Source: Clostridia bacterium (lineage in GTDB: Bacteria > Bacillota > Clostridia > Christensenellales > CAG-138). Taken from it: 64,000 nt of DNA. Of the stretch, positions 1 to 64,000 are shown one piece after another. The stretch's first letter is position 1; each line of letters starts with the position of its first letter. The notes beneath the pieces were generated by a model that saw nothing but the letters and a program-made list of their open reading frames with translations, made no database searches and was not told where the DNA came from. The position numbers and the translations under genes were made by a program. The DNA is taken from NCBI GenBank assembly GCA_030527115.1, contig JAUNBM010000001.1:11631-75630 (forward strand). The letters are read 5' to 3'.

Positions 1-543
1 TACCTCATAATCTACATTCAGGAATACCTGAAGATTGATTCCTATGCCATCGTCCTCGGCATAGTTCTAATCGTCGCCTCCCTCGTCAGCGTCGTTTTCG
101 GCAGGGTGATCGACAAGGTGGGCAAGCTCAAATTCACGATTCCCGCCCTCGCCGTTATGTTCGCAGGGCTTATCGCCATGTTCTTTGTGCGGAGCTTCGT
201 TGCCGTCATCCTTGCCGGAACGGTGATGATGAGCGGCTATATGCTGGTTACCGCCGCCCTCTCCGGAACGATACGCGACTACACCCCCGAGGGCAAGGTT
301 GGGCTGTTCCAGGGCATCCGCATGATATTCCAGGTGCTGTTGCCGATGATAATAGGCCCTTACATCGGCGCCTTCATCATTCAAAACAGCGACGAGGTCT
401 ATTTTGAGCTGGGCGTTGTGAAGCAGGTTCCCATCCCCGCGATATTCTTGGGCTCCGCCGCCCTGCTCGCGCTCAGTCTGATACCGATAATCCTTTTGAG
501 AAAGGTGGACAAGGAGGCAAGAGATGCTGACAAGCTGGGGTGA
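1..543 (+). CDS. MFS-type transporter, C-terminal part (5' end lies outside the window)
   Basis: Frame 1 is open from base 1 and joins the listed ORF 106..543. The translation is a run of hydrophobic helices (FTIPALAVMFAGLIAMFFV, VILAGTVMMSGYMLV, LLPMIIGPYIGAFII) with an FGRVIDKVGK loop of MFS type. Confidence 0.6.
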   Translation, partial: YLIIYIQEYLKIDSYAIVLGIVLIVASLVSVVFGRVIDKVGKLKFTIPALAVMFAGLIAMFFVRSFVAVILAGTVMMSGYMLVTAALSGTIRDYTPEGKVGLFQGIRMIFQVLLPMIIGPYIGAFIIQNSDEVYFELGVVKQVPIPAIFLGSAALLALSLIPIILLRKVDKEARDADKLG

Positions 544-2206
544 GAAGCTCGACTTAGACGCGCCGCTGCCCGAATATCCGCGGCCGCAGTTACGGCGAAA
601 CAGTTATTTGAATCTCAACGGACGCTGGGACTATGCTATCCGTTCCGACTCGCAGATTCCCGGGGAATTTGACGGGGAGATCATCGTTCCGTTTTCCCCC
701 GAAAGCGAGCTTTCCGGCGTATCCCGAACCCTGCTACCGCATCAAACGCTGTTTTACAGGCGGAGCATAGTATTCGAACCGGGCTTTCTGTCGGAGCGAA
801 CCTTTTTGCACTTCGGCGCGGTCGATCAGATTGCCACAATATATTTCAACGGCAATAATCTCGGAACCTTTGAAAGCTGTTATCTCCCGTTTAGCGTGGA
901 CATAACCGACTTCATCCGGGACGAAAACGAACTCATAGTCGCGGTCAAAGATTACAGCGACTCCTCCTATTATTCCCGCGGCAAACAGAAGCAAAAGCGC
1001 GGCGGAATCTGGTACGGCTGTCAGAGCGGAATCTGGCAGACGGTTTGGGTGGAGAGCGTGCCGAAGGACTACATTTCCGGCCTCGACATTTGGCCGAACT
1101 TCGATGCGGGCAAGGTTTCCATCACCGTCAAAAGCCCCTCATATATGCCCTGCTTTATAGATTTTGAGGGAACTACCCTGGAGGGGCTTACAAACGAGCC
1201 GATAACCCTGCCCGTTTGCGACTTCATCCCCTGGTCGCCCGAAAATCCCCGCCTCTATCCCTTTGCGGCGCGGCTGGGCGAGGATCGCATCGAGAGCTAC
1301 TTTGCCATGCGCAAATTCGGCGTTGCGCCGGACGAGAACAACATTCCGCGCCTGTTTTTGAACAACAAGCCCTACTTCCATCACGGCTTGCTCGATCAGG
1401 GCTATTATTCCGACGGGCTGTACACCCCGCCCTCCGACGAGGCGATGATCTTCGATATCGAGCTTGCCAAGCGGCTGGGCTTCAATATGCTGAGAAAGCA
1501 CATAAAGATTGAACCGCTCCGCTGGTACTACCATTGCGACCGGCTCGGCGTCCTCGTTTGGCAGGATATGATGAACGGCGGAGGCAAATACAACCCAATA
1601 ATCATCTCCGCGCCGCTTGTAACCGGAATCCACTTGAAGGACAACCACTACCGCCTGTTCTCGCGCAAGGAGGAGGCGTCGCGCCGCGACTATACCGAAA
1701 GCCTCAAACGCATGATAGCTCTGCTGAAAAACGTGCCCTCGATTGCCATGTGGGTGCCGTTCAACGAGGGCTGGGGACAGTTTGACGCCGCCCGCGCCGT
1801 CGAGACGATTTTAAGCTGTGACAAGAGCCGCACGATAGATCACGCGAGCGGCTGGCACGACCAGGGCATAGGCGACGTTAAAAGCCTTCACGTCTACTTT
1901 AAAAAGTACCGCTTTAAGCGCGACAAGCGAAACCGCGCCGTAGTCCTCAGCGAGTTCGGCGGCTACAACCTCAGAATCGACGGCCACAGCTTCAATCAAA
2001 AGGACTTCGGCTACAAGCGGTTCGCCTCCCAGGAGGAGCTTGCCGCCGCCGTTTCCGCCCTCTATCGGAATGAAATAGCCCCCGCCGTCGGGCAGGGGCT
2101 TGCAGCCTCGGTATATACTCAGTTGAGCGACGTCGAGGACGAGCTGAACGGGCTTGTGACCTACGACCGCCGCGTGGTGAAGCTCGCTAATCCCATAGTC
2201 TTGTAG
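524..2206 (+). CDS. Glycoside hydrolase family 2-like enzyme (beta-galactosidase/glucuronidase class)
   Basis: 560-aa ORF. LPEYPRPQLRR..LNGRWDY at the N-terminus, then NMLRKHIKIEP and WVPFNEGWGQ, fit the GH2 sugar-binding plus TIM-barrel layout as I remember it. It overlaps the MFS stop by 20 nt. Confidence 0.7.
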   Translation: MLTSWGEKLDLDAPLPEYPRPQLRRNSYLNLNGRWDYAIRSDSQIPGEFDGEIIVPFSPESELSGVSRTLLPHQTLFYRRSIVFEPGFLSERTFLHFGAVDQIATIYFNGNNLGTFESCYLPFSVDITDFIRDENELIVAVKDYSDSSYYSRGKQKQKRGGIWYGCQSGIWQTVWVESVPKDYISGLDIWPNFDAGKVSITVKSPSYMPCFIDFEGTTLEGLTNEPITLPVCDFIPWSPENPRLYPFAARLGEDRIESYFAMRKFGVAPDENNIPRLFLNNKPYFHHGLLDQGYYSDGLYTPPSDEAMIFDIELAKRLGFNMLRKHIKIEPLRWYYHCDRLGVLVWQDMMNGGGKYNPIIISAPLVTGIHLKDNHYRLFSRKEEASRRDYTESLKRMIALLKNVPSIAMWVPFNEGWGQFDAARAVETILSCDKSRTIDHASGWHDQGIGDVKSLHVYFKKYRFKRDKRNRAVVLSEFGGYNLRIDGHSFNQKDFGYKRFASQEELAAAVSALYRNEIAPAVGQGLAASVYTQLSDVEDELNGLVTYDRRVVKLANPIVL

Positions 2207-3089
2207 GATATCTGCCCGACTGCGTCATAGCCTTTATCTTCGACTTAACCGCCGGCAAGTCCTCGATATAGGTGACTCCATACCAGCTGTCCTCGCTCAA
2301 AAGCATCTGAACGCTTGCTCTCCCCTCCTCGATCAACTGCTTGACCGTTCTCGGGAGCAGGTATTCGCACTTGCCCGGATCGGTTTTGAGCCCCTCGTCC
2401 AAAAACTCCGGAAACCGCTTTTCAAGCTCGTCAAGCAGGCTCGGCTGAAATCCAAAGAAGTTCATCGAAACCACGGTGTTTTCATCGAGCGGGGTGAAGG
2501 TTATTCCCCCGTCCTCGCTGTAGCCGCGCCGGTCTATCTTGAGCCGTTCGACCAAATCCACAAGCTTTCCCGCCTCGTCCACCTCGCAAACGCCCCTTGA
2601 GACCGTGCCGTTCTCGGACAAGGTGTTTTTCAGGATATAGCCAACCATCGCATGCTCGGCTTCGCCGTGCGGTTCGGACAGGTAGTCAAACATCGTTTTA
2701 TAGGCGCTTCTGCCATAGAAGTCGTCGGCGTTGATAACCGCAAACGGGCCGTCAATCCGCTCCTTCGCGCACAGCACCGCATGGGAGGTTCCCCACGGCT
2801 TCACCCTGCCTTCGGGAATCTGATAGCCCGCGGGAAGCGTGTCCATCCTTTGATAGGCATAGCTTATGTTGAGCTTTCTTCTTACCCTTGCGGCTATGAG
2901 CCTTTCAAAGTCGTCGTGCATCTCCTCCTTGATTATGCAAACCACGTCGCGAAAACCCGCCAGATAGGCGTCGTACATAGAATAATCAATTATAACCTGT
3001 CCCTCGTCGTCAACGGGGGTCATCTGCTTTGAGCCGCCGAACCTGCTTCCCATGCCGGCCGCCATTATAACCAGTACCGGTTTTTTCAT
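2187..3089 (-). CDS. Sugar-1-phosphate nucleotidyltransferase-family protein (substrate unassigned)
   Basis: MKKPVLVIMAAGMGSRFGGSKQ is the G-x-G-x-R nucleotidyltransferase signature. ATG 3089 has AAGGAG 7 nt upstream, and the longer ORF start at 3140 lacks an RBS. The gene lies directly downstream of galK. Confidence 0.7.
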   Translation of the reverse strand: MKKPVLVIMAAGMGSRFGGSKQMTPVDDEGQVIIDYSMYDAYLAGFRDVVCIIKEEMHDDFERLIAARVRRKLNISYAYQRMDTLPAGYQIPEGRVKPWGTSHAVLCAKERIDGPFAVINADDFYGRSAYKTMFDYLSEPHGEAEHAMVGYILKNTLSENGTVSRGVCEVDEAGKLVDLVERLKIDRRGYSEDGGITFTPLDENTVVSMNFFGFQPSLLDELEKRFPEFLDEGLKTDPGKCEYLLPRTVKQLIEEGRASVQMLLSEDSWYGVTYIEDLPAVKSKIKAMTQSGRYPTRLWD

Positions 3090-3100
3090 AATGCTTCTCC

Positions 3101-4210
3101 TTATATTCTCTTTGGCGCGCCGCCTACTCCGCGATAGCACGCGCCCTCGTGTCCGATGATACTCCTGTATTCCTCCAATGTCAATAAGGCTACCGCCTCA
3201 GCCTTGTCCCGCTCGACAAGCGCAACAACACAGCCGCCGAAGCCCGCTCCCGTCATCCTCGCGCCCAAGACCCCGTCCTGCCGCCGGAGGATATCGGTGA
3301 GAACGTCCAGCTCCTCGCAGGAAACCTCATAGTCGTCCCGAAGCGAAAAGTGGGACTGGTTCATCAGCCTGCCAAACGCCGCCATATCCCCCTGCCCAAG
3401 CAGGCTCACAGCCTCCTCTACCCTGCGGTTCTCAAAAACCGCGTGGCGCGCCCGCCGCAGGCACACGGGATCGTCTATAAGCTCGGCGTTCGCTGAAAAA
3501 TCTGCCTCCGTCAGCTCGCAGAGCGCTTCGATATCCAGCCGCTTTTGCAGGCATTTCAACGCCCGCTCGCACTCGCTCCGCCGCTCGTTATACTTGCTTT
3601 CGGACAGCTTCCTCGACTTCTTAGTATCGAGTATCAACAGCTCACACTCCTCCATCGCGAGCGGAATATGCTCATATTTTAAGCTATGGGTGTCGAGGTA
3701 GATTGCACAGCCCTCCTTGCCCATCGCCACCGCAAACTGATCCATGATTCCACAGCTCACCCCCACAAAGTCGTTTTCGGCCTTTTGGCAGAGCAGAGCT
3801 ATATCCTTATTGCTGATTCCAAGCCCGAACATATCGGACAGCGCATAGGCTATCGCGACCTCCAAGGACGCCGACGAGGACAGTCCCGCGCCCAGCGGGA
3901 GATCTCCCGCAACCAAGACCTCGAAGCCGCCCGAAAAATCTATCCCCGCCTGCCTCATAGCCGAAAGCACCGCCTGCGGATACTTCTCCCAGCCATCGCT
4001 TACGCCCACGGACTGAAAGATGCGCTCCCCATCCCCGCGCCTGCGCACAGCCACATAGGTTCCGAGCGCCAGCGCGCAGGGGAACACCTTGCCGCCCGAA
4101 TAGTCGATGTGTTCGCCTATCAGATTGACTCTGCCGCCCGCAAAATATACGTTCGGCCGTCCGCCCGTCCCAAACCTTTTTAAAAACTCCTGTTCCAACA
4201 GTTCCTTCAT
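3101..4210 (-). CDS. galK: Galactokinase
   Basis: Carries the GRVNLIGEHIDYSGG galactokinase signature and the GAGLSSSASLEVA GHMP-kinase motif. It has a 4-nt overlap with the upstream symporter gene. Confidence 0.9.
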   Translation of the reverse strand: MKELLEQEFLKRFGTGGRPNVYFAGGRVNLIGEHIDYSGGKVFPCALALGTYVAVRRRGDGERIFQSVGVSDGWEKYPQAVLSAMRQAGIDFSGGFEVLVAGDLPLGAGLSSSASLEVAIAYALSDMFGLGISNKDIALLCQKAENDFVGVSCGIMDQFAVAMGKEGCAIYLDTHSLKYEHIPLAMEECELLILDTKKSRKLSESKYNERRSECERALKCLQKRLDIEALCELTEADFSANAELIDDPVCLRRARHAVFENRRVEEAVSLLGQGDMAAFGRLMNQSHFSLRDDYEVSCEELDVLTDILRRQDGVLGARMTGAGFGGCVVALVERDKAEAVALLTLEEYRSIIGHEGACYRGVGGAPKRI

Positions 4211-5643
4211 CGCGCTTCCTCCTCCTGCAACAGATCGCCCCGCCGCTTCAAATCCTCCACAATCCTCTCATAGGTTTCTTTATTTATCTTGAATTTCCGG
4301 CGGTAAATTATGTACCCCGCGATGATGAAAATCAGCGGGATAGCAAGCATCGCCAGCTTAATTAGCAGCTGCCCGCCTCCGTCTATGCTCGTGGCGGCAA
4401 CCTCGCCGGTCTTGATTCCCGACAGAATAACCGCGAGCGAGATGAAGCCCGTGGAAAGCGCCGCGCCTATCTTGTTTATCAGCGGCTGAACCGAGAAGGT
4501 CACGCTGTCGTTGCGCTTGCCCAGTTTCCATTGTCCGTATTCTATCGTGTCCGCCAAAAACATCAGCATCAAAAGCTGAATGAAGGCCTGCGCTATGAAG
4601 ATGACGAGCGCGCTCACGGCTATCACTATCAAGCTCGCCTTAAAGGAGAAGCCGCCTATCGAAAGCGTTATCGGGTTAAAATAATCCGCAAAGAAGAACA
4701 GGACGTAGCCGCCTATCACCATCAGCGTGGAGATAAGATACAGCCTTTCCCTCCGGATCTTCTTCGATACCGCCGGGAAGATTATCAGCGCGACTATCTG
4801 AGCGACCCCGACAATGGCGGCAAGGATAGCATACATCCCGATATCCCCGTAGATATACTGCATATAGTAGGTCGCAAAGCCCGTAGTCGTGCAATAGCCT
4901 ATCATGAAAAGCGCCATGGAAATCGTCGTCCACATGAGCTGGTCGTTTTTAAACAGCGCCTTCGCCATGTCCTTCAGGCTCGTTTTCTCCTCCTGTTTGA
5001 ACATTTTGCGGTTTTCCTTAACCCCAAACAGCGTAAAGAGCTGGAAGCCTATCATCAAAGCCGTTACCACCACCGCGAGGATGAACCACGCCTTCGGGTC
5101 GGGGTTGTCCTCGGTCGAGCCGAGCATTACCGTGAGCGGTTGCCAGCCCACCATGATGATGAACATTCCGATATTCGCACATATCCTCGCGAAAGCGCCC
5201 ATCCGCTCGCGCTTCTTCTGCTCCAGCGAAAGCGCCGGCAACATCGACCAGTAGCCTATATCGTTTATGCCGTAGGCGATGTCCCAGCAGATATAAGCCA
5301 GCCCGAATACCACGACGAACCAATAGTTATTGAGCCCCAGATCCGCAAACAGGATCAGGTAAAAGACCGCGCCCGTCAAAGCCCCCACCAGCATCGCGGG
5401 CTTGAACTTGCCGTATTTCGACCTCGTATTGTCGATTATCATGCCCGTTATGGGATCGTTCAGCGCATCAAAGATCTTCAGCACCGTCAAAACCAAGCTG
5501 GCGGCCGCAAACACCCCTATCGGAAGCGACAGCACGTTCGTGAGAAAATACAGCAGGGCGTTCGCAACGAACGCATAGAACATATCCCTGCCTATCGTGC
5601 CGAGTCCGAAAAACACCATGTTTTTTCTGTCCCTCTTATTCAT
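4207..5643 (-). CDS. Glycoside-pentoside-hexuronide (GPH):cation symporter, MelB-like
   Basis: Polytopic hydrophobic profile. The DALNDPITGMIIDNTRSKYGKFKP motif is typical of the GPH family. 4-nt overlap with the GH36 gene. Confidence 0.85.
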   Translation of the reverse strand: MNKRDRKNMVFFGLGTIGRDMFYAFVANALLYFLTNVLSLPIGVFAAASLVLTVLKIFDALNDPITGMIIDNTRSKYGKFKPAMLVGALTGAVFYLILFADLGLNNYWFVVVFGLAYICWDIAYGINDIGYWSMLPALSLEQKKRERMGAFARICANIGMFIIMVGWQPLTVMLGSTEDNPDPKAWFILAVVVTALMIGFQLFTLFGVKENRKMFKQEEKTSLKDMAKALFKNDQLMWTTISMALFMIGYCTTTGFATYYMQYIYGDIGMYAILAAIVGVAQIVALIIFPAVSKKIRRERLYLISTLMVIGGYVLFFFADYFNPITLSIGGFSFKASLIVIAVSALVIFIAQAFIQLLMLMFLADTIEYGQWKLGKRNDSVTFSVQPLINKIGAALSTGFISLAVILSGIKTGEVAATSIDGGGQLLIKLAMLAIPLIFIIAGYIIYRRKFKINKETYERIVEDLKRRGDLLQEEEAR

Positions 5644-7973
5644 GCTCCATTTACCTCCTTCTCAAATATATACATATGCGAACCGAAGTCGCTCCAGAGC
5701 CTGAGTTCCTTATCGTAGCCCGTGCCGATATACTGCCGGTTCAGCCTGAGTCCGCCCATGAGCTGATCCCCCCTCGCCTCCAACCGCTGTTCCCCGTCCT
5801 TCAAGGTGTAGTTTCGGTTCAAAAGCCGCAAAATCCAGCCGTCCGCCTTGAGTCGCAGGGGAATCAGATGGCGAATCAACGAACCGAACCTGCCGATATA
5901 AACCCGCTGTTCCCTCGTCCATACCCGGTAAACCGCCTCCGCATCGAGCCCCTTCACCGGCAAAATATCATTTGGGGGCGCGGCATCAGCCAGCGTTTGA
6001 AAGAGCGCGGCGACAGCCACAGTCCCGTTCGCCGCCTCAAAACAGCAGGCGTTATCCCTCGTTCCGTCAAAGCGATAGAAGCTCCCGAATTGAAACACCC
6101 TCCGGTACCGCTTGTAAAACTCTATCTGGCGGGCAACGTCTCTCCGCTCCTGCCGCGTCAGCTCCCGAAGATCCAGCTCATAGCCCAAGCAACCGAAAGC
6201 CGCAACGTTGAACCTCGTGGCAAGCGGCGTATTCCTCAGCGTCTGCTGGTGCGGAGCCTGGCTGACGTGCGCTCCCATCGTCGAAAGCGGATACAGATAT
6301 GAAAGCCCCCTTTGAATCTTCAACCGCTCGATGGGATCGGTATTATCCGACGCCCAAATCTGCTGGCAGAAGCACAGCATCCCAAGATCGAAGCGGTTGC
6401 CGCCCGAAGAACAGCCCTCCAGCAGGATGTGCGGGCGCGGCGAAAAAATCCTGTCCAGAATCTCATACAGCCCCAGCGTATACCGGTGGAAGAACTCCCC
6501 GTTGGAACAGAACGGCGAATACATATCGCTCAGATGCCGGTTCATGTCCCACTTGACATAGGCAACGTTGGCCTCATCCAATATCTTTGAAACGTTGTCG
6601 ACAATATAATCCCTGACAGCCGGGTTGCACAGATCGAGCACAAGCTGATTTCTGCCCAGCGCCGGCTCGCGGTTGGGAAGTTTTATCGCATACTCCGGAT
6701 GCTCGCGATACAGCCTGCTGTCGGGGTTTACCGCCTCCGGCTCGAACCATAGCCCGAACTTCAGCCCCATATCGCCCAGCTTCTTTGAAAAGCCCACAAG
6801 CCCGCTTTGGAGCTTCTTCCTGTTCACCTCATAGTCGCCAAGTCCCGCCGTATCGGAGTTGCGCGCTCCAAACCAGCCGTCGTCAAGCACGAAAAGCTCC
6901 ACGCCGAGCTTCTTCGCCCGCCGTGCCAAACGCAAGAGCTTCCCCTGCCTGTATTGAAAAAAACAGGCTTCCCAACTGTTGATAAGCACAGGGCGTTCCT
7001 TGCCCTTCCAGTCGCCCCGCACAATATGCTCGTTCACAAACCGGTGAAAATTGGAACTCAGCCCGTTGAACCCGCCGCTTGAACAGCTTAATACCGCTTC
7101 CGGCGTTTCAAACTCCTCCCCCGGCTTCAGCCTGTACATAAAGCAATGCGGGCTTATTCCGTTCATAACCCTGACCATCCCGTTCGGCGCCTTCTCCACC
7201 GCGCTGTGATGGTTGCCGCTGTAAATAAGGTTGAAGCCGAAAACCAGCCCGCCATCCTCGCTCGCATATTTTTCGCTCAGCAGGATGCCCGCGTTATGCC
7301 GGTTGGACGACGCGCCCGTCGTACTCTCGTTGACATAGATTCCATATTGAACCGGCCTGTCGTGCCTTTGCGCTTCGCTGATCCAGTCGCCGTCAAAGCT
7401 CGTCAGCACATACTCGCGTTCGGGAAGGTCTATCATCATGCTCATCAGCTTGCGTATCATCAGCTCCCCATCCCCGCCGTTTTGCAAAACCGTCCGCCGC
7501 GTGATAACGTTCGTTTCGGGATATATTGTGTAATACAGCCTGAGCCGAACCTCGCTCGCCCGCTCCTTCAGGGTTATAACGAGCGTTTCAGCCCCGCTCC
7601 CATAGGCGCCGGGCAACCCGTCGGGCGCAACCGCACCGCTTCTTATCGCATGGCTCTCGTAGGCAAAATCGCAGGTGAAACTGCCGTCGGGCATCAGAAT
7701 TTCAGCCGGGGAGTTTCGATAATCCCCCCTGCCTATGCCCGACCATTCGAGCGGAACGTCGTCGAGGCAGTAGGTCTTGTCCTCCGGGCAGGTAAGCACC
7801 TGCGAACCCCTGCCTATCGTGCGCTTATACCTCAGCGCCTCAAGCGAACAGCCGGCAATCCTTGCCCCGTAATAGATATGCTCCAAATGCCCATGCTCGT
7901 TTATAAGCATCCGGTAGCTCGTTGCATCGGTATCTAACAGAAATACTCCGTTTTCAAAGCTTATCAGCCCCAT
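5640..7973 (-). CDS. Alpha-galactosidase, GH36
   Basis: FVLDDGWFG, KWDMNR and LLEGCSSGGNRFD motifs. I place the start at ATG 7973 (MGLISFENG..) with GGAGG just upstream. The 27 extra codons of the listed ORF overlap the GH13 gene. Confidence 0.9.
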   Translation of the reverse strand: MGLISFENGVFLLDTDATSYRMLINEHGHLEHIYYGARIAGCSLEALRYKRTIGRGSQVLTCPEDKTYCLDDVPLEWSGIGRGDYRNSPAEILMPDGSFTCDFAYESHAIRSGAVAPDGLPGAYGSGAETLVITLKERASEVRLRLYYTIYPETNVITRRTVLQNGGDGELMIRKLMSMMIDLPEREYVLTSFDGDWISEAQRHDRPVQYGIYVNESTTGASSNRHNAGILLSEKYASEDGGLVFGFNLIYSGNHHSAVEKAPNGMVRVMNGISPHCFMYRLKPGEEFETPEAVLSCSSGGFNGLSSNFHRFVNEHIVRGDWKGKERPVLINSWEACFFQYRQGKLLRLARRAKKLGVELFVLDDGWFGARNSDTAGLGDYEVNRKKLQSGLVGFSKKLGDMGLKFGLWFEPEAVNPDSRLYREHPEYAIKLPNREPALGRNQLVLDLCNPAVRDYIVDNVSKILDEANVAYVKWDMNRHLSDMYSPFCSNGEFFHRYTLGLYEILDRIFSPRPHILLEGCSSGGNRFDLGMLCFCQQIWASDNTDPIERLKIQRGLSYLYPLSTMGAHVSQAPHQQTLRNTPLATRFNVAAFGCLGYELDLRELTRQERRDVARQIEFYKRYRRVFQFGSFYRFDGTRDNACCFEAANGTVAVAALFQTLADAAPPNDILPVKGLDAEAVYRVWTREQRVYIGRFGSLIRHLIPLRLKADGWILRLLNRNYTLKDGEQRLEARGDQLMGGLRLNRQYIGTGYDKELRLWSDFGSHMYIFEKEVNGA

Positions 7974-7974
7974 C

Positions 7975-9561
7975 TTACCTCCAAAATATCGCCGCCTCAT
8001 AGGGCTGCAGCTCGCCGTCCAGCCGCTCCCTGCCGTGGGTGGACAGCGCCGCAACTCCCGTGCAGGGCGCGCTCCTTCTCCCGCCCGACAGGTTGACGAC
8101 TACCCCGAGCCGCTCGTCTCCGAGGACGCGCTCAAAAGCCAAAACGTCCCTGCCGGTATAGGAGGGGATAAAGTCGCCCCGCTTCAAAACCTCCGATCCG
8201 TTCCTAAACGCTATGAGCCTTTTATAGAAATTCCAGATGGAATCCGGCTCGGCATACTCGTCTTTGAAATTGACCCGCTCATAATTGGAGTTCACCTTGA
8301 GCCAGGGCTCGCCGCTTGAAAAGCCCGCATTGGTCTCCCCGCTCCATTGCATCGGAGTTCTTGCGTTATCGCGGCTCTTGAGCCTTATCATCCGCCAGCG
8401 GTAGCGCTCCGAAAGGTGGAGCTTTTTGGCTATCGCATAGACGTTTGTGCTCTCAACGTCCCGTATATCCGCCATCGACTCAAAGTCGAAATTCGTCATG
8501 CCTATCTCCTCGCCCTGATAGACATAGGGCGTTCCCTTGAGCGACAGGAGCAAAACAGCCAGAGCCTTTGCGCTCTCCTTATGGAAGTTTTTATCGTCCC
8601 CGAACCGCGAAACGCTTCGCGGCTGGTCGTGGTTTTCCAGATACACCGCGTTCCAGGGCGCCTTCGTCTGCCACTTGACGAGCGCCTTGAAAAGACGTTT
8701 GGGCTTGAATCTTCTGAGCAACCATTTGATAAAGAAGCAATCCGCGTCCATATGCTCAAACGAGAACACCATATCCAGCCCGCTGTTACAGAGCTTTTTT
8801 GCCTGCTCGGGGCTTACCATGACCGTCTCGCCCACCGTGAAGCAGTCGTATTTGCTCAAAACATCGCGCTTTAGCTCTTTTAAAACCTCGAACGTCCCCT
8901 CCTGCGATATGAAATACTCCCTGCCCCGCAACGCGATGCGCGGGCGGCCGTTCTTCAGCGAACTCTTGTAAAGCACGTTTATAACGTCACAGCGGAAACC
9001 CGCAACCCCTTTATCGAGCCAAAAGCGCATGACCTCCTTAACGCTCTTTAAAACCTTCGGGTTATTATAGTTCAGATCGGGCTGGCCCTCGTCGAACAGA
9101 TGCAGGTAGTACTGCCGGCGCTGTTCGTCGAAAGTCCAGGTCGAGCCCCCGAAGAAGCCCGTCCACTTGTTTGGCTTGTCGCGCCAGATATAATAATCCG
9201 TGTAAGGCTCCTCCTTCACCCGGCTCTTGATAAACCATTCGTGCTGATAGGAGGTGTGATTGATAACGAGATCCATCACTATCTTCAAATCCCGTTCCGC
9301 CGCCTTCTCGATAAGCTCGTCCATGTCCGCCATCGTGCCGAATTCGGGGTTGATGCTGTAATAATCGCTTATATCGTAGCCGTTATCCCGGTTGGGGGAG
9401 CGGTAGACCGGCGACAGCCACAGTATGCCAACCCCCAGCTCCTTCAATATATCCAGCTTGGATATGATCCCCCGTATATCGCCTATCCCGTCGCCGTTAC
9501 TGTCGCAAAAGCTTCGGGGATAGATCTGGTAAACCACTCGCTCTTTCCACCACTTTTCCAT
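7975..9561 (-). CDS. GH13 alpha-glucosidase / oligo-1,6-glucosidase-like
   Basis: YQIYPRSFCDSNGDGIGDIRG, DLVINHTS, GFRCDVIN and ENHDQPR correspond to the conserved GH13 regions. Confidence 0.85.
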   Translation of the reverse strand: MEKWWKERVVYQIYPRSFCDSNGDGIGDIRGIISKLDILKELGVGILWLSPVYRSPNRDNGYDISDYYSINPEFGTMADMDELIEKAAERDLKIVMDLVINHTSYQHEWFIKSRVKEEPYTDYYIWRDKPNKWTGFFGGSTWTFDEQRRQYYLHLFDEGQPDLNYNNPKVLKSVKEVMRFWLDKGVAGFRCDVINVLYKSSLKNGRPRIALRGREYFISQEGTFEVLKELKRDVLSKYDCFTVGETVMVSPEQAKKLCNSGLDMVFSFEHMDADCFFIKWLLRRFKPKRLFKALVKWQTKAPWNAVYLENHDQPRSVSRFGDDKNFHKESAKALAVLLLSLKGTPYVYQGEEIGMTNFDFESMADIRDVESTNVYAIAKKLHLSERYRWRMIRLKSRDNARTPMQWSGETNAGFSSGEPWLKVNSNYERVNFKDEYAEPDSIWNFYKRLIAFRNGSEVLKRGDFIPSYTGRDVLAFERVLGDERLGVVVNLSGGRRSAPCTGVAALSTHGRERLDGELQPYEAAIFWR

Positions 9562-9570
9562 GCCGCTCTC

Positions 9571-10818
9571 CTACTTGTGATATTCCCGGGCGCAATACTT
9601 CTCCAGCATAGCCGCATCCGCCCCGCCGTTTGCTATAAGCTCCGAATAAAACCTTCCGCTCGCCTTGACGGTGCGCTCCAGGGAGCCGGGATGAAGCTCT
9701 ACCAGCCCAAACCGCGCCGACATCCCCTCCAGCCACTCAAAGTTATCGACAAAGCACCAATGGTAGTACCGGATAAACGGAAGCTCGCTGTTTGCAATCT
9801 CCCTAAGATGCTCATAGATGAAGCGTGCCCTGAACGCATCGTTGTTGTCGCAGGTACCGTTCTCGGTCACATAGATCGGAAGTCGGACGAGCGCATCCAG
9901 CTCCTTTGCGCAGATTATCAGCCCCTCCGGATAGATCTCCCAGCCGAGATCGTTCTTACAGACCCCGTCGAAAGTTCCGTCCTTCAGCCCCGCAACCGCC
10001 GTCCGGCTGTAATAGTTTACCGCATGGAAGTCCGCAAACACCTTGCCGCCCTTTTTCAGATAGCTGTGGGATATATGCGACTGAAAGATATATCTGACGA
10101 TGGGCGTGCAAACCCTGTGCCAAACATTTTTGGGATTCTTCGGCGCATAGGCACGCATATGATGCGCATAGCCAACCTTCGTGTCCGCATATCCCATCGC
10201 CGCCCGAAGCTCGTGAATCAGCTCATAGCTCCTTCGGTGGCATTCGCCCATGTTCCTTATGACGCGGAGCATAGCAAAAACCGACCGCTTGCCCGGCGGC
10301 CAGCTTCCGGAAAAATAGCCGTTCATCGCATAGACGTTAGGCTCGTTTATCGTGATATATTCGCTTACGAGATCGCCGAGCCGCTGGACTACCTCGCCCA
10401 CCATGCGCAAAAAGCGCTCGACTCCCGCCCTGTTATAGAAGCCGCCCTGCTTTTCAAACCACATGGGGTTGGAAAAATGGTGTATCGTTATAAGGGGACG
10501 AACCCCGCCTTTTATCAAAAGCTCCAGCTCGTGACGGACAGCCGAAAACTCCTCCTCGCTGAATTCGCCCTCGTTCGGCTCTATCCTCGCCCATTCGAGC
10601 CCGAAGCGATAGTCGCGTATGCCCATCGAGATCAAAAGCTCGGTGTCCTCCTCAACCCTCTGCCGGTGTCCCGTTGCAATATCGGGGTTCGACCCGTCCT
10701 TGATGCGCCCCCTTTGATACCAGTCGTACCAGTTGCTGTTTTTGCAGTCGCCGTCCACCTGCGTCGCCGCCGACGCCGCCCCAAGCGAAAACCCCGTCTT
10801 AAATCGAATGGCGTCCAT
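9571..10818 (-). CDS. GH1 beta-glycosidase-like
   Basis: ITINEPNVY (acid/base NEP), YVTENG (nucleophile ENG) and DNFEW motifs. Confidence 0.85.
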   Translation of the reverse strand: MDAIRFKTGFSLGAASAATQVDGDCKNSNWYDWYQRGRIKDGSNPDIATGHRQRVEEDTELLISMGIRDYRFGLEWARIEPNEGEFSEEEFSAVRHELELLIKGGVRPLITIHHFSNPMWFEKQGGFYNRAGVERFLRMVGEVVQRLGDLVSEYITINEPNVYAMNGYFSGSWPPGKRSVFAMLRVIRNMGECHRRSYELIHELRAAMGYADTKVGYAHHMRAYAPKNPKNVWHRVCTPIVRYIFQSHISHSYLKKGGKVFADFHAVNYYSRTAVAGLKDGTFDGVCKNDLGWEIYPEGLIICAKELDALVRLPIYVTENGTCDNNDAFRARFIYEHLREIANSELPFIRYYHWCFVDNFEWLEGMSARFGLVELHPGSLERTVKASGRFYSELIANGGADAAMLEKYCAREYHK

Positions 10819-10980
10819 ACGCTTCCCCCTTTCCGTGGTCTCATAATATTAACGGCATAATTATACCAAACGGATTCGCGTTTGTAAAACAAAAAGAAGC
10901 GGCAAATCTCCGCTCCTAAGTGATTAAATGAAATCCGGTTATTTCGCGTATCCGGCGCGGCTTAACCTCCGTTAAGCCTC

Positions 10981-11008
10981 AAAAAACCGAGCGGCAGTTT
11001 CGCCGCTC
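10981..11008 (-). terminator. Rho-independent terminator downstream of hsp20
   Basis: On the minus strand: stem GAGCGGC, 6-nt loop, stem GCCGCTC, followed by GGTTTTTT. It sits 14 nt after the hsp20 stop. Confidence 0.6.
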
Positions 11009-11021
11009 AGCCCCTGTTGGT

Positions 11022-11450
11022 TTATTTAATTTCCAGCGTTCTTGCCGTGCTTACCTGAAGCTGGCGCTTAGGCAGATTCAGCTTCAAAATCCCGTTTTCA
11101 TAGGCCGCCTCAATCTTCTCCGTATCGACGTCCGAAACGTCAAAGCTGCGCTTGAAGCTCCCAAAGCAACGCTCCCGGCGGATATAGCCCGCCTTCTTGT
11201 CCTCGCTCTGTTGCTTCCTCGAGGCGGATATCGTCAGGCAGTCGTTATCTACGTCGACCTTGATATCCTCCTTGCTGAAGCCGGGCAGTTCTGCCTCCAG
11301 CAGATAGTGATCGCCCTTGTCAGAAATATCGGTCAAAAAGCCGTTCAGCGTCGAGTCTCCAAAGAACGCGCGCTCCATGCGCTCCAGCTCGGCAAACGGA
11401 TCATAGGGCGCCGCATGCCGCCTGCGGGAATAGGGTGTTAAGTACAACAT
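11022..11450 (-). CDS. Hsp20/alpha-crystallin small heat-shock protein
   Basis: 142 aa. Alpha-crystallin domain: HYLLEAELPGFSKEDIKVDVDNDCLTISA ... AAYENGILKLNLPK. Confidence 0.9.
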   Translation of the reverse strand: MLYLTPYSRRRHAAPYDPFAELERMERAFFGDSTLNGFLTDISDKGDHYLLEAELPGFSKEDIKVDVDNDCLTISASRKQQSEDKKAGYIRRERCFGSFKRSFDVSDVDTEKIEAAYENGILKLNLPKRQLQVSTARTLEIK

Positions 11451-11538
11451 AATCTTTTGCCTCCTTCAATTTCATTGACTATATTGTACCCCGTGATTAT
11501 GACAAAAAAACGTTGCTATTTTGACAGCTTTGTGAAAA

Positions 11539-11565
11539 TTAGCACTCTCGTCTTGAGAGTGCTAA
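11539..11565. promoter_or_regulatory. CIRCE operator (HrcA binding site)
   Basis: TTAGCACTC-tcgtcttga-GAGTGCTAA is a perfect match to the TTAGCACTC-N9-GAGTGCTAA consensus. It lies 89 nt upstream of the hsp20 ATG. Confidence 0.85.
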
Positions 11566-11573
11566 AAACTGCG

Positions 11574-12080
11574 TTAATTTTTAATTATCGGAATTTTTAG
11601 GGCGCGTTTCTTGCTTTTCGCGGTTTGAATCAGGCGCACAATCGCATAGACCGAGGAGGTGAGCGCCAGCCCTATCAGCCCTCCTCCAAAGTCTATAAGC
11701 ACGTCCTCGACCATGCTTGTTCGGTCATTGAGCGATTGGATATACTCATCGCAAACGCCGACCGTGAGAATGATAAAAAGCGGGATGCAGATGTTTTTCA
11801 GCGCATCCTTCCAGGAAAAGCGGAAGATTGAAAGGCAGAGCAACGCCGTCATCACGCCGAGAACCGCAAACTCAACTATGTGCGCGGTCTTACGCACAAT
11901 CACATCCAATTCCTCATCGGGCAAGGAGGCATCGGGGTCGATTATCGGACGCACAATCTCAACCACCGAGTCGCTCTGCTCGTTGGACTGCTCGCTGTCC
12001 GCGAATGAATTGCTGAATATATAGGCTATCGTCAGCGCGGTCAGCAACGCGAGTATGACGATCAAAATTGTGCGTTTCAT
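11574..12080 (-). CDS. VanZ-like family membrane protein
   Basis: 168 aa with an N-terminal TM segment. KTAHIVEFAVLGVM and DEYIQSL..R...VEDVLIDFGGGLIG resemble VanZ-like proteins. Confidence 0.65.
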   Translation of the reverse strand: MKRTILIVILALLTALTIAYIFSNSFADSEQSNEQSDSVVEIVRPIIDPDASLPDEELDVIVRKTAHIVEFAVLGVMTALLCLSIFRFSWKDALKNICIPLFIILTVGVCDEYIQSLNDRTSMVEDVLIDFGGGLIGLALTSSVYAIVRLIQTAKSKKRALKIPIIKN

Positions 12081-12430
12081 GGCAACGCCCCCTTAATCCT
12101 TTAGCGCGTTACACCAAAACGCGCCGCTTGGACTGCCAGTATAGCAAATTTTGCCAAAGCAGGCAAGCAGTCAATGAACATAAACGCATACCGCCGCCCG
12201 CTGTCGCAAAAAGCGGCAGGCGCTCCGTTCAAAGCCAGAGCTTCGCCTCCCGCCGGTATATTACAATCCTTCTGCCTACGGCGCGAAAGAGTCCGCCGTC
12301 CAAGACCCGAACCCAAATTGCACTTCAAATGCCTGTCTGCGGGCTAAAAAACAGAATCGCCTTTTGCCGCATCGCATTTTTTACAGCCAAGGCACAGAGG
12401 GTTATCTTCCTGTCCCCGAGGCCTTTCCCG

Positions 12431-13690
12431 TCATCGCTTAAACAGCTCCAGCTTCCTGTACAGTTTTTTCCGCTTCATTGCATATTTGGCAATCTTTTGA
12501 ACCGACTGCTTCGGTCGCTCGCCCCGCACCGAGCGGTAAAGATAGCGCACAGGAAGATATGCCCAGAATATCGGTAGCAAGATCGGCGCTTTGTTGCAGA
12601 TGGGGAATTGCTTCCTTGCCGCTATGGTTAGATTCCTTGCGGCGGAGGAAAACACGGATCGCTTTTTTAGCGAACTCTCCTCCCCTTTTAAAAAGGTGCT
12701 ACTCACGGCTCGCTCCAAATCCTTGGACATGATATTTCCATTATCGAGTATATCCGCCAAAAGCTCATCCGCCGTCCTTTGTGGCACATTCGCACACCAG
12801 CTGTGCTTTTCCGAATCCAGCCCAAGATATAGAACGCAGATTCTTGTCAGCACACTGGCGAACTGAAAAAGCCGGCATTCTTGAATCGCCGGAAGCAATT
12901 TCTGCTCCATCGTAGCAGGTGAACATGTACCTAAGAACACGCACCAGTCGCATAGTTGCCGCAATCCAATTCCTTCGTTGACCATATGCCGCTCCATATG
13001 GAGGAGTAGAGAAAGAGCTTGATCCGTCTCATTGAGCGCCGGAAACGTATAACCGTCCATTCGAGCGTCCACCGTTCGGAGCGTCGCATCCTCCAATTTT
13101 CTTTTAATCCTCTCCCCTACCGGTAATTCCGGAAATTGCGATATGGCATAATGAAGTTCAAGGTAAGTCCCTGCCCTGTCAAACCCTATGTGAAACTCAT
13201 GCTCCGTTTCATGCATACAATAGCCGGCCGTTTTTAGCGTTTCAATCGCCCTATCGCATTGATCTGCCCGCACGAGTATGTCAATATCTCCCAAAGCGCG
13301 CATCTCAGGTTTCGGATATAGTCTCGCTAAGCTTGCGCCCTTTAAAATGGCGCAAGGAATACTTGCAGCTTCAAACATGGAAACGACTTCCGCCTGCGAA
13401 TGCATCAATCGCTCATTGTTCATAATCGCTGCAAGCGTAAGACTTTTCCAGGCAGTAACCAGGGCGTCAGGCGGCCTGTGCGCAGCATCCAAAGCCATAG
13501 CCGCCTGGAGAATCAGCGGCAATACGGCATGTTTTCTCGCTATCCTGTCTATTTCTTGCCAGCTCGTAAGCTGGGGCAAGACGTCAAAACGCGTATCGGT
13601 GATCGAGCATGCCAGTAGCCGAAGCGCCGCAATTTCGTGCTGGCTCATGTTGCTTCTAAAGCTTTTCTGTTTTCGCCTTGAATCTACCAT
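12431..13690 (-). CDS. Uncharacterised nucleotidyltransferase-fold protein (NTP_transf_5-like), paralog 1
   Basis: LGDIDILV nucleotidyltransferase-type motif. Collinear similarity along the whole length to ORF 38013..39245 (e.g. DQALSLLLHMERH.VN.GIGLRQLCDWCVF.G in both). An alternative start is ATG 13648. Confidence 0.6.
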   Translation of the reverse strand: MVDSRRKQKSFRSNMSQHEIAALRLLACSITDTRFDVLPQLTSWQEIDRIARKHAVLPLILQAAMALDAAHRPPDALVTAWKSLTLAAIMNNERLMHSQAEVVSMFEAASIPCAILKGASLARLYPKPEMRALGDIDILVRADQCDRAIETLKTAGYCMHETEHEFHIGFDRAGTYLELHYAISQFPELPVGERIKRKLEDATLRTVDARMDGYTFPALNETDQALSLLLHMERHMVNEGIGLRQLCDWCVFLGTCSPATMEQKLLPAIQECRLFQFASVLTRICVLYLGLDSEKHSWCANVPQRTADELLADILDNGNIMSKDLERAVSSTFLKGEESSLKKRSVFSSAARNLTIAARKQFPICNKAPILLPIFWAYLPVRYLYRSVRGERPKQSVQKIAKYAMKRKKLYRKLELFKR

Positions 13691-13740
13691 ATAGCAGTCA
13701 GTCGCGGGCAGGGTAACCGCTTATTCATCGTTTGCATCCT

Positions 13741-14105
13741 TTAGCTTCCTTTCCGCCACACCATCTTATTTACCACGCCGGTATAGCTCTGGATGAGCTT
13801 AACCACCTTCGTACTTACATTCTCGTCCAGATAGTCCGGCACGGGAATGCCATAATCCTTGTCCCGATTCAGTTCAACCGCCGTTTCCACAGCTTGAAGC
13901 AGGCCCTTTTCGTCTATTCCGGCGAGTATAAAGCAGGCCTTGTCGAGCGCTTCCGGACGCTCCGTGGAGGTGCGAATGCAAACCGCAGGGAAAGGATGGC
14001 CAACGCTTGTGAAGAAACTGCTTTCTTCCGGAAGCGTGCCGCTGTCCGACACGACGCAAAAAGCGTTCATCTGCAGGCAATTATAGTCGTGGAAGCCCAG
14101 CGGCT
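13741..14105 (-). pseudogene. 3' stub of an fnlC/capG-type UDP-sugar 2-epimerase gene (last ~120 codons only)
   Basis: ORF 13741..14070 translates to MNAFCVVSDSGTLPEESSFF...VVNKMVWRKGS, essentially identical to the C-terminus of the complete gene at 16344..17513. There is no N-terminal two-thirds. Confidence 0.85.
13751..14105. repeat. Direct repeat copy A (355 nt) of the fnlC 3' end
   Basis: Aligns base for base with 16348..16702. I count about 10 mismatches by eye and no indels. Confidence 0.85.
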
Positions 14106-14435
14106 TAGTTGCGCAATTATCCCGCTCTCATGGCTCTCTTGCCTTTTTCTGAGCCGCCATTATCGAGCATCTCCAACGGCCTCTGTTTGCTGTTCCCCTT
14201 TTTGCCCTTTTGGGCGGGAAAGGAGCTTCTAAGCCTTGTGATGTAAGCGTTTAACCGCTTGCGCCGCCAACTTTTCTTTAAGAGCCTAAAGACATCTCGC
14301 CATTAGCGCCCTCAGTAAAACCTCCGCAATGCCACGATCAACGGCTTTGTCCGGAAAGGTTCCGACTCTTCGCCTTTTGAGTATCGCTCCCCTCGTTACC
14401 GTTTCTCGTCTTCGACTTTATTGCGCTTAATCGGT

Positions 14436-15665
14436 CTACATCCCCCGCTTTTTGCACTCGCGCTCAATAAGTTGTGCGACCTCTGGCGGCAATACGGTAT
14501 TTGCGCTCATTTGCCTTAGCACGGCAAGCGTTTCGTCGGGCATACAGGCATACTCGTTCGGGTCTGACAGCATTGCCATCAAATCATCGAATTCCTCCGC
14601 TGCTTCCTCCTGATCCCCAAATAGCTCCGTCAAGCCGTATCTGGCCTCCTCCAGTAAGGGCAGGCGCTTCCTCTTTGCGAGTGTAGCCCCCAACTGCGGC
14701 GCGAGCTTCTTGAAGAACGCCTTCGCCCTATCGTTTAATACGAAGATCTTTTCGGGTTTCCCTGTGCTCATGGCAGTATTTATGACGCTACTGATTAGTG
14801 CCGCTTCGTCGCTTAGCTCCTTTACCACTTCCACGCCCAGCATCTTTCCCGATTCATTGTTCACTATCAGAAGCAGGTACGGAAAATACGGCGCGGATAT
14901 GGGATTCTCAACGATGTTCCCGACCGCCTCCTCGTCGGAAATCGCCTCCAAATGCATAAAAATATCGCAGGCCCATACTCCGCCCTTTTTATTGCATTGG
15001 CCGAGTTTTGCGAGAGCTATATCGTCCGTTATCTCCGGACTTGGATATACCGGCTTGCGCGGCGGCCCGAGCGCTATCGTCTTCCATACAAACGCTCCGT
15101 TTTCCCTTTCTATCAACGGGATCGACCTGTCGTAAGGCGCGCCTTCCGTGAACCCGAGCTCTTCCGGCGCCATTTCCTCCAGTCGCTCGGACACCTCGAG
15201 CGCGGCCTCCATCGCCTCTTTAAGGTGCGTCCGGTCGTTTTCATCGTCCAGTCGCCAAGGATAGTGGTGCGGGCGAAAGCGCTCAAACTGAGGATACGCC
15301 TTCCTGCCCCGCAAAGTTAATCCGCGCGCGTGCATATAGGCGGTTACTTCGTCTATCTCTTGCTCCAGCAACTCGCGTTTGTTCTGAAACGACACCATCA
15401 CGCAGTCCTGCAACAGCGCGTTCTCGTGCTGTTCGATATAGTCCATCTTACTGCGATCGTGCCCCATCGCGCGATACGCATCCAACCCCGTATCGCCGGG
15501 GTATACCGCCAGCGCAAAATGCTCGCCCATCCTCCCCATCACGCAACAGTACCCAATCGTTCCATCCGAATGGCGAACCGCGAATAACTGCGTATCATAT
15601 AGTTCCATCCAGAGCTTCGCCTTCTTAAACTCCAGCGCAAGATCGTAAAGCGTATACGAAATCAT
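14436..15665 (-). CDS. Hypothetical cytoplasmic protein (409 aa)
   Basis: Long ORF with normal amino-acid composition. Its ATG overlaps the upstream membrane-protein stop (ATGA). I recognise no catalytic motif. Confidence 0.6.
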   Translation of the reverse strand: MISYTLYDLALEFKKAKLWMELYDTQLFAVRHSDGTIGYCCVMGRMGEHFALAVYPGDTGLDAYRAMGHDRSKMDYIEQHENALLQDCVMVSFQNKRELLEQEIDEVTAYMHARGLTLRGRKAYPQFERFRPHHYPWRLDDENDRTHLKEAMEAALEVSERLEEMAPEELGFTEGAPYDRSIPLIERENGAFVWKTIALGPPRKPVYPSPEITDDIALAKLGQCNKKGGVWACDIFMHLEAISDEEAVGNIVENPISAPYFPYLLLIVNNESGKMLGVEVVKELSDEAALISSVINTAMSTGKPEKIFVLNDRAKAFFKKLAPQLGATLAKRKRLPLLEEARYGLTELFGDQEEAAEEFDDLMAMLSDPNEYACMPDETLAVLRQMSANTVLPPEVAQLIERECKKRGM

Positions 15666-16309
15666 CGTTTTCTCCTCGTTTTTTTATTAAACATATGGTC
15701 GATCAACACAAACACATACCCCAGCGCAACGAAGGCGAGGTTCAGCCCCACCACATACAGCATGACCTTCCCTGCGCCGAGCCGGTCATAATCAATAAAG
15801 AAATACGGAAAGCGGGAGCCGTCGTAGAAGGTCGCCCCCGATGTGAATCCGTAAATTGTCGCAAAAACAAAATATATATCCGGGATAATCACCCATTTGA
15901 GCGGCGATAGCTTCGTATACCTGCCCTTTTCATCAAACAGCAACCAGTCCGCCACGCACAGAAGCGGGGTAACCGTATGCAAGAGCTGATTCGCCACGGT
16001 CTGCGTGCTACCCATGTTGAACGAGATGTGCGACAGCATGGTGTGAAACACGAGGCCCGTAACCGTGATGCCCATAATCAGCGCGCCCTTCAAATCCGGC
16101 AGTAGCGTTGCCCCGCCCTTAATCGCACGCACGCACGCGACGCTGAAATAGCACGCTATCAGCACATTGCTGACGAGCGTGTAGTACCTGAGCATGGAAA
16201 AGTCCATATCTCCGCTGAATACGCCGCATTGAATAAGAATTCCCGCCCACGCGCAAACGGCAATCAGCGCCTTGAATCCGGCGGACAGGTGTTTGTTACT
16301 AATTCTCAA
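15662..16309 (-). CDS. Polytopic membrane protein (possibly Pr6Pr/FAR-17a-like family)
   Basis: 215 aa with about 6 hydrophobic segments. LRYYTLVSNVLIA resembles the Pr6Pr family signature as I recall it. TTG start with GAGGG 4-5 nt upstream. Confidence 0.45.
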   Translation of the reverse strand: MRISNKHLSAGFKALIAVCAWAGILIQCGVFSGDMDFSMLRYYTLVSNVLIACYFSVACVRAIKGGATLLPDLKGALIMGITVTGLVFHTMLSHISFNMGSTQTVANQLLHTVTPLLCVADWLLFDEKGRYTKLSPLKWVIIPDIYFVFATIYGFTSGATFYDGSRFPYFFIDYDRLGAGKVMLYVVGLNLAFVALGYVFVLIDHMFNKKTRRKR

Positions 16310-16343
16310 AATGCCCTCTTCCCATTTGTGTTGACTTTAGGCG

Positions 16344-17513
16344 CTATTTCCGCCATACCATCTTATTCACCACGCCGGTATAGCTCTGGATGAGCTTAAC
16401 CACCTTCGTACTCACATTCTCGTCCAAATAGTCCGGCACGGGAATGCCATAATCCTTGTCCCGATTCAGTTCAACCGCCGTTTCCACAGCTTGAAGCAGT
16501 CCCTTTTCGTCTATTCCGGCGAGTATAAAGCAGGCCTTGTCGAGCGCTTCCGGGCGCTCCGTGGAGGTACGAATGCAAACCGCAGGGAACGGATGGCCAA
16601 CGCTTGTGAAGAAACTGCTTTCCTCCGGAAGCGTGCCGCTGTCCGACACAACGCAAAAAGCGTTCATCTGCAGGCAATTATAGTCGTGGAAGCCCAGCGG
16701 CTCATGCTGAATCACGCGCTTATCGAGCGGAAACCCCGTCTGTTCCAACCGCTTGCGGCTTCTCGGGTGGCAGGAATAGAGAATGGGCATATCGTATTTC
16801 TCCGCCATGCCGTTAATAGCCGAAAACAGGGATTGGAAATTCATCTCGGAGTCGATGTTCTCCTCCCTATGCGCGGAGAGCAGGATATACTTGCCCTTTT
16901 CCAGGCCGAGCCGCTCATGAATATCGCTTCCAACTATCTTCTCCAGGTTTTTGTGCAATACCTCCGCCATAGGCGAGCCCGTCACATAGGTGCGCTCCTT
17001 GGGCAAGCCGTTTTCTATCAGATACCGGCGGGCATGCTCGGAATAGCACATATTGACGTCGCTGATGATGTCCACAATCCTCCGGTTGGTTTCTTCCGGC
17101 AAGCACTCGTCCTTGCAACGATTGCCCGCCTCCATGTGAAAAATAGGAATGTGCAACCGCTTAGCTCCGATAACCGACAGGCAGGAATTGGTATCGCCGA
17201 GCACCAGAACCGCATCGGGCCTTATCTTTACCATCAGATCGTAAGACTCCGCGATGATGTTTCCCATCGTTTGCCCCAGGGATTCACCCACGGCGTTTAG
17301 GTAGATCTCCGGAGCTTCGAGATCCAAATCCCGGAAGAATACTCCGTTTAAGGTGTAATCGTAGTTCTGTCCGGTATGCGCTAAAAGCGCGTCAAAATAC
17401 CTCCGGCACTTCTTGATAACCTCCGATAGCCGGATGATCTCCGGGCGGGTACCGACGATGATGAGCAGTTTCAATTTGCCGTTATTCTGCCATTCTACTG
17501 TATCATATTTCAT
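16344..17513 (-). CDS. fnlC: UDP-2-acetamido-2,6-dideoxy-L-talose 2-epimerase / UDP-GlcNAc 2-epimerase family (FnlC/CapG-like)
   Basis: LLIIVGTRPEIIRLS N-terminus and HTGQNYD motif of non-hydrolysing 2-epimerases. It is the third gene after the fnlA- and fnlB-like genes, with a 4-nt overlap. Confidence 0.8.
   Translation of the reverse strand: MKYDTVEWQNNGKLKLLIIVGTRPEIIRLSEVIKKCRRYFDALLAHTGQNYDYTLNGVFFRDLDLEAPEIYLNAVGESLGQTMGNIIAESYDLMVKIRPDAVLVLGDTNSCLSVIGAKRLHIPIFHMEAGNRCKDECLPEETNRRIVDIISDVNMCYSEHARRYLIENGLPKERTYVTGSPMAEVLHKNLEKIVGSDIHERLGLEKGKYILLSAHREENIDSEMNFQSLFSAINGMAEKYDMPILYSCHPRSRKRLEQTGFPLDKRVIQHEPLGFHDYNCLQMNAFCVVSDSGTLPEESSFFTSVGHPFPAVCIRTSTERPEALDKACFILAGIDEKGLLQAVETAVELNRDKDYGIPVPDYLDENVSTKVVKLIQSYTGVVNKMVWRK
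16348..16702. repeat. Direct repeat copy B (355 nt), inside intact fnlC
   Basis: Partner of 13751..14105. Confidence 0.85.
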
Positions 17514-18712
17514 TCTACCACCTCAAAAAAAGTATCGGGATGATTGGGGTCGAACTGTTCGTTTGCCCACATGACGGTGACGAGGTCTTCCGTCTCACTT
17601 AGGTTAATTATATTATGCGTGTAACCCGGAAGCATATGGACTGCCTCTATTTTATCACCGCTCACCTCGAAATTCAACACTTCATCCGTCCCGATTTTGC
17701 GCATTTGAATAAGCCCGCGCCCAGCAACCACTATGAATAGCTCCCACTTGCTGTTGTGCCAATGCTGTCCCTTGGCGATTTTAGGCTTGGAGATGTTCAC
17801 GCTGAATTGCCCACATTTTTGAGTTCTAAGCAATTCGGTAAAGCTGCCGCGCACATCCTTGTTCATTTTTAGCGGGAACGACACTTTCGACTCCGGCAGA
17901 TAGGACAGGTAGGTGCTGTAAAGCTTTTTGGCAAAGCTGTTATTCGGCGTCTCCGGCATAACAAGGGTTTGCGGCTGGGCTTTAAAGGATTCGAGCAAAT
18001 CGGCAATCTCACCGAGCGTAACCCTATGCGTAGTGGGGACAAAGCAATATCTGCCATTCGGGGTTTGGCTTGGAATCAAGCCCTCGTATTCGCAATGATG
18101 CTCCTTCCCCTCGAGCGCATCGAGCATCTCGGCAACGAGGTCGTCGATGTAGAGCAACTCCAGCTCCGTCGTGCGATCGTTTATCTGAATGGGCAGATCG
18201 TTTGCAATGTTATGGCAGAATGTTGCGACAGCGCTGTTGTAGTTCGGGCGGCACCACTTTCCAAACAGGTTCGGGAAGCGGTACACCAGCACCGTTGAGC
18301 CGGTCTCCTCTCCATATCGAAAGAACAGCTCCTCCCCCGCCTTTTTGCTCTTACCATATTCACCTTCGGAGTATCTGCCTATCAGCGTAGCCTGTATGGA
18401 GGACGAAAGCATGACCGGGCAGGGGTTGCCATGCTTCTTCAGCGTGTTTAGCAGGGTCGATGCAAAGCCGAAATTGCCCTCCATAAACTCTCTCGGCTCC
18501 TTCGGTCGGTTCACGCCCGCAAGGTTATAGACAAAATCCGCCTTCTTGCACGCCTCGTTCAGCAGTTCGATGGGCGAGTCGATATCATATTCATATATTT
18601 CCCCAATCGCCAGCTCCGGTCGGGTTCTGTCCTTGCCGTCTCGGATATTTTTAAGAGTGCAAACGAGGTTTTTCCCGACAAAACCGGCGGCGCCGGTGAT
18701 TAGAATGTTCAT
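17510..18712 (-). CDS. fnlB: FnlB/CapF-like bifunctional SDR reductase with C-terminal cupin domain
   Basis: MNILITGAAGFVGKNL Rossmann N-terminus, plus a C-terminal ~120 aa cupin-like segment (GQHWHNSKWELFIVVAGRG). 400 aa, matching the two-domain CapF architecture. Confidence 0.8.
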   Translation of the reverse strand: MNILITGAAGFVGKNLVCTLKNIRDGKDRTRPELAIGEIYEYDIDSPIELLNEACKKADFVYNLAGVNRPKEPREFMEGNFGFASTLLNTLKKHGNPCPVMLSSSIQATLIGRYSEGEYGKSKKAGEELFFRYGEETGSTVLVYRFPNLFGKWCRPNYNSAVATFCHNIANDLPIQINDRTTELELLYIDDLVAEMLDALEGKEHHCEYEGLIPSQTPNGRYCFVPTTHRVTLGEIADLLESFKAQPQTLVMPETPNNSFAKKLYSTYLSYLPESKVSFPLKMNKDVRGSFTELLRTQKCGQFSVNISKPKIAKGQHWHNSKWELFIVVAGRGLIQMRKIGTDEVLNFEVSGDKIEAVHMLPGYTHNIINLSETEDLVTVMWANEQFDPNHPDTFFEVVE

Positions 18713-19767
18713 ATGCCGTCCTCACGCTCAGCCAGTTTGTCGCGAATAAACTGCAAACTCATCAGCTTCTCCTTGACCTGCTCGACATTCAAAAGCCGTG
18801 TATTGCTACTGTTGAACTCCGTCAAAACATTTCGCTCGATATCGCCTTGCTTGAAATACTTGTCATAGTTCAGGTCACGCTTATCGCATGGCACCCGGTA
18901 AAAATCACCTAAGTCATAGGCGTGTGCGCACTCCTCGTTAGTAAGGAGAGTTTCATACATCTTCTCGCCATGGCGTATTCCTATAATCCGGGCTTCCTCC
19001 TTGGCGTCGAATAATTCCCCGATAGCCTGAGCCAAAACGCCTATCGTGCAAGCAGGAGCTTTCTGCACCAGAATATCCCCGCTCACTCCGTTTTCAAAGG
19101 CGAATAGCACCAGATCCACCGCCTCGTCCAGGGACATAATAAAGCGCGTCATGTTTGGATCCGTGATCGTGATGGGCTTGCCGGCCTTAATCTGATCAAT
19201 CCAAAGAGGGATAACCGAGCCCCGCGAACACATTACGTTTCCGTATCTGGTACAGCATATTTTCGTCTTTTTGGTTGTCCTCGACTTGGCTACAACGACC
19301 TTTTCCATCATGGCCTTGCTCGTCCCCATCGCGTTGACGGGATATGCGGCCTTATCCGTAGAAAGGCAAATGACCGTCTTGACTCCTTCATCGATGGCGG
19401 CGGTGAGCACATTGTCCGTTCCAATTACATTGGTCTTGACCGCTTCCAACGGAAAGAACTCACAGCTCGGCACCTGCTTGAGTGCCGCCGCATGGAATAT
19501 GTAATCCACACCGTGCATAGCGTTCTTAACTGACGCCAAATCGCGCACATCCCCAATGTAAAAGGTTATCTTGTCCGCGACCTCGGGCATAGACACCTGT
19601 AAACTATGGCGCATATCGTCCTGCTTCTTTTCATCGCGGGAAAAGATGCGGATCTCTCCGATATCCGTCGTCAGGAAACGGTGAAGCACCGCGTTCCCAA
19701 ACGACCCGGTACCGCCGGTGATTAGGAGGGTTTTGCCGTGAAACCACGCGCTATTGTCTTCTCTCAT
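18709..19767 (-). CDS. fnlA: UDP-GlcNAc 4,6-dehydratase/5-epimerase (FnlA/CapE-like)
   Basis: GKTLLITGGTGSFGNAVLHRFL..EIRIFSRDEKKQDDMR closely resembles S. aureus CapE as I remember it. I use in-frame ATG 19767; the listed start 19779 is a GTG. Confidence 0.85.
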   Translation of the reverse strand: MREDNSAWFHGKTLLITGGTGSFGNAVLHRFLTTDIGEIRIFSRDEKKQDDMRHSLQVSMPEVADKITFYIGDVRDLASVKNAMHGVDYIFHAAALKQVPSCEFFPLEAVKTNVIGTDNVLTAAIDEGVKTVICLSTDKAAYPVNAMGTSKAMMEKVVVAKSRTTKKTKICCTRYGNVMCSRGSVIPLWIDQIKAGKPITITDPNMTRFIMSLDEAVDLVLFAFENGVSGDILVQKAPACTIGVLAQAIGELFDAKEEARIIGIRHGEKMYETLLTNEECAHAYDLGDFYRVPCDKRDLNYDKYFKQGDIERNVLTEFNSSNTRLLNVEQVKEKLMSLQFIRDKLAEREDGI

Positions 19768-19779
19768 TTCCCATTTCAC

Positions 19780-19984
19780 TCCCTATAGTATATTCATAAT
19801 AATGTTGCAAACAACCTCTACCGTTTTCATTCCTATGCGGATGCATGGGGAGGTGTAGCATTTGTCGTGCCGTTGAGATGGTGCTGAGATGTCTTTCATT
19901 CAGCACAAGCGGCAAAATGACCTTATCTTCCAAACGCTTGATGTATCCGTTCACCACTCGGTTCATCGCTTTCGGCGCATACAT
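19780..19984 (-). pseudogene. Possible remnant of an rve-type (DDE integrase-core) transposase C-terminus
   Basis: YAPKAMNRVVNGYIKRLEDKVILPLVLNERHLSTIS...MHPHRNENG loosely follows the transposase pattern P.A.N..ER....L..E.....VLNERHL.......YN..RPH. It has no N-terminal part and sits at a composition boundary. Confidence 0.3.
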
Positions 19985-20214
19985 CGTTTATCCTTGAGTT
20001 TTTGATTGGATTTACAAAGGAGTCTCTAATAATCTTCTTCTGTCAGTTCTCCGCTGATCATCGGATACAACTTTAACCATTTTACTACGACGTGCATAAC
20101 CGGTTCATTTCATTGCCTAACAACTTATTCTACAGGCACACATCCTCATTAACCTGTTTCACGTCGTCTTTATTCTATAACTCCTACTGCGTGTATTCTA
20201 ACTCATTTTTCATC

Positions 20215-20487
20215 TTAATCTGTGTTCTTTGTCTCATTGCTTTCCATAGTAAGGGCTTTTTTCTTGCTCAGGTACATACCAACCAACCCGCAACCAATGA
20301 AGATGGATGTGAATTTGATTACCCAAGGAAAATACTCCTGCAGAATCACTTGGCATATTTCTGTAGCTGTATCGCCGCCAATAACCATTGCCGCGATATA
20401 TCCGAGTACCGTTATTCCACCAGCGAATAAGGCAATTATAACCCCTATACTAAAGACTGTGTTAAACACATTTGCTATTTTTTTCAT
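20215..20487 (-). CDS. Small membrane protein (90 aa), unknown function
   Basis: ATG start and two to three hydrophobic helices. It lies 18 nt downstream of the DctM-like gene. Confidence 0.4.
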   Translation of the reverse strand: MKKIANVFNTVFSIGVIIALFAGGITVLGYIAAMVIGGDTATEICQVILQEYFPWVIKFTSIFIGCGLVGMYLSKKKALTMESNETKNTD

Positions 20488-20505
20488 TTCATTCTACCTC
20501 CTCCA

Positions 20506-21852
20506 TCAAAGTCCCATAATTGGGAGCAAGCCAAGAAGGCATAAAACTGACAAGATATAGTGGCATCCTATCCACACAAGGCAGTTTTTCGTTGTCTCTT
20601 TCATGCCTGCCCCGGCAATACCCATAGCCGTATACATGCAAAGCGCAAGCGGAGGAGTCATCCCCTCCATCGCTCCGGTGATAACGGGAAGCATAGCAGC
20701 GACTAAAAGCGGATTTCCACCGGCCGCCGCAAAAACTGAAATGATTGTTACACCAAATATCTTTGTCTGTGCTGAACCCGGCAATACCATTCCAAGTATT
20801 GCTGTTATCAGCGGTATGATGAAGGCGAGTGCAACATTCGGAAGGTTCCAGCTTTGAATGAATATACCTATCTGTGCGCCCACATCAGTTGCAGCAAAAA
20901 GATTACTAATGCAATAGGCAAAAAAGATTGTCGTCGCAACAGGGACAACACCAGTAACAGAACTCTTAATCGTCTCAACCATCTCTTTAGGCTTCGGCTT
21001 ATTCTTTGCTACTATGAGAGCATATATTGCGGCTAAACCCGGCGTGAACAGCAATAGACTGCTCGAAAGATTCCCCGCTCCCGTGCCAAGTCTTGCTGTA
21101 AAGAACGTACTCTTGAAGAAATAATCCAGAACAAACGGGAGAAGAATAACAACGGGCAGAAATAAGTTTTTCCAGCCAGCTTTCAATGTTTCTTTTATGC
21201 TGGGAATATCTTCCTTTTCCATTGGCTTAACTTTGTAAACTCGGCAGAAAATATACATAGTTACAATTCTCTGTAGGATGAACCATAATGCAATGCCCCA
21301 GCAGACAATCCAGAATGTCGATTGAGACATTTCAGCTCCGCTGAACTCATTGTAACATGCCAAGGCAGCGACGATAACTCCAGCAGGCGGTATCATGTTG
21401 CCCATTGTGGAAGATGATGCCTCAACATTTGCCGCAAGATGGGCGGGGAATCCCGATTTTTTCATCGCTGGAATTGTAAACACTCCTGTAGTCGCAACAT
21501 TACCTGCGCCAGAACCTGACAATGCCCCCATAAACGTAGACCCAATTATCGCTGTATACCCTGCGCCTCCGCGCAGACGCCCGAATATAGAGCAGATAAT
21601 GGCTACAACAGTGTCAACCGCATGTGTTGCATCAAGTATTTTTGCTAAAACTAAAAATGCAACAATGGCATAGAACAGCGTGTCGGTGGATGTTTTGCCT
21701 ATGTAGGTGAAAAAGTTCGACCATTCACCGGTGCAGATAATCATTAGAACGTACCCATAGAACATGCACTCGTAAATAGGTCTCCTAAACACCAAAAACG
21801 CAACGCAAATCACCGCTAACAGCCCAAGAATATAAAATACTTCAATCGGCAT
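20506..21852 (-). CDS. TRAP-transporter large permease (DctM-like)
   Basis: 448 aa and polytopic. GALSGSGAGNVATTGVFTIPAMKKSGFPAHLAANVEASSSTMGNMIPP matches the conserved DctM loop. There is no DctP and no normal-size DctQ adjacent. Confidence 0.7.
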   Translation of the reverse strand: MPIEVFYILGLLAVICVAFLVFRRPIYECMFYGYVLMIICTGEWSNFFTYIGKTSTDTLFYAIVAFLVLAKILDATHAVDTVVAIICSIFGRLRGGAGYTAIIGSTFMGALSGSGAGNVATTGVFTIPAMKKSGFPAHLAANVEASSSTMGNMIPPAGVIVAALACYNEFSGAEMSQSTFWIVCWGIALWFILQRIVTMYIFCRVYKVKPMEKEDIPSIKETLKAGWKNLFLPVVILLPFVLDYFFKSTFFTARLGTGAGNLSSSLLLFTPGLAAIYALIVAKNKPKPKEMVETIKSSVTGVVPVATTIFFAYCISNLFAATDVGAQIGIFIQSWNLPNVALAFIIPLITAILGMVLPGSAQTKIFGVTIISVFAAAGGNPLLVAAMLPVITGAMEGMTPPLALCMYTAMGIAGAGMKETTKNCLVWIGCHYILSVLCLLGLLPIMGL

Positions 21853-21876
21853 TGTATTCCCTCTCTCTCCTTCTTT

Positions 21877-22941
21877 TTATTCAAGCAATTCGGGATTGAA
21901 TTCTCTCCCATTTGCTCTAAAATCATTGTCAAGTACAGCGCTCGCTAAGTCGATGATGGCTGTAATATTCGGTACTGTAATGCCACAGTATTTTGCGGCA
22001 TTTTCTATTGGAACTAAGCCGCAAGGCACATCCTCCAAAAGATATCGGTGATGAAGAGTCCTCGGCGCATCGATTTCTTTGTACGCCTCGGTTGTTCTTA
22101 TACAAGAGTGAAAATCGTCGCCTTTAGCTCCGTATGTACGCTTCAACCATTCTTGCGTAGACTCGATATCATATCCCAACGCATGAGCAACAGAAAGCCG
22201 TTCGCTATCAACTTTTTCCAGAAAACGTGCCACGCTTGGAGATATGCCATCGTAATAGTATTTGAAATCAACCTTCGGTGTTTCTATCCAGCCGATATTC
22301 ATAAGAACAGGGGCACAGTGCAACACCATGCCGACGTTGGAGAGTGATGTAATAATTACGGACTCGGTCGGGACAAAATAGTTCCTCAAGCATTTTGGCA
22401 TTCTTGATAGTATCAAGTCTATATCAGATGATTTAATGGCAGCAATTTTTACATCGTGTTTCAGCGCATATATCACGGTGCTGTTCTTGTCACTCCGGCG
22501 ACATGTATAAACAATAGTTTGTGTCTCTGCGATATGCGGCATCTCTTTTACTCCGCAGTCTTTCAAAGTCCGAGCAAACTCTATTGCACCGAACGTCCTG
22601 CCGGGGTTTAGAACAATTACCATTTCCTTATGCACATATGGTGCTAAAGCTCTTGCAACATCTTTATGTGCACTACTCGGCGTTGTAACCATCACAAAAT
22701 TTGAGACTACCTCTGCGATATTGGATGAGGCCTTTTCAATAACTGCCGTACCGTTGACGATACCGGAGCACTCGATTTGATGCGATTCAATCACGTCAGC
22801 TATATTCTCGGGCGTTCTATTCCACAACGTCACAGTTACACCGGACAAAGCCAGATGAGCGGCCATTGACAGGCCTTGATGTCCTCCCCCGCAGACAAAT
22901 ACCTCTTCTGTTGGCTTATCGGCTATGCTGATATTAACCAT
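21877..22941 (-). CDS. NAD(P)-dependent octopine/nopaline (opine) dehydrogenase-family protein
   Basis: VFVCGGGHQGLSMAAHLALSGVTVTLWNR Rossmann N-terminus. The C-terminal YYYDGISPSVARFLEKVDSERLSVAHALGY resembles the opine-dehydrogenase C-terminal domain. ATG 22941 overlaps the upstream stop (ATGGTTAA); the listed start 22962 is TTG. Confidence 0.7.
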   Translation of the reverse strand: MVNISIADKPTEEVFVCGGGHQGLSMAAHLALSGVTVTLWNRTPENIADVIESHQIECSGIVNGTAVIEKASSNIAEVVSNFVMVTTPSSAHKDVARALAPYVHKEMVIVLNPGRTFGAIEFARTLKDCGVKEMPHIAETQTIVYTCRRSDKNSTVIYALKHDVKIAAIKSSDIDLILSRMPKCLRNYFVPTESVIITSLSNVGMVLHCAPVLMNIGWIETPKVDFKYYYDGISPSVARFLEKVDSERLSVAHALGYDIESTQEWLKRTYGAKGDDFHSCIRTTEAYKEIDAPRTLHHRYLLEDVPCGLVPIENAAKYCGITVPNITAIIDLASAVLDNDFRANGREFNPELLE

Positions 22942-24562
22942 TATTCGCGTCCAAGTGGGCAAGACGTGCCGCTTCGCTCAACACACCCTTTGTCTGTTTA
23001 TCATAAGCTACACAGGCGCCGTTAGCAAAGGTTGTGTGCAAATCTCCTTTGAACTTATCCCCCTTAACAATGTGAACAGTATCCATATATCCCTTCTTTA
23101 CAACATCGACAAGAATAACCGGATTCATTAACGGGTCTGAATCATATGAATACTTGTTGCGTATGAAATCCAACAACACCCTCGCCTCAGAAATAAGCTC
23201 TTCTTTCCGAGCAGCAATTCTTTCGTCCTTCTCCATTGAGAACTTATCTCCCAATGTGTGCCTGATAACGCCCTTCACTATCTTACAGCTTTCAATTATC
23301 TCTTCCGCTCCCGCCGCATGGTCCGCCTCACAGTACCCGACAACGTGTATGATATGCGGTTTTACCGCCATCTGCATAAATGTGGAAGCCGCAAGCTGCC
23401 CTTTTGCCACATAGGGGTCGGCGTTGAACAGGGGCAGTCCCGCTCGAGTCTGGCGGTATGTTTTAAAACTGTCATCTTCCAGGCTTTCCACCATTTCAAT
23501 CATTGCAAGTACTCTGGCATAGTCCATTGAGAACGAGATGCCGTTGGGATTGTTGAACATATATTGTGCGATGTAGTTCTTCACACCGAGCTTCTTAGCG
23601 TTATAAGCGGCTATATAAGCGGCTGCAACCGGTATTACATCGTGTGCATCTCGAAGTCCCCAGTGATGCGGCTCATTGAGTTCAACGGGGACGTTGCGCT
23701 CAGCGTGCCAATGGATGAGCTCCTGTGCCTCCTTGACGGATACCTCTATCGGCCTCGTCCCGCGACCATCCATTTCGTTATACCAAAAGAGCGGAATTGC
23801 CGTCCATGCGTTATCAATCGTTCTGAGAAGAGTATCGGCATACTTGAACACATCTGCTGTTCCGCTATAACAGCGCATAAGAGGGAAATTTCCGCGCTTC
23901 GATGCCTCCTTGAGTCGCCGAAAATCATCTTCTGACCTTATAGGCACACCGCCTGCGCCGTCAAATTCCTTTTGCATATGTTCTTGGTCAAACAGATACT
24001 GCTGCGCATTCTGGTCAGGCCCGAGGGAGACAACATCCAACACCTTCGCATTAGATACTTTCTTAACAGCGTCTACCGTTGCATCCATTGTGGGCAAGCC
24101 CAAGTGATGTCGCAGTATCGGGTATGGGTAGGACTTCTTTATCCGCTCCATAAGCGTTGCGCCATAGCTGTCAGCGCCTTCAATCTTATTATCTCTGCGC
24201 AAAAATCTGATTGAATCATTGATGTCGTCGAAGCCATCTGAGATGAATGAGAATAGACCGTATCTCGTCGCCACATCCGCCACGGGCTTTGTTCCGCCAA
24301 AGACCCAGACGGGGGAATAGTCAAGCCTATCCGCTCTTTCCTTAACTTCATCCAGCAGAGAAATAACATTCGCCGGAGTCAATCGATAGCTAATTCCTAT
24401 CATGTCCGGACGAAATAAGTGTATCTCTTCAAATAATTTGTCTATTGGGACTGCAGGTCCCATAAACCGGCATTCGTATCCTTCTTCTTCAGCAAGCTGA
24501 AGAAAATGATACACACCCGCAACATGGACACAGTTGCCAATGGATGCACCTAATAACTTCAT
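22934..24562 (-). CDS. B12-binding-like (flavodoxin-fold) domain fused to a large C-terminal domain of unknown function
   Basis: The N-terminus LLGASIGNCVHVAGVYHFLQLAEEEGYECRFMG..DMIGISYRL follows the layout of cobalamin-binding domains, but the DxHxxG motif reads NCVHVAG (Asp missing). I cannot place the remaining ~400 aa. AAGGAG lies 8 nt upstream of ATG 24562. Confidence 0.55.
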   Translation of the reverse strand: MKLLGASIGNCVHVAGVYHFLQLAEEEGYECRFMGPAVPIDKLFEEIHLFRPDMIGISYRLTPANVISLLDEVKERADRLDYSPVWVFGGTKPVADVATRYGLFSFISDGFDDINDSIRFLRRDNKIEGADSYGATLMERIKKSYPYPILRHHLGLPTMDATVDAVKKVSNAKVLDVVSLGPDQNAQQYLFDQEHMQKEFDGAGGVPIRSEDDFRRLKEASKRGNFPLMRCYSGTADVFKYADTLLRTIDNAWTAIPLFWYNEMDGRGTRPIEVSVKEAQELIHWHAERNVPVELNEPHHWGLRDAHDVIPVAAAYIAAYNAKKLGVKNYIAQYMFNNPNGISFSMDYARVLAMIEMVESLEDDSFKTYRQTRAGLPLFNADPYVAKGQLAASTFMQMAVKPHIIHVVGYCEADHAAGAEEIIESCKIVKGVIRHTLGDKFSMEKDERIAARKEELISEARVLLDFIRNKYSYDSDPLMNPVILVDVVKKGYMDTVHIVKGDKFKGDLHTTFANGACVAYDKQTKGVLSEAARLAHLDANNG

Positions 24563-24577
24563 ATATTAGTCTCCTTT

Positions 24578-24664
24578 TTAATAACATTTGCGGTTCAAGA
24601 CGGCGTTCCCAAACGACCCGGTGCCGCCGGTGATCAATAGGGTTTTGTTTGTAAAATACGACAT
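24578..24664 (-). pseudogene. Orphan 5' stub (28 codons) of a CapE/FnlA/PseB-type dehydratase gene
   Basis: Reverse-strand translation is MSYFTNKTLLITGGTGSFGNAVLNRKCY-stop. AAGGAG lies upstream, directly after the rmlB stop. Positions 24603..24647 match fnlA 19691..19735 with 4 mismatches in 45 nt. Confidence 0.7.
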
Positions 24665-24675
24665 AATGAGCTCCT

Positions 24676-25701
24676 TTACCTATTTCCGTACATCTGCTGG
24701 TAATAATTCTGATACTCGCCCGATATGATTGTTCCCCACCACGACCTGTTGTTCAGATACCATTGAATCGTCAATTTAATGCCCTCCTCAAACTTAGTTT
24801 CGGGAAGCCACCCAAGCTCATTATGGATCTTTGTCGGGTCAATAGCATATCGCAAATCATGGCCTTTTCGATCGGTGACATATGTAATCAGGCTTTCCGG
24901 TTTACCAAGTTCTTTGCAGATTAGCCTGACTATATCAATGTTGCGCATCTCATTGTGGCCCCCGATGTTGTATACCTCACCTGCTCTGCCATTATGAATG
25001 ATTAAATCTATCGCCTTGCAATGGTCTTTAACATACAGCCAGTCCCGCACATTCAGTCCTTCTCCATATACGGGCAAGGGCTTGTCGTTAAGACAATTTG
25101 CAATCATCAGCGGAATGAGTTTCTCGGGGAAATGATAAGGCCCGTAATTATTCGAGCAACGGCTTATGGTTACCGGTAATCCATAGGTTCTATGGTAAGC
25201 AAGGGCAAGAAGATCCGCTGCGGCCTTCGAGGAGCTGTACGGACTGCTTGTATGAATCGGCGTTTCCTCCGTAAACAGCAGATCGGGACGGTCAAGCGGC
25301 AGATCTCCGTAAACCTCATCCGTACTCACCTGATGGAAGCGCTCAATTCCGTATTTGCGGCAAGCGTCCATCATCACCGCTGTTCCCATAATATTCGTTT
25401 CAAGAAAGACCCCGGGATTTTCTATGCTTCTGTCAACGTGGCTTTCCGCCGCAAAGTTGACAACGATGTTCGGCTTTTCTTCCTCAAATAGCCTGTATAC
25501 AGCATCACGGTCGCAGATGTCCGCCCTAACAAAACGAAACTGCGGATTATCCATAACCGATGAAAGCGTTGCAAGATTGCCTGCGTAGGTCAGCTTATCC
25601 AGACAAACGATACGGTAGTTCGGATATTTATCAAGCAGGTAGAAAATGAAATTTGAACCGATAAACCCTGCGCCACCGGTAACAATCAGAGTCTTATTCA
25701 T
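24676..25701 (-). CDS. rmlB: dTDP-glucose 4,6-dehydratase
   Basis: [18 protein letters not shown] start at ATG 25701, overlapping the rmlA stop (ATGA). [11 protein letters not shown] active-site YxxxK. The 72 extra N-terminal codons of the listed ORF overlap rmlA. Confidence 0.92.
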
Positions 25702-26585
25702 GCTCTCAACGCCTCCTTGGCCAATGAAATAAGGTACTGTCCATAATCCGTCATACTCAATTCCTCCCCAATCGACATCAGTTGCTCCGTCGATATGAAT
25801 TTGCGCCGCCACGCAATTTCCTCTATGCAAGAAACATAAAAGCCCTGTCTGGACTGAACCGCCTCCACAAACTCCGCCGCTTTCAGCATTCCATCCGGAC
25901 TGCCGGTATCCAGCCATGCAACTCCTCGGCCCAGAAGCTGAACATGGAGCTTGCCCTTCGCAAGATAGGCATTGTTTACGGCTGTGATTTCGATTTCACC
26001 GCGGGCGGAGGGCTTGACGTTCTTAGCAATCTCAATTACACGGTTATCATAGAAATAGAGTCCCGGAACGGCGTAATTTGACTTTGGATTTTCCGGCTTT
26101 TCTTCAATGCTGACGACCTTATGCTCCCTGTCAAATTCCACCACGCCGAAGCTCCTCGCATCTTTGACCGGATATCCGAAGATGCAAGCTCCTTCGTTGT
26201 CTTCAACTTTCTTTATCGCATTCCACAAAGTCCTCGAAAGGTCTTGACCGTAGAACACATTGTCACCAAGAATAAGGCATACCGAGTCAGACCCGATAAA
26301 CTCCTCGCCGAGTATGAAGGCGTCTGCAAGCCCGCGCGGACTGTTCTGCACCTTGTACGAGAAGCTGACGCCTATTCTCGAACCATCTCCAAGCAAGCGT
26401 TCATATACAGGCGTGTCCTCCGGCGTGGAAATAATCAGTATTTCTCGGATGCCTGCCAAGAGCAGCATGGATAAAGGATAGTAGATAAGCGGCTTGTCGT
26501 AAATCGGCAAAAGCTGCTTTGAAACGGCCTTTGTTATCGGGTAAAGTCGAGTACCCTTTCCCCCGGCTAAGATAATGCCCTTCAT
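25698..26585 (-). CDS. rmlA: Glucose-1-phosphate thymidylyltransferase
   Basis: [39 protein letters not shown] is the canonical RmlA N-terminus. Confidence 0.92.
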
Positions 26586-26605
26586 TTTGGTTCCCTCCGT
26601 AGAAT

Positions 26606-27715
26606 TTATTTTAATATTAGCTCACATATCCTATCGACATCTTCGAGCGCGAGGTCGGCATACAGCGGGAGCGTGAGAACACGCTCTGCGATACGTGTGG
26701 CAATCGGCGTTCTTTCTCCGCCGGCGGTCGGATAATCCTTGTAAGCCGTTGTTGTATTAATCGACGGATAGAAATATTTGCGGGCGGTGATGCCCTGTGC
26801 CAGCAGACGATCGCAAATCTCATCCCGGGTATATTTATAGCCGTCAAAGACGGCCGGAAAATACGCATAATTGGATATGACGTCCGGTTGCGGTTGGTTG
26901 AGGATGATGCCGGTCGTGCTGCTAAGCCGTTCACGGTATCTTTCGCAAACTCGTTTGCGTTTGGCAATCTCGTCTTTCAAGTGACGAAGGTTACATAGCC
27001 CCATTGCCGCTTGAAACTCGTTCATTTTAGCGTTTCCGCCAATGTAATTCACATCCTCTTGACTTTGGATGCCGAAATTCTTATAAGCGTCGCACAGCGA
27101 AACCAGCTTGTCATCCGAATAGCAAACCGCACCACCCTCTATGGTATGGAACACCTTAGTTGCATGAAAGCTGAACATGGATGCGTCGCCAAAGCACGCT
27201 GAGCTGACGCCCTTATAGGTCACACCGAAAGAGTGCGCCGCATCATAAATTACTTTTAATTTGTGCCTGTCCGCAATGCGCTTGATTTCCTCCACATCGC
27301 ATAGATTTCCATAAACATGAACCGGAACGATTGCCGAGGTCTTTTTCGTAATCAGAGCTTCGATTTTTGTTGTATCTATGGTGTAATCGACCGGGTTGAT
27401 ATCGCAGAAAACAGGCGTCAATCCGCAGCGCACTATCGCATGTGTGGTTGATGCAAAGGTGAAAGGCGATGTGATAACCTCACTTCCGCGGGGCAACTGC
27501 ATTGCGGTAATAATATTCTCAAGCCCCAGATGACCGTTTGCGTACAGGGTGACATGAGGGACGCCCCAATATTTCTCAAGCTCCTCCTGAAGCTGACGGT
27601 GTTTCGCTCCCATGTTGGTCAGCCATCGGCTATCCCATAATTCTTTTATTTCCGCACAGTATTCCTCGAAAGAGGGCATCGATGAACGGGTTACCTGTAT
27701 TTTTTCTCTGTTCAT
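26606..27715 (-). CDS. DegT/DnrJ/EryC1/StrS-family sugar aminotransferase (probably acts on dTDP-4-keto-6-deoxyglucose)
   Basis: 369 aa. The [16 protein letters not shown] region, DAAHSFG and [14 protein letters not shown] (PLP lysine) motifs are present. Substrate is inferred from adjacency to rmlA/rmlB and the absence of rmlC/rmlD. Confidence 0.8.
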
Positions 27716-27737
27716 TTTGTTTTTCTCCTCTGCTTTA

Positions 27738-29015
27738 TTACAAAAGTCCGTACAGCAAAACCAAACATACCCAAGCCGTTACAAGGCCAATTATGCCAAT
27801 CAGACCGCCTATTTTGAAGTAGTCCTTAAAGCGATAGCCTGCAACTTGAACCATTGTAACCGATGTTGTTGCTGCCGGCGTTGCCATTGCTAAACTTGCA
27901 CCAAACACGCATGCCATAGCAATCGGCATCGGATTGCACCCAACTTCAATTGCCATTGGGATTCCGACTGCCGCCAACATGGATACAAGGGAACCGTTTG
28001 ACATAAACAGCGAAAGCACGTAACCCGAGACAAGGAACAAGGTAACTAACACAATGGGATTTGCAACCCCTTCCCCCAGAATGTCTACAAGCCAGTTGAT
28101 AATACTCTCTCCGACACCGGAATTTACAAAGCCTTTCGCAATCCCAAGGGCGGCTCCAAGGGTCACTATCGCAGGCCAAAACATATTTTTCAAAGCCTTC
28201 TTGCCATCCACGCACTTGGTCATTATAAGAATAAGGGCACCCGTTATTGCTATCTGTCCTAACTCCCATCCGAACGGCTGAATCACAAAGAGGATTGCAC
28301 ATACAATGAAAATTGTAATCGATATGCCTGCTTTTCTCTTATTGATTGGAACATCGCTTACATTTTGTTCCGATTCTTCTGATACTTCTTGAAAGTCAAA
28401 GCACTTCACTTGCACCTTGTAAAGGAAAGTCATATAGCAAACTGCTATTACCGCAACAATTGAAAATGCAATCGGGAAGGTTTCAAAAAACCCCATGGTC
28501 TCTGCGCCTACCTCGGCAAGCACATTATTTGCCAGCAATGGGGCGGTGCTTCCCGCAAGAGTTCCCGTTCCCCCTATTAGGCCTCCCGCAGCAAGGGGTA
28601 AGTATGTGTTCTTCTTGGTAATTCTGCCTCCCGATGTTGCAGCAACGGAGGCAATGAACGGCATGAACATAGCTACCAGAGATGCATTTGTCATAAACAT
28701 CGAAAGTACGGCAGCAAGCAGAAAGACTACAACTACAAATGTTTTCTCCTTTTTCCCAACATATTTTGTCAATACTTTCCCAATCTTTCCCCCAATGCCG
28801 CTTTCCAATAAGGCATTGATGATTATCACCATGCCAATAACAAGCAATACCGCAGTGTTTGTAAACCCGGAAAATGCTTCTGCAGGGGTTAATATGCCTG
28901 CATAAACCATCGCTAACATTCCGACCGTCGTCGTTACTGCAACGGGAAAAATCTCAAGCACATATAATAAACATGTGCATCCAACTATAATTAATGCAAT
29001 TGTGCTGTTGTCCAT
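27738..29015 (-). CDS. SLC13/DASS (ion-transporter superfamily) solute permease
   Basis: 425 aa and polytopic with a two-fold internal arrangement. The FTNTAVLLVIGMVIIINALLESG and SMFMTNASLVAMFMP / SLFMSNGSLVSMLAA hairpin-like SN-motif repeats are typical of DASS/CitMHS-like permeases. Confidence 0.7.
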   Translation of the reverse strand: MDNSTIALIIVGCTCLLYVLEIFPVAVTTTVGMLAMVYAGILTPAEAFSGFTNTAVLLVIGMVIIINALLESGIGGKIGKVLTKYVGKKEKTFVVVVFLLAAVLSMFMTNASLVAMFMPFIASVAATSGGRITKKNTYLPLAAGGLIGGTGTLAGSTAPLLANNVLAEVGAETMGFFETFPIAFSIVAVIAVCYMTFLYKVQVKCFDFQEVSEESEQNVSDVPINKRKAGISITIFIVCAILFVIQPFGWELGQIAITGALILIMTKCVDGKKALKNMFWPAIVTLGAALGIAKGFVNSGVGESIINWLVDILGEGVANPIVLVTLFLVSGYVLSLFMSNGSLVSMLAAVGIPMAIEVGCNPMPIAMACVFGASLAMATPAATTSVTMVQVAGYRFKDYFKIGGLIGIIGLVTAWVCLVLLYGLL

Positions 29016-29026
29016 AGCTTATTCTC

Positions 29027-30316
29027 CTAAAAAAACAATCTATTTGTGTCAAATGGCTTGAACAGCATGTTATTTCCATGTACATCTGTAACAACAATAC
29101 TCCGCTGAGCTTCTTTGATATACTCAGCAATCTCATCCAAAGAAGTTCCACTTAGTTTGACAAATATGCCACGGCGCTGGGTTGAATCATCACTTGATAT
29201 TGACTTGCCCACCTCCACATACGAGTGAATGCCATCAACCCAATCTTTGTCTTGGAGCGCAGAATAATCGACCTCACCTATCGTTCCCTCGTTCAGGTAT
29301 GTACACAGAGTACACAGATATCTTCCAAAGTGCGCTCTTTCTTTCTTTAGATCATCTCCCATACTGCCCGTGAGCGAATAACTGATAAGCATCTTCATAT
29401 AGTTGATGCCGTTATATTTCTCAATCACCCTACAATCATTATTGCCATTGAGCCTGTACCCCATTTCAAAAATCTTTACCCCCTGCTCGTTAGCAATTCC
29501 TTGGAAGAAGGCGACACCATTTTTTACACCAATGTTGCTTAAAAGCTCCTTGATTTGTACATCTATATTTTCCACATACATTTCATAATATCTTGAAGGG
29601 GCCAGCACAATATCGCAAAGTCCTGATATCCTTTCGTGATCTTGAGAAATGAATTTCTCGCTCAAACTCGACAGGCTGATTTCCCCATTCGCAACGGTGT
29701 AAATTGCCATTAACTCAGTCCCGACAACATACTCTTCGCAAATGATGGACTGACTATCAGAGTACTGCAGCGCATATTCTATCGCTTCATTTAATTGTTC
29801 TTCGTTGTAACATACTGTTATTCCTTTACACCCTGCGTAGTCTGTAGGTTTCACGATTACAGGATAGATAACGAGTTGTTTTTCTTCTTCTGTTAGTGGT
29901 TTTGAAAAGCAGTAATCCTTTGCTACAGGAATACCGTGCTTAAGACAAAGGTCTTTGAAGCTTCGCTTGTTGCGAGTTATATTGACTTGCTCTTCTGTCG
30001 CATAAAATGGCGTTCCAAGTGCTGCCGCTATCTTTGCGGCGAAAAGGACCTTAAATTCACTATATCCCGCCATAACGCCGGAAACACCGTTAAGGCGACA
30101 CTTTTCTACTACCTTGTCGATGTTCGAGTAATCGTCACACCATACTTCGTCTGCCATATACTTTGCATACGCAGTTGTTATATCAGCATTTCTGCCGATG
30201 AGAATCACATAGACCCCCATCTCGTGAGCGGCTTCTATGAGCTCCTCATATTCTTCTATACCTACTGCAAGAAGCTTTTTCCCTTTACATTTCTCGTAAC
30301 CGAAGTGTTCTTTCAT
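29027..30316 (-). CDS. ATP-grasp domain ligase, paralog 1
   Basis: 429 aa. Pre-ATP-grasp Rossmann-like N-terminus, YPVIVKPTDYAGCKGITVC, and EMGYRLNGNN (Mg/ATP loop region). Collinear with ORFs 31904..33187 and 52628..53902. Confidence 0.75.
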   Translation of the reverse strand: MKEHFGYEKCKGKKLLAVGIEEYEELIEAAHEMGVYVILIGRNADITTAYAKYMADEVWCDDYSNIDKVVEKCRLNGVSGVMAGYSEFKVLFAAKIAAALGTPFYATEEQVNITRNKRSFKDLCLKHGIPVAKDYCFSKPLTEEEKQLVIYPVIVKPTDYAGCKGITVCYNEEQLNEAIEYALQYSDSQSIICEEYVVGTELMAIYTVANGEISLSSLSEKFISQDHERISGLCDIVLAPSRYYEMYVENIDVQIKELLSNIGVKNGVAFFQGIANEQGVKIFEMGYRLNGNNDCRVIEKYNGINYMKMLISYSLTGSMGDDLKKERAHFGRYLCTLCTYLNEGTIGEVDYSALQDKDWVDGIHSYVEVGKSISSDDSTQRRGIFVKLSGTSLDEIAEYIKEAQRSIVVTDVHGNNMLFKPFDTNRLFF

Positions 30317-30421
30317 TTCAGAATATCCCCCAATATATCGCTTTTACTCACAGAGATGTAGCATATCGGATTTTATCGATTCTTTTGTTCCAAATGATTC
30401 CGAACATGCTTGTACCTTAAT

Positions 30422-30991
30422 TTAGCCATCATTGTTCAACTCAACATTGTCCTTAATATACCTCGCAGGATTTCCGGCAACTATTGTGTTCGGAGCTATA
30501 TCGTGCGTTACCACGGAGCCTGCGCCAACAACTGCATACTCGCCAATCGTAACTCCGGGCAAAATAATGCTCGAAGCACCAATCCAAGCTCCCTTTTTAA
30601 TGGTAGTCATAACTGGAATCGCATTGTCATTTTCTCTATGCGACAATTTGTATAGGTCATGTTTGTGCGAATAGATTTTTGTCCCCTCAGAAATTGTCAC
30701 ATCGTCTTCAATAATCACTTTCCCCGAATAATCTACAGTAATATCATCGGCAAAAATAACCCGGCACCCAATATGAAGCTCACCTTCGAGCTTATGCGTG
30801 CGGTAAAAAAAGACATCATGTCCAATACTCAACCCTTCCCCGATGTTAAACAACTCGGTATAGGCTCTAATCCTTTCGCGAAACGTATCAGGGAAGCTAT
30901 ATTCTTTACTTCCGAACTTGTATTGAATGCGTCTTTGTTGTTCTTGTTCTGCTGCGTATTTTTCGTAATTCATTTTATCCCGTCCTATCAT
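30422..30991 (-). CDS. Left-handed beta-helix (hexapeptide) acetyltransferase, LacA/Maa-like
   Basis: [46 protein letters not shown] hexapeptide repeats. The start overlaps the SDR stop (TAATG). Confidence 0.8.
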
Positions 30992-31899
30992 TAATTGGGT
31001 AACTGCTGTTTTTTGATATAATGATCAAAGAGTGCTTCAATCATATCATCATATCCGTAACGCGGCGCCCAGTTGAAAGTATTGCAAAATAAAGTATTGT
31101 CCATGCCGACTTCGAGTTTTACATCAAATTCTTCATTAATAATAACGGCATTTCCATTATATTTTGTTTTATAAATACGCCTAACGTCCTCAGCGAGCTC
31201 AGCAATTGTCCGTGTTACGCCTGTACTGAGATTGTAAACTTTTCTAAGCGCCATACTGTCGGCTAAGGTTGCAACGAGAGTCAGGGCCTCCGCCACGTCG
31301 CGCACATCGATAAAGGAACAGCTTTGCGTTCCGCCCATCACCTTTATCGGAATATTCTTTAAGGCATTTCGCACAAAAACAGCTAAAAACCTTGCATTCT
31401 CGGATACTGAAGACAGTCGTATATTAGTGTATCTTACGTTTGTATCTGAAAGTGCAGCGTTTGTCATCGCTTCACTTGCGTATTTTCCCATCGCATACAA
31501 ATAGTCAGGGTCAGCAGGCGTGCTCTCGCTCCAGAGCGGAGGCTCGCTCTGCCCGTAAACGCTTTGTGATGAGATGTTTATAAATGCAGAAATGCACCCG
31601 CTCTTAACAACCCCTAAGACACTTTCGAGGTAATCCAGAGAAGACGCAATATCTCTACCGCTCTTGCTTCGTGCAAATGCACAATGAATCAACGCATGGA
31701 AATGTAGCCGTTCCTGTTCAATTCTTTTTTTCAATTCGTCAAGAGACAGGCAGATAACGTTGTTGTTAGCATACCTGCCTAACAATTTATGCGGATCGCT
31801 GCTTACCGCATATATTGTGCATTGACAAGAGTTTTGAAGTTGACATATGAGTTCCGATGCAATTAGTCCGGATGCGCCGGTCACAATATAGTTTTTCAT
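30991..31899 (-). CDS. NAD-dependent epimerase/dehydratase-family SDR
   Basis: [17 protein letters not shown] glycine-rich N-terminus (start ATG 31899) and YAMGKYASE (YxxxK). Confidence 0.7.
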
Positions 31900-31903
31900 G
31901 CCT

Positions 31904-33187
31904 TTAACTATAATCATCCAGTATGGTCGCATCAAACACAGGCAACAACATGTTTTCGCCGTTGATGTCGGTAATACTGTAAGTTTTCTTTAGTTTTTCG
32001 AGAATTTCTTGTAATTCTTTTGTGTTTTCTGCATGGCAGAAAACTCTTAAAACGACTTGAAGTAGCGTACCAACATATCGTTCTTCAATAAGGTCTCCTT
32101 CAAGCAATGCCGGCACTGCAGCAATAATCCCATCGATTTTCCCAACATCGTTTATTCCTTCAACTGCGCCAATCCGTCCGGGCTTGCCGAGCAATGTTAT
32201 GTTGTAAACATGATTGAGCTTTCGGTAATCTAAAACCTTGGTATTAAAGCCTTTGTCCCACATTCTGCCCGTAAACGCAAAATGAATCATCATATCCATG
32301 TGATTGTAACCAGCCGCATATTGGGTCAAATAATACTCAAGGGAGCCTGTCAATCTAAAACCGATATCGTACACATGACATACCCCGTCTTCTATCAGGC
32401 ATTGAAGGAATAGTATTCCGTTTTTCAGTCCAATGCTGCGAAACATCGCTTCTGTGTGTATGCGCTCATTATTGTAGTAGCTTTCTGCATATACAGACGG
32501 GAAGGAATAGGCGACGGGCAGACCAATGCATCCCTCTTGTTCATGTTCAATATGGCGGTCACCCAGACCGATGAAATAAATCTGACCGTCATTAATCAAG
32601 TAAAACGCCGTTGCTTCCTTTCCACGAACATACCTTTCAACCAGCACCTTTTTCTCAGCTGAAAACAGCATCGCTTTTTCATACGCTTTATGTAATTCGT
32701 TTGCATTATTACAAATACTGATGCCGCGGGCTCCGCTGTTGTCGGATGGCTTTATCAATATAGGAAACCTGATGCAAGACTCAACATAATTTGCGTCGAA
32801 CAGTTTGTCTGCATCATACTCATCAATGGTCGGAACGCCGTACTCTACGCATAATTTTTTATATAGATGCTTATTGATAAAAATGTTGAATTGTTCTTCC
32901 GTTCCATAGCACGGGAGGCCGGCCGCATGACATATATCGCAATAGTACTTCAAATGCGAGTCGGCAAATCCGGTCATTATTCCGCTTATCTTTTCTTCTC
33001 TTATTATGGACAAAAGACCTTCGACATCATTTATGCTTACGTTGTAATATTTATCGGCGGCACGCTTTGCCGGAGCCTTTTCAATTGGGTTCCAGTCCGT
33101 CACAATCGTATATATTCCCAATCTTTTAGCCGCCTTAACTATTTCCAACGCAAGTCTTGTGCTGCCTAAAACCAGCAAGCGCTCCAT
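31904..33187 (-). CDS. ATP-grasp domain ligase, paralog 2
   Basis: FPILIKPSDNSGARGISIC and DIGFRLTGS motifs. The C-terminus ..INGENMLLPVFD parallels paralog 1 (..VHGNNMLFKPFD). ATG 33187 (MERLLVLGS..) aligns with the paralog N-termini; the listed start is 33208. Confidence 0.75.
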   Translation of the reverse strand: MERLLVLGSTRLALEIVKAAKRLGIYTIVTDWNPIEKAPAKRAADKYYNVSINDVEGLLSIIREEKISGIMTGFADSHLKYYCDICHAAGLPCYGTEEQFNIFINKHLYKKLCVEYGVPTIDEYDADKLFDANYVESCIRFPILIKPSDNSGARGISICNNANELHKAYEKAMLFSAEKKVLVERYVRGKEATAFYLINDGQIYFIGLGDRHIEHEQEGCIGLPVAYSFPSVYAESYYNNERIHTEAMFRSIGLKNGILFLQCLIEDGVCHVYDIGFRLTGSLEYYLTQYAAGYNHMDMMIHFAFTGRMWDKGFNTKVLDYRKLNHVYNITLLGKPGRIGAVEGINDVGKIDGIIAAVPALLEGDLIEERYVGTLLQVVLRVFCHAENTKELQEILEKLKKTYSITDINGENMLLPVFDATILDDYS

Positions 33188-33188
33188 A

Positions 33189-34145
33189 TCAACGGTTCCC
33201 TTCTTCATCGACTGCGTTTATCAGCTTAAACATATCCTCTGCCCCATACCGTTGATCAATCGGTAACGGCAGAATATTTTGCGCCATATCCCGCTCCAAA
33301 TCGTTGCTGTCTACCTTCATCACGTCCTGCCACAGAGTTGGTATATATATGTGTTTTTGGATTAGACGCTTCCGAATAGCAGCGCCGTTCTCAACATACA
33401 GCGGATACATAAACGGGGCTTCCGGTGTTTTGAGAGCGAGCTTGTTGATGGAGCTCAAAGCCGTCGATAGAATGCGCCAATTCTCATTACGTTTATGCCT
33501 AACTACTTCATAGTCAATCGCTCTGAGGATGTTATGCGTGAGTTTTGACATCAATCGCAGCGGTAGTTTGTAGTGTTCCTCTTCTGCTGATTGATACGCC
33601 CCGTAAAAATCGCCGGCAACGCCTTCGTATCTGCCGAGTAAGTGCATCATTCTGTCAGCCGACCTGTCCATATCGAGCACGTCATCAATTCTCGCATTCG
33701 TGGACAAGTAAGCGCCGTCGGGAACACCGAAGTACTTCCTGCAAGTGTAAATGGTATCTATACCGCCTATAGGTTCTTGAAAAAAAGCCTGCACATTATC
33801 AAGAATCATACATGGATATTTTCTCTTAAACTCCAATATCTCGTCATCGGATAGCTGCCCATAGTAGTTTACGAGATAGAGCCACGAATCAGCCGGAGGG
33901 GCAAACTCGGAATCAGGCCTAAAATTCAAGCCAACATGGTAATATATAACTTCGCAGTTATTCTCAACGCACACCCTTGAAACGCAATCGCAAAGGAAAT
34001 AAGGGATACAGAGCTTCTTAATGTTCCTTGCTTTTATTAGGTAGACCACAGCGTTTCTGGCAGAATTCAATGCGAGAAGATCCGGGTAATACTCCTTTCC
34101 CTTAAAATCATCTAATTCTATATAGCCGCCGATCTCGTCTCTCAT
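33189..34145 (-). CDS. Hypothetical protein, possibly a divergent DegT-like PLP-fold enzyme
   Basis: LNSARNAVVYLIKA..LCIPYFLCDCV, LDNVQAFFQ and CRKYFGVPDGAYL loosely parallel the DegT-family blocks (..AL..L...V..P.....V; D.AQA.G; S....K......GG). ATG 34145 has GAAGGTGA upstream; the listed start 34175 is GTG. Confidence 0.4.
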   Translation of the reverse strand: MRDEIGGYIELDDFKGKEYYPDLLALNSARNAVVYLIKARNIKKLCIPYFLCDCVSRVCVENNCEVIYYHVGLNFRPDSEFAPPADSWLYLVNYYGQLSDDEILEFKRKYPCMILDNVQAFFQEPIGGIDTIYTCRKYFGVPDGAYLSTNARIDDVLDMDRSADRMMHLLGRYEGVAGDFYGAYQSAEEEHYKLPLRLMSKLTHNILRAIDYEVVRHKRNENWRILSTALSSINKLALKTPEAPFMYPLYVENGAAIRKRLIQKHIYIPTLWQDVMKVDSNDLERDMAQNILPLPIDQRYGAEDMFKLINAVDEEGNR

Positions 34146-34179
34146 CGTTTCACCTTCTTTGCGTTCAACAACCACCCTT

Positions 34180-35418
34180 TTATTCCGTGACTACGCACAC
34201 ATATTTGCCGATTTTGTTCATATGCTTCTCAAGCTGCTCTTGATTCGGAAATCTCAACACAAGCGTCCCAATCGCTTCGTTTGCGCCTGAAAAACCATGG
34301 ACTTTATCGCCTGTCTTTACCCACAAGTCACGCTCGATAACTGTATTCGCTATCTCCGGCGCAATCCATAGCTCCTTAAACTCTCCATCCTTATCGGCAT
34401 GAAGTATAACCTCTGCCCAAGAGCCGGAGTAGACCGGATCACCGTCTATTCCCTCTACAGGCATTCCAACGGCGGCTCTGACCGCATTTGTTATCAGGTC
34501 AACACCTGTTGCCATTCTCAGCACTTCTGCCAGCCTGTTACCGCCGCCTCTTGGCGATACTTCCATGATGTACGGCTTTCCATCCGTCCCCTGTCGCGTT
34601 TCAATATTGTAGATAGAGGTTTTAAGTCCAAGAAGCGTGATGAGCCGTTGAAGCTCCGAACGAAGCTCTTGACGGGCTTGTAACGGCATTGTCGAAGGCC
34701 AGCTAAACGCGGCTGGCACATACGGATTTTCTGCATTTTCGTCAAAATGTTGGTCGCTGAACGAGCAAAAGACGAGTTCCCCATTCACTGAAAAGCAGTC
34801 TGTATCTGAGGAATTTCCCTGTTTTTCGATGAATTCTTCAACAATAAATTCATTGCAGTGAGAGAAAGAAATGGCGTTTTCTATACTGCTTTCAAGTTCA
34901 TCAGGGTTATTAACCCGTGTCACTCCTTTGCTGCCCGCCGAGTCAGTCGGTTTTACAATGACGGGCCAGCGGAACAACTCTATGTCATTCAAAGCACTTT
35001 GAATATCCGTATACCCCTTTGCCATCGGCACATTAAACCCGTTATCAGTTAGAAATTTTCTAAAACGGGTCTTATTCTGTAAAATACTGACCGACTCATA
35101 TGAGCCACATGACGGGAGCCCCAATTTTTCCGCAACATAGGCTGCCGTAACAACCCCCGGGTCGCAAGCAAAGGACATTATACCGTCAATCTTTAATTCC
35201 TTTGCGAGATCAAGCACAGCGTCCTTCTCGATTATACTCACATTGCGATATTCATCCGAGTATTTGTGTGCAATATTCTCCGGAAGATAGTCGCAAGTAA
35301 TTACATAGCATCCAAGCTGATGAGCGGCGTCAATTACGGGCAAAATATAGCGAGACCCACCAAGCAATAAAATCTTTTTCACATTTCTCTCTTTTCCATG
35401 CATCAGCATTCTATCCAA
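34180..35418 (-). CDS. ATP-grasp domain ligase, paralog 3 (more divergent)
   Basis: KKILLLGGSRYILPVIDAAHQLG, WPVIVKPTDSAGSKGVTRV and YIMEVSPRGGGNR motifs of carboxylate-amine ligases. TTG start with GAGGG about 7 nt upstream. Confidence 0.75.
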   Translation of the reverse strand: MDRMLMHGKERNVKKILLLGGSRYILPVIDAAHQLGCYVITCDYLPENIAHKYSDEYRNVSIIEKDAVLDLAKELKIDGIMSFACDPGVVTAAYVAEKLGLPSCGSYESVSILQNKTRFRKFLTDNGFNVPMAKGYTDIQSALNDIELFRWPVIVKPTDSAGSKGVTRVNNPDELESSIENAISFSHCNEFIVEEFIEKQGNSSDTDCFSVNGELVFCSFSDQHFDENAENPYVPAAFSWPSTMPLQARQELRSELQRLITLLGLKTSIYNIETRQGTDGKPYIMEVSPRGGGNRLAEVLRMATGVDLITNAVRAAVGMPVEGIDGDPVYSGSWAEVILHADKDGEFKELWIAPEIANTVIERDLWVKTGDKVHGFSGANEAIGTLVLRFPNQEQLEKHMNKIGKYVCVVTE

Positions 35419-35428
35419 AATTCAGCCC

Positions 35429-36925
35429 TCAATGTTCTGCCTGTTCCGCATCATTTTTGTCCTTTTCATCGTCATTCCCCGCCTTCTTTTTCCTGTGAAG
35501 GAATCCTTTGACTATCGTCCAAACATATGCAAAGCTCTCAAGATGAAAGAGTTTCGAGCCGGTTACATAAATCGCAACTCCGAGCGGTATCTGTATAAGC
35601 AACGTCAATATGCTGCTGAGATTCAAAAAATTAACACAGTAGACGATTGCGCCCATGCCGGCAGATAAGATTATCTGAGGAAGCATATCCTTAAGCTGAT
35701 CTATATAGCTGTAATTCATCAATTTCTTATTAGGCCATGAGTTAATTATTTGGGTAATGAAAGTCGTAAACAACAGGCTATATGCCATTGCCTCCACGCT
35801 TATCCACATTGTCACAGCCAACGCAGTCAGTCCAACAATTTTTTTGATTATTTCCAGCTTTAAAAACATGTCGCTTCGCCCCATGGCTTTTATAGCATTA
35901 AGGTTTGCTGTGTGAATAGGGTGAAAGGCCAAGGTGAAGCAGAATATGCGAAGAAACAGAACACTCGGAAGCCATTTGTCCGTCAGGAGCAAAGAGACTA
36001 TTGATTCTGCACATATTGCCAGTCCCACCATAAGTGGCATCATTAAATACGTGCTCGTTTTAATTGCGCGGCGCGTCATAGCTCTGACTCTATCCTTATT
36101 GTCTTGTTCAGCAGACATCGTAGGAAGCAGCACACTATCTATAGAGGCGTTTATGTTTGTTACAATAAGATTCGGAATGTGCTTTCCCCGATTATAGAAC
36201 GCCAGGTCCTCCGATGTGTAAAGCTTGGCAATGACAAGCGATCTGATATCATTATATACAACTTCGATTATCGAAGATGCTAACAGTTTCCAACCATATG
36301 AAAAGAGCACCTTTAGTCGTTGCCAAGAAAACCTGCGCTTAGGTCTCCATTTGACGGTAATCCACAGAATAATCGTATCCACTGTCTGATTAAATAAACT
36401 TTGTGCAACAAGTGCCCATACTCCGAAGCCGAGATACGCCATCACGATTCCTACAATTGCCGCGCCGATAGTTCCGCCCAATGTTGCGAAGAAGAATTTT
36501 TTGAATAGCAGGTTCCGCGAGACATATGCCTGCTGAACATTCTTGACGCCGGATATGATAAGCGTAAGACTGAGCACTCGAACTATCGGCGTTAACTCCG
36601 GCTTCTCATAAAATGAAGCTATCAGCGGAGCGGCAAAAAACATCCCAGCATACAGAATAGTGCATGCAGATATATTGAAGAAAAAAACTGTGGAGAAGTC
36701 CGTATCATCGGCGCCTTTCTTCTGAATCAAAGCATTGCCGAGTCCACTGTCAACAAATACCTGCATGATTGTCGTAAACACGGTTACAAGCGCCACCGTG
36801 CCATACACACCCGGATCAAGCAGACGGGCAAGGATAATCGAAACGATAAACGTAACGCCCTGCGCTCCGCACCGTTCGAGAAAACGCCAAATAAAATTTG
36901 AGAATATGCTGTCCGATTTTCTCAT
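35429..36925 (-). CDS. wzx: Wzx-type oligosaccharide flippase (MOP superfamily)
   Basis: 498 aa with about 12-14 TM segments. The N-terminus FLERCGAQGVTFIVSIILARLLDPGVYG is typical of polysaccharide-biosynthesis (Wzx) proteins. Confidence 0.8.
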   Translation of the reverse strand: MRKSDSIFSNFIWRFLERCGAQGVTFIVSIILARLLDPGVYGTVALVTVFTTIMQVFVDSGLGNALIQKKGADDTDFSTVFFFNISACTILYAGMFFAAPLIASFYEKPELTPIVRVLSLTLIISGVKNVQQAYVSRNLLFKKFFFATLGGTIGAAIVGIVMAYLGFGVWALVAQSLFNQTVDTIILWITVKWRPKRRFSWQRLKVLFSYGWKLLASSIIEVVYNDIRSLVIAKLYTSEDLAFYNRGKHIPNLIVTNINASIDSVLLPTMSAEQDNKDRVRAMTRRAIKTSTYLMMPLMVGLAICAESIVSLLLTDKWLPSVLFLRIFCFTLAFHPIHTANLNAIKAMGRSDMFLKLEIIKKIVGLTALAVTMWISVEAMAYSLLFTTFITQIINSWPNKKLMNYSYIDQLKDMLPQIILSAGMGAIVYCVNFLNLSSILTLLIQIPLGVAIYVTGSKLFHLESFAYVWTIVKGFLHRKKKAGNDDEKDKNDAEQAEH

Positions 36926-36976
36926 GTTATTCTTTTACTTCTTGGCTGATTAAACTTTGCTCTATCTTCATTCATT

Positions 36977-37954
36977 TCATGCTTCTTTATTTGCAGAAAC
37001 CAAAGACGGAAAAAGCGCTTTTAATGAAATCTTTATCCTGCTCCTAAATGGCAATCCTTTATAATACTCTCTGAATTTATCCTTTTTCAGCAATGCATAC
37101 TCGCCATTTGCCATGGCGATTCCCGCCTCCTTATGAAGAATTGCTTTTTGAAACAGGGCTTTGTGTTGTCCTTTAGAATATTCATCAGCCATTTTTAGCA
37201 TTTCAATTGAATGGTAGAAATTGTTTAGTGCTGCTTTCGGCGATCGTGACACTCTCGCCGTCCAAGAACCTTCAACTCCTACGTTATGCACGGACATGAC
37301 TTTTCCAAGGTAATATATCTTCGAATTTAGCGTAAGATATATGCTTTTGGGGTAATCTCCCACGTCCTTTATGGCAAAGCAAAACTCCGGAGTGTCTATT
37401 GCGTATTCTTTGCGATGAATCAAGGAAGAAGTTTGGAACGCAACTGCATTGCCGTATATGACATCCTCAAGCCCAAGAATTCGGTCTTGGTAAGGATATT
37501 GAACTTTCTCAGTATTTGCTTGTACCTCATGAAAAATCGAATTGTGCACACAAGCCGAATACTCCGGATGGCTTTCCAATATTTCTACCTGCATCTGGAG
37601 TTTATCCGGATCAATCCAACAGTCGTCTCCTTCACAAAATGCGATATACTTTCCCTTGCACTTAGGCAGTAAAAAAGTAGCGGATATTTTTACTCCCTTT
37701 GAATACTGGTTTTCTGTCTGATATACCGCCTTAATTATATTCGGATATTTATCTTCATAGTCGCGTATTATCGCTGCGGTACCATCGGTAGATGCGTCAT
37801 CATGCACCAACACTTCGAACGGAAAAGAGGTGCGTTGCGCAACAAACCCATCAAGTGCTTTTGCAATATACTTCTCATGATTGAACGCTACACAGATGAC
37901 GGAAACCAACGGTTCTATATTATGATTCATAAATTCAATAGGCTTTCTGTCCAT
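36977..37954 (-). CDS. Family 2 glycosyltransferase
   Basis: LVSVICVAFNHEKYI...VLVHDDASTDGT and EGDDCW (DxD-like) motifs. Start ATG 37954. Confidence 0.8.
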   Translation of the reverse strand: MDRKPIEFMNHNIEPLVSVICVAFNHEKYIAKALDGFVAQRTSFPFEVLVHDDASTDGTAAIIRDYEDKYPNIIKAVYQTENQYSKGVKISATFLLPKCKGKYIAFCEGDDCWIDPDKLQMQVEILESHPEYSACVHNSIFHEVQANTEKVQYPYQDRILGLEDVIYGNAVAFQTSSLIHRKEYAIDTPEFCFAIKDVGDYPKSIYLTLNSKIYYLGKVMSVHNVGVEGSWTARVSRSPKAALNNFYHSIEMLKMADEYSKGQHKALFQKAILHKEAGIAMANGEYALLKKDKFREYYKGLPFRSRIKISLKALFPSLVSANKEA

Positions 37955-38012
37955 GATACCCCTTCTATGCAACCTTACTCCAAACAACAACTTAATGCGC
38001 TATCGTGCAACA

Positions 38013-39245
38013 TCATACCTTAAACAGTCTCATCTTTTGATATAGGTTTTTTCTTCGCATGGCATGTTTGGCAATCTTTCTCACATCTTGTTTAGGGCGA
38101 ATACCTTTCTTCATGCGAACATAATACCGGACGGGAAGATACAGCCAAAAGAATGGAATTACCAGCGGTACTGCTCGGCATATTCTGAATTGCTGTTTTG
38201 CAGATACGGTTAGACTTCGCAACACGGATATCCCCAGCGCAACTTTCTTACCATCCTGTTCTCCGCTGACAATCCTGCTTCCCGTATTATGTTCAACTTC
38301 CCCGGATACTATATTGCCACTCGCCAATATATCCAGCATCAAATCCCGTGCGGTCTCTTCTTCAATATCCAAGCACCATTGCTGTTCCATCTCGTCCAAA
38401 CCCAGATAGCGCACACAAACATTTGTAAGAGTTTTTGCAAACTGCATCAGCCGACACTCCGCAATCGCCGGAAGCACCCGTTCCTTTAAGGCGTCTGCGC
38501 GTAGCGAGCCAATGAAAACACACCAATCGCATAGTTGCCTAAGTCCTATTCCAATATTAACCAGGTGTCGTTCCATATGCAACAGCAGGGAAAGCGCCTG
38601 ATCCACCTCAGATAGCACCGGAAAGCTATACCGACCTATTCTGGCGGTTGTCGCACGATCGACCGCATTATTAAGTAACAATTTGACTTCTTGCCCTATG
38701 GCAGAATCGGGAAACTGTGTCACCGCATAATGCAGTTCAAGGTAAATTCCCGCTTTGTCCAAGCCGATATGAAACGGATGATTAAACTCATGGCGATTAT
38801 ATCCATTAGCAACAAGGAGATCGAGCGCTTCCGCGCTTCGTTCCTCGCTAACCAAAAGGTCAATATCTCCCAAGATGCGCAATTCCGGGTTTGGATAGCT
38901 TGCCGCTACGCTTGCCCCCTTTAAAACAACGCTGGGAATACCCGCCGTTTTGAGCATGGAAACGATGTTCTCCTGCGCTTGCATGGAGCGTTCGTTATGC
39001 ATTACGACAGTAACGGCAAACCGCTTCCATTCCTGTAACGTTTCATCTGGTATCGGGCAGGTATCCCTGACGATGACAGCGCCTTGTAAAACCAGCGGAA
39101 GTATTGCATGCTTTCGTCCGATTGCGCCTACCTCTCGCCAATCTATATTATCCGGAACGGACGTTTCTATATCCTTATGAAGCGCCGCATTTAGCAACCG
39201 GAGTACCGCTTGCTCAGATGGGTTTATTTGTTCTCCGGTTTTCAT
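38013..39245 (-). CDS. Uncharacterised nucleotidyltransferase-fold protein (NTP_transf_5-like), paralog 2
   Basis: LGDIDLLV motif and full-length collinearity with 12431..13690. ATG 39245 lies 5 nt after the wbpE stop; the listed start 39284 is TTG and overlaps wbpE. Confidence 0.6.
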   Translation of the reverse strand: MKTGEQINPSEQAVLRLLNAALHKDIETSVPDNIDWREVGAIGRKHAILPLVLQGAVIVRDTCPIPDETLQEWKRFAVTVVMHNERSMQAQENIVSMLKTAGIPSVVLKGASVAASYPNPELRILGDIDLLVSEERSAEALDLLVANGYNRHEFNHPFHIGLDKAGIYLELHYAVTQFPDSAIGQEVKLLLNNAVDRATTARIGRYSFPVLSEVDQALSLLLHMERHLVNIGIGLRQLCDWCVFIGSLRADALKERVLPAIAECRLMQFAKTLTNVCVRYLGLDEMEQQWCLDIEEETARDLMLDILASGNIVSGEVEHNTGSRIVSGEQDGKKVALGISVLRSLTVSAKQQFRICRAVPLVIPFFWLYLPVRYYVRMKKGIRPKQDVRKIAKHAMRRKNLYQKMRLFKV

Positions 39246-39250
39246 TTGCT

Positions 39251-40384
39251 TTATCTCATTATTGCCTTTCTGATTACATCGCAAATCCTATCCACCGTGT
39301 CTTCCTCCAGATATGGGTGCATAGGCAAGCTCAATACCCGATGCGTTGCGGAGAGCGTATTGGGATACCACTCGTCCGGAAGCCGCATATCCGCATACGC
39401 AGTTTGCTGGTGCATTCCACGCGAATAGTAGATCATGGAGGGAATGCCCGCCTCCTTAAGCCGCTTTTGAACGGTATTTCTCCGCTCCTCATTCTCCAGC
39501 AATATCGTATACTGTGCCCAGCTGGAATAATAGCCCTCCGGTATCAGCGGCGTAACGACAAAATCCCGCAAGCGTTCCGTATACCAGCCCGCGATCCGAT
39601 TTACCGCTTCCAGCTCATAGTCAACCAGCGCCCGAAATTTCGGCAACAGAATACCCGCTTGAATCGTATCCAACCGGGAATTTATCCCAATGCAACGGTT
39701 GTCATACTTGTCCTCCGGAGAGCGTCCCTGTGCGCGCAACGATCGCAAAAGGACATCCAGCTCATCATCGTCGGTAAAGATAGCCCCACCGTCACCATAG
39801 CATCCCAACGGCTTCGCCGGGAAAAAGGATGTGGTCGCCGCATCGCCAAACGAGCAGGCGCGCTTGCCGTAAATGCTTCCGCCAAACCCCTGCGCTCCGT
39901 CCTCAAGAATTCTGAGCCCATACTTTTTCGCGATTGCCTCTATCCTCGGATAATCCGCCGGAAGTCCGAACAGATCTACCGGGACGATAGCCCTCGGTGT
40001 GAGCTTGCCCTCGGCAAGCACCCGCTGAATCTGCTCTTCCAAGGCTTCGGGGCTGATATTAAATGTACGCTCATCTATATCCACCAAAACAGGCGTAGCC
40101 CCCAATATTGAAGCGGTTCCCGCCGAAGCAAAATATGTGAAGTTCGAGGTGAACACCGCATCGTTAGCGCCTATTCCCCAAGCCATCAAAGCCAGTTGAA
40201 GGGCATCGGTTCCGCTTGCGCAGGATACACAATGCTTAACTTCTACATAATCGGCAAGCTTCTCCTCCAATTCTGCGACCTTACCGCCCAGAATAAAAGC
40301 GCTACTCTCTATGACTTCCCGAATCCCTTGATCTATTTCCGGTTTTAAACGTCTGTACTGTTCGCCCAAATCACGAAACTGCAT
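39251..40384 (-). CDS. wbpE: UDP-2-acetamido-2-deoxy-3-oxo-glucuronate aminotransferase (WbpE/WlbC-like DegT family)
   Basis: MQFRDLGEQYRRLKPEIDQGIREVIESSAFILGGKV.ELE is the characteristic WbpE-type N-terminus. It sits in a block with wbpD/B/I/A-like genes. Confidence 0.8.
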   Translation of the reverse strand: MQFRDLGEQYRRLKPEIDQGIREVIESSAFILGGKVAELEEKLADYVEVKHCVSCASGTDALQLALMAWGIGANDAVFTSNFTYFASAGTASILGATPVLVDIDERTFNISPEALEEQIQRVLAEGKLTPRAIVPVDLFGLPADYPRIEAIAKKYGLRILEDGAQGFGGSIYGKRACSFGDAATTSFFPAKPLGCYGDGGAIFTDDDELDVLLRSLRAQGRSPEDKYDNRCIGINSRLDTIQAGILLPKFRALVDYELEAVNRIAGWYTERLRDFVVTPLIPEGYYSSWAQYTILLENEERRNTVQKRLKEAGIPSMIYYSRGMHQQTAYADMRLPDEWYPNTLSATHRVLSLPMHPYLEEDTVDRICDVIRKAIMR

Positions 40385-40385
40385 A

Positions 40386-40964
40386 CTATCTTCCTCCCTT
40401 TTTTACCTCAATTAAGCCTGTTTCTTTCTCCTCATAGGCCCTGCCGCACACCTTGCACTCCAGACCTTCGCCCAGCAATTCTCCGCATTCGCACGCCCAG
40501 CCCCGTTGCCGCGCCGGCACTCCCAGCATCAGCGCATGATCGCGAACATCGGAAGCTACCACCGCGCCCGCGCCTATCAACGCCCAGCGGCCTACCGTAT
40601 GCCCGCATACGATGGTGGCGTTCGCTCCGATGGACGCTCCCTCTCTGATCAGTGTGCGTTTGTAGCCGGCGCTACCCTTTGGGTATTTGGCTCTCGGAGT
40701 TAAGTCGTTGGTGAACACGCAGGATGGCCCGCAGAAAACATTGGCTTCGAGCTCCACGCCCTCATATAGCGAGACATTATTCTGAATCTTACAGCCGTTC
40801 CCGATTCTTACGTTATTGGATACGTTCACGTTCTGCCCGAACGAACATTTCCCGCCGATTCGCGCTCCGCGCTGGATATGGCAAAAATGCCAGATCTTAG
40901 TTCCCTCACCGATTTCTACATCCTCGTCGATAAAGGAACTCTCGTGTACAAAGTATGCGCTCAT
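40386..40964 (-). CDS. wbpD: UDP-2-acetamido-3-amino-2,3-dideoxy-glucuronate N-acetyltransferase (WbpD/WlbB-like)
   Basis: FVHESSFIDEDVEIGEGTKIWHFCHI..GARIG hexapeptide protein of the WbpD type. 4-nt overlap with the wbpB-like gene. Confidence 0.8.
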   Translation of the reverse strand: MSAYFVHESSFIDEDVEIGEGTKIWHFCHIQRGARIGGKCSFGQNVNVSNNVRIGNGCKIQNNVSLYEGVELEANVFCGPSCVFTNDLTPRAKYPKGSAGYKRTLIREGASIGANATIVCGHTVGRWALIGAGAVVASDVRDHALMLGVPARQRGWACECGELLGEGLECKVCGRAYEEKETGLIEVKKGGR

Positions 40965-42037
40965 CTATTGAACCTCCCCGCAAAGTCGAGTGTCGAGCAA
41001 CTCTCCAGCGGAAGTTTCACCGGTCTGCCCTCGGCGGCGGATTTGTATATCGCAAGCACAAGTTCAAGCGCCCGCTTTCCGTCCTCCGCCGTGATATACG
41101 GCTGACGTCCCGTTTTTATTGCGTCGATTACATCGGCATATAGGGGCGTATGTCCAAACCCATAGACGTTCGGGGGGTTCTCGTGATAATGCGCCTTAAC
41201 AAACTCGGGGTCGTCAAGCTTGTCCTCAAACGCCCACTCCTCAATTATATTTACCGATTTTCCGCCGGCTTTCACCGTACCTCTTTCGCCAAACAAATAG
41301 AGCGTTTCCTCCAGATTCTTGGGATAAACATTCGTTGTTCCTTCAATGATTCCGTATGAACCGTTCTTAAATTTAACAAGTGCGACGCCTAAATCCTCCG
41401 CTTCTATATACGGATGCTCGAGATTGTCCGTATAGGCAAAGACCTCACAAATCTCGTCTCCCATCATCCATCTCAGCAGATCAATGTTATGGATACATTG
41501 GTTCATCAATGCGCCGCCATCCTGTTCCCAAGTTCCGCGCCACGGAGCCTGGGTATAATACTCAGCCCCGCGATTCCAGCGAATATGAGCGGTACCGTGA
41601 AGCATTCTCCCAAATCGACCCTCCTCGACAGCCTTTCTCATATATCTCACAGACTTATTAAAACGGTTCTGATGGTTCGCACACACCTTCACTCCCTTGC
41701 GCTTCGCTGCTTCTATGATAGCGTTCGCATCGGCGATAGAGAGCGCAATGGGTTTTTCGATAATCAGATTGCACCCCGCCTCGATACAGTCAAGCGCGAT
41801 AGCCGCGTGCTTGCCTGATTCCGTGGCTATGGCCACCAATTCCGGCCTTTCCTTTTCCAAGAGTTCACGGTAATCCGTATAACGGCACGTTGACGACGGC
41901 AGGTCGAATTTGACCGCCTTGTCCTCCATGTTCTCGGGAATGATATCGCAAAGCGCACAGAACTCCAATCCGTTCTCCTTCGCCGCAGCTATATGATTCG
42001 GCGATATGCGGCCGCACCCGATCAATGCATATTTCAT
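40961..42037 (-). CDS. wbpB: Gfo/Idh/MocA oxidoreductase (WbpB/WlbA-like UDP-GlcNAcA 3-dehydrogenase)
   Basis: MKYALIGCGRISPNHIAA N-terminal Rossmann fold, EKP motif (IIEKPIALS). Function assigned partly from context. Confidence 0.75.
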   Translation of the reverse strand: MKYALIGCGRISPNHIAAAKENGLEFCALCDIIPENMEDKAVKFDLPSSTCRYTDYRELLEKERPELVAIATESGKHAAIALDCIEAGCNLIIEKPIALSIADANAIIEAAKRKGVKVCANHQNRFNKSVRYMRKAVEEGRFGRMLHGTAHIRWNRGAEYYTQAPWRGTWEQDGGALMNQCIHNIDLLRWMMGDEICEVFAYTDNLEHPYIEAEDLGVALVKFKNGSYGIIEGTTNVYPKNLEETLYLFGERGTVKAGGKSVNIIEEWAFEDKLDDPEFVKAHYHENPPNVYGFGHTPLYADVIDAIKTGRQPYITAEDGKRALELVLAIYKSAAEGRPVKLPLESCSTLDFAGRFNR

Positions 42038-42039
42038 AT

Positions 42040-43119
42040 TTAGCTCTCCTTTTCCCAGTTCCGAATAATTCCACAGATTGTCTCGGCGGCGTGTCCGTCG
42101 CCAAAGGGCTTATAATCCGGATCAATTTCCTGCTTCGCCGAAAGCTTTTTAAGAATATCCTCCCGTTTAGCCCTTGCAAGTTGATTCCGATTTCCCACCA
42201 TGGTCTCCGGCCAGGCCACATGGTCGAATACAAATACGCACTGCACTCCCGCATAAAACGCCTCACATTGTAAGCCTCCGGAATCTGTCACTATCTTCAA
42301 CGCAGTTTGCGTCAGATGTACCGAGTCGGAATACCCGACCGGTTGCGTCAAAATGATGTTTTTGAAGCCTCTGTTTTGGCACACTCTAAGCGCCCGTTCG
42401 TGATTTCTCGGATGCACGGGATATATAGTAGGCGCGTCCAGGCTGTTCATGGCGGACAAAATCTCGGTTAAGGGTTCATCGCTATAGGTGTTCTCCTGCC
42501 GGTGGCAGGTCATATAATAGAAGCTCTCAGGCAACTCCACCACCGCTCCTCCAAAGTCCAGTATATTCCCCTTATTCCAGGGCTGTCCTGCAAAATGAAG
42601 GAACGAATCATACATGATGTTGCCCACGCAATAGGCCTTTTCTCCCAGTCCTTCCCGCTCCAACTTTTGACGCGCATCCTCCGTGGCGCAAAACAACAAC
42701 GTCGAACAATGATCCGTCAGCGTGCGATTGACCTCCTCAGGATTATCGATAGTACCCAGCCTGTTGCCCGCCTCCACATGGAAAACGGGAATGCGCAACT
42801 TCACCGCCGCCAAAGCGCCGGCTAAGGTCGAATTGGTGTCCCCATACACCAACAGCGCATCCGGCAATTCCGCCTCCAGTACCCGTTCAATCTCCACGAG
42901 CATCTTGCCGGTCATCTGCGCGTGAGTTCCGCCCGCAATTCCCAGATTATAATCGGGGGCAGGAATGCCCATCTCGCGAAAGAAAACCGCCGACATATTG
43001 TCATCGAAGTGCTGGCCCGTATGCACCAAAATCTCCCGATGCTCTTTGCGCAACTGGCGCGAACCCGCCGCCGCCTTGATAAATTGTGGCCGCGCCCCCA
43101 CAACGGTTACTATCTTCAT
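42040..43119 (-). CDS. wbpI: UDP-sugar 2-epimerase, non-hydrolysing (WbpI/WecB family)
   Basis: MKIVTVVGARPQFIKAA..HTGQHFD..M signature of the WecB family. Confidence 0.8.
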   Translation of the reverse strand: MKIVTVVGARPQFIKAAAGSRQLRKEHREILVHTGQHFDDNMSAVFFREMGIPAPDYNLGIAGGTHAQMTGKMLVEIERVLEAELPDALLVYGDTNSTLAGALAAVKLRIPVFHVEAGNRLGTIDNPEEVNRTLTDHCSTLLFCATEDARQKLEREGLGEKAYCVGNIMYDSFLHFAGQPWNKGNILDFGGAVVELPESFYYMTCHRQENTYSDEPLTEILSAMNSLDAPTIYPVHPRNHERALRVCQNRGFKNIILTQPVGYSDSVHLTQTALKIVTDSGGLQCEAFYAGVQCVFVFDHVAWPETMVGNRNQLARAKREDILKKLSAKQEIDPDYKPFGDGHAAETICGIIRNWEKES

Positions 43120-44427
43120 TTACAGCACCTCGATATTGTCGCGTTGCTCGATCTCTTTCATTACATTCTTAGTATCAAAGATTACCTTAGCGTGCTTCTG
43201 CACAAACTCATAGTCCACATTTGTATGAGCGCAAGTCACCAGCACTATATCCGCACTCTCAAGCAACTCAGCCGTCAGCGCTTTTGCTCCTTCCATTATA
43301 TGTCCGTTTTCCTTGAAGACTGGAATATAGGGATCATAATAGCACACATCCGCCCCGACTTTTTTGAGTTCGTCGATAACACGAATCGCAGGGCTCTCAC
43401 GATAGTCGTCAATATCCTGCTTGTATGCCACTCCCAACACCAACGCCTTAGCTCCATTTATGGCTTTTTTGCACTTATTCAGTATGTGCATTGCACGCTG
43501 TACGCAATATTCCGGCATACGGTCGTTTACCATCATGGACGCCTCGATCATTGATGTGTGGAAGCCATATTCCCGCGCTTTCCATGAGAGATAGTATGGG
43601 TCAAGGGGGATGCAGTGTCCTCCGAGTCCGGGACCGGGATAAAACGCCTGAAAGCCATAGGGTTTGGATTTCGCCGCGTCAATGACCTCCCATATGCTGA
43701 TTCCCATTCTCTCACATAGAAGCGCGAGTTCATTCACCAAACCGATATTAACATTGCGATAGGTGTTCTCAAGTATCTTTTCCATCTCCGCAACCGCAGG
43801 GTTGCTTACGCGATGTACCGGGGCTTCAAGCACCATTTCATACATAGTAGCCGCCACATCCGTGCATTCGGGCGTACAGCCGCCAACCACCTTGGGCGTG
43901 TTCTTGGTCTTATACAGCAAATTGCCCGGGTCCACACGCTCCGGCGAGAACGCCAGATAAAAATCCGTCCCGCACTTGAGCCCGCTTCTTTCCAAAATAG
44001 GTTTCAAAAGTTCCTCGGTCGTGCCCGGATATGTGGTCGATTCCAACACCACCAGCATCTCCTTGTGCATATATGGCGCGATGCTCTCGGCAGAGGACTT
44101 CACATAGCTGATATCCGGTTGTTGATGAGCGTCCAGTGGGGTCGGCACGGCAATGCAAACGCAGTCGCATTGTGCAACCGATGCAAAATCCGTGGTCGCC
44201 TTCAGATTCCCGGAGGCCACAATCTTTTCCAAATCCTCATTCACAACATCGCCGATATAGTTGTGCCCGGCGTTAACCATGTCCACCTTTTCTTTTTGGA
44301 TGTCAAACCCCAGCACTCGAAACCCCGCCTTGGCCTTTTCCACGGCAAGGGGTAGCCCTACGTAGCCCAAACCTACTACGCCAAGTGTGGCGGTCTTTGT
44401 TAATAGTTTTTGTTTTAGTTGACCCAT
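43120..44427 (-). CDS. wbpA: UDP-N-acetyl-D-glucosamine (or ManNAc) 6-dehydrogenase (WbpA/TviB/WecC family)
   Basis: LGVVGLGYVGLPLAVE Rossmann N-terminus and GLGGHCIPLDP catalytic-Cys motif of nucleotide-sugar dehydrogenases. Confidence 0.8.
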   Translation of the reverse strand: MGQLKQKLLTKTATLGVVGLGYVGLPLAVEKAKAGFRVLGFDIQKEKVDMVNAGHNYIGDVVNEDLEKIVASGNLKATTDFASVAQCDCVCIAVPTPLDAHQQPDISYVKSSAESIAPYMHKEMLVVLESTTYPGTTEELLKPILERSGLKCGTDFYLAFSPERVDPGNLLYKTKNTPKVVGGCTPECTDVAATMYEMVLEAPVHRVSNPAVAEMEKILENTYRNVNIGLVNELALLCERMGISIWEVIDAAKSKPYGFQAFYPGPGLGGHCIPLDPYYLSWKAREYGFHTSMIEASMMVNDRMPEYCVQRAMHILNKCKKAINGAKALVLGVAYKQDIDDYRESPAIRVIDELKKVGADVCYYDPYIPVFKENGHIMEGAKALTAELLESADIVLVTCAHTNVDYEFVQKHAKVIFDTKNVMKEIEQRDNIEVL

Positions 44428-44564
44428 TCGTTTTCCTCCAATTGATTATTTCAACATTTTACATCGGCATCGGCTCCATTGGCATTCACTATCTATAACG
44501 GACCCACTCGTAAGAGCCTTTGGTACCCTCGTTTTTATTTGACACTTAGTTATTCTATCGCAAA

Positions 44565-45524
44565 TTAATGTCCCGTGATCTTTGCCCATTTACGAATATA
44601 ATGCTCAAATGTAGTGCGCGGCGCAATAGATTGTAGATTTTGCAGTAGCGCAATATGTATCAAATGATACTTTTCGTTCTGATTCTTTCCGATTAACCCT
44701 GCCGTATGGTATGAAAGATCGTAACTACTGCAAACGTCATCATCATATAGAGGTAGCATTCGTTCAACAGCATCCACTTGCGACTCCCACATTTTGTAAA
44801 CATACTCATCGCCGGTGAGTTTCGCATAATCGAACAAGCCAAAGGAGCAAAACAAAGTTCCGTTCAGCGTAAAACTCGGTGTATCGGTAGGATATTCTTC
44901 ATACACCTTATATCCGTCAAATTCTGCGCACAGCCCACCATCGGATACGGGAACTTCCAGCATCTCGAGCGCACTTCTTGCTACCTTCAAATATTTCTCC
45001 TGTTTTGTGATGCCATATACTCTCATCAGCAGAGAGATTCCCTCGCCCTGTGCCATCGCGCTCGCCCAGGGGGAGTGAAGAGTATCGCCTGTACCTTTAT
45101 GGTGAAAATCGGATTGGTAATACCAGCACCCCGTCTTCGCATCCTGATTCTCCAGTAGCCAGTCACAGACAGCACGCGCTCTCTCCAAGTGCTCTTCAGC
45201 TCGGGTAGTATGGTAATAGCCATATTCTGCAAGTCCGTATTGAATCACGCTCACCGGATTATATACCGAATCTTTATGTGGAATCCCCTTTGCATCATAT
45301 TGTCTCGCCGCGTTTAAGCTTGCGTAATGGGAGGGCGGCTTCGCAAACATGGTTGGGTAAAGTCCATCGGAACGGTAATCAATTGAAACTCCTTTCTTAA
45401 CCGACAGATCATTAATTACCGCGTTGGATCTGTAGCATATTCTCTTAACCCTCCAGTATGCGAGACGCGGAAACAGCTCCATAAATCGTTTTTTCAGGGC
45501 GACATAGAATTTTCCTTTACCCAT
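44565..45524 (-). CDS. D-glucuronyl C5-epimerase C-terminal-domain-like protein
   Basis: YNPVSVIQYGL, SPWASAMAQGEGISLLMRVYGITKQEKYLKVA and GGL.. resemble the (alpha/alpha)-barrel C5-epimerase domain (W.SAMAQG..ISVL.RAY pattern). ATG 45524 (MGKGKF..) has AAGGAGGTG upstream and overlaps the upstream stop (ATGGGTAA). Confidence 0.55.
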   Translation of the reverse strand: MGKGKFYVALKKRFMELFPRLAYWRVKRICYRSNAVINDLSVKKGVSIDYRSDGLYPTMFAKPPSHYASLNAARQYDAKGIPHKDSVYNPVSVIQYGLAEYGYYHTTRAEEHLERARAVCDWLLENQDAKTGCWYYQSDFHHKGTGDTLHSPWASAMAQGEGISLLMRVYGITKQEKYLKVARSALEMLEVPVSDGGLCAEFDGYKVYEEYPTDTPSFTLNGTLFCSFGLFDYAKLTGDEYVYKMWESQVDAVERMLPLYDDDVCSSYDLSYHTAGLIGKNQNEKYHLIHIALLQNLQSIAPRTTFEHYIRKWAKITGH

Positions 45525-46764
45525 TAAGAACACCTCCTTTGCCCAGTAGTTCCTCATAGAATAATTGATAGTTTTTCTCGGCGTTAAAACACTCGTTCCA
45601 GAAAGAAAAGGCATTCTTACGCAAAATTTCATATTCAACGTTGGGGGCGTTCATCACCTTCAATATTACCTCGGCAAGCTCCGATGCGGTAATATCTTCG
45701 CTGACAAGATAGCCGTTAACGCAATTCTGTACGATCTCGTTTGTCCCTCCGACGTCGGTAGCGATAACCGGGACGCCGAATGAAATGGCTTCCATGATGG
45801 ACACCGGCAGTCCTTCAGATGAGCTTGTATTCACAAACAGGTGAACGTCATTATCCTTGTAATACGCAAGGATCTCATCGTGAGGCGTATTCCCTTTAAG
45901 TTCATATCGTATATTGGGGGGCAGATGCTTTATAGCTTCTATCACGGATTCACGCTCCGGCCCATCGCCAAAATGTATCCATTCAATCGCCTTGTCTGTT
46001 ATCAGTGATAAAGCCTCCACAAACAGCGGTATTCTCTTTAATTTAACAATGTAAGCGCAGGTAACGACTCTAAAAACACTTCGGCTGTTAATCTCACGGA
46101 TTCCGCTGATGTTGCTTGTGCCAAGATAGCTACAATGGATTCTATCAGCATACCCGTATTTATTCGTCAAGTAATCTCTGCCGCCACGGGAAACGGTATA
46201 GACAGCGTTCAGGTTTTGAAAGAGATATGATCTCATTGGAGCATATCCAAGCCGATGACGATCTTCGTAAAGATCGCCGCCATGAGCACGCGAAAACGCT
46301 TTGCACCCATATTTTTGCCTCAATTTTGCAATCGCATAAGCGCTGTCTACCATCCAGTACGAGTAAAGAACAAGTCGTGAAGGATTAGTGCGAAGTTCTT
46401 TTTGAAACCGCTTTGCCAAAGCGCGGAATATCCGCTCTCCTCGCGCCTGAAAAGCCAGTAGTTCTCTCAAAACCGCACCGTTCATTCGCTTTTGACGCCG
46501 TAACATGGTTATTTCAGCATGAAAAGTTTTTGAAAAGACGCATCTGACAGAATACATAATTTTTGCCAAGGGGGAAAACCGGCGTTCAAACAGTTTGGAG
46601 TATCTTATGCCATCTTCCACGTCTTTCGATCTCGCCGCCTCATCGTGCGCGTTAACCGCTATTATCTCGGGGGCATGACTGTTGAGTAAGTACGGTAATT
46701 CCGGCAAGATGAAAGATTCACCTTTCCCGTATGGATAATTGGACGTCAGCAGAATTATTTTCAC
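45517..46764 (-). CDS. GT4-family (GT-B fold) glycosyltransferase
   Basis: LFVNTSSSEGLPVSIMEAISFGVPVIATDVGGTNEIV contains the E-x7-E GT4 motif. Confidence 0.8.
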   Translation of the reverse strand: MKIILLTSNYPYGKGESFILPELPYLLNSHAPEIIAVNAHDEAARSKDVEDGIRYSKLFERRFSPLAKIMYSVRCVFSKTFHAEITMLRRQKRMNGAVLRELLAFQARGERIFRALAKRFQKELRTNPSRLVLYSYWMVDSAYAIAKLRQKYGCKAFSRAHGGDLYEDRHRLGYAPMRSYLFQNLNAVYTVSRGGRDYLTNKYGYADRIHCSYLGTSNISGIREINSRSVFRVVTCAYIVKLKRIPLFVEALSLITDKAIEWIHFGDGPERESVIEAIKHLPPNIRYELKGNTPHDEILAYYKDNDVHLFVNTSSSEGLPVSIMEAISFGVPVIATDVGGTNEIVQNCVNGYLVSEDITASELAEVILKVMNAPNVEYEILRKNAFSFWNECFNAEKNYQLFYEELLGKGGVLNG

Positions 46765-46772
46765 CTGTTACC

Positions 46773-48125
46773 TCATATAAGGAATAAAAACCACCAAATA
46801 TATGTTTGAAGCATTGCAAGCGAAGCGCCAAAGACAAGCATAGCAGTTTTTATCTCTACGACCGCAAGATAGGCGGGATCGCTTGTGGCGCGGTACAACT
46901 TATAATAATTGTACAGTCTGGACAAATACAAGCCGAACATAACGATCGCTCCAAACACCCCAAACGCCATCAGGTAATCTATGTAAACATTATGTGTTAC
47001 CACTGTTCTTCCTATGGCCGAGAAAATGCTTTGAGTGCCGACTACGTTAAATCCGAATAGTTGCCTCAGCAACCCTTCTCTTAAGAAATAATCCATATAG
47101 GTATTGGCTATGCTACTGCGTGCTGCGGTTGCATATTCAACATCGCCTACTGTGAAAGCATTAAACGTCTCTTCCCAGCGTTCCAATATGTAATCTAAAT
47201 TGGAAATCCTAATCACATTGGCATTGATTAAAAAAAGTCCGATTACAGCAACCGCTGCGATACCGACCGCTATTTTAATTCTTTTGGTTACTCCGCGAGT
47301 AAGTATAATCTTCAATACAAGTATCCCCAAAGCCACAAGAAGCCCGGCTCTGCTTCCGGATCGGAATATTCCTATGATAATAATTACGCATGCTATAGTC
47401 TGGAGCGCTTTTTTGTAGGGTTTATTAAATTGAACATTCAGTAGCACACAAAGCCCTATACAGCATACGAACGATGCGTAGTTTGGATCCGAAAATCCAA
47501 CCCCTGCCATTCTTTCGGTTTCCCCGACAGTTCCGGTTAATCCAAAGCAAAGCGCAAGAGCCGGAATCAGAGAGGACAGATAAAGCACAGCAAACAGACC
47601 GTCAAATCGTTCACGTTCCTTTAGACATTCCTCTCCTATTATCATGCTGCATATTATGATTATTATTTGTTTTATGGATACATTCCCATAGTACGAGTAG
47701 GCAAAAGCAAAATAGAGAATACTCAAGACTAATACCAGTAAATAGCTACGTTTGATTTTGGACTTCTTTTTGATGAAAAGCTTATAGAACAAAAAAGGAA
47801 GATAAAATATGAGTAACGTAAATCTTCCCATAATCAGAGTGCCCATCGGATTGTCCAAAAAGCATAATGGAAATATTAGATACTCAAACGAATCATACTT
47901 GAACAGCAAAACCAAGGATAGCGGAAGCAAGGAATACTTCAATGCAGTCGCTAACTGCGGCAAAAAAATAATTGTCGAGACTATGACGAGAAAGGCAACA
48001 ACCAAAATGAGTTCTTGCTTTCTCGCGCTTGTTTCATCATTAGCTTGTTGCTTTAATCTATTGTAGGTTCTAATGCGCGATTCTATCATCTCATCGCCAG
48101 TGCGGCATCTGCCGGGACGGTACAC
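46773..48125 (-). CDS. wzy: Wzy-like polymerase / O-antigen-ligase-domain membrane protein
   Basis: About 10-12 TM segments. The periplasmic-loop region has FRSGSRAGLLVALGILVL, typical of the Wzy_C domain. The start is uncertain (GTG 48125 or ATG 48089). Confidence 0.6.
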   Translation of the reverse strand: MYRPGRCRTGDEMIESRIRTYNRLKQQANDETSARKQELILVVAFLVIVSTIIFLPQLATALKYSLLPLSLVLLFKYDSFEYLIFPLCFLDNPMGTLIMGRFTLLIFYLPFLFYKLFIKKKSKIKRSYLLVLVLSILYFAFAYSYYGNVSIKQIIIIICSMIIGEECLKERERFDGLFAVLYLSSLIPALALCFGLTGTVGETERMAGVGFSDPNYASFVCCIGLCVLLNVQFNKPYKKALQTIACVIIIIGIFRSGSRAGLLVALGILVLKIILTRGVTKRIKIAVGIAAVAVIGLFLINANVIRISNLDYILERWEETFNAFTVGDVEYATAARSSIANTYMDYFLREGLLRQLFGFNVVGTQSIFSAIGRTVVTHNVYIDYLMAFGVFGAIVMFGLYLSRLYNYYKLYRATSDPAYLAVVEIKTAMLVFGASLAMLQTYIWWFLFLI

Positions 48126-49313
48126 TCAACACAGCACATTCGCATATTCTTCTTGCAGGAGTACTCTTTCCCTGTCCCAGCACAACTCCTCCTTTGCTAC
48201 GCTCAGATTCACCTTACAACTCGCATAAAATGCTTTGTCAGTCCTTAACCGTTCAATAGCACGGTCTATCTCTTGAGCATTTGTTATGTCAACCGCAATC
48301 CCTATGCCGTAGCGCTCTATGTATCCTTTCAGCACCAATGTATCCGTGCTGATAATCGGAGTCAGGCTTTGCACGTTTTCAAAAAACTTGTTTGGAAGCG
48401 AATACTCGGCATTTGCGGCATATTTCTGATGCAGTATCATTCCTGCGTCCGCGGCTCCTGCATAGCGGTACAATTCATTGAGCGGTACAGAGGGATGAAA
48501 AACTATTCGACTTTCTATACCCAATTCCCTCGTCTTGTTCTTGAGTTCATTCAAATACGCTTCTGTGCCATTGCCCAAAACGACGCCGGCAACGTTCGGA
48601 TTGCGCGCCACCGCCCCTAACAAGGCTTCAATGTTGCGTTTGGGCATTAAGCCTCCGTGATACATGAGCAGGAATGTGTCCTTTGAAACGCCCATCTCCC
48701 GACATATTTCTTCACGAGTTTGAGAAATCTTCTTGCTATCGAGTTTCCAATTCTCCGGCGTACTGCGCACTACCAACGGTCTCCGCTTCAGCTTATGTAT
48801 CCGCTGAACCTCGTCCGCTATACTGTCGTTCACCATAATGGAGAAGGCGCAACGCTTAATTAAAAACCGCTCCATCTTCCCTATGAGGCATTTCGCTATT
48901 CGCCCCCGCTCATTGTTCCGGCCTATTTCAAATTCGTGAGCGTCGTACACGAGCTTTGGCTTTCTCCGCTTGGGAACAAACCATGTTGACAACCATCCCA
49001 CGATTAGCCCGCTTAAATCATGCCCGGAAATAACATCAGGTTTGAAGTAACGCACCTTCCGCCCCCAAATGAATATGCTCAAAGCGCGATTCACGGCATT
49101 GGGAATCCGGCGTCCCAAGGGTCGTGTAGAAAAGCGATATACGTCATATCCGTCTACGATATCTTTACGTCCGTTATCTCCGGGATTGCCCTTTGCCATC
49201 ACGATAACTTCCGCACCCAGTCCCCTGCAGACGGACAATTCGCGCTTATCGCGGCTTGCATTTTCCCATGTGCCACAGCAAATTTTTAAAACACGTTTTT
49301 TTTCGTTATCCAT
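48126..49313 (-). CDS. GT4-family glycosyltransferase
   Basis: GT-B layout. The C-terminal half has ..MILHQKYAANAEYSLPNKFFENVQSLTPIIST.., an E-x7-E-like region. Confidence 0.7.
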   Translation of the reverse strand: MDNEKKRVLKICCGTWENASRDKRELSVCRGLGAEVIVMAKGNPGDNGRKDIVDGYDVYRFSTRPLGRRIPNAVNRALSIFIWGRKVRYFKPDVISGHDLSGLIVGWLSTWFVPKRRKPKLVYDAHEFEIGRNNERGRIAKCLIGKMERFLIKRCAFSIMVNDSIADEVQRIHKLKRRPLVVRSTPENWKLDSKKISQTREEICREMGVSKDTFLLMYHGGLMPKRNIEALLGAVARNPNVAGVVLGNGTEAYLNELKNKTRELGIESRIVFHPSVPLNELYRYAGAADAGMILHQKYAANAEYSLPNKFFENVQSLTPIISTDTLVLKGYIERYGIGIAVDITNAQEIDRAIERLRTDKAFYASCKVNLSVAKEELCWDRERVLLQEEYANVLC

Positions 49314-50452
49314 CTTTGTTGTCGCTCGATAATGTTTCTCAGCACTTCACCATACACGTCCCAGTTGTATTTTTCTCGGATTGCACAAAAAGCATTTTTT
49401 CTCATGCGCTCAAGCGCATCAGGGTCCGCCCATGCCTTGATTATCCCCTCCGCCAAAGCATCCCCGGTTTCGCTTTCAATAAGAACTCCGCAATCGGACT
49501 CCCTAATAATTCCTGCCTCCTCGATGTTTTCACTACAGGCAATGACTGCCATACCGTATGCCATGTACTCAAATAGCTTATTAGGTAGTGCATAATTTCC
49601 GGGCATCGTGTACGAATCGAACCGCATCATACCAACAGCATATTCTGACAGAACCTTGTATGCTCGCTCGCTCTCCATCCAACCATAAAAATGAAAGTAC
49701 TCGCTAACACCCCGCTTTTGCGCTTCCCGCATAAACAAGGAATCCTCCTCACTTTTGCCGTCGCCGCCAATAATCGCTATCGTATGATTAATTCCTTTGT
49801 TCTTGAGAATTTCTGCGGCGCACAAGAGCATTTCCTTTTGTCGGCTAACCCCGAATTGTCCAAAGAAAACGGTCGAGTTTCTCTGCACTTTTTCGTTAAT
49901 GCCAGCGAGCGCATACTGCTTAGATGGTACGCTTGGAAGCATCCAGCTATTTGTATTAAATTTAGCAAAGTTCTCCGTCATGGTTTGATTGACTGATGTC
50001 ACTCCGTCAATGCGGGCAATCTTTCTATTAATTGCTGACATGACAATTTGGTTCATCCTTTTCTCAAGAAATGGCAATCCGAGCTTTTGATCATGCCAAT
50101 GTTCATACGCTTCATGGCAGTCAAAAATGAGTTTAATTTTGCGTCTTTTGCGTTCTCTCTTATAGTACTTGTACGCCACGAATAGTGCATCCGGCTCGTG
50201 CGCAATCATCACATCCGGTTTGATTTCGGAACATAATCTGTATAGCGCTTTATGCGAAGCAATTCTCCCAAGAATTCCCTTTTTTTGTGTAAAACCATGA
50301 ATGGTTATATCGTCTTTTGTTGTCTCGTCTTTTGCATTGGGGGCTGTGCTGTGAACTCCATAACCAAGATCTCGTAGCGTTAATCCTATTTTCTTGTAAA
50401 CTCTTCCATCAAAAGGAGGATGTTTTGCACATACATTCAACACTTGTTTCAT
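49286..50452 (-). CDS. GT4-family glycosyltransferase
   Basis: NYALPNKLFEYMAYGMAVIACS is an E-x7-E-like motif. It overlaps the downstream GT gene by 28 nt. Confidence 0.7.
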   Translation of the reverse strand: MKQVLNVCAKHPPFDGRVYKKIGLTLRDLGYGVHSTAPNAKDETTKDDITIHGFTQKKGILGRIASHKALYRLCSEIKPDVMIAHEPDALFVAYKYYKRERKRRKIKLIFDCHEAYEHWHDQKLGLPFLEKRMNQIVMSAINRKIARIDGVTSVNQTMTENFAKFNTNSWMLPSVPSKQYALAGINEKVQRNSTVFFGQFGVSRQKEMLLCAAEILKNKGINHTIAIIGGDGKSEEDSLFMREAQKRGVSEYFHFYGWMESERAYKVLSEYAVGMMRFDSYTMPGNYALPNKLFEYMAYGMAVIACSENIEEAGIIRESDCGVLIESETGDALAEGIIKAWADPDALERMRKNAFCAIREKYNWDVYGEVLRNIIERQQRWITKKNVF

Positions 50453-50466
50453 AAATGCATAATTCC

Positions 50467-51117
50467 CTAACTATTATTTGATGAGACAGACGGTTTATCT
50501 GTCCCTTGTATCTGTACAATTGCCTCAATAAACTTTTCCGGCTCTCCCATCAGATGGGCGACTTCTATCAGAAAATTTGTTTCGTATGCCCACCAATGCG
50601 TTGATTCGATTTTTTGAGCCAAAACATTGTCGAATCGCATTTTAAGCACTCTCGCAGGACTTCCACCCACAATCGCATATGCCGGAACATCTTTTGTTAC
50701 AATCGAACCCATTCCGATGACTGCACCGTTTCCAATGCTGACTCCTCCCTTAATAATTGCGTTTGATCCTATCCAAACGTCATTTCCGATTATTGTTTGT
50801 GCATACGGCGAATATTCCAGCTGTGCAAAGTTCTTTTTCAATACATTTCTTCCTGCTAAAAAAACCGGTGATGTGGATACGAAGTTTGTAGGGTGGGAAG
50901 CCCCGCCAATGATAACCCCGGCAGCAATAGAGCAAAACCTTCCGACCTCGGCGTTAACCACAGTTGATTTCCCGATGTATGTATATTTTCCTATATTCGA
51001 ATTCAATACTCGGGCACCGCGTGAAATGGAAACAGGGTTCTCCAAGGTCGTATTAGACACTTGTTTGAACCCAAGGTATTTATTGAATACCCTTGAAATT
51101 GCATAGCCTATTTTCAT
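50467..51117 (-). CDS. Hexapeptide acetyltransferase, CatB/Vat (xenobiotic acyltransferase)-like
   Basis: [54 protein letters not shown]. Confidence 0.8.
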
Positions 51118-51333
51118 CTAATCTTCAACCTCGAATATGCTAAAAACGTTTTTATACTTTGAGATTCCAAGTCCCTCATTCAGCATTCTTCCTGTAATAA
51201 TCCCCTGTATCAATACAGTATTTTTTATCGAAATGCTTGCAAGCAGTCTAATGCCTTCTTCAAAAGGCATTATGGGTGGTGCTAAGTGTAGATTTATTTG
51301 GCAGTTCCTGCCTATACTTTTCACTTTACCCAC
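51118..51333 (-). CDS. Small ORF (71 aa), unknown; may not be expressed
   Basis: GTG start overlapping the upstream GT4 stop (GTGGGTAA). Its TAG stop abuts the acetyltransferase ATG. No recognisable motif. Confidence 0.25.
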   Translation of the reverse strand: MGKVKSIGRNCQINLHLAPPIMPFEEGIRLLASISIKNTVLIQGIITGRMLNEGLGISKYKNVFSIFEVED

Positions 51334-52576
51334 TCTCCGTTACGTAATTTAATTTGGCCGAATATTTTACTATTTCTATGTACTCTTTTATACAAACTTC
51401 AGAAGAGATATGTTTATTAATATAATCTCGACCCCGTTTCCCAGAGTCCTTGAGCAAGTCAGGTTTCATGTAGGCTTCTCTTATAGCTTCAGCAAGCATT
51501 ACTTCGTTTTCCGGTTCAACGCAGATGCCGCATCGCTCTGTTCGTATTAGCTCGGATAATTCGCTGTCCTTGTCAAATGCGGCTATTACCGGAGTCTCAG
51601 TCGCAAGAATACTCCATGTTTTACTTGGCACAGCCGAACCACCTGCACCTTTCTGGCACATTATAACAGATATATCAGCTATGCTATACACTTCCGATAC
51701 TCTTGTTTTATCTTGCAAAGGATAAAATACTATGTTTGTCAATTTTAACTCTTGCGCCAATGCTACGACTCGTTCACTTTCAACACCGTTTCCAAAAACC
51801 ACAAATTGTATATTATCGATATCTTGCAGCAAAGCCGCAGCTTTTACCAAAGTTGAAACATTTTGAACTTTTCCCAAATTACCGGCATAGACTACATAGA
51901 ATGCATTCTTCGATAGTCCAAGTTCAGTCATCAGACGATTATCAGCTCTATTAATGTGTTTAACATCGGATAAATCAATCCAATTCCTCACAACTCTGAT
52001 CTTACTTTTATCAACACCTTTTTCTTCTAAAGTGTTTCGCATTTCATCACCAACAACCATGATCTGTGAGGCTTCGCGGTATGATCTCATAACCATTCTA
52101 TCGCCGAGTTTATAGATTAACGATCCTTTTTTTACCAAACCAGCCGTTACTAAAGAATCCGGAAAAATGTCTTGAACTCGTAGCACGTATGGTTTGCACA
52201 GCTTATTAGCAACTCGCTTAGCAAGAATGATCTGTGTTGGGGGCGTAGTACCTGCAAAGATTACATCGCAGTTCTTCTCTTTAATTGCGTAATGATATTG
52301 TATAAAATTGCCCAATATATACCGAATCGCACGTAATATAGTATTTTTTGGTTCCGGCATCAAAGGAAACCTGTTTATTTTAACATGATGATCATGCAAA
52401 AGCTCTATACCTTTGTATGCTTCTCTAACGGTCTTAGTGCAACCTCTTGTTGGATATGGCGTGAGTACGGTCATGTCCATGCCATTATCGACGAAAGCCG
52501 TCTCAATTTGTTTCTCCATACCTGCACTTGGTATAATCTCCGGAGGATAGTATGCCGTCAGTTTTAATATTCTCAT
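51326..52576 (-). CDS. GT4-family glycosyltransferase (WcaI-like)
   Basis: MRILKLTAYYPPEIIPSAGMEKQ N-terminus typical of WcaI-like GT4 enzymes. C-terminal GT-B half with PSKTWSILATETPVIA. Confidence 0.75.
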   Translation of the reverse strand: MRILKLTAYYPPEIIPSAGMEKQIETAFVDNGMDMTVLTPYPTRGCTKTVREAYKGIELLHDHHVKINRFPLMPEPKNTILRAIRYILGNFIQYHYAIKEKNCDVIFAGTTPPTQIILAKRVANKLCKPYVLRVQDIFPDSLVTAGLVKKGSLIYKLGDRMVMRSYREASQIMVVGDEMRNTLEEKGVDKSKIRVVRNWIDLSDVKHINRADNRLMTELGLSKNAFYVVYAGNLGKVQNVSTLVKAAALLQDIDNIQFVVFGNGVESERVVALAQELKLTNIVFYPLQDKTRVSEVYSIADISVIMCQKGAGGSAVPSKTWSILATETPVIAAFDKDSELSELIRTERCGICVEPENEVMLAEAIREAYMKPDLLKDSGKRGRDYINKHISSEVCIKEYIEIVKYSAKLNYVTESG

Positions 52577-52627
52577 CGTATTAAAGTATCAAACCTTCGC
52601 TGATTATAGCGATGGACTAATTGGGCT

Positions 52628-53902
52628 TTATTTTCTTCCATCTAAAGCTTCCCCCGTGAAGCCACCGGGCAGTATCATCTCAAATCCATCTGTGGATTTT
52701 ACATGCAGTAATGTATTTATTTTTTTTATTATTGAACATAAGCTTTCAAAACTTTCTGCGACGAGGTGAATTCGCGCAAAGCTCTGGCCGAGATTGCCTA
52801 TAACGCTTGGGGGCACACTGTCTCCTTCATCATAGAATTGAGTTATGTTCACGCACTCTTGCATTTCTCCAATTTCTTTTAACCCGTTTATCTTTTCTAT
52901 CGTGCCCTCTCTTAGACTCGGAACAAGACAACAGGCTCTCTTTTTAAACTTAGGGGTTGCCATAGATGAAATGTCTTTATCATCCATCTCTCCGGTAAAA
53001 GCAAAATTAATGAGCTCTTCGACATAGTCAATTCCGCACATTTCCCTAACCATCATAGAGCTCTGTCCGCCACCAACCCGGTATCCCATTTCGAAGAAGT
53101 AAAACTGCTCACCATCGAAGAACGACTGAATAAAAACAGTGCCATTGTGCATCCCTTCTTCATAGAACATGGTTTTGACTTTACTGTCCAATAACTTTAT
53201 GTACTCATCGAGATGTTTTGAGGGGTAAACTACGGCTGCCGTTAAAGGCGATAGACCTTTTTGCTCTGTATTTACGTATCTATCTCCAACAGCGGTTAAA
53301 ATAATTTTTCCGTCTTGCATTACATAATCAATGTTTACATCGTCTAAGCCACCGAGGTACTTCTCAATAATAATTTGGGAAGTTTTAGAATGTTTTTTTG
53401 CTTTTAAAATAGCATCAGCAGTTTCTTCATATTTATAACAAACCGTAATACCTTTGCTGCCGTAACTGTCTGCTGGCTTTATTATAACTGGATACTCGAC
53501 TGTCGCAAGTTCATTTACTGAATACTGTGGAACAACTCCAACATTGTATTTTCTACACATATCCTTAAATTTTAGCTTATCGGTCGTTTGTAAAATCTGA
53601 TTTTGACTCTTCGCATAAAAAGGTAATTTTAGCCTATCGCACAATATGTGGCATATCTGCAGATTGACATCAGAGTAACCCGTGAATACGCCATCCACAT
53701 CCTCTTTTACAGCCATCTCATACAAAGCATCCACATCTGATGTGTCTATATCATAAGATTTATCAGCATATTTCTTTGCTATGTGATTCTTTATAGGATC
53801 TACTACTATAACATATGCACCGAGCGTTTTCGCGACACGAATGACATTTATCGAATAGGCTGTCGCCCCCAACACAAGGAGTCTTTTATTTGTATGTAGC
53901 AT
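52628..53902 (-). CDS. ATP-grasp domain ligase, paralog 4
   Basis: YPVIIKPADSYGSKGITVC and EMGYRVGGGQ motifs, collinear with paralogs 1 and 2. Confidence 0.75.
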   Translation of the reverse strand: MLHTNKRLLVLGATAYSINVIRVAKTLGAYVIVVDPIKNHIAKKYADKSYDIDTSDVDALYEMAVKEDVDGVFTGYSDVNLQICHILCDRLKLPFYAKSQNQILQTTDKLKFKDMCRKYNVGVVPQYSVNELATVEYPVIIKPADSYGSKGITVCYKYEETADAILKAKKHSKTSQIIIEKYLGGLDDVNIDYVMQDGKIILTAVGDRYVNTEQKGLSPLTAAVVYPSKHLDEYIKLLDSKVKTMFYEEGMHNGTVFIQSFFDGEQFYFFEMGYRVGGGQSSMMVREMCGIDYVEELINFAFTGEMDDKDISSMATPKFKKRACCLVPSLREGTIEKINGLKEIGEMQECVNITQFYDEGDSVPPSVIGNLGQSFARIHLVAESFESLCSIIKKINTLLHVKSTDGFEMILPGGFTGEALDGRK

Positions 53903-53941
53903 TTTTCGTATCCCCTTTTAACTTTTATACTTTATGGAGGG

Positions 53942-54559
53942 TTATTGGGCTTGTCGTTTTTCTTCTATGCTTGAATCTGTATAGATATCGGTTTTTCGTA
54001 GCACTCTTGCTATTGTTCCTAAAACAATTTTCACATCCAAGCCAAAAGACAAGTGTTCCACATAGTACTTGTCGCTTTCATACCGTTTCTCACCCTGGGC
54101 ACTATTGCGGTACATCATTTGAGTATATCCTGTTATTCCGGGTCTAACTTGAAACCTTACAGCCTGCAGATCGGTCAAATCATCCAGAATCAACGGCGTA
54201 GCTGGACGCGGACCAATCCAGCTCATATCACCTTTGATTATGTTGATTATTTGTCCTGTTTCATCTAAACTGGTACTCCTTAAGCAACGACCTACTCTTG
54301 TTACTCGAGGATCATCCTTACTATTATAAGTGGATCCATCAGGGTTTCGGATATCAGTTGCATTCATTTTCATGCTGCGCAACTTATACATCTTGTAAAC
54401 TTCTTGATTCTTTCCTATTCTTTGGGCGGTGTAGAAGACCGTTCCTTTATCTTCAAAGTAAATGAATGGTGCAAAGGCTATCCATACAACTATGCAAAAC
54501 GGCATAGCAATAATCGCTAAACACAAGTCGAGAAATCTTTTCACGAACCTTTTATACAT
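53942..54559 (-). CDS. Small (PglC/EpsL-type) undecaprenyl-phosphate sugar-phosphate transferase
   Basis: 205 aa with a single N-terminal re-entrant helix (FLDLCLAIIAMPFCIVVWIAF). YKLRSM, LDETGQIINIIKGDMSWIGPRP motifs of the bacterial sugar transferase family. Confidence 0.85.
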   Translation of the reverse strand: MYKRFVKRFLDLCLAIIAMPFCIVVWIAFAPFIYFEDKGTVFYTAQRIGKNQEVYKMYKLRSMKMNATDIRNPDGSTYNSKDDPRVTRVGRCLRSTSLDETGQIINIIKGDMSWIGPRPATPLILDDLTDLQAVRFQVRPGITGYTQMMYRNSAQGEKRYESDKYYVEHLSFGLDVKIVLGTIARVLRKTDIYTDSSIEEKRQAQ

Positions 54560-54625
54560 TTTAATTCATCCTTCGCACTTTCTATCCAATGCTCTATCAC
54601 TTTCAACATCATCGCGTGTAATTTA

Positions 54626-55837
54626 TTACGACTTTCTGCCTTGCAGAATTGCCTTTAATGTTTCCGCTATGTAGTCCACCTCTTCATCCTGCAACAGGGT
54701 ATGTAGCGGCAACGTGATTTCGTTGGCGTACTGGCGATAGGCATTGGGATAATCCTTAACGTCAAAGCCCAACCGCTGATATGCCGTGTGCATGGGCAGG
54801 GGTTTGAAGTGGACATTGCATGCCACTCCTGCCTCTGCCATTTTCACAATAATATCGTTTCTTTTGCTTTCCGTGATTCCCGGAATTCGCGTAAGATACA
54901 GATGGCCATTCCCCTCGAATTCAAACCCTCCAAAGTGCTTTAAACGCTGAATACCCAGCGGCAAGAGCCTTTGATCATACATTTTAACAAAATGCTTGCG
55001 CTTCTCCATCAGCCCGTCAAAACGGCTGAGTTGGGCAAGCCCGATAGCGGCGGTGATATCCGTCATATTGCATTTATATCCCGGATATACTATGTCATAT
55101 TCCCATGAACCGGGGGACAGCTTTTTCAGCGCATCCTTGCTCTGCCCGTGAAGCGACCATAGCATAAACTTGTTGTACAACTCATCGTTGTCCAAGCCTT
55201 CCCGATTCCGCCACGTTACCGCTCCGCCCTCGGCGGTTGTTAGATTTTTGACTGCATGGAAGCTGAAGCAACTGAAGTCCGCCACCGCACCCGACTTTTT
55301 GCCATGATAAGTCGCACCGAAGGAATGCGCCGCATCCGCCATGACGATCGGGCGGTCGAACAGTCGCTGATATTCGTTCTCACCGGGGCGGTAGAGGTGC
55401 TTTTTGCTCTCCACCGCCCGATAGAACGCGTCGTAATCGCACATCACGCCGCCTATATCCACAGGGATTATCGCCTTGGTTCTTTCCGTAATGGCCTCAG
55501 CGAGCTTTTCGTAATCCATGTGGAACGAACCGGGAGCTACATCCACCAACACAATTTTAGCGCCCACATGGTCGATTACGGAGGCGGAGGCAGTATAGGT
55601 GTAGGCAGAAGTGATCACTTCGTCTCCGGGGCCAATTCCCAAAATCCGCAGGGTCATTTCCAAAGCCGCGGTGGCAGAACTGAGACATACGGCTCTCGAT
55701 GTGCCGCAGTATTCCGCTATTCTTTTTTCAAATTGTTTTGTCTTTGCTCCGGTGGTGATCCATCCCGATTTCAGAACTTCTACCACCTCAGCAATCTCCA
55801 GATCCGATATATCCGGAGGTGAAAATGCTATCCTCAT
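54626..55837 (-). CDS. DegT-family aminotransferase, EpsN/PglE-like (UDP-4-keto-6-deoxy-HexNAc 4-aminotransferase type)
   Basis: MRIAFSPPDISDLEIAEVVEVLKSGWITTGAKTKQFE, DAAHSFG and SFHAVKNLTTAEGG (PLP Lys). Start ATG 55837; the 21 upstream codons of the listed ORF have no support. Confidence 0.8.
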   Translation of the reverse strand: MRIAFSPPDISDLEIAEVVEVLKSGWITTGAKTKQFEKRIAEYCGTSRAVCLSSATAALEMTLRILGIGPGDEVITSAYTYTASASVIDHVGAKIVLVDVAPGSFHMDYEKLAEAITERTKAIIPVDIGGVMCDYDAFYRAVESKKHLYRPGENEYQRLFDRPIVMADAAHSFGATYHGKKSGAVADFSCFSFHAVKNLTTAEGGAVTWRNREGLDNDELYNKFMLWSLHGQSKDALKKLSPGSWEYDIVYPGYKCNMTDITAAIGLAQLSRFDGLMEKRKHFVKMYDQRLLPLGIQRLKHFGGFEFEGNGHLYLTRIPGITESKRNDIIVKMAEAGVACNVHFKPLPMHTAYQRLGFDVKDYPNAYRQYANEITLPLHTLLQDEEVDYIAETLKAILQGRKS

Positions 55838-56013
55838 GCTCGTCCAATCTTCCGTTTTACAGGCTGAAAAACTCATGGCTTCGCCATCGGCGGCTCGCAT
55901 CGGGCAGTCGGACGAAGCTTCTCATGCGGCGGCGGTTCTTAAACCGCGCTGTCTGCGCGTGAGCAAGTTATCCACCACCTATGTGCTGACCGCCGCTGAC
56001 GGCATGTCACGTT

Positions 56014-56042
56014 ATTATAAACCAGCTCGACAAATAATGCAA
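56014..56042 (-). promoter_or_regulatory. Predicted sigma-A-type promoter for the polysaccharide operon
   Basis: Minus strand reads TTGCAT, 17 nt, TATAAT. It lies about 175 nt upstream of the first gene's ATG (55837). Confidence 0.4.
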
Positions 56043-56149
56043 GCTCAATTTGGCGCATCCATATTCTGCCTGCTTGCTTTCTCTCATTATTTATTTAAGC
56101 TTTCGGGGCAAGGTTAATTGACGGGTTTGTTTTTCGCGGGATTAAGGTC

Positions 56150-56178
56150 TTGACAGAAGTTGGAAACGGGGATATACT
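56150..56178 (+). promoter_or_regulatory. Predicted sigma-A-type promoter for the TPP riboswitch-thiT transcript
   Basis: TTGACA, 17 nt, TATACT, ending 8 nt before the riboswitch P1 stem. Confidence 0.6.
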
Positions 56179-56185
56179 TTCCTTG

Positions 56186-56275
56186 TCACGGGGGCGCCGT
56201 TTTTGGCTGAGAAGTACCCCTACCGCAAGTTGCACTTGCGTACACCTGTTGGATAATGCCATCGAAGGAAAGTGA
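56186..56275 (+). promoter_or_regulatory. TPP (THI-box) riboswitch
   Basis: P1 is tcac...gtga. Conserved GGGGCGCC...CTGAGA...ACCCC and ACCTGTTGGATAATGCCATCGAAGGAA blocks are present. It sits upstream of a thiamine transporter gene. Confidence 0.85.
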
Positions 56276-56292
56276 CCAAAGTCTCTTTTTAT

Positions 56293-56320
56293 GGATACCC
56301 AACGGGTATCCTATTTTATA
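56293..56320 (+). terminator. Riboswitch expression-platform terminator hairpin
   Basis: GGATACCC-aac-GGGTATCC followed by TATTTTATA, located between the aptamer and the thiT RBS (GGAGG, 56324..56328). Confidence 0.5.
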
Positions 56321-56333
56321 TTTGGAGGCTGAA

Positions 56334-56984
56334 ATGGACTTTATTTTGCTGGACGAGCTCAAGGAGCTTACCGCCTGGGAATGGGCGCTCGCCGCCCTCT
56401 GCCTGCTCGCTTTTATCGGTATGATCCTCGCTTTGATCTTCCTGCCCCGTAAGGAGAAGAAGGCCCTCTCCACCCGTACGCTGATAATAGGCGCGATGTG
56501 CGTCTCGCTGTCCTTCGTCCTCTCCTATATCAAGCTCTGGTCTATGCCCATGGGTGGGAGCATAACCTTAGCCTCGATGCTTCCGCTGATGCTCTTTGCC
56601 AACCGCTTCGGCTTGAAATGCGGGTTGCTTGCCGGCCTTGCCTACGGCATCCTCCAGTTCATCCAAAAGCCTGAGATCTATCACTGGGCGCAGATGCTCA
56701 TAGATTATCCCCTGGCATTCACCTTAATCGGGCTTGCCGGGCTGACCCGACAGATGCAGCTGGGTTGCGTCATCGGCGGGCTTGCCCGCTTTATATGCCA
56801 CTTTCTCACCGGCTTTCTTTTCTTCGCCTCCTACGCTCCCGAGGGCATGAACGCCGTATGGTACTCCTTTATCTACAACGGCTCGTATATGGGTGTGGAC
56901 ATTTTGATTTGCATCTTGCTTTCGTTCCCCGTTTGTGCGATACTTGACAGGAGAAAGATAGGAGGAGCTTCCAATGCGAATTGA
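56334..56984 (+). CDS. thiT: Energy-coupling-factor S component / thiamine transporter ThiT (YuaJ family)
   Basis: Start ATG 56334 (MDFILL..). Six hydrophobic helices. Blocks SYIKLWSMPMGGSITLASMLPLMLFA and LIDYPLAF match the ThiT family. TPP riboswitch upstream. Confidence 0.8.
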   Translation: MDFILLDELKELTAWEWALAALCLLAFIGMILALIFLPRKEKKALSTRTLIIGAMCVSLSFVLSYIKLWSMPMGGSITLASMLPLMLFANRFGLKCGLLAGLAYGILQFIQKPEIYHWAQMLIDYPLAFTLIGLAGLTRQMQLGCVIGGLARFICHFLTGFLFFASYAPEGMNAVWYSFIYNGSYMGVDILICILLSFPVCAILDRRKIGGASNAN

Positions 56985-57168
56985 CCGTTTCGAAGGCGAG
57001 ACCGCCGTTATAGAATGCGGCGAGCTGTTCTTTGAGCTTCCGCGCTCCGTCTTGCCCCCCAACACCCGTGAAGGCGATATTTTGAGCATCTCGATTGACA
57101 GCGAGGCGACCGAACAAAAGAAAGCCGAGCTAAAAAAACGCCTCGGCACCCTGTTTCAAAGACAATGA
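56974..57168 (+). CDS. DUF3006-family small protein
   Basis: MRIDRFEGETAVIECGELFFELPRSVLPPNTREGDILSI fits the DUF3006 pattern (..DR.EG..AV.E......LP...LP....EGD.L). It overlaps the thiT stop by 11 nt. Confidence 0.65.
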   Translation: MRIDRFEGETAVIECGELFFELPRSVLPPNTREGDILSISIDSEATEQKKAELKKRLGTLFQRQ

Positions 57169-57253
57169 GCCTCCGCTTTTAACTCCGCCCGCCTTCCGCA
57201 AAACCCCAAAAACCGTTTTAGCTTGCGGCGCCTGCTTATTAGCTCCGCAAGTT

Positions 57254-57754
57254 TTATTGCAACCATTCAAAGGACAGCCAGACGTCGCGCTTCATCTCGC
57301 CAACCTCTATGGTTACCAGCGCGCTCCGCCTGTGATTGTTCACGTCCTTGATAACGCCCTTATACTCCGCGAGCGGCCCGCTGATTACCTCGATTCTGCC
57401 GCCCTTTTTGATCGCCTGGCTTATCCCGATATTGCCCTCGTTTTGCCACAGCCATCTGGCGAACTCCAAATCCGCGCCGCGCAGGGCATACTCTCCGTCC
57501 TGATATCTCAGCGGCTTATAAACTCCGATGAGCCTGCCGAGCCGCACCAGATCCAAAACCTTTTCCGAATATACAAAGACGTAGCCGCTCAAAAGCGGAA
57601 GCCTGCGCCTTATCCACGTTCCGTTTTTCCGTTCATCCCGCTCAAAGGTTGGAAACATCGCGACCGCTTCTGGAAACTCGCGCTCTATGGCGCGCACCGT
57701 ATTCGATTCCCGCCCGCTTTCGCAAAAAACGCAGACGACTATCTTGTTCTCCAT
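57254..57754 (-). CDS. NusG-paralog transcription antitermination factor (LoaP/UpxY-like)
   Basis: 166 aa from ATG 57754. NGN-like N-domain (VVCVFCESGRE...LLSGYVFV) and a C-terminal KOW-like segment (GGRIEVISGPLAEYKGVIKDV). Too short and divergent for housekeeping NusG, and not next to secE/rplK. Confidence 0.7.
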   Translation of the reverse strand: MENKIVVCVFCESGRESNTVRAIEREFPEAVAMFPTFERDERKNGTWIRRRLPLLSGYVFVYSEKVLDLVRLGRLIGVYKPLRYQDGEYALRGADLEFARWLWQNEGNIGISQAIKKGGRIEVISGPLAEYKGVIKDVNNHRRSALVTIEVGEMKRDVWLSFEWLQ

Positions 57755-57760
57755 GGGCGC

Positions 57761-57769
57761 ATTATAGCA
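57761..57769 (-). promoter_or_regulatory. Extended -10 element (TGcTATAAT) immediately upstream of the NusG-paralog ATG (possible leaderless mRNA)
   Basis: Minus strand reads TGCTATAAT-gcgccc-ATG. No Shine-Dalgarno lies between the -10 and the ATG, and the -35 is weak. Confidence 0.35.
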
Positions 57770-57799
57770 GAATAATTTTGCTTTGCACAGAGCATAATA
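57770..57799 (+). promoter_or_regulatory. Forespore sigma-F/sigma-G-type promoter upstream of spoVAD
   Basis: GAATA, 18 nt, CATAATA fits the GHATR-N17/18-CATnnTA consensus as I recall it. The GGAGGA RBS (57815..57820) and ATG 57832 follow. Confidence 0.5.
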
Positions 57800-57831
57800 G
57801 CAAAAATTCCGTATGGAGGAGCAAAACAACC

Positions 57832-58842
57832 ATGAAACGAACCCTGAGGTTCCTTTCGCTTCCGAAAGTCGTTTCGGGAGCCAGCATCGTCAGCGCGATT
57901 GAGGGCGAAGGCCCCATAGGCGATTGCTTTGACATCGTAGCCGAGGACGACAAGATGGGGCTTGACAGCTTTGAAAAGGCTGAACTGCAGTTCTTTGAAA
58001 ACGCCGTTCGCCTCTGCTGTGACAAGGCAGGGATGCACAAGGGCGAGCTGAACGTTTTGCTCGCGGGCGATTTGCTGAACCAGCTCATTACCGCGAACTA
58101 CGGCGCGCGCAATCTCGGAATCCCTTTTTTAGGCCTGTATGGAGCCTGCTCCACCATGGCGGAATCGCTGCTCGTGGGAAGCGTGCTGGTGGACGGCGGC
58201 TACTGTTCGCCCGTGGCCTGCATCGCCGGTTCCCATTTCTCCACTGCGGAACGCCAGTACCGCTATCCCCTGGAGATGGGCACCACCTCCCCGCCTACCG
58301 CACAGCGAACCGTTACGGGCGCGGGCTGTCTCATGCTCGCGTCCGCTCCCCCGCCAAAGCCCGTGTTCTCCCACATCTGCGTTTCCGCCGCCACGATAGG
58401 CAAGGTTATCGACCTCGGCATCACCGATGCGAATAACATGGGCGCCTGCATGGCTCCCGCCGCCTGCGACACCCTGCTGACCTATTTTGGCGAAACGAAC
58501 GAGTCCGTGGACGACTTCGACTGGATAATCACCGGCGACCTCGGAAAATTCGGCTCGGAGATGCTCTTTTCGCTCTGCGGCCGGCATGATTTGGATCTCT
58601 CCGGAAAGCACCTCGACTGCGGCTGTCTTATCTACCCGCCCGAGGAAAAATATAACTGCGGCGGCTCGGGTTGCGGTTGCTCGGCGGTTACGCTCGCCGG
58701 ACACTTTCTGCCTATGCTGGAGCGCGGCGAGGTTAAGCGCATCCTGTTTTTGGCTACCGGCGCGCTGATGAGCCCCACCAGCAACTTGCAGGGCGAAAGC
58801 ATCCCCGCCATTGCGCATGCCATAGTTCTCGAATACCATTAG
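57832..58842 (+). CDS. spoVAD: Stage V sporulation protein AD
   Basis: MKRTLRF.. start. GDLLNQLITANYGAR..GIPFLGLYGACST is the thiolase-like SpoVAD signature. The listed ORF start 57649 overlaps the NusG-paralog gene. Confidence 0.9.
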   Translation: MKRTLRFLSLPKVVSGASIVSAIEGEGPIGDCFDIVAEDDKMGLDSFEKAELQFFENAVRLCCDKAGMHKGELNVLLAGDLLNQLITANYGARNLGIPFLGLYGACSTMAESLLVGSVLVDGGYCSPVACIAGSHFSTAERQYRYPLEMGTTSPPTAQRTVTGAGCLMLASAPPPKPVFSHICVSAATIGKVIDLGITDANNMGACMAPAACDTLLTYFGETNESVDDFDWIITGDLGKFGSEMLFSLCGRHDLDLSGKHLDCGCLIYPPEEKYNCGGSGCGCSAVTLAGHFLPMLERGEVKRILFLATGALMSPTSNLQGESIPAIAHAIVLEYH

Positions 58843-58850
58843 GAGGAAGT

Positions 58851-59207
58851 ATGGAGTATCTTTTATCGTTTTTAATTGGAGGCGCGATCTGCGTCATCGG
58901 TCAGCTTTTGATAAGCCTGACCCGCCTGACCCCCGCCAGAATCCTCGTTCTCTTTGTATCGGCGGGCGTTATCCTCGGCGGGCTGGGCCTGTATCAGCCG
59001 CTCATTGAGTTTGCGGGCGCGGGCGCGACGGTTCCGCTTACCGGCTTTGGCAACAGTCTGGCTCAGGGCGCCATCGAGGGCGCGAAGCAGAACGGCGTTC
59101 TCGGCGCCTTTACCGGCGGCATAACGGCGACCGCCGGGGGAATCTCGGCGGCCATAGGCTTCGGTTTATTGTTCTCGCTGATATCCAAGCCCAAAACCAA
59201 GTCTTGA
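58851..59207 (+). CDS. spoVAEB: Stage V sporulation protein AEB (SpoVAC/SpoVAEB family)
   Basis: 118 aa. FLIGGAICVIGQLL...LIEFAGAGATVPLTGFGNSL closely parallels B. subtilis SpoVAEB as I remember it. Confidence 0.85.
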   Translation: MEYLLSFLIGGAICVIGQLLISLTRLTPARILVLFVSAGVILGGLGLYQPLIEFAGAGATVPLTGFGNSLAQGAIEGAKQNGVLGAFTGGITATAGGISAAIGFGLLFSLISKPKTKS

Positions 59208-59233
59208 CTTCGTTTGAGCGACGATTAATCCTG

Positions 59234-61105
59234 TCAACCCAGTTTAAGCCCGAAGAAGGACGCCTGGCCTATCTGTCCGTCGGGCTGTCTGCCGGTGGTT
59301 CCAACCACGATATAGTTCCCGAAAGCTACGGGCGTAGCCTCTATGCTCGCGCCGAGATCGAGGGCACGGCCCAGCGCCACGCCTCCGGTCTTGTCGCTTA
59401 TATCATAGAGCTTAACCAGCCCCATCCTGTCGCAAGCGACCAGATAGGCGTTGCCCGAGGAGCTGTACAGCACGAGCGGGGAGGAATAGTAGCCTGCGCC
59501 GTCCGCCTGCTCCAGCTTCCATACCACGGTTCCGTCGTCGCGGTCGAGCGCTAAAATCGTCCCGCCTATCTCATAGCTCATATTTCCCGCCTCATCATAG
59601 ACCGGGATTCCGCTTCGATAGAACGAGCATATCAGGAGGTTTGCAATCTCGCCCTGCCCGATATGCGGCGTTCCCTTAGCTCCGCTCTTGGTTGCCGTGC
59701 CGTCGATGCTCACCAAACACGGGAGTTGCTGAGTCCAAACTATCCTGCCCGTCAGCCCGTCTATCTTGCGGACGCTGCAATAGCCCCAGCCCTCGGGAAG
59801 CCCCGCGGACTGCGTTTCCACCTGGTTGACCGTGTACAGGTATATGGTTCCGTCGTTTCCGTCCTCCTCTATGGCGATGGATGCATCGGTATCGCAGTCC
59901 AAATCGACAACATACAGCAGTTCGAGCGTATTAACGTCGATACATTGTAGCCTTCCGCCGTTATCCGCTATATAGAGATAGTTTCTAAACGCGCTAACCG
60001 AACCCTGAAAGCCATACCAGCGGCTGCCCGCGCTGTCGGATGCGGAGTAACCCGAACCCGTATAGCGGTATTTTATCCTGTCGCCGGGATCTATCGTTAT
60101 GGTTTTCGACTCGGCGTTGAAGGTCGTATTGAGCTTTATAAAGTATATGACTCCGGTTTCGCCCGGAAGGATCAGCGTGTCGTCGGCAATCAGCGGCGAG
60201 CTTGTGAAGGCAGTCCAGTTGTCCCTGTAAGCGAAGTAGTCCTTGCCGATAAACTCCTTGACGCTCTTGTTTTGAATCAAATCCACCGCAAATACGCTGG
60301 CGGCAAGGTTGCCGCGCGCATTCTCAGCCGGCACTCCCTGCCCAACATAGAGCATCGGATACCCGTTCGGGTCGAGCGTCGCCGTCCCGCGAAGGCTGAC
60401 CCCGAGATTTATCGGCGAGCGCGTTTGCGCGCCCGACTCCAGCTCACAGAAATAGATGTTTCCGTCCGCCGAGGGATAGATAACCTCGGTGAACCCCTCC
60501 ATCGCCTTGAAGGAATCGGCTATTCCGAGGGTCTGTTTAACCTCCTCGTCCCATTGAATTATCAGCGCCTGCCCGCTCACCCCGTAAAACGAGCCGAGCC
60601 CGCCGACATTCTTCGACCAGCTCTGGCTGATCTCCTGCATCGCGGCGGTAACCGTACCAAAGGCAAAGCTGTTGCGATAGTGGTTGGAGCCGAAGGTCAG
60701 TATTCCGCTGACCTGGGTATAATCATCGTAGCTTCCAAAGGATATCGAGGAGCTGTTGGGATTTTTCGACAGCTCCGCGCTCTCGTTGTTGCGCCTTATA
60801 GAATAGGAAAAACCAAACTGGGACGCGGCGTTTGCGCTGGCAGGGTTGACCGTATAGGTTCCCGTTGCCGACAAGGGAGGCGGGGTCGCCGCCGTCTGCG
60901 TATCGGACGAAGCCAGCGCTTCGGGCGAGGTGAGGGGATCGGGGGTCGTTAAGATGCTGTCGAGAACTTCGCTCTCCCTGCAACTTGTCACCTTGTTCTT
61001 TATAACAACCGCAAGTATGATGATCCCCGCAATCAACAGCAGGGTTGCAATGATGAACAGGAAAAACCGTGGCTGAAATATTCTCCTTTTACGCCGAACC
61101 GCCAT
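59234..61105 (-). CDS. Membrane-anchored PQQ-like beta-propeller repeat protein
   Basis: N-terminal basic stretch plus a TM helix (FFLFIIATLLLIAGIIILAVVI), an S/T/P-rich linker, then repeated ..G.VVW../..DG.IY.. beta-propeller-like blades (LALDRDDGTVVWK, IDGLTGRIVWTQ). Confidence 0.65.
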   Translation of the reverse strand: MAVRRKRRIFQPRFFLFIIATLLLIAGIIILAVVIKNKVTSCRESEVLDSILTTPDPLTSPEALASSDTQTAATPPPLSATGTYTVNPASANAASQFGFSYSIRRNNESAELSKNPNSSSISFGSYDDYTQVSGILTFGSNHYRNSFAFGTVTAAMQEISQSWSKNVGGLGSFYGVSGQALIIQWDEEVKQTLGIADSFKAMEGFTEVIYPSADGNIYFCELESGAQTRSPINLGVSLRGTATLDPNGYPMLYVGQGVPAENARGNLAASVFAVDLIQNKSVKEFIGKDYFAYRDNWTAFTSSPLIADDTLILPGETGVIYFIKLNTTFNAESKTITIDPGDRIKYRYTGSGYSASDSAGSRWYGFQGSVSAFRNYLYIADNGGRLQCIDVNTLELLYVVDLDCDTDASIAIEEDGNDGTIYLYTVNQVETQSAGLPEGWGYCSVRKIDGLTGRIVWTQQLPCLVSIDGTATKSGAKGTPHIGQGEIANLLICSFYRSGIPVYDEAGNMSYEIGGTILALDRDDGTVVWKLEQADGAGYYSSPLVLYSSSGNAYLVACDRMGLVKLYDISDKTGGVALGRALDLGASIEATPVAFGNYIVVGTTGRQPDGQIGQASFFGLKLG

Positions 61106-61151
61106 AAACGCCCTCCTTTCTCCTAAAACTGCATCCTAAACTCTAAGCCGC

Positions 61152-62372
61152 TCAGCCCTCGGCATAGGCTTTGACAAGCCCCAAAAGAATCTCGACGCAT
61201 ATATCCATTCCTTCAACGGTGATATGCTCGTATGGCCCGTGGAAGGCATAGCCTCCGGTTCCGAGATTCGGGCAGGGCAGGCCCATATAGCTCAGCCTCG
61301 CGCCGTCGGTGCCGCCCCGTATCGGAACCACCTTCGGCTCAACTCCGAGCTTCTCTATGACAGCTCTCGCATTGTCGATAAGGTGCATATGCGGCTCTAT
61401 CATCTCCTTCATGTTGCGGTACTGAAGCCGGGAATCGACCTTACAGCTCCCCTCGCCGTATCGCTCGTTGAAGAGCTTTTCCAGATGCTCAAGCTGGCCG
61501 AGGCGAACGGCAAAATGCGCCGTGTCATGGTCGCGGATTATATACTTCAAAACGGCCTTTTCAACGTTGCCGCTCATATCGGTCAGATGGAAGAAGCCCT
61601 CGTACCCCTCGGTGTCACGGGGCGTTTCCCCCGAAGGCAACATCGAGTTGAAGCCCATCGCCAAAAGCGAGGCGTTCACCATGGTGTTCTTGGAGGAACC
61701 CGGATGCACGTTGAACCCGAAAAACTCCACCACGGCTTCGGCGGCGTTGAAATTCTCGTATTCCAATTCGCCCTCCTCGCCTCCGTCGACGGTATAGGCG
61801 AAGTCCGCATCGAAAGCCTCCACATCGAAGCCGTCCGCTCCCGCGCCTATCTCCTCGTCGGGCGTGAAGCAGACCGAAATCTTCCCGTGGGGGATTCCGT
61901 CCTCAACAAGCCTTTCCAGCATGGTCATTATCTCTGCGATTCCCGCCTTGTCATCCGCGCCGAGAAGGCTGGTTCCATCGGTCGTTATCAGCGTGCGTCC
62001 CGCAAGTCCCTTCAGATGCGGAAAATCCGCAACCTTCAAAACCCGTCCGGAGCCGCCGAGCGCCACGTCGCCACCGTCGTAGCCGGGATGAAGCATGGGC
62101 TTCACACCCACCCCGTTAAAATCGGGCGCGGTATCCATGTGCGCCACAAAACCCAGCTTCGGAGCGTTCTCCCTGCCCTCCGTTGCCGGGAGGGAGGCGT
62201 AAACATAGCATTTTTCGTCGATGCGCGCGTCCTTCAGTCCGAGGCTTAGCAGTTCCGTCACCAGAATATTGCCCAGGTCAAACTGGCAGTCGGTGCTGGG
62301 GAGAGTTTTTGTTCCGTCTTGACTCGGGGTCGAAATGCTTACATAGTGCAATAAACGATTCGATGCTTTCAT
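61152..62372 (-). CDS. pepT: Peptidase T (tripeptide aminopeptidase, M20B)
   Basis: LLHYVSISTPS, GFVAHMDTAPDFNG, LLGADDKAGIAEIM, FTPDEEIG are PepT metal-ligand blocks. Confidence 0.9.
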   Translation of the reverse strand: MKASNRLLHYVSISTPSQDGTKTLPSTDCQFDLGNILVTELLSLGLKDARIDEKCYVYASLPATEGRENAPKLGFVAHMDTAPDFNGVGVKPMLHPGYDGGDVALGGSGRVLKVADFPHLKGLAGRTLITTDGTSLLGADDKAGIAEIMTMLERLVEDGIPHGKISVCFTPDEEIGAGADGFDVEAFDADFAYTVDGGEEGELEYENFNAAEAVVEFFGFNVHPGSSKNTMVNASLLAMGFNSMLPSGETPRDTEGYEGFFHLTDMSGNVEKAVLKYIIRDHDTAHFAVRLGQLEHLEKLFNERYGEGSCKVDSRLQYRNMKEMIEPHMHLIDNARAVIEKLGVEPKVVPIRGGTDGARLSYMGLPCPNLGTGGYAFHGPYEHITVEGMDICVEILLGLVKAYAEG

Positions 62373-62522
62373 GGGCAGATTCTCCTAATTTTTTCATCAT
62401 TATATCAGTCGCACGGGGGAATTGAAAGACGAATACGGAATAATTCTAAGATTTTTAACGATATTTTCGCATATAATCCCAAATTCCGTCCGGATTTGCG
62501 CCAAAGCGGCGAACCGTTTTGG

Positions 62523-62551
62523 TTGAATTTGGGACGCGGTTGTATTATACT
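62523..62551 (+). promoter_or_regulatory. Predicted sigma-A-type promoter for the M32 carboxypeptidase gene
   Basis: TTGAAT, 17 nt, TATACT. AAGGAGG RBS at 62564..62570. Confidence 0.4.
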
Positions 62552-62579
62552 TAAAGCATCAACTAAGGAGGAATCCAAT

Positions 62580-64000
62580 ATGCAGGATACCATTTTGGCT
62601 TTTAAGGAGCATCTGGCGAAGATCGACGCCTATTCTCACGCGATGGGCAAGCTCTATTATGACAGCGTTACGGTCATGCCCAAGGGCGGCAGCGAGGTGG
62701 TCGGCAAGACCCTCGGCGTGCTCTCGGAGGAGGAGTATAAGCTCTCGACCGCTCCGGAGCTTAAAGCGTGGATTGAAAAAATCCTGGAGAAGCCCGACGA
62801 GGCGGACGAGGTAACCCGCCGCGAAGCTGAGGAAAAGCGGGACGAACTGAAAAAGCTCGAAAAGATTCCGATGGACGAATACGTCGCCTATCAGATGGAC
62901 GTCAACGCGGCGCAGGCGGCGTGGCACGAGGCGAAGGAAAAGGACGATTTTGAACTCTTTGCCCCGCATCTGAAAAAGCTGGTCGCCTTCAACCGCAAGG
63001 TCGCCGCTTACTACGATCCCGACAAGCCGCCCTATGACGTTCTCTTGAACGAATATGAAAAGGGGCTGACTATGGAACAGCTCGACCTGTTCTTCAAGGA
63101 CGTGCGCGACAGGGTTGTGCCGCTCTTGAGGGAGATAACCGAACGCGGGCGCAGGATAGACACCGAGTTTTTAAACCAGGACTTTGCCATTGACAAGCAA
63201 CGCCTTTTCTCCGACTATCTGATGGAGCTGATGTGCATGGACAAGACCCGTAGCGCCATAGGCGAGACCGAGCATCCGTTCACCATCAACTTTACAAAAA
63301 ACGATGTCCGCATCACGACGCATTACCACTCCGATATGCTCATGTCCAACCTTTTCTCGGTCGTCCACGAGGCCGGCCACGCGACCTATGAGCTGAATAT
63401 CGGCGACGAACTGGTCAGCTCGTTCCTCGGAAGCGGCGCGAGCATGGGCGTGCATGAGTCCCAATCGCGCTTCTATGAAAACATCGTCGGAAGAAGTCCC
63501 GAATTCATCGACCTGATCTACGGCAAGCTCACGGAGCTTTTCCCAAACGAGTTGAAGGGCGTAACCAAGGAACAGCTCTATCTCGCCGCCAACAAGGTGG
63601 AGCCTTCGCTCATACGAACCGAAGCCGACGAGCTTACCTACCCGCTTCACATTATGGTGCGCTATGAGATAGAAAAGCGCCTGATTGCCGGCGAATTGGA
63701 GGTCGACGAGCTTCCCCAGGTATGGAACCGGCTCTATAAGGAATATCTCGGAATCGACGTTCCCTCCAACAAGAAGGGCGTGCTTCAGGATTCCCACTGG
63801 TCGGGCGGAAGCTTCGGCTATTTCCCCTCCTATGCCATCGGAAGCGCTTACGCCGCGCAGATTCTCGATTGCATGAATCAGGACATGGACGTTTTTGCCC
63901 AGGTTAAGAGCGGCGATCTGCAACCCATCATCGACTGGCTCAGCGAGAGAATCTACCGTTACGGCTGTCTCAAAAAGCCGGGCGAGCTTATAGAACTCTG
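62580..64000 (+). CDS. M32 (Taq-type) metallocarboxypeptidase, 3' end outside the window
   Basis: My own translation from ATG 62580 stays open to base 64000. It contains ETEHPFT, VVHEAGHATYE (HExxH), GVHESQSRFYEN and FPSYAIGSAYAAQ, the M32 signature blocks. It is missing from the ORF track because it has no stop in the window. Confidence 0.85.
   Translation, partial: MQDTILAFKEHLAKIDAYSHAMGKLYYDSVTVMPKGGSEVVGKTLGVLSEEEYKLSTAPELKAWIEKILEKPDEADEVTRREAEEKRDELKKLEKIPMDEYVAYQMDVNAAQAAWHEAKEKDDFELFAPHLKKLVAFNRKVAAYYDPDKPPYDVLLNEYEKGLTMEQLDLFFKDVRDRVVPLLREITERGRRIDTEFLNQDFAIDKQRLFSDYLMELMCMDKTRSAIGETEHPFTINFTKNDVRITTHYHSDMLMSNLFSVVHEAGHATYELNIGDELVSSFLGSGASMGVHESQSRFYENIVGRSPEFIDLIYGKLTELFPNELKGVTKEQLYLAANKVEPSLIRTEADELTYPLHIMVRYEIEKRLIAGELEVDELPQVWNRLYKEYLGIDVPSNKKGVLQDSHWSGGSFGYFPSYAIGSAYAAQILDCMNQDMDVFAQVKSGDLQPIIDWLSERIYRYGCLKKPGELIEL

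Follow-up and report, generated by a model that had tools for sequence, protein, structure and literature searches.

Results

Organization and boundaries of the cassette

The stretch of DNA analyzed here (the window, 64 kb) contains, at positions 20215-24562, a cassette of four intact minus-strand genes located downstream of a 28-codon fnlA-type stub (Table 1). Both the four same-strand genes and the stub had been recognized in a preliminary description of this DNA, and both are borne out. Spacing along the cassette is operon-like. The opine-dehydrogenase-family enzyme (hereafter ODH) likely starts at an ATG at 22941 (354 aa), producing an 8-nt overlap with the stop of the gene for the 542-aa protein, and this is followed by gaps of 24 nt and then 18 nt.

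Table 1. Features of the cassette and of the surrounding locus.
Feature	Position	Strand	Basis or remarks
90-aa membrane protein, two hydrophobic segments	20215..20487	-	hydropathy profile
DctM-type large permease, 448 aa	20506..21852	-	PF06808, 175 bits
Opine-dehydrogenase-family NAD(P)H enzyme (ODH)	21877..22962	-	PF02317, 166 bits; 1bg6 (CENDH), E 1.5e-57
Fused adenosylcobalamin-type mutase-like protein, 542 aa	22934..24562	-	Pfam B12-binding, 39 bits; AF2 and Foldseek
fnlA-type stub, 28-codon ORF	24578..24664	-	translation MSYFTNKTLLITGGTGSFGNAVLNRKCY*; own AGGAG ribosome-binding site
Spacer between cassette and full-length fnlA-like gene, 435 nt	19780..20214	.	broken reading frames; family-less 77-aa ORF
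RmlB	24676-25701	-	TIGR01181, 487 bits
RmlA	25698-26585	-	TIGR01207, 460 bits
DegT-type C4 aminotransferase	26606-27715	-	DegT, 329 bits
ATP-grasp ligase nearest the module	29027..30316	-	Pfam ATP-grasp families; one candidate for attaching the product
ATP-grasp ligase, alternative candidate	52628..53902	-	41-46% identical to module-linked ATP-grasps of L007, L094 and L096

Translation of the stub and its alignment to the 5' end of fnlA indicate that it codes for the initial ~25 residues of an FnlA/CapE-type dehydratase before being truncated, and a 57-nt segment of it (24591-24647) is directly repeated, with 84% identity, at the 5' end of the full-length fnlA-like gene (19679-19735). The upstream junction of the cassette lies at the stub, and its downstream junction at the spacer preceding the full-length gene. 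A transposase-like remnant had been proposed to occupy this spacer, but searches of 19780-20214 against Pfam and a plasmid database returned zero matches, and this assignment could not be confirmed.

The cassette had also been described as AT-richer than its surroundings. This holds in comparison to the fnl block, both for GC (0.40-0.48 compared to 0.51-0.54) and for GC3 (0.43-0.51 compared to 0.63-0.68), but not in comparison to rmlB (0.46) or the upstream genes of the locus (0.42-0.46). Because the cassette is not distinct from either of these, the compositional step exists on the fnlA side only. Judging from the fnlA stub with its direct repeat, together with the GC3 step, the cassette is clearly an insertion.

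The 542-aa protein resembles adenosylcobalamin-dependent mutases

The sole Pfam match of the 542-aa protein is a B12-binding domain at residues 2-95, an N-terminal Rossmann domain with the motifs GNCVHVAG, SYRL, and FGGT. Consistent with the degenerate NCVHVAG motif reported previously, Cys stands in for the Asp of DxHxxG, and GNCVHVAG is invariant among close relatives. The following ~400 aa had previously defied assignment, and while Pfam adds nothing in this region, structure searches are informative. Using an AF2 model (pLDDT 83, pTM 0.85), the best Foldseek matches were to glutamate mutase E (6h9e_B/1cb7_B; E 7.7e-14, TM 0.59/0.65), with ornithine and lysine aminomutases and methylmalonyl-CoA mutase ranking next. 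The profile of the B12 domain, in addition, matches mutase small subunits. In the predicted structure, the C-terminal part of the protein is thus a glutamate-mutase-E-like TIM barrel, implying that the pathway would include an adenosylcobalamin-type rearrangement.

At the sequence level, alignment of the 542-aa protein to GlmE with hhalign is weak (E 0.003-0.015, probability 3-11%). In this low-confidence alignment, the GlmE substrate residues Arg66, Arg100, Arg149, and Glu171 lack conserved counterparts at the aligned positions, and glutamate, bound as in GlmE, is an improbable substrate.

Relatives of the 542-aa protein include fusions to MutL, the reactivase of glutamate mutase, and others to a RimK/GshB-type ATP-grasp ligase, one of which (P0135) passes the Pfam threshold for PF06368 (Met_asp_mut_E). 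In capsule loci, the genes directly beside a sister subfamily of 632-636 aa, with canonical DxHxxG, encode a CobA/BtuR adenosyltransferase, ODH, DctM, and the small protein. Neither an adenosyltransferase nor a reactivase was found in the window.

The mutase-like gene and ODH form a widespread pair

The catalytic residues His215, Arg306, and Asp311 of ODH, as well as the GxGxxG motif, are invariant in 79 of 79 mutase-linked homologues. Along with the matches in Table 1, this upholds the earlier assignment to the octopine/nopaline dehydrogenase family, and the product of 21877-22941/22962 is, by these sequence criteria, a genuine member of that family.

The mutase-like and ODH genes are adjacent in 72 of 80 genome loci from many phyla, and conservation of the pair reaches from Firmicutes to Asgard archaea. 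Where ODH precedes the mutase-like gene, 37 of 48 loci show a 1- or 4-nt overlap between stop and start codons. An ATP-dependent amide ligase usually lies beside the pair, with an AsnB-like or Ddl-like ligase adjoining it in about 22 loci. A search of the literature found no paper describing this pair.

The genomic context of the pair depends on its relatedness to that in the window. Relatives with about 58% identity or more (close relatives) occur in polysaccharide/capsule or flagellin-glycosylation loci (L002-8, L010-12, L014, L089, L092/93, and 13/13 informative metagenome loci), with L009, L013, and L090/91 as exceptions among the contexts sampled at that level of identity. For close relatives, the question of whether this gene set travels with polysaccharide loci can therefore be answered in the affirmative. 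The recurring set in these glycan loci comprises ATP-grasp, mutase, ODH, DegT, RmlA, and RmlB, with the ATP-grasp gene usually directly upstream of the mutase gene. Distant relatives, on the other hand, are free-standing pairs, with 0 of 54 in glycan loci (group G3), and for this reason the ancestral role of the pair may be metabolic, with reactions running in either direction.

Permease, sugar genes, and candidate ligases

Pfam analysis of essentially all ORFs of at least 150 aa in the window detected no DctP, TAXI, or DctQ, in agreement with the initial view that the permease lacks DctP and DctQ. DctM copies with 77-80% identity are found after the mutase/ODH pair in L012 and L092/93, and with the sister module in L094 and L096-98. 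The 90-aa protein has no Pfam match, and an 86-91-aa homologue of it follows DctM in every context examined (L012, L092-98), indicating that, on the basis of gene order, it is a constant partner of this DctM subfamily. The permease probably imports a carboxylate precursor.

RmlA, RmlB, and DegT (24676..27715) are the probable source of an acceptor sugar, predicted to be dTDP-4-amino-4,6-dideoxyhexose; the nearest solved structure to the DegT protein is the C4 aminotransferase DesI (2po3, E 6.8e-59). Orthologues adjoin the module in L006/L011, L012, L101/102, L108/109, and L112. The four ATP-grasp genes and the uronic-acid pathway previously reported are both present in the window, although the ATP-grasp type usually found ahead of the mutase is without a clear orthologue there. 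The ligase nearest the module has the L-amino-acid ligase 3vot among its nearest solved structures and is no orthologue of the ATP-grasps linked to the module in other genomes.

Discussion

A probable tailoring module for a surface polysaccharide

Based on the data presented above, the most likely role of the cassette is to produce an unusual amino-acid-like group that decorates a surface sugar. We consider it reasonably probable that its host, a spore-forming gut Firmicute, acquired it horizontally and that it serves as a tailoring module within a locus for a capsule or wall polysaccharide, with the product of a B12 mutase and ODH being amide-linked to the sugar. The part of the preliminary interpretation that favored glycan tailoring over a stray catabolic island is supported for this cassette, and the DctM and 90-aa pair also recurs with the module in other capsule loci, while the distant pairs fall outside glycan loci. 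Import of a precursor, formation of an opine, and its attachment, as first envisaged, is an incomplete scheme that omits the rearrangement predicted from the barrel.

In the pathway we propose, the DctM permease and its 90-aa partner would import a small carboxylate precursor, and the 542-aa protein, for which fold and cofactor type are indicated, is predicted to act on an amino or dicarboxylic acid, catalyzing its radical 1,2-rearrangement with adenosylcobalamin as cofactor. ODH, probably in complex with or tightly coupled to the mutase, would then carry out an NAD(P)H-dependent reduction at a 2-oxo-acid/imine center, as its family and catalytic residues suggest, yielding an N-(carboxyalkyl) or otherwise non-proteinogenic amino acid; the order of these two steps is likewise a proposal. 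The product is probably a rearranged, N-carboxyalkyl amino acid. Finally, as suggested by the conserved gene neighborhood, an ATP-grasp ligase would amide-link this acid to the 4-amino group of dTDP-4-amino-4,6-dideoxyhexose or, alternatively, to a uronic acid of the repeat unit.

The least improbable of the alternatives, although still unlikely, is that a keto or amino acid is imported, ODH alone makes an opine of the alanopine or carboxyethyl-lysine type, and an ATP-grasp attaches it, with the B12-like protein an accessory sensor or inactive relic. The Asp missing from the B12 motif, the intact active site of ODH and its closeness to CENDH, and the existence of alanopine on Qui4N and carboxyethyl-lysine on GalA as known glycan residues are all consistent with this. 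However, no other member of the module is as conserved as the mutase-like gene, which shows 65-89% identity across many lineages and >150 invariant barrel positions; it is translationally coupled to ODH in most genomes; and adenosyltransferase or reactivase functions accompany it in relatives, none of which would be expected of a relic or a sensor.

It is also improbable that ODH N-carboxyalkylates dTDP-4-amino-4,6-dideoxyhexose directly, using a 2-oxo acid supplied or remodeled by the mutase and dispensing with the ATP-grasp step. While DegT, RmlA, and RmlB are the most constant neighbors of the pair in glycan loci, with DegT often immediately after ODH, the pair occurs without nearby sugar genes in 54 loci, which argues for small-molecule substrates, and most glycan loci have an ATP-grasp gene immediately ahead of the mutase.

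Quite improbable as well is an unrelated island in which the mutase and ODH degrade an imported acid or opine as a carbon or energy source and contribute nothing to the polymer. Such an island would fit the evident insertion of the cassette, the uptake permease on board, and the distant pairs outside glycan loci, such as those of Tissierellia near genes for 2-oxoacid:ferredoxin oxidoreductase (POR) and Ptb/Buk. However, the POR genes are 300-750 nt away and are therefore syntenic neighbors rather than operon partners, the pair lacks accompanying genes for a lyase, thiolase, or CoA-transferase, and close relatives are found in glycan loci, with ATP-grasp and DegT, in almost every independent context sampled and in varied positions.

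An N-methyl-glutamyl group is present on a Clostridium botulinum flagellin sugar, a possible precedent for an N-methylated substituent. Least probable of all is that the 542-aa protein is a corrinoid-dependent methyltransferase in a module making an N-methylated amino-acid substituent, since, even though it combines a B12-binding domain and a TIM barrel as in MetH/MtaBC-type systems, its B12 profile also matches methionine synthase and corrinoid proteins, and one database source labels a homologue 'methionine synthase', the barrel matches adenosylcobalamin isomerases rather than methyltransferase barrels, relatives are fused to MutL, and the sister module encodes an adenosyltransferase, an enzyme producing adenosyl-cobalamin, not methyl-cobalamin.

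Comparison with known systems

The tailoring module proposed here has partial counterparts in several characterized systems. With the glutamate mutase GlmS/GlmE (methylaspartate mutase) of Clostridium cochlearium (1cb7, 6h9e), the 542-aa protein shares the B12 Rossmann and TIM-barrel fold, and the Glu that holds the adenosyl ribose (E330 of GlmE) appears to be retained as E412. It differs in being one fused chain with the B12 domain first, in having CxHxxG instead of DxHxxG, in not matching PF06368, in not keeping the arginine claw and Glu171 in place (in the low-confidence alignment), and in its partner, an opine-dehydrogenase-type enzyme rather than methylaspartase.

ODH is homologous over its full length to N-(1-D-carboxyethyl)-L-norvaline dehydrogenase (CENDH) of Arthrobacter, with the same two-domain architecture and catalytic His/Arg/Asp, but unlike CENDH its gene lies beside a B12 mutase-like gene, usually together with an amide ligase. 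To our knowledge, no opine dehydrogenase works with a radical isomerase. The membrane domain of the window's DctM most resembles the M part of TAXI-type fused permeases (TIGR02123), yet in place of the substrate-binding protein and DctQ of TRAP/TAXI-TRAP (DctPQM) systems, there is an 86-91-aa protein with two hydrophobic segments.

Pyrrolysine biosynthesis by PylB/PylC/PylD shares the logic of a radical mutase generating a branched amino acid, an ATP-grasp amide, and a dehydrogenase finish, and some module-linked ATP-grasps match a PylC-like N-terminal domain. This is an analogy only, as PylB is a radical-SAM rather than a B12 enzyme and PylD falls outside the ODH family.

Lastly, the opine-type substituents of Proteus/Providencia O-antigens, mentioned in the preliminary description, are confirmed in a review (PMC10609480) for Providencia alcalifaciens O35 (alanopine on Qui4N) and P. 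rustigianii O14 (N-epsilon-(1-carboxyethyl)lysine on GalA). The window has RmlA, RmlB, a C4 aminotransferase, and uronic-acid genes beside an opine-dehydrogenase-type gene and amide ligases. However, the Providencia polymers are Gram-negative O-antigens, whereas the host genome fragment carries SpoVAD, indicating a spore-forming Firmicute and therefore a capsule or wall polymer. Moreover, given that the locus includes a mutase, its substituent is likely to differ from plain alanopine.

The cassette lies in a polysaccharide locus and is bracketed by an insertion scar

Every gene of the cassette region lies on the minus strand, within a polysaccharide locus that extends from ~55.9 kb to ~12.4 kb. 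The locus is headed by a DegT gene, an initiating sugar transferase and a NusG/KOW-like gene, and contains, besides a Wzx flippase, a weak Wzy-like match and glycosyltransferases, the four ATP-grasp genes and the uronic-acid pathway already named in the preliminary description. Judging by a SpoVAD gene and the glycoside-hydrolase flanks, the host is a spore-forming gut Firmicute, so the polymer would be a capsule or wall glycopolymer and not an O-antigen. The NusG/KOW-like gene immediately precedes the first gene of the ~43-kb locus, a position that suggests processive antitermination of a single long operon. The gene with a D-glucuronyl C5-epimerase C-terminal domain adjoins a UDP-sugar dehydrogenase, a 2-epimerase and a WbpB/E/D-like set. 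This neighbourhood hints at uronic acids of the iduronic or 2,3-diamino type. Two paralogous genes for "uncharacterised nucleotidyltransferases" (NTP_transf_5) were also observed, one of them near the gene for a DUF7309/DUF6930 protein.

Features of the cassette region and its polysaccharide locus (window positions) and of homologous loci in other genomes and metagenomes (L numbers, positions in each locus)
Sequence	Feature	Coordinates	Strand	Remarks
Window	NusG/KOW-like gene	57254-57829	-	head of locus
Window	ATP-grasp	52628-53902		
Window	C5-epimerase-domain gene	44565-45638	-	159 bits
Window	NTP_transf_5 genes	12431-13690, 38013-39284	-	paralogous
Window	ATP-grasp	29027-30316	-	first in transcription order of cassette region
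Window	CitMHS-type permease	27738-29015	-	CitMHS citrate-transporter family, 154 bits
Window	DegT-type aminotransferase	26606-27715	-	
Window	RmlA	25698-26585	-	TIGR01207, 460 bits (cut-off 361)
Window	RmlB	24676-25701	-	TIGR01181, 487 bits (cut-off 365)
Window	28-codon stub	24578-24664	-	fnlA-type, own ribosome-binding site
Window	542-aa B12-like protein	22934-24562	-	Pfam B12-binding
Window	Opine-dehydrogenase-family gene	21877-22941/22962	-	PF02317
Window	DctM	20506-21852	-	PF06808, 175 bits
Window	90-aa membrane ORF	20215-20487	-	family-less
Window	Spacer	19780-20214		435 nt
Window	Full-length FnlA-like gene	18709-19779	-	
Window	DUF7309/DUF6930 protein	14436-15665		
L094	Sister module	8747-11144		capsule locus
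L096	Sister module	4585-6986		capsule locus
L097, L098	Sister module			capsule loci
L094	Alanine-dehydrogenase/PNT-family gene	13811-14923		
L008	PF04071 gene	7735-7995		
L089	PF04071 gene	9569-9940		
L090	Pyrroline-5-carboxylate-reductase-family gene	3148-3957		
L091	Pyrroline-5-carboxylate-reductase-family gene	3476-4285		
L095	DctM and 86-aa pair	7001-8617		Ruminococcaceae contig
L028, L029, L058, L067, L068, L070, L074, L075, L078-80, L085	Asparagine-synthetase-like gene			

The four cassette genes are closely spaced, with an overlap of 8 nt followed by gaps of 24 and 18 nt, and a scan for promoters and terminators returned matches at chance level only. Upstream of it, the RmlB ORF as listed (24676-25917, 413 aa) carries a spurious N-terminal extension of ~72 residues over the end of rmlA, the real start being the ATG at 25701, which gives 341 aa. 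The fnlA-type stub between rmlB and the cassette, translating as MSYFTNKTLLITGGTGSFGNAVLNRKCY and a stop, proved to be a real ORF, and 57 nt of it have an 84% identical counterpart 4.9 kb farther downstream, within the 5' end of the intact fnlA-like gene. Two copies of the fnlA 5' end thus bracket the cassette, the signature of a recombinational insertion. An "empty site", i.e., an fnlA gene beginning MSYFTNKTLLITGG, was not found in a metagenome scan for it. The transposase-like remnant proposed earlier was not borne out, as the spacer has neither a recognisable transposase frame nor a match in the plasmid collection. The cassette had also been described as AT-rich relative to both fnl and rml genes; this holds against the downstream fnl block (GC 0.40-0.48 and GC3 0.43-0.51 in the cassette versus GC 0.51-0.54 and GC3 0.63-0.68), but not against rmlB and genes farther upstream, which the cassette resembles in GC.

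The 542-aa protein is predicted to have an adenosylcobalamin-isomerase fold

The 542-aa protein belongs to a family of more than 6000 matches (659 clusters at 50% identity), whose members are referred to here as mutases. Its only Pfam domain is the B12-binding domain (residues 2-95) with the degenerate motif noted in the preliminary description: an invariant Cys replaces Asp (G[ND]CVHVAG; GNCVHVAG in the window copy), while the His, Gly and GG are conserved and the SxL position reads SYRL. Searches of the PDB by sequence, with the protein and two family profiles, matched the B12 domain and nothing else; the protein had no match in NCBIfam, and the remainder of the chain corresponds to no Pfam or NCBIfam model. 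An AlphaFold2 model built with 26 homologues was confident (pLDDT 83, pTM 0.85), and the top solved structures retrieved with it by Foldseek were of glutamate mutase E (6h9e_B/1cb7_B; E 7.7e-14, TM 0.59/0.65, 454 columns), followed by ornithine 4,5-aminomutase, lysine 5,6-aminomutase, methylmalonyl-CoA mutase and 2-hydroxyisobutyryl-CoA mutase. The ~400 residues previously left unassigned are therefore a predicted adenosylcobalamin-isomerase TIM barrel, most like that of glutamate mutase E, behind the B12-binding domain.

Alignment to the glutamate mutase subunit GlmE with hhalign, from the single sequence and from a 16-sequence alignment, was collinear in both cases and statistically weak (E 0.003-0.015, probability 3-11%); therefore, the superfamily assignment rests on predicted fold, fusions and neighbours. 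Among 1.8 billion cluster representatives searched, three mutase-like relatives (P0151, P0152 and P0158; 826-1266 aa) were fused to MutL, the reactivase of glutamate mutase, and a fourth (P0135, 863 aa) was fused to a RimK/GshB-type ATP-grasp ligase. P0135 also passes the Met_asp_mut_E model PF06368 (27.5 bits, threshold 26.6), which the window protein itself does not match. Another relative, P0133 (732 aa), has a weak Peptidase_M15-like tail.

As for the neighbours, a sister subfamily of 632-636 aa (phmmer E 5e-50 to the window protein) has a canonical DxHxxG motif (VDAHTMG), and its gene directly adjoins a CobA/BtuR corrinoid adenosyltransferase gene in capsule loci. This sister module also comprises an opine-dehydrogenase-family enzyme (ODH), DctM, a small protein, a sugar transferase and two ATP-grasps. 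The gene just upstream of the mutase in two close relatives is a small cysteine-rich PF04071 ("zf-like") gene, and the window contains neither a CobA-type adenosyltransferase nor a PF04071-type gene. One of the capsule loci with a sister module, L094, additionally carries a gene of the alanine-dehydrogenase/PNT family; this family includes N5-(carboxyethyl)ornithine synthase, so this gene could encode a second opine-type synthase.

The nearest structural matches raise the possibility of glutamate mutase proper, but the fused chain, the Cys in place of Asp and the lack of a PF06368 match argue against it, as do the residues at the substrate site. GlmE Arg66, Arg100, Arg149 and Glu171, which bind glutamate, correspond in the weak hhalign alignment to His153, Gln187, Tyr232 and Pro257. 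Two of these positions are each preceded, two residues earlier, by an invariant Arg (Arg151 and Arg230) in the same low-confidence alignment. The ribose-binding GlmE Glu330 corresponds to conserved Glu412, again in the weak, collinear profile alignment. A PLP-dependent aminomutase, suggested by the fold likeness (Foldseek E 3.7e-10 to 4.8e-9), is rejected given that no invariant or near-invariant Lys is present in a 30-sequence family alignment. We conclude that the 542-aa protein probably acts like a class-I B12 carbon-skeleton mutase that would depend on cobalamin and whose substrate would either not be glutamate or be bound differently.

The mutase is tightly paired with an opine-dehydrogenase-family enzyme

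The assignment of the neighbouring gene to the opine dehydrogenase family was upheld by its strong relationship (E 1.5e-57) to N-(1-D-carboxyethyl)-L-norvaline dehydrogenase (CENDH) of Arthrobacter (PDB 1bg6). Pfam NAD-binding models match its N-terminal Rossmann domain (residues 21-118), in which G27 and G30 of the GxGxxG motif are invariant in 79/79 homologues, and PF02317 matches the C-terminal helical domain (166 bits, cut-off 30; profile positions 3-149 of 150). The catalytic CENDH residues His202, Arg292 and Asp297 align to His215, Arg306 and Asp311, and these too are invariant in all 79 mutase-linked homologues. With the Rossmann domain, helical domain and catalytic residues all present, the protein is, as judged from sequence, a member of the opine dehydrogenase family.

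Among the best 80 of at least 596 relatives, surveyed with one genome per species, an ODH gene is directly adjacent to the mutase in 72 loci, 18 in the order mutase-ODH and 54 in the order ODH-mutase; in 37 of 48 cases with the latter order, the stop codon of one gene overlaps the start codon of the next by 1 or 4 nt, which suggests that the two proteins form a stable complex. Among the hosts are Clostridia, Tissierellia, Thermoanaerobacterales, Bacteroidota, Ignavibacteriota, Chloroflexi and Asgard archaea, and in distant groups the pair is surrounded by unrelated housekeeping genes. In 12 loci, from Thermoanaerobacter, Bacteroidota, Ignavibacteriota and Chloroflexi, the ODH-mutase pair is immediately followed by an asparagine-synthetase-like glutamine amidotransferase gene, which suggests that the product of the pair is amidated in those hosts, and a Ddl-like ATP-grasp adjoins ODH in ~10 loci. 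The pair is thus almost always accompanied by an ATP-dependent amide-forming enzyme. Co-operonic arrangement with POR/Ptb/Buk in Tissierellia was excluded by gaps of 300-750 nt.

Close relatives of the pair mostly reside in glycan loci

At about 58% identity or more, most sampled contexts are glycan loci, the exceptions being L009, L013 and L090/91. The last two, representing one 77%-identical relative, show no glycan genes, and their upstream flank is cut off; here a pyrroline-5-carboxylate-reductase-family gene follows the mutase-ODH pair, and then housekeeping genes. Close relatives occur in capsule loci of Christensenellales, Adlercreutzia, Lachnospiraceae and Faecalimonas MAGs, and in Clostridium sp. 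FAM 1755 the module is inside a flagellin glycosylation island. In a separate metagenome scan, all 13 informative loci were glycan loci; the gene set therefore travels, among close relatives, with polysaccharide loci and is not confined to catabolic contexts.

A six-gene set of ATP-grasp, mutase, ODH, DegT, RmlA and RmlB recurs in the loci of close relatives, and sugar genes of this kind were found within 10 kb in 0 of 54 distant loci by a uniform criterion. The window DegT is 60-66% identical to the DegT genes of this set; among solved structures, the C4 aminotransferase DesI (2po3) is closest to it, and it is also near perosamine synthases. Together, RmlA, RmlB and the C4 aminotransferase are predicted to form a dTDP-4-amino-4,6-dideoxyhexose pathway. 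Of the ATP-grasps in the window, that at 52628-53902 shares 41-46% identity with ligases linked to the module in other loci, and that at 29027-30316 is simply the nearest to the module; compared with the PDB, two window ATP-grasps gave generic matches only. In line with the preliminary description, opine-type residues are documented in glycans, namely alanopine on Qui4N and carboxyethyl-lysine on GalA (PMC10609480).

DctM and the 90-aa protein form a recurrent pair

The PF06808 match of DctM covers profile positions 2-408 of 413, and the earlier observation that its usual partners are missing extends to the whole 64-kb window, where no annotated ORF has a Pfam match to DctQ, DctP or TAXI. While TRAP systems (DctPQM) combine DctM with DctQ and DctP or TAXI, here, as in L012 and L092-98, the permease is accompanied by a family-less small protein. 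The model closest to the permease comes from TAXI-type transporters and represents their membrane part. The same four genes occur in the same order in a Faecalimonas MAG (DctM 80%, small protein 60% identical) and in a further capsule locus (77% and 51%), in a different place within the locus each time, and both proteins also accompany the sister mutase module. The best 120 DctM homologues are 77-95% identical, all but one with 446-449 aa. On the Ruminococcaceae contig, DctM (447 aa) and its 86-aa partner stand alone amid murB and pheST genes, so the pair is a general transporter of two genes, recruited on occasion. It seems to represent a conserved two-component system of Clostridia that lacks a binding protein, and the two proteins are not accidental passengers of the cassette. 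A second permease of the ion-transporter superfamily, of the CitMHS family, lies between the ATP-grasp and DegT genes; therefore, the glycan locus has two carboxylate-type importers.

Discussion

The most far-reaching reading, to which we would give slightly less than an even chance, is that mutase and ODH constitute an unrecognised two-enzyme pathway in Firmicutes, Bacteroidota, Ignavibacteriota, Chloroflexi and Asgard archaea, yielding a new non-proteinogenic amino acid that is amide-attached by ATP-dependent ligases, and that gut Clostridia have recruited it for capsule and flagellin decoration. We infer the order of the two reactions and the identities of substrate and product. An opine-type product is plausible, but with a conserved radical isomerase present, the substituent is unlikely to be a simple opine that is already known. 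One of the four ATP-grasp enzymes would attach it, presumably to a 4-amino sugar or a uronic acid.

If the two-enzyme pathway exists, its mutase would be, to our knowledge, the first isomerase dependent on adenosylcobalamin to take part in glycan biosynthesis, and surface-glycan structure would depend on vitamin B12; the antigenicity of capsule and flagellin in gut Clostridia may then hinge on B12 supply and scavenged acids. The same reading would provide a fold and probable cofactor for a large family labelled merely "B12-binding domain-containing", an apparently new pairing of radical isomerase and opine-type dehydrogenase, and a specific candidate for the genes behind unusual amino-acid-type substituents on 4-amino-4,6-dideoxyhexoses, of which the opine-bearing Providencia antigens are an example. 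As Clostridium sp. FAM 1755 is a cultured, fully sequenced carrier of the module, the system is directly testable.

The superfamilies of the parts are already known, as is the general logic of amide-linked amino-acid decoration by tailoring genes. In the searchable literature we found no paper linking the B12-binding/glutamate-mutase-like and opine-dehydrogenase families, and the published work on Clostridium flagellar glycosylation that we checked does not mention the mutase or ODH genes; the pairing of a B12 isomerase with ODH seems to be new, as does its deployment in glycan loci. Glutamate mutase, one of the closest known systems, is organized differently: it consists of two separate subunits, with mutL nearby and then methylaspartase, both of which are absent from the window, whereas the 542-aa protein is a single fused chain whose constant neighbour is ODH.

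Follow-up and report, generated by a model that had tools for sequence, protein, structure and literature searches.

The locus studied here raises the question of why a run of ATP-grasp ligases, an anion permease and a divergent aminotransferase-like protein should lie among genes for polysaccharide synthesis, and what these proteins might build. We analysed a 64,000-nucleotide stretch of DNA (the window), in which a sequence-only reading had proposed an amide-decoration module for an amino sugar or a uronate. All of the open reading frames (ORFs) that it listed are present on the minus strand with the same coordinates, and their families were confirmed by Pfam and NCBIfam or, in the case of the protein U328, by predicted structure. 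The packing is operon-like, with intergenic distances from -32 to +105 bp. The locus, headed by LoaP, is a capsule/EPS cluster of the Gram-positive type, and since the host features are Clostridia-like, with the LoaP antiterminator and ThiT present, the enterobacterial O-antigen setting first suggested does not fit. The block would serve to tailor sugars within a Wzx/Wzy-dependent capsule/EPS locus of a Clostridia-type bacterium, and its most likely role, on balance a probable one, is to add carboxylic- or amino-acid groups to a 4-amino sugar. Its genes are the following:

24676..25917, minus strand: RmlB, dTDP-glucose 4,6-dehydratase (TIGR01181, 487 bits against a cut-off of 365.1, residues 77-396)
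25698..26585, minus strand: RmlA, glucose-1-phosphate thymidylyltransferase (TIGR01207, 460.5 bits against a cut-off of 360.65)
26606..27715, minus strand: DegT_a, candidate sugar 4-aminotransferase (PF01041, E 6.7e-98)
27738..29015, minus strand: DASS/CitMHS-type anion permease (CitMHS 8.5e-45; Na_sulph_symp 1.7e-21; TIGR00785 'dass' 3.3e-36, below cut-off)
29027..30316, minus strand: AG1, LAL-like ATP-grasp ligase (Pfam)
30422..30991, minus strand: Hexa_a, hexapeptide-repeat acetyltransferase (Hexapep 1.3e-11; WcaF/NeuD-like by NCBIfam)
30991..31935, minus strand: extended SDR of the NAD-dependent epimerase/dehydratase family (PF01370 1.1e-22; GxxGxxG and YxxxK in the sequence)
31904..33208, minus strand: AG2, ATP-grasp ligase paired with the SDR of the next gene (Pfam)
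33189..34175, minus strand: U328, divergent DegT-like protein of PLP-dependent aminotransferase fold (AlphaFold model and Foldseek)
34180..35418, minus strand: AG3, LAL-like ATP-grasp ligase, first gene after Wzx (Pfam ATP-grasp_4/3, CPSase_L_D2, RimK, LAL_C2)
35429..36925, minus strand: Wzx flippase (Polysacc_synt_3 4.2e-100), immediately upstream of AG3

As to the sugar, RmlA and RmlB score above their NCBIfam cut-offs (the true start of RmlB is near 25695, the N-terminal extension of its ORF overlapping rmlA). Among the ORFs scanned across the window no RmlC domain was found, and RmlD_sub_bind matches were weak and located in other SDRs, in keeping with the earlier remark that rmlC and rmlD are missing. 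The best NCBIfam match of DegT_a is the DesI-type 4-aminotransferase model TIGR04427, at 283 bits; as this lies below the cut-off, C4 amination is assigned to DegT_a by best hit and synteny, its orthologues (53-72% identity) adjoining RmlAB and the AG3-U328-AG1 triad in 17 genome loci. Together, RmlA, RmlB and DegT_a would produce a dTDP-4-amino-4,6-dideoxyhexose.

A fourth ATP-grasp belongs to a separate group of genes, in the order DegT_c-small PGT-AG4:

52628..53902, minus strand: AG4, ATP-grasp
53942-54559, minus strand: small phosphoglycosyl transferase, PGT (Bac_transf 2.4e-53)
54626-55900, minus strand: DegT_c, PseC-like (PseC model, 290 bits, below cut-off)

The four ligases are genuine paralogues (26-32% identity, with AG4 32% identical to AG1) and share the motifs on which their kinship had been proposed. 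They retain the nucleotide and Mg residues (K156, E194, Q272, E284 and R288, the last three aligning in AG1 with Q285, E299 and R303 of CPSase) and resemble L-amino-acid ligases. The AF2 model of AG1 (pLDDT 87.8), a protein with more than 550 homologues, has as its best Foldseek match the L-amino-acid ligase 3vot (E 9e-28, TM 0.75-0.82). AG2, with 517 representatives at E<=1e-30, overlaps the start of the SDR gene with its end.

U328, which probably starts at Met11 (giving 318 aa), has no Pfam or NCBIfam match; its homologues, about 315 aa long, number more than 5,387. In Foldseek its AF2 model (pLDDT 87) gives no matches other than sugar aminotransferases of the DegT type (E 1.8e-12, TM 0.63), with WlaRG, ArnB, WbpE, DesV and PglE at the top, and the PLP Asp and Lys of DegT have their aligned counterparts in D116 and K137, so that the divergent PLP fold perceived from the sequence is upheld.

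Orthologues of AG3 and U328 with AG1, or with AG2-SDR-acetyltransferase, occur in more than 60 loci of Clostridia, Synergistaceae, Desulfosporosinus and Treponema, most of which adjoin DegT-RmlA-RmlB genes or directly follow a small phosphoglycosyl transferase. As synteny is conserved in so many independent loci, the arrangement is not due to chance. We compared a genome set of 48 loci with an AG1 orthologue and a metagenome set of 44 loci. AG3 is the most widely conserved partner of U328, its orthologues (36-72% identity) lying directly upstream of U328 in 25 of the 48 genome loci, in 17 of the 44 metagenome loci and in Treponema brennaborense, where the order is Wzx-DegT-AG3-GNAT-U328-GNAT. 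The AG3-U328-AG1 triad is found in 25 genome loci, 17 of them with DegT_a (>=50% identity) and RmlA within 10 kb, usually in the order GT2-Wzx-AG3-U328-AG1-(DASS)-DegT_a-RmlA-RmlB; GT2-Wzx precede AG3 in 15 genome loci. Elsewhere, AG1 orthologues directly follow either AG3-U328 or a small PGT, the latter being immediately upstream in 18/48 genome loci, which repeats the AG4-type arrangement with AG1 orthologues. In the metagenome set, AG2 has an SDR homologue directly downstream in 40 of the 44 loci and a U328- or U332-type protein upstream in 40 of the 44; Hexa_a follows AG2-SDR in L103, L104, L107, L111, L115, L119 and L132, and the exact string DegT_a-AG3-U328-AG2-SDR-Hexa_a recurs next to RmlA/B in at least five metagenome loci. 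In a further class of loci (class B), a FemAB-like enzyme stands in the place of AG3, always adjoining a distant U328 homologue. Natural fusions join U328 to an AG2-like ligase (P0371), as well as DegT, FemAB, AG3 and GNAT to an ATP-grasp. The window therefore appears to combine two modules that recur separately elsewhere, namely AG3-U328-AG2-SDR-acetyltransferase and AG1-permease.

The permease gene lies 11 bp downstream of AG1, and its homologues (64-81% identity) carry the NCBI name 'SLC13/DASS family transporter'. A permease of one of two families, DASS or DctM-like, tracks AG1 (22/48 genome loci); homologues of the window's own permease lie directly downstream of AG1 in seven genome loci. 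In L047, L050, L052 and L053 a DASS-like gene of 29-32% identity takes its place, and in 14 genome loci a DctM-like permease, with or without LysR, replaces DASS. Ligases and permease are co-conserved in many genomes with sugar genes (DegT-RmlA-RmlB, Wzx, phosphoglycosyl transferases), and on this point the sequence-only reading holds. The window also encodes a DctM-like permease, among three possible accessory genes of the same operon:

20506-21852, minus strand: DctM-like permease
21877-22962, minus strand: opine dehydrogenase homologue (match to 1bg6, N-(1-D-carboxyethyl)-L-norvaline dehydrogenase, E 1.5e-57)
22934-24562, minus strand: B12-binding-domain protein

The last two have no homologue in 50 genome loci.

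The analysis shows which genes are present, how their products fold, that catalytic residues are conserved, and how the genes are ordered and fused; from this we infer the substrates (including the acids used), what the second PLP enzyme does, in which order the steps run and which way transport goes. Once the 4-amino sugar is formed, the LAL-like ATP-grasps would construct on its amine, through acyl-phosphate intermediates, an acyl or aminoacyl substituent in amide linkage, possibly a short peptide-like one, as with B. cereus Pyl and Neisseria PglB2, and the DASS permease would import the anionic acid used by AG1. DASS proteins can also be exchangers or exporters, which counts against import. 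U328 may transaminate a carbonyl, either of the sugar or of the acid attached to it, and so provide another amine, to be acylated in turn by a second ligase (AG3 or AG2) or by the hexapeptide acetyltransferase, with the SDR supplying or removing a carbonyl. AG4, fed by DegT_c and the small PGT, could perform an equivalent N-acylation on the initiating UDP-4-amino sugar. Against this explanation, simple N-acylation leaves the need for a second aminotransferase-like protein unexplained.

Attachment to the sugar is itself something we infer, since about a quarter of the triads lie away from any glycan gene: six of the 25 (L009, L015, L019, L044, L051, L056) have none within 10 kb, and their neighbours are metabolic and transporter genes (EamA, fumarase, DASS, DctM). 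Such stand-alone triads with transporters (L005/L009 with DASS; L003/L019 with DUF1538 and P-II; L044 with EamA and fumarase; L051; L015 with DctM) suggest a self-contained cassette in which AG3-U328-AG1/AG2 and the permease start from an imported or exported acid and yield an N-acyl amino acid, dipeptide or opine-like compound in free form, its transfer to the glycan pathway being secondary, in some genomes, or not taking place at all. By structure, the nearest match is a genuine L-amino-acid ligase, an enzyme making free dipeptides, and the PrpD, MBL and GNAT domains found among the fusion partners are typical of small-molecule metabolism. We nevertheless consider this unlikely: glycan genes are nearby in 40 of the 48 genome loci and the cassette sits inside glycan clusters there and in most metagenome loci, frequently either flanked by Wzx and DegT-RmlAB or next after the PGT; U328 and the SDR have the folds of NDP-sugar enzymes; and the product would still need ligation to the glycan, for which no other candidate ligase is present.

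Less probable still is that at least one ATP-grasp amidates the C6 carboxyl of a wbp-made 2,3-diacetamido uronic acid with an amine or amino acid, in the manner of Cj1438C or of the L-ornithine amide of ManNAc3NA in T. medium. The locus does carry wbpA/B/D/E/I-type genes, its amide-forming enzymes outnumber its sugar amines, uronic acids commonly carry amino acids in amide linkage, in T. medium Fuc4N-Asp occurs together with ornithine-amidated ManNAc3NA, and Cj1438C is an ATP-grasp capable of such a reaction. Synteny, however, lends the uronate option no support, as across loci the ligases track DegT_a/RmlAB or PGT rather than wbp genes; no ATP-grasp of the window is among the TupA-type hits (the Cj1438C type) or fused to GT2, and LAL-type enzymes activate a small-molecule, not a polymer-bound, carboxylate. 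Action on peptidoglycan or another cell-wall peptide (Ddl/Mur/FemAB-like variation of stem peptide or cross-bridge), with the ligases merely co-located with capsule genes, is very improbable: the FemAB-like partners of class B loci would suit it, but the matches to Ddl, pseudomurein ATP-grasp and cyanophycin synthetase models are weak and all far below family cut-offs, synteny is consistently with Wzx, PGT and NDP-sugar genes, and no Mur, PBP or D-Ala metabolism genes were found among the cassette neighbours. Of the sequence-only proposal, amide decoration of a 4-amino sugar keeps the backing of synteny, ligase residues and permease link, the uronate option gains nothing from synteny, and the O-antigen framing falls away, as does the statement that no gene set of this kind had been characterised.

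Direct precedents are in fact found in Bacillus cereus and Neisseria, and Campylobacter jejuni Cj1438C is a glycan amidoligase. In the UDP-yelosamine pathway of B. cereus ATCC 14579 (Pat/Pyl; Hwang et al. 2014, as cited in PMC11626204), the ATP-grasp Pyl is described in the latter paper as ligating 2-oxoglutarate to a UDP-4-amino sugar; as in our locus, a DegT-type 4-aminotransferase accompanies an ATP-grasp, which in B. cereus couples a nucleotide sugar, at its 4-amino group, with a dicarboxylic (2-oxo)acid. By that account, the genes adjoin a small phosphoglycosyl transferase, an arrangement identical to DegT_c-PGT-AG4 and to DegT-PGT-AG1 in 18 related loci, the likeness being one of gene arrangement, whereas the pathway as cited uses one ligase, one acid and UDP-HexNAc. 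The present locus has three more ligases, on a dTDP-6-deoxyhexose branch, and adds a second PLP enzyme (DegT-like and obligatory), an anion permease embedded among the genes, an SDR and an acetyltransferase. Neisseria PglB2 is an ATP-grasp/phosphoglycosyl transferase fusion whose activity, giving 4-glyceramido-2-acetamido-2,4,6-trideoxyhexose, was proposed from genetics and MS and not reconstituted (PMC11130364, PMC6959607). There too an ATP-grasp would stand in for an N-acetyltransferase, acting at the 4-amino group of a bacillosamine-type sugar, and it is joined physically to the PGT (compare the PGT-AG order here); PglB2 differs in its fused domains, its protein O-glycosylation system and its single acid, glycerate. 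The C-terminal amidoligase of Cj1438 (Cj1438C) likewise forms an amide on a capsular sugar, but is a TupA-like ATP-grasp fused to GT2 that works with reverse polarity, activating the glucuronate carboxyl of the growing chain and adding ethanolamine or serinol phosphate. L-amino-acid ligases (B. licheniformis BL00235, PDB 3vot; YwfE/BacD type) share with AG1 the three-domain ATP-grasp, the C-terminal LAL domain and acyl-phosphate chemistry; they join two free amino acids and are 17-18% identical to AG1, whose context is glycan biosynthesis.

Chemical precedents exist in the N-acylated Qui4N and Fuc4N of Providencia, Proteus, Shigella and Treponema medium glycans, these sugars being known to carry Asp, N-acetyl-Asp, malonyl, malyl, N-acetylglycyl or alanopine (PMC10609480); our literature searches found no characterised ligase genes for these structures. 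The organisms are Gram-negative or spirochaetes, in contrast to our Clostridia-like locus, and T. medium, with Fuc4N-D-Asp and wbp-type diamino-uronic acids, matches the sugar repertoire encoded here. The cassette is most likely an elaboration of chemistry known from B. cereus and proposed for Neisseria, recurring widely among bacteria yet uncharacterised, and its new features are the use of several ligases, a DegT-like partner that is obligatory and a permease embedded among the other genes.

Minus-strand genes tile the window from ~12.4 kb to 55.9 kb, and the tiled region is a low-GC island (GC 0.39-0.48, versus 0.52-0.59 in the flanks). In transcription order, the locus starts with a LoaP-like antiterminator, a PseC-like DegT aminotransferase (DegT_c), a small phosphoglycosyl transferase (PGT) and the ATP-grasp protein AG4, followed by four GT4s, a Wzy-like protein, a glucuronyl-C5-epimerase-like protein and a wbpA/I/B/D/E-type set. 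A PF14907 protein, a GT2, Wzx, the block of ATP-grasp and permease genes under study, RmlA and RmlB come next and, distal to RmlB, a B12-binding-domain protein, an opine-dehydrogenase homologue, a DctM-like permease and FnlA/B/C. Intergenic gaps within the block range from -32 to +105 bp. The open reading frames that the sequence-only reading had named are all present and belong to the families it gave them; the main features, with the basis of each assignment, are as follows.

26606-27715, minus strand: DegT aminotransferase, DegT_a (Pfam/NCBIfam search)
27738-29015, minus strand: CitMHS/DASS permease (Pfam/NCBIfam search)
29027-30316, minus strand: ATP-grasp protein AG1 (Pfam)
30422-30991, minus strand: hexapeptide transferase, Hexa_a (Pfam/NCBIfam)
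30991-31935, minus strand: extended SDR (Pfam)
31904-33208, minus strand: ATP-grasp protein AG2 (Pfam)
33189-34175, minus strand: DegT-like protein U328 (AlphaFold model and Foldseek)
34180-35418, minus strand: ATP-grasp protein AG3 (Pfam)
35429-36925, minus strand: Wzx (Pfam)
52628-53902, minus strand: ATP-grasp protein AG4 (Pfam)

The LoaP-like NusG-family antiterminator (57254-57829, minus strand; 90.6 bits, under the cut-off of 125) precedes the first cluster gene by 1.35 kb, and a ThiT (YuaJ) thiamine transporter gene (56256-56984, plus strand) stands between it and the cluster in the opposite orientation. In the genome scan with the AG1 family, the nearest relatives were Acutalibacteraceae, Oscillospiraceae and Ruminococcus MAGs. 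Because of ThiT, LoaP and these relatives, the locus is a Clostridia-type capsule/EPS cluster and not an enterobacterial O-antigen cluster, the setting with which it had been compared from sequence alone.

Several other genes of the cluster deserve mention. The PF14907 'uncharacterised nucleotidyltransferase' is encoded by two paralogous minus-strand genes, one between wbpE and GT2 (38013-39284) and the other at the distal cluster end (12431-13690); related copies are found between FnlA and FnlB in one related locus (L055) and before FnlA in another (L053). The homologue of the glucuronyl C5-epimerase C-terminal domain (44565-45638, minus strand) has no NCBIfam match and adjoins the wbp-type genes, and its product might epimerise a diacetamido-uronic acid (manno to gulo). 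The FnlA/FnlB/FnlC-type L-FucNAc set occupies 16344-19779 (minus strand). Because FnlA has a PseB-like score as well, and DegT_c (54626-55900, minus strand) is PseC-like, FnlA may in addition feed the 4-amino sugar whose acylation we propose for AG4. Directly 3' of FnlC, and co-oriented with it, lie genes for a DUF7309/DUF6930 protein and a Pr6Pr-family membrane protein (14436-16309, minus strand).

RmlA scores 460.5 bits against an NCBIfam cut-off of 360.65 and RmlB 487 bits against 365.1. The longest rmlB ORF (24676-25917, minus strand) overlaps rmlA by 220 nt; since the family model begins at residue 77, the true start is likely to be near 25695. No RmlC domain was detected in any ORF scanned across the window. 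With RmlA and RmlB present, no RmlC or RmlD assigned among the ORFs scanned and an aminotransferase adjacent, the gene content is that of a dTDP-4-amino-4,6-dideoxyhexose pathway, as had been anticipated. DegT_a, which adjoins RmlA/RmlB, scores 283 with the DesI model, below its cut-off of 650, and its action at C4 is therefore only presumed. Between rmlB and the opine dehydrogenase, a 542-aa protein (22934-24562, minus strand) carries an N-terminal B12-binding domain as its sole domain. It was considered as a radical-SAM enzyme and rejected, having no CxxxCxxC motif, no Radical_SAM match and no PDB/NCBIfam relative.

AG1-AG4 are paralogues with 26-32% identity, and the motifs quoted for them earlier are real. 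Their Pfam matches (ATP-grasp_3/4, CPSase_L_D2, Dala_Dala_lig_C, ATPgrasp_N and LAL_C2), together with the AG1 model, indicate a three-domain ATP-grasp fold with a C-terminal LAL-type domain in all four. The AF2 model of AG1 (pLDDT 87.8) finds the L-amino-acid ligase 3vot as its best Foldseek match (E 9e-28, TM 0.75-0.82), while the family profile ranks the uncharacterised Anaerococcus ATP-grasp 4dim ahead of carbamoyl-phosphate synthetase (CPSase), biotin carboxylases and 3vot. K156-P157, E194, R288 and G291 are invariant in the four proteins, and AG1 Q272/E284/R288 align with CPSase Q285/E299/R303; Gly or Ser occupies the position of CPSase Asn301, a trait shared with PurK/PurT-type members. 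Conservation thus covers the Lys that binds ATP, the Glu of the hinge, the Gln/Glu pair for Mg and the Arg for catalysis, and AG1-AG4 are predicted, on sequence and model, to be competent LAL-like carboxylate-amine ligases.

U328 has no Pfam match even at E<=1 and no NCBIfam match, and is not recognised by PF01041. The call of a divergent DegT-like protein is nevertheless borne out by its AlphaFold model (pLDDT 87), whose best 50 Foldseek matches are all DegT-type (E 1.8e-12 to 9e-10, TM 0.59-0.67) and include WlaRG, ArnB, WbpE, DesV and PglE, at 15% identity. The invariant D116 and K137 align with the PLP Asp and the Schiff-base Lys of DegT (SFHATKVF; hhalign, probability 84%). The U328 family comprises >5,387 proteins of ~315 aa, some 50 residues shorter than DegT. 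Given the missing PF01041 match, the shorter length and the low identity, U328 represents a separate, uncurated sister family of the DegT/DnrJ/EryC1/StrS aminotransferases, and the cassette provides this large Pfam-less family of putative PLP enzymes with a genomic context.

The AG1-family genome scan yielded 50 loci, of which 48 contain an AG1 orthologue and none comes from Bacillus or Neisseria. Two gene orders predominate. In 25 loci (class A) the genes form an AG3-U328-AG1 triad, and 17 of these 25 have a DegT_a orthologue (53-72% identity) and RmlA no more than 10 kb away, usually in the order found in the window, GT2-Wzx-AG3-U328-AG1-(DASS)-DegT_a-RmlA-RmlB. In class B (DegT-PGT-AG1), the PGT is directly upstream of the AG1 orthologue (18/48 loci), and a distant U328 homologue follows (hhalign probability 98.5%), always beside a conserved FemAB-like gene. 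A cultured spirochaete, Treponema brennaborense, shows the arrangement Wzx-acyltransferase-DegT-AG3-GNAT-U328-GNAT-GT2.

In 22 of the 48 loci, AG1 is joined by a gene for an anion permease. The block permease scores 153.7 bits with CitMHS (cut-off 31.9) and 77.3 bits with Na_sulph_symp (cut-off 27), which places it in the DASS/CitMHS group, and 125 bits with the curated DASS model TIGR00785, whose cut-off is 198.6. Its counterparts are of three types: window-type DASS (76-79% identity), a DASS-like gene only 29-32% identical in the same position (L047, L050, L052, L053), and a DctM-like permease, to which a LysR regulator is added in some loci. This replacement of DASS by non-orthologous permeases at the identical place is good evidence that a transported anion belongs to the pathway. 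Permease homologues of ~65% identity (L006, L007) have no intact ligases adjoining, so the link is limited to the clade of at least 70% identity and to the non-orthologous permeases in the same position. The window also encodes a stand-alone DctM/TRAP-fused-type permease without a DctP/Q partner (20506-21852, minus strand); its homologues (44-52% identity) occur together with AG1 in 14 other loci, with LysR in front in L022, L029 and L043.

For AG2, whose best representative is 47% identical, a single-sequence scan of metagenome contigs found none and an alignment-based scan found 80 loci, 44 of them of at least 8 kb. Of these 44, 40 have an SDR homologue as the next gene after AG2, and 40 have a U328- or U332-type protein (U332 being a relative of U328) upstream of it; the full string DegT_a-AG3-U328-AG2-SDR-Hexa_a, adjoining RmlA/RmlB, is found in at least five (L107, L111, L115, L119, L132). 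This recurrence overturns the idea that AG2-SDR-Hexa_a is an insertion specific to the window. As both the AG1 and the AG2 arrangements recur across loci, the block is a composite of two modules, AG3-U328-AG2-SDR-acetyltransferase and AG1-permease. Functional coupling of the cassette parts is confirmed by natural fusions: U328+AG2 (P0371), truncated DegT+AG (P0430), FemAB+AG (P0363), AG3+AG (P0365), GNAT+AG (P0388, P0465, L005), AG+SDR (P0450) and AG+PrpD (P0451).

All together, we consider it reasonably probable that the cassette performs an amide-building tailoring of a dTDP-4-amino sugar. In our model, substrates, step order and transport direction would be as follows. RmlA, RmlB and DegT_a would produce dTDP-4-amino-4,6-dideoxyhexose, the DASS permease would import the acid used by AG1, and the LAL-like ligases would acylate amines via acyl-phosphates to assemble a substituent that is an acidic acyl, an aminoacyl or a short peptide-like group. 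U328 would produce a further amine, the SDR and the acetyltransferase would adjust and cap the substituent, and AG4 would carry out a Pyl/PglB2-type step on the initiating UDP-4-amino sugar. It is the synteny with DegT_a, RmlA and RmlB in 17 loci that points to the 4-amino group as the site of carboxylic acid ligation. The opine-dehydrogenase homologue (21877-22962, minus strand), downstream of rmlB in the same operon, matches Arthrobacter N-(1-D-carboxyethyl)-L-norvaline dehydrogenase 1bg6 (E 1.5e-57) and is not shared by any of the 50 related genome loci. The acyl group that it could supply is an N-(1-carboxyethyl)amino acid of the alanopine type, such as that on Qui4N of Providencia alcalifaciens O35.

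Other functions have to be weighed against this model. Six of the 25 triads are found far from glycan genes and have transporter and metabolic genes as neighbours, as would suit an autonomous small-molecule cassette, a reading that we hold to be unlikely. One of these stand-alone triads (L044:4571-7744) neighbours a class I fumarate hydratase, an EamA transporter and a radical-SAM/BATS protein, and another (L051:4496-7438) a 2,4-diaminopentanoate dehydrogenase and a PALP enzyme, which hints at C4-dicarboxylate or amino-acid metabolism. Amidation of a uronate by the ATP-grasps is improbable: the ligase genes are not syntenic with wbp genes, and the Pfam matches listed for AG1-AG4 at E<=0.01 include no family of the TupA type. 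Ligation of cell-wall peptides is very improbable, a peptidoglycan-type function being rejected on genomic context.

Within amide-building tailoring of the 4-amino sugar, it is unexplained why each ligase module has its own DegT-like protein besides the ordinary sugar aminotransferase. A tentative and rather doubtful answer is a new route to aminoacyl or peptidyl side chains of nucleotide sugars. In it, the DASS or DctM permease would import a keto- or hydroxy-dicarboxylic acid, an ATP-grasp would ligate this acid to the sugar amine, as with the 2-oxoglutarate of Pyl, and U328, of the Pfam-less U328/U332 family of >5,000 members, would then transaminate it on the NDP-sugar. The SDR would oxidise a hydroxy acid where needed, the new alpha-amine would possibly be D-configured, and a second ATP-grasp such as AG3, a FemAB-like aminoacyl-tRNA transferase or an acetyltransferase would extend or cap it. 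Alternatively, U328 may act with the SDR in a second ring amination, in the style of WbpB/WbpE. The new route, if true, would explain the separate DegT-like partner in every module, the interchangeability of AG3 and FemAB-like enzymes, and the origin of D-aspartyl or N-acetyl-aspartyl Qui4N/Fuc4N residues.

Bacterial surface glycans frequently have, as immunodominant features, 4-amino-6-deoxy sugars that carry acidic N-acyl and aminoacyl groups. To our knowledge, hardly any of the enzymes that attach these groups has been characterised, save Pyl and PglB2. The cassette family is plentiful in Clostridia of the gut and rumen, extends to Treponema, Synergistaceae and Desulfosporosinus, and offers a defined candidate gene set for such decorations. 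It would tie capsule chemistry to the uptake of environmental organic acids, and its ligases might be of use to glycoengineers for attaching carboxylates to nucleotide sugars.

Our literature search found no description of this cassette. The products expected from it have known counterparts: Qui4N/Fuc4N bearing Asp, N-acetyl-Asp, N-acetyl-Gly, malonyl, malyl or alanopine has been described, and Treponema medium carries Fuc4N-D-Asp plus wbp-type diamino-uronates, one of them ornithine-amidated (PMC10609480). Enzymatic precedents exist as well. Bacillus cereus Pyl ligates 2-oxoglutarate to a UDP-4-amino sugar and is encoded with a DegT-type 4-aminotransferase and a small PGT (PMC11626204), Neisseria PglB2 is an ATP-grasp/PGT fusion giving the 4-glyceramido sugar GATDH (PMC11130364, PMC6959607), and Campylobacter jejuni Cj1438C is a TupA-like ATP-grasp that amidates glucuronate (PMC11800379). 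The direction of the interpretation reached from sequence alone thus agrees with precedent, but it was wrong in holding that this gene set has no characterised counterpart. AG1-AG4 differ from the Cj1438C type, which is TupA-like, fused or partnered with a GT2 and directed at the uronate carboxyl; none of the four is fused to a GT2. The DegT_c-PGT-AG4 arrangement reproduces the DegT, small PGT and ATP-grasp context published for Pyl, and the cassette is probably a new, widespread, uncharacterised multi-enzyme form of the Pyl/PglB2 kind of amino-sugar N-acylation.
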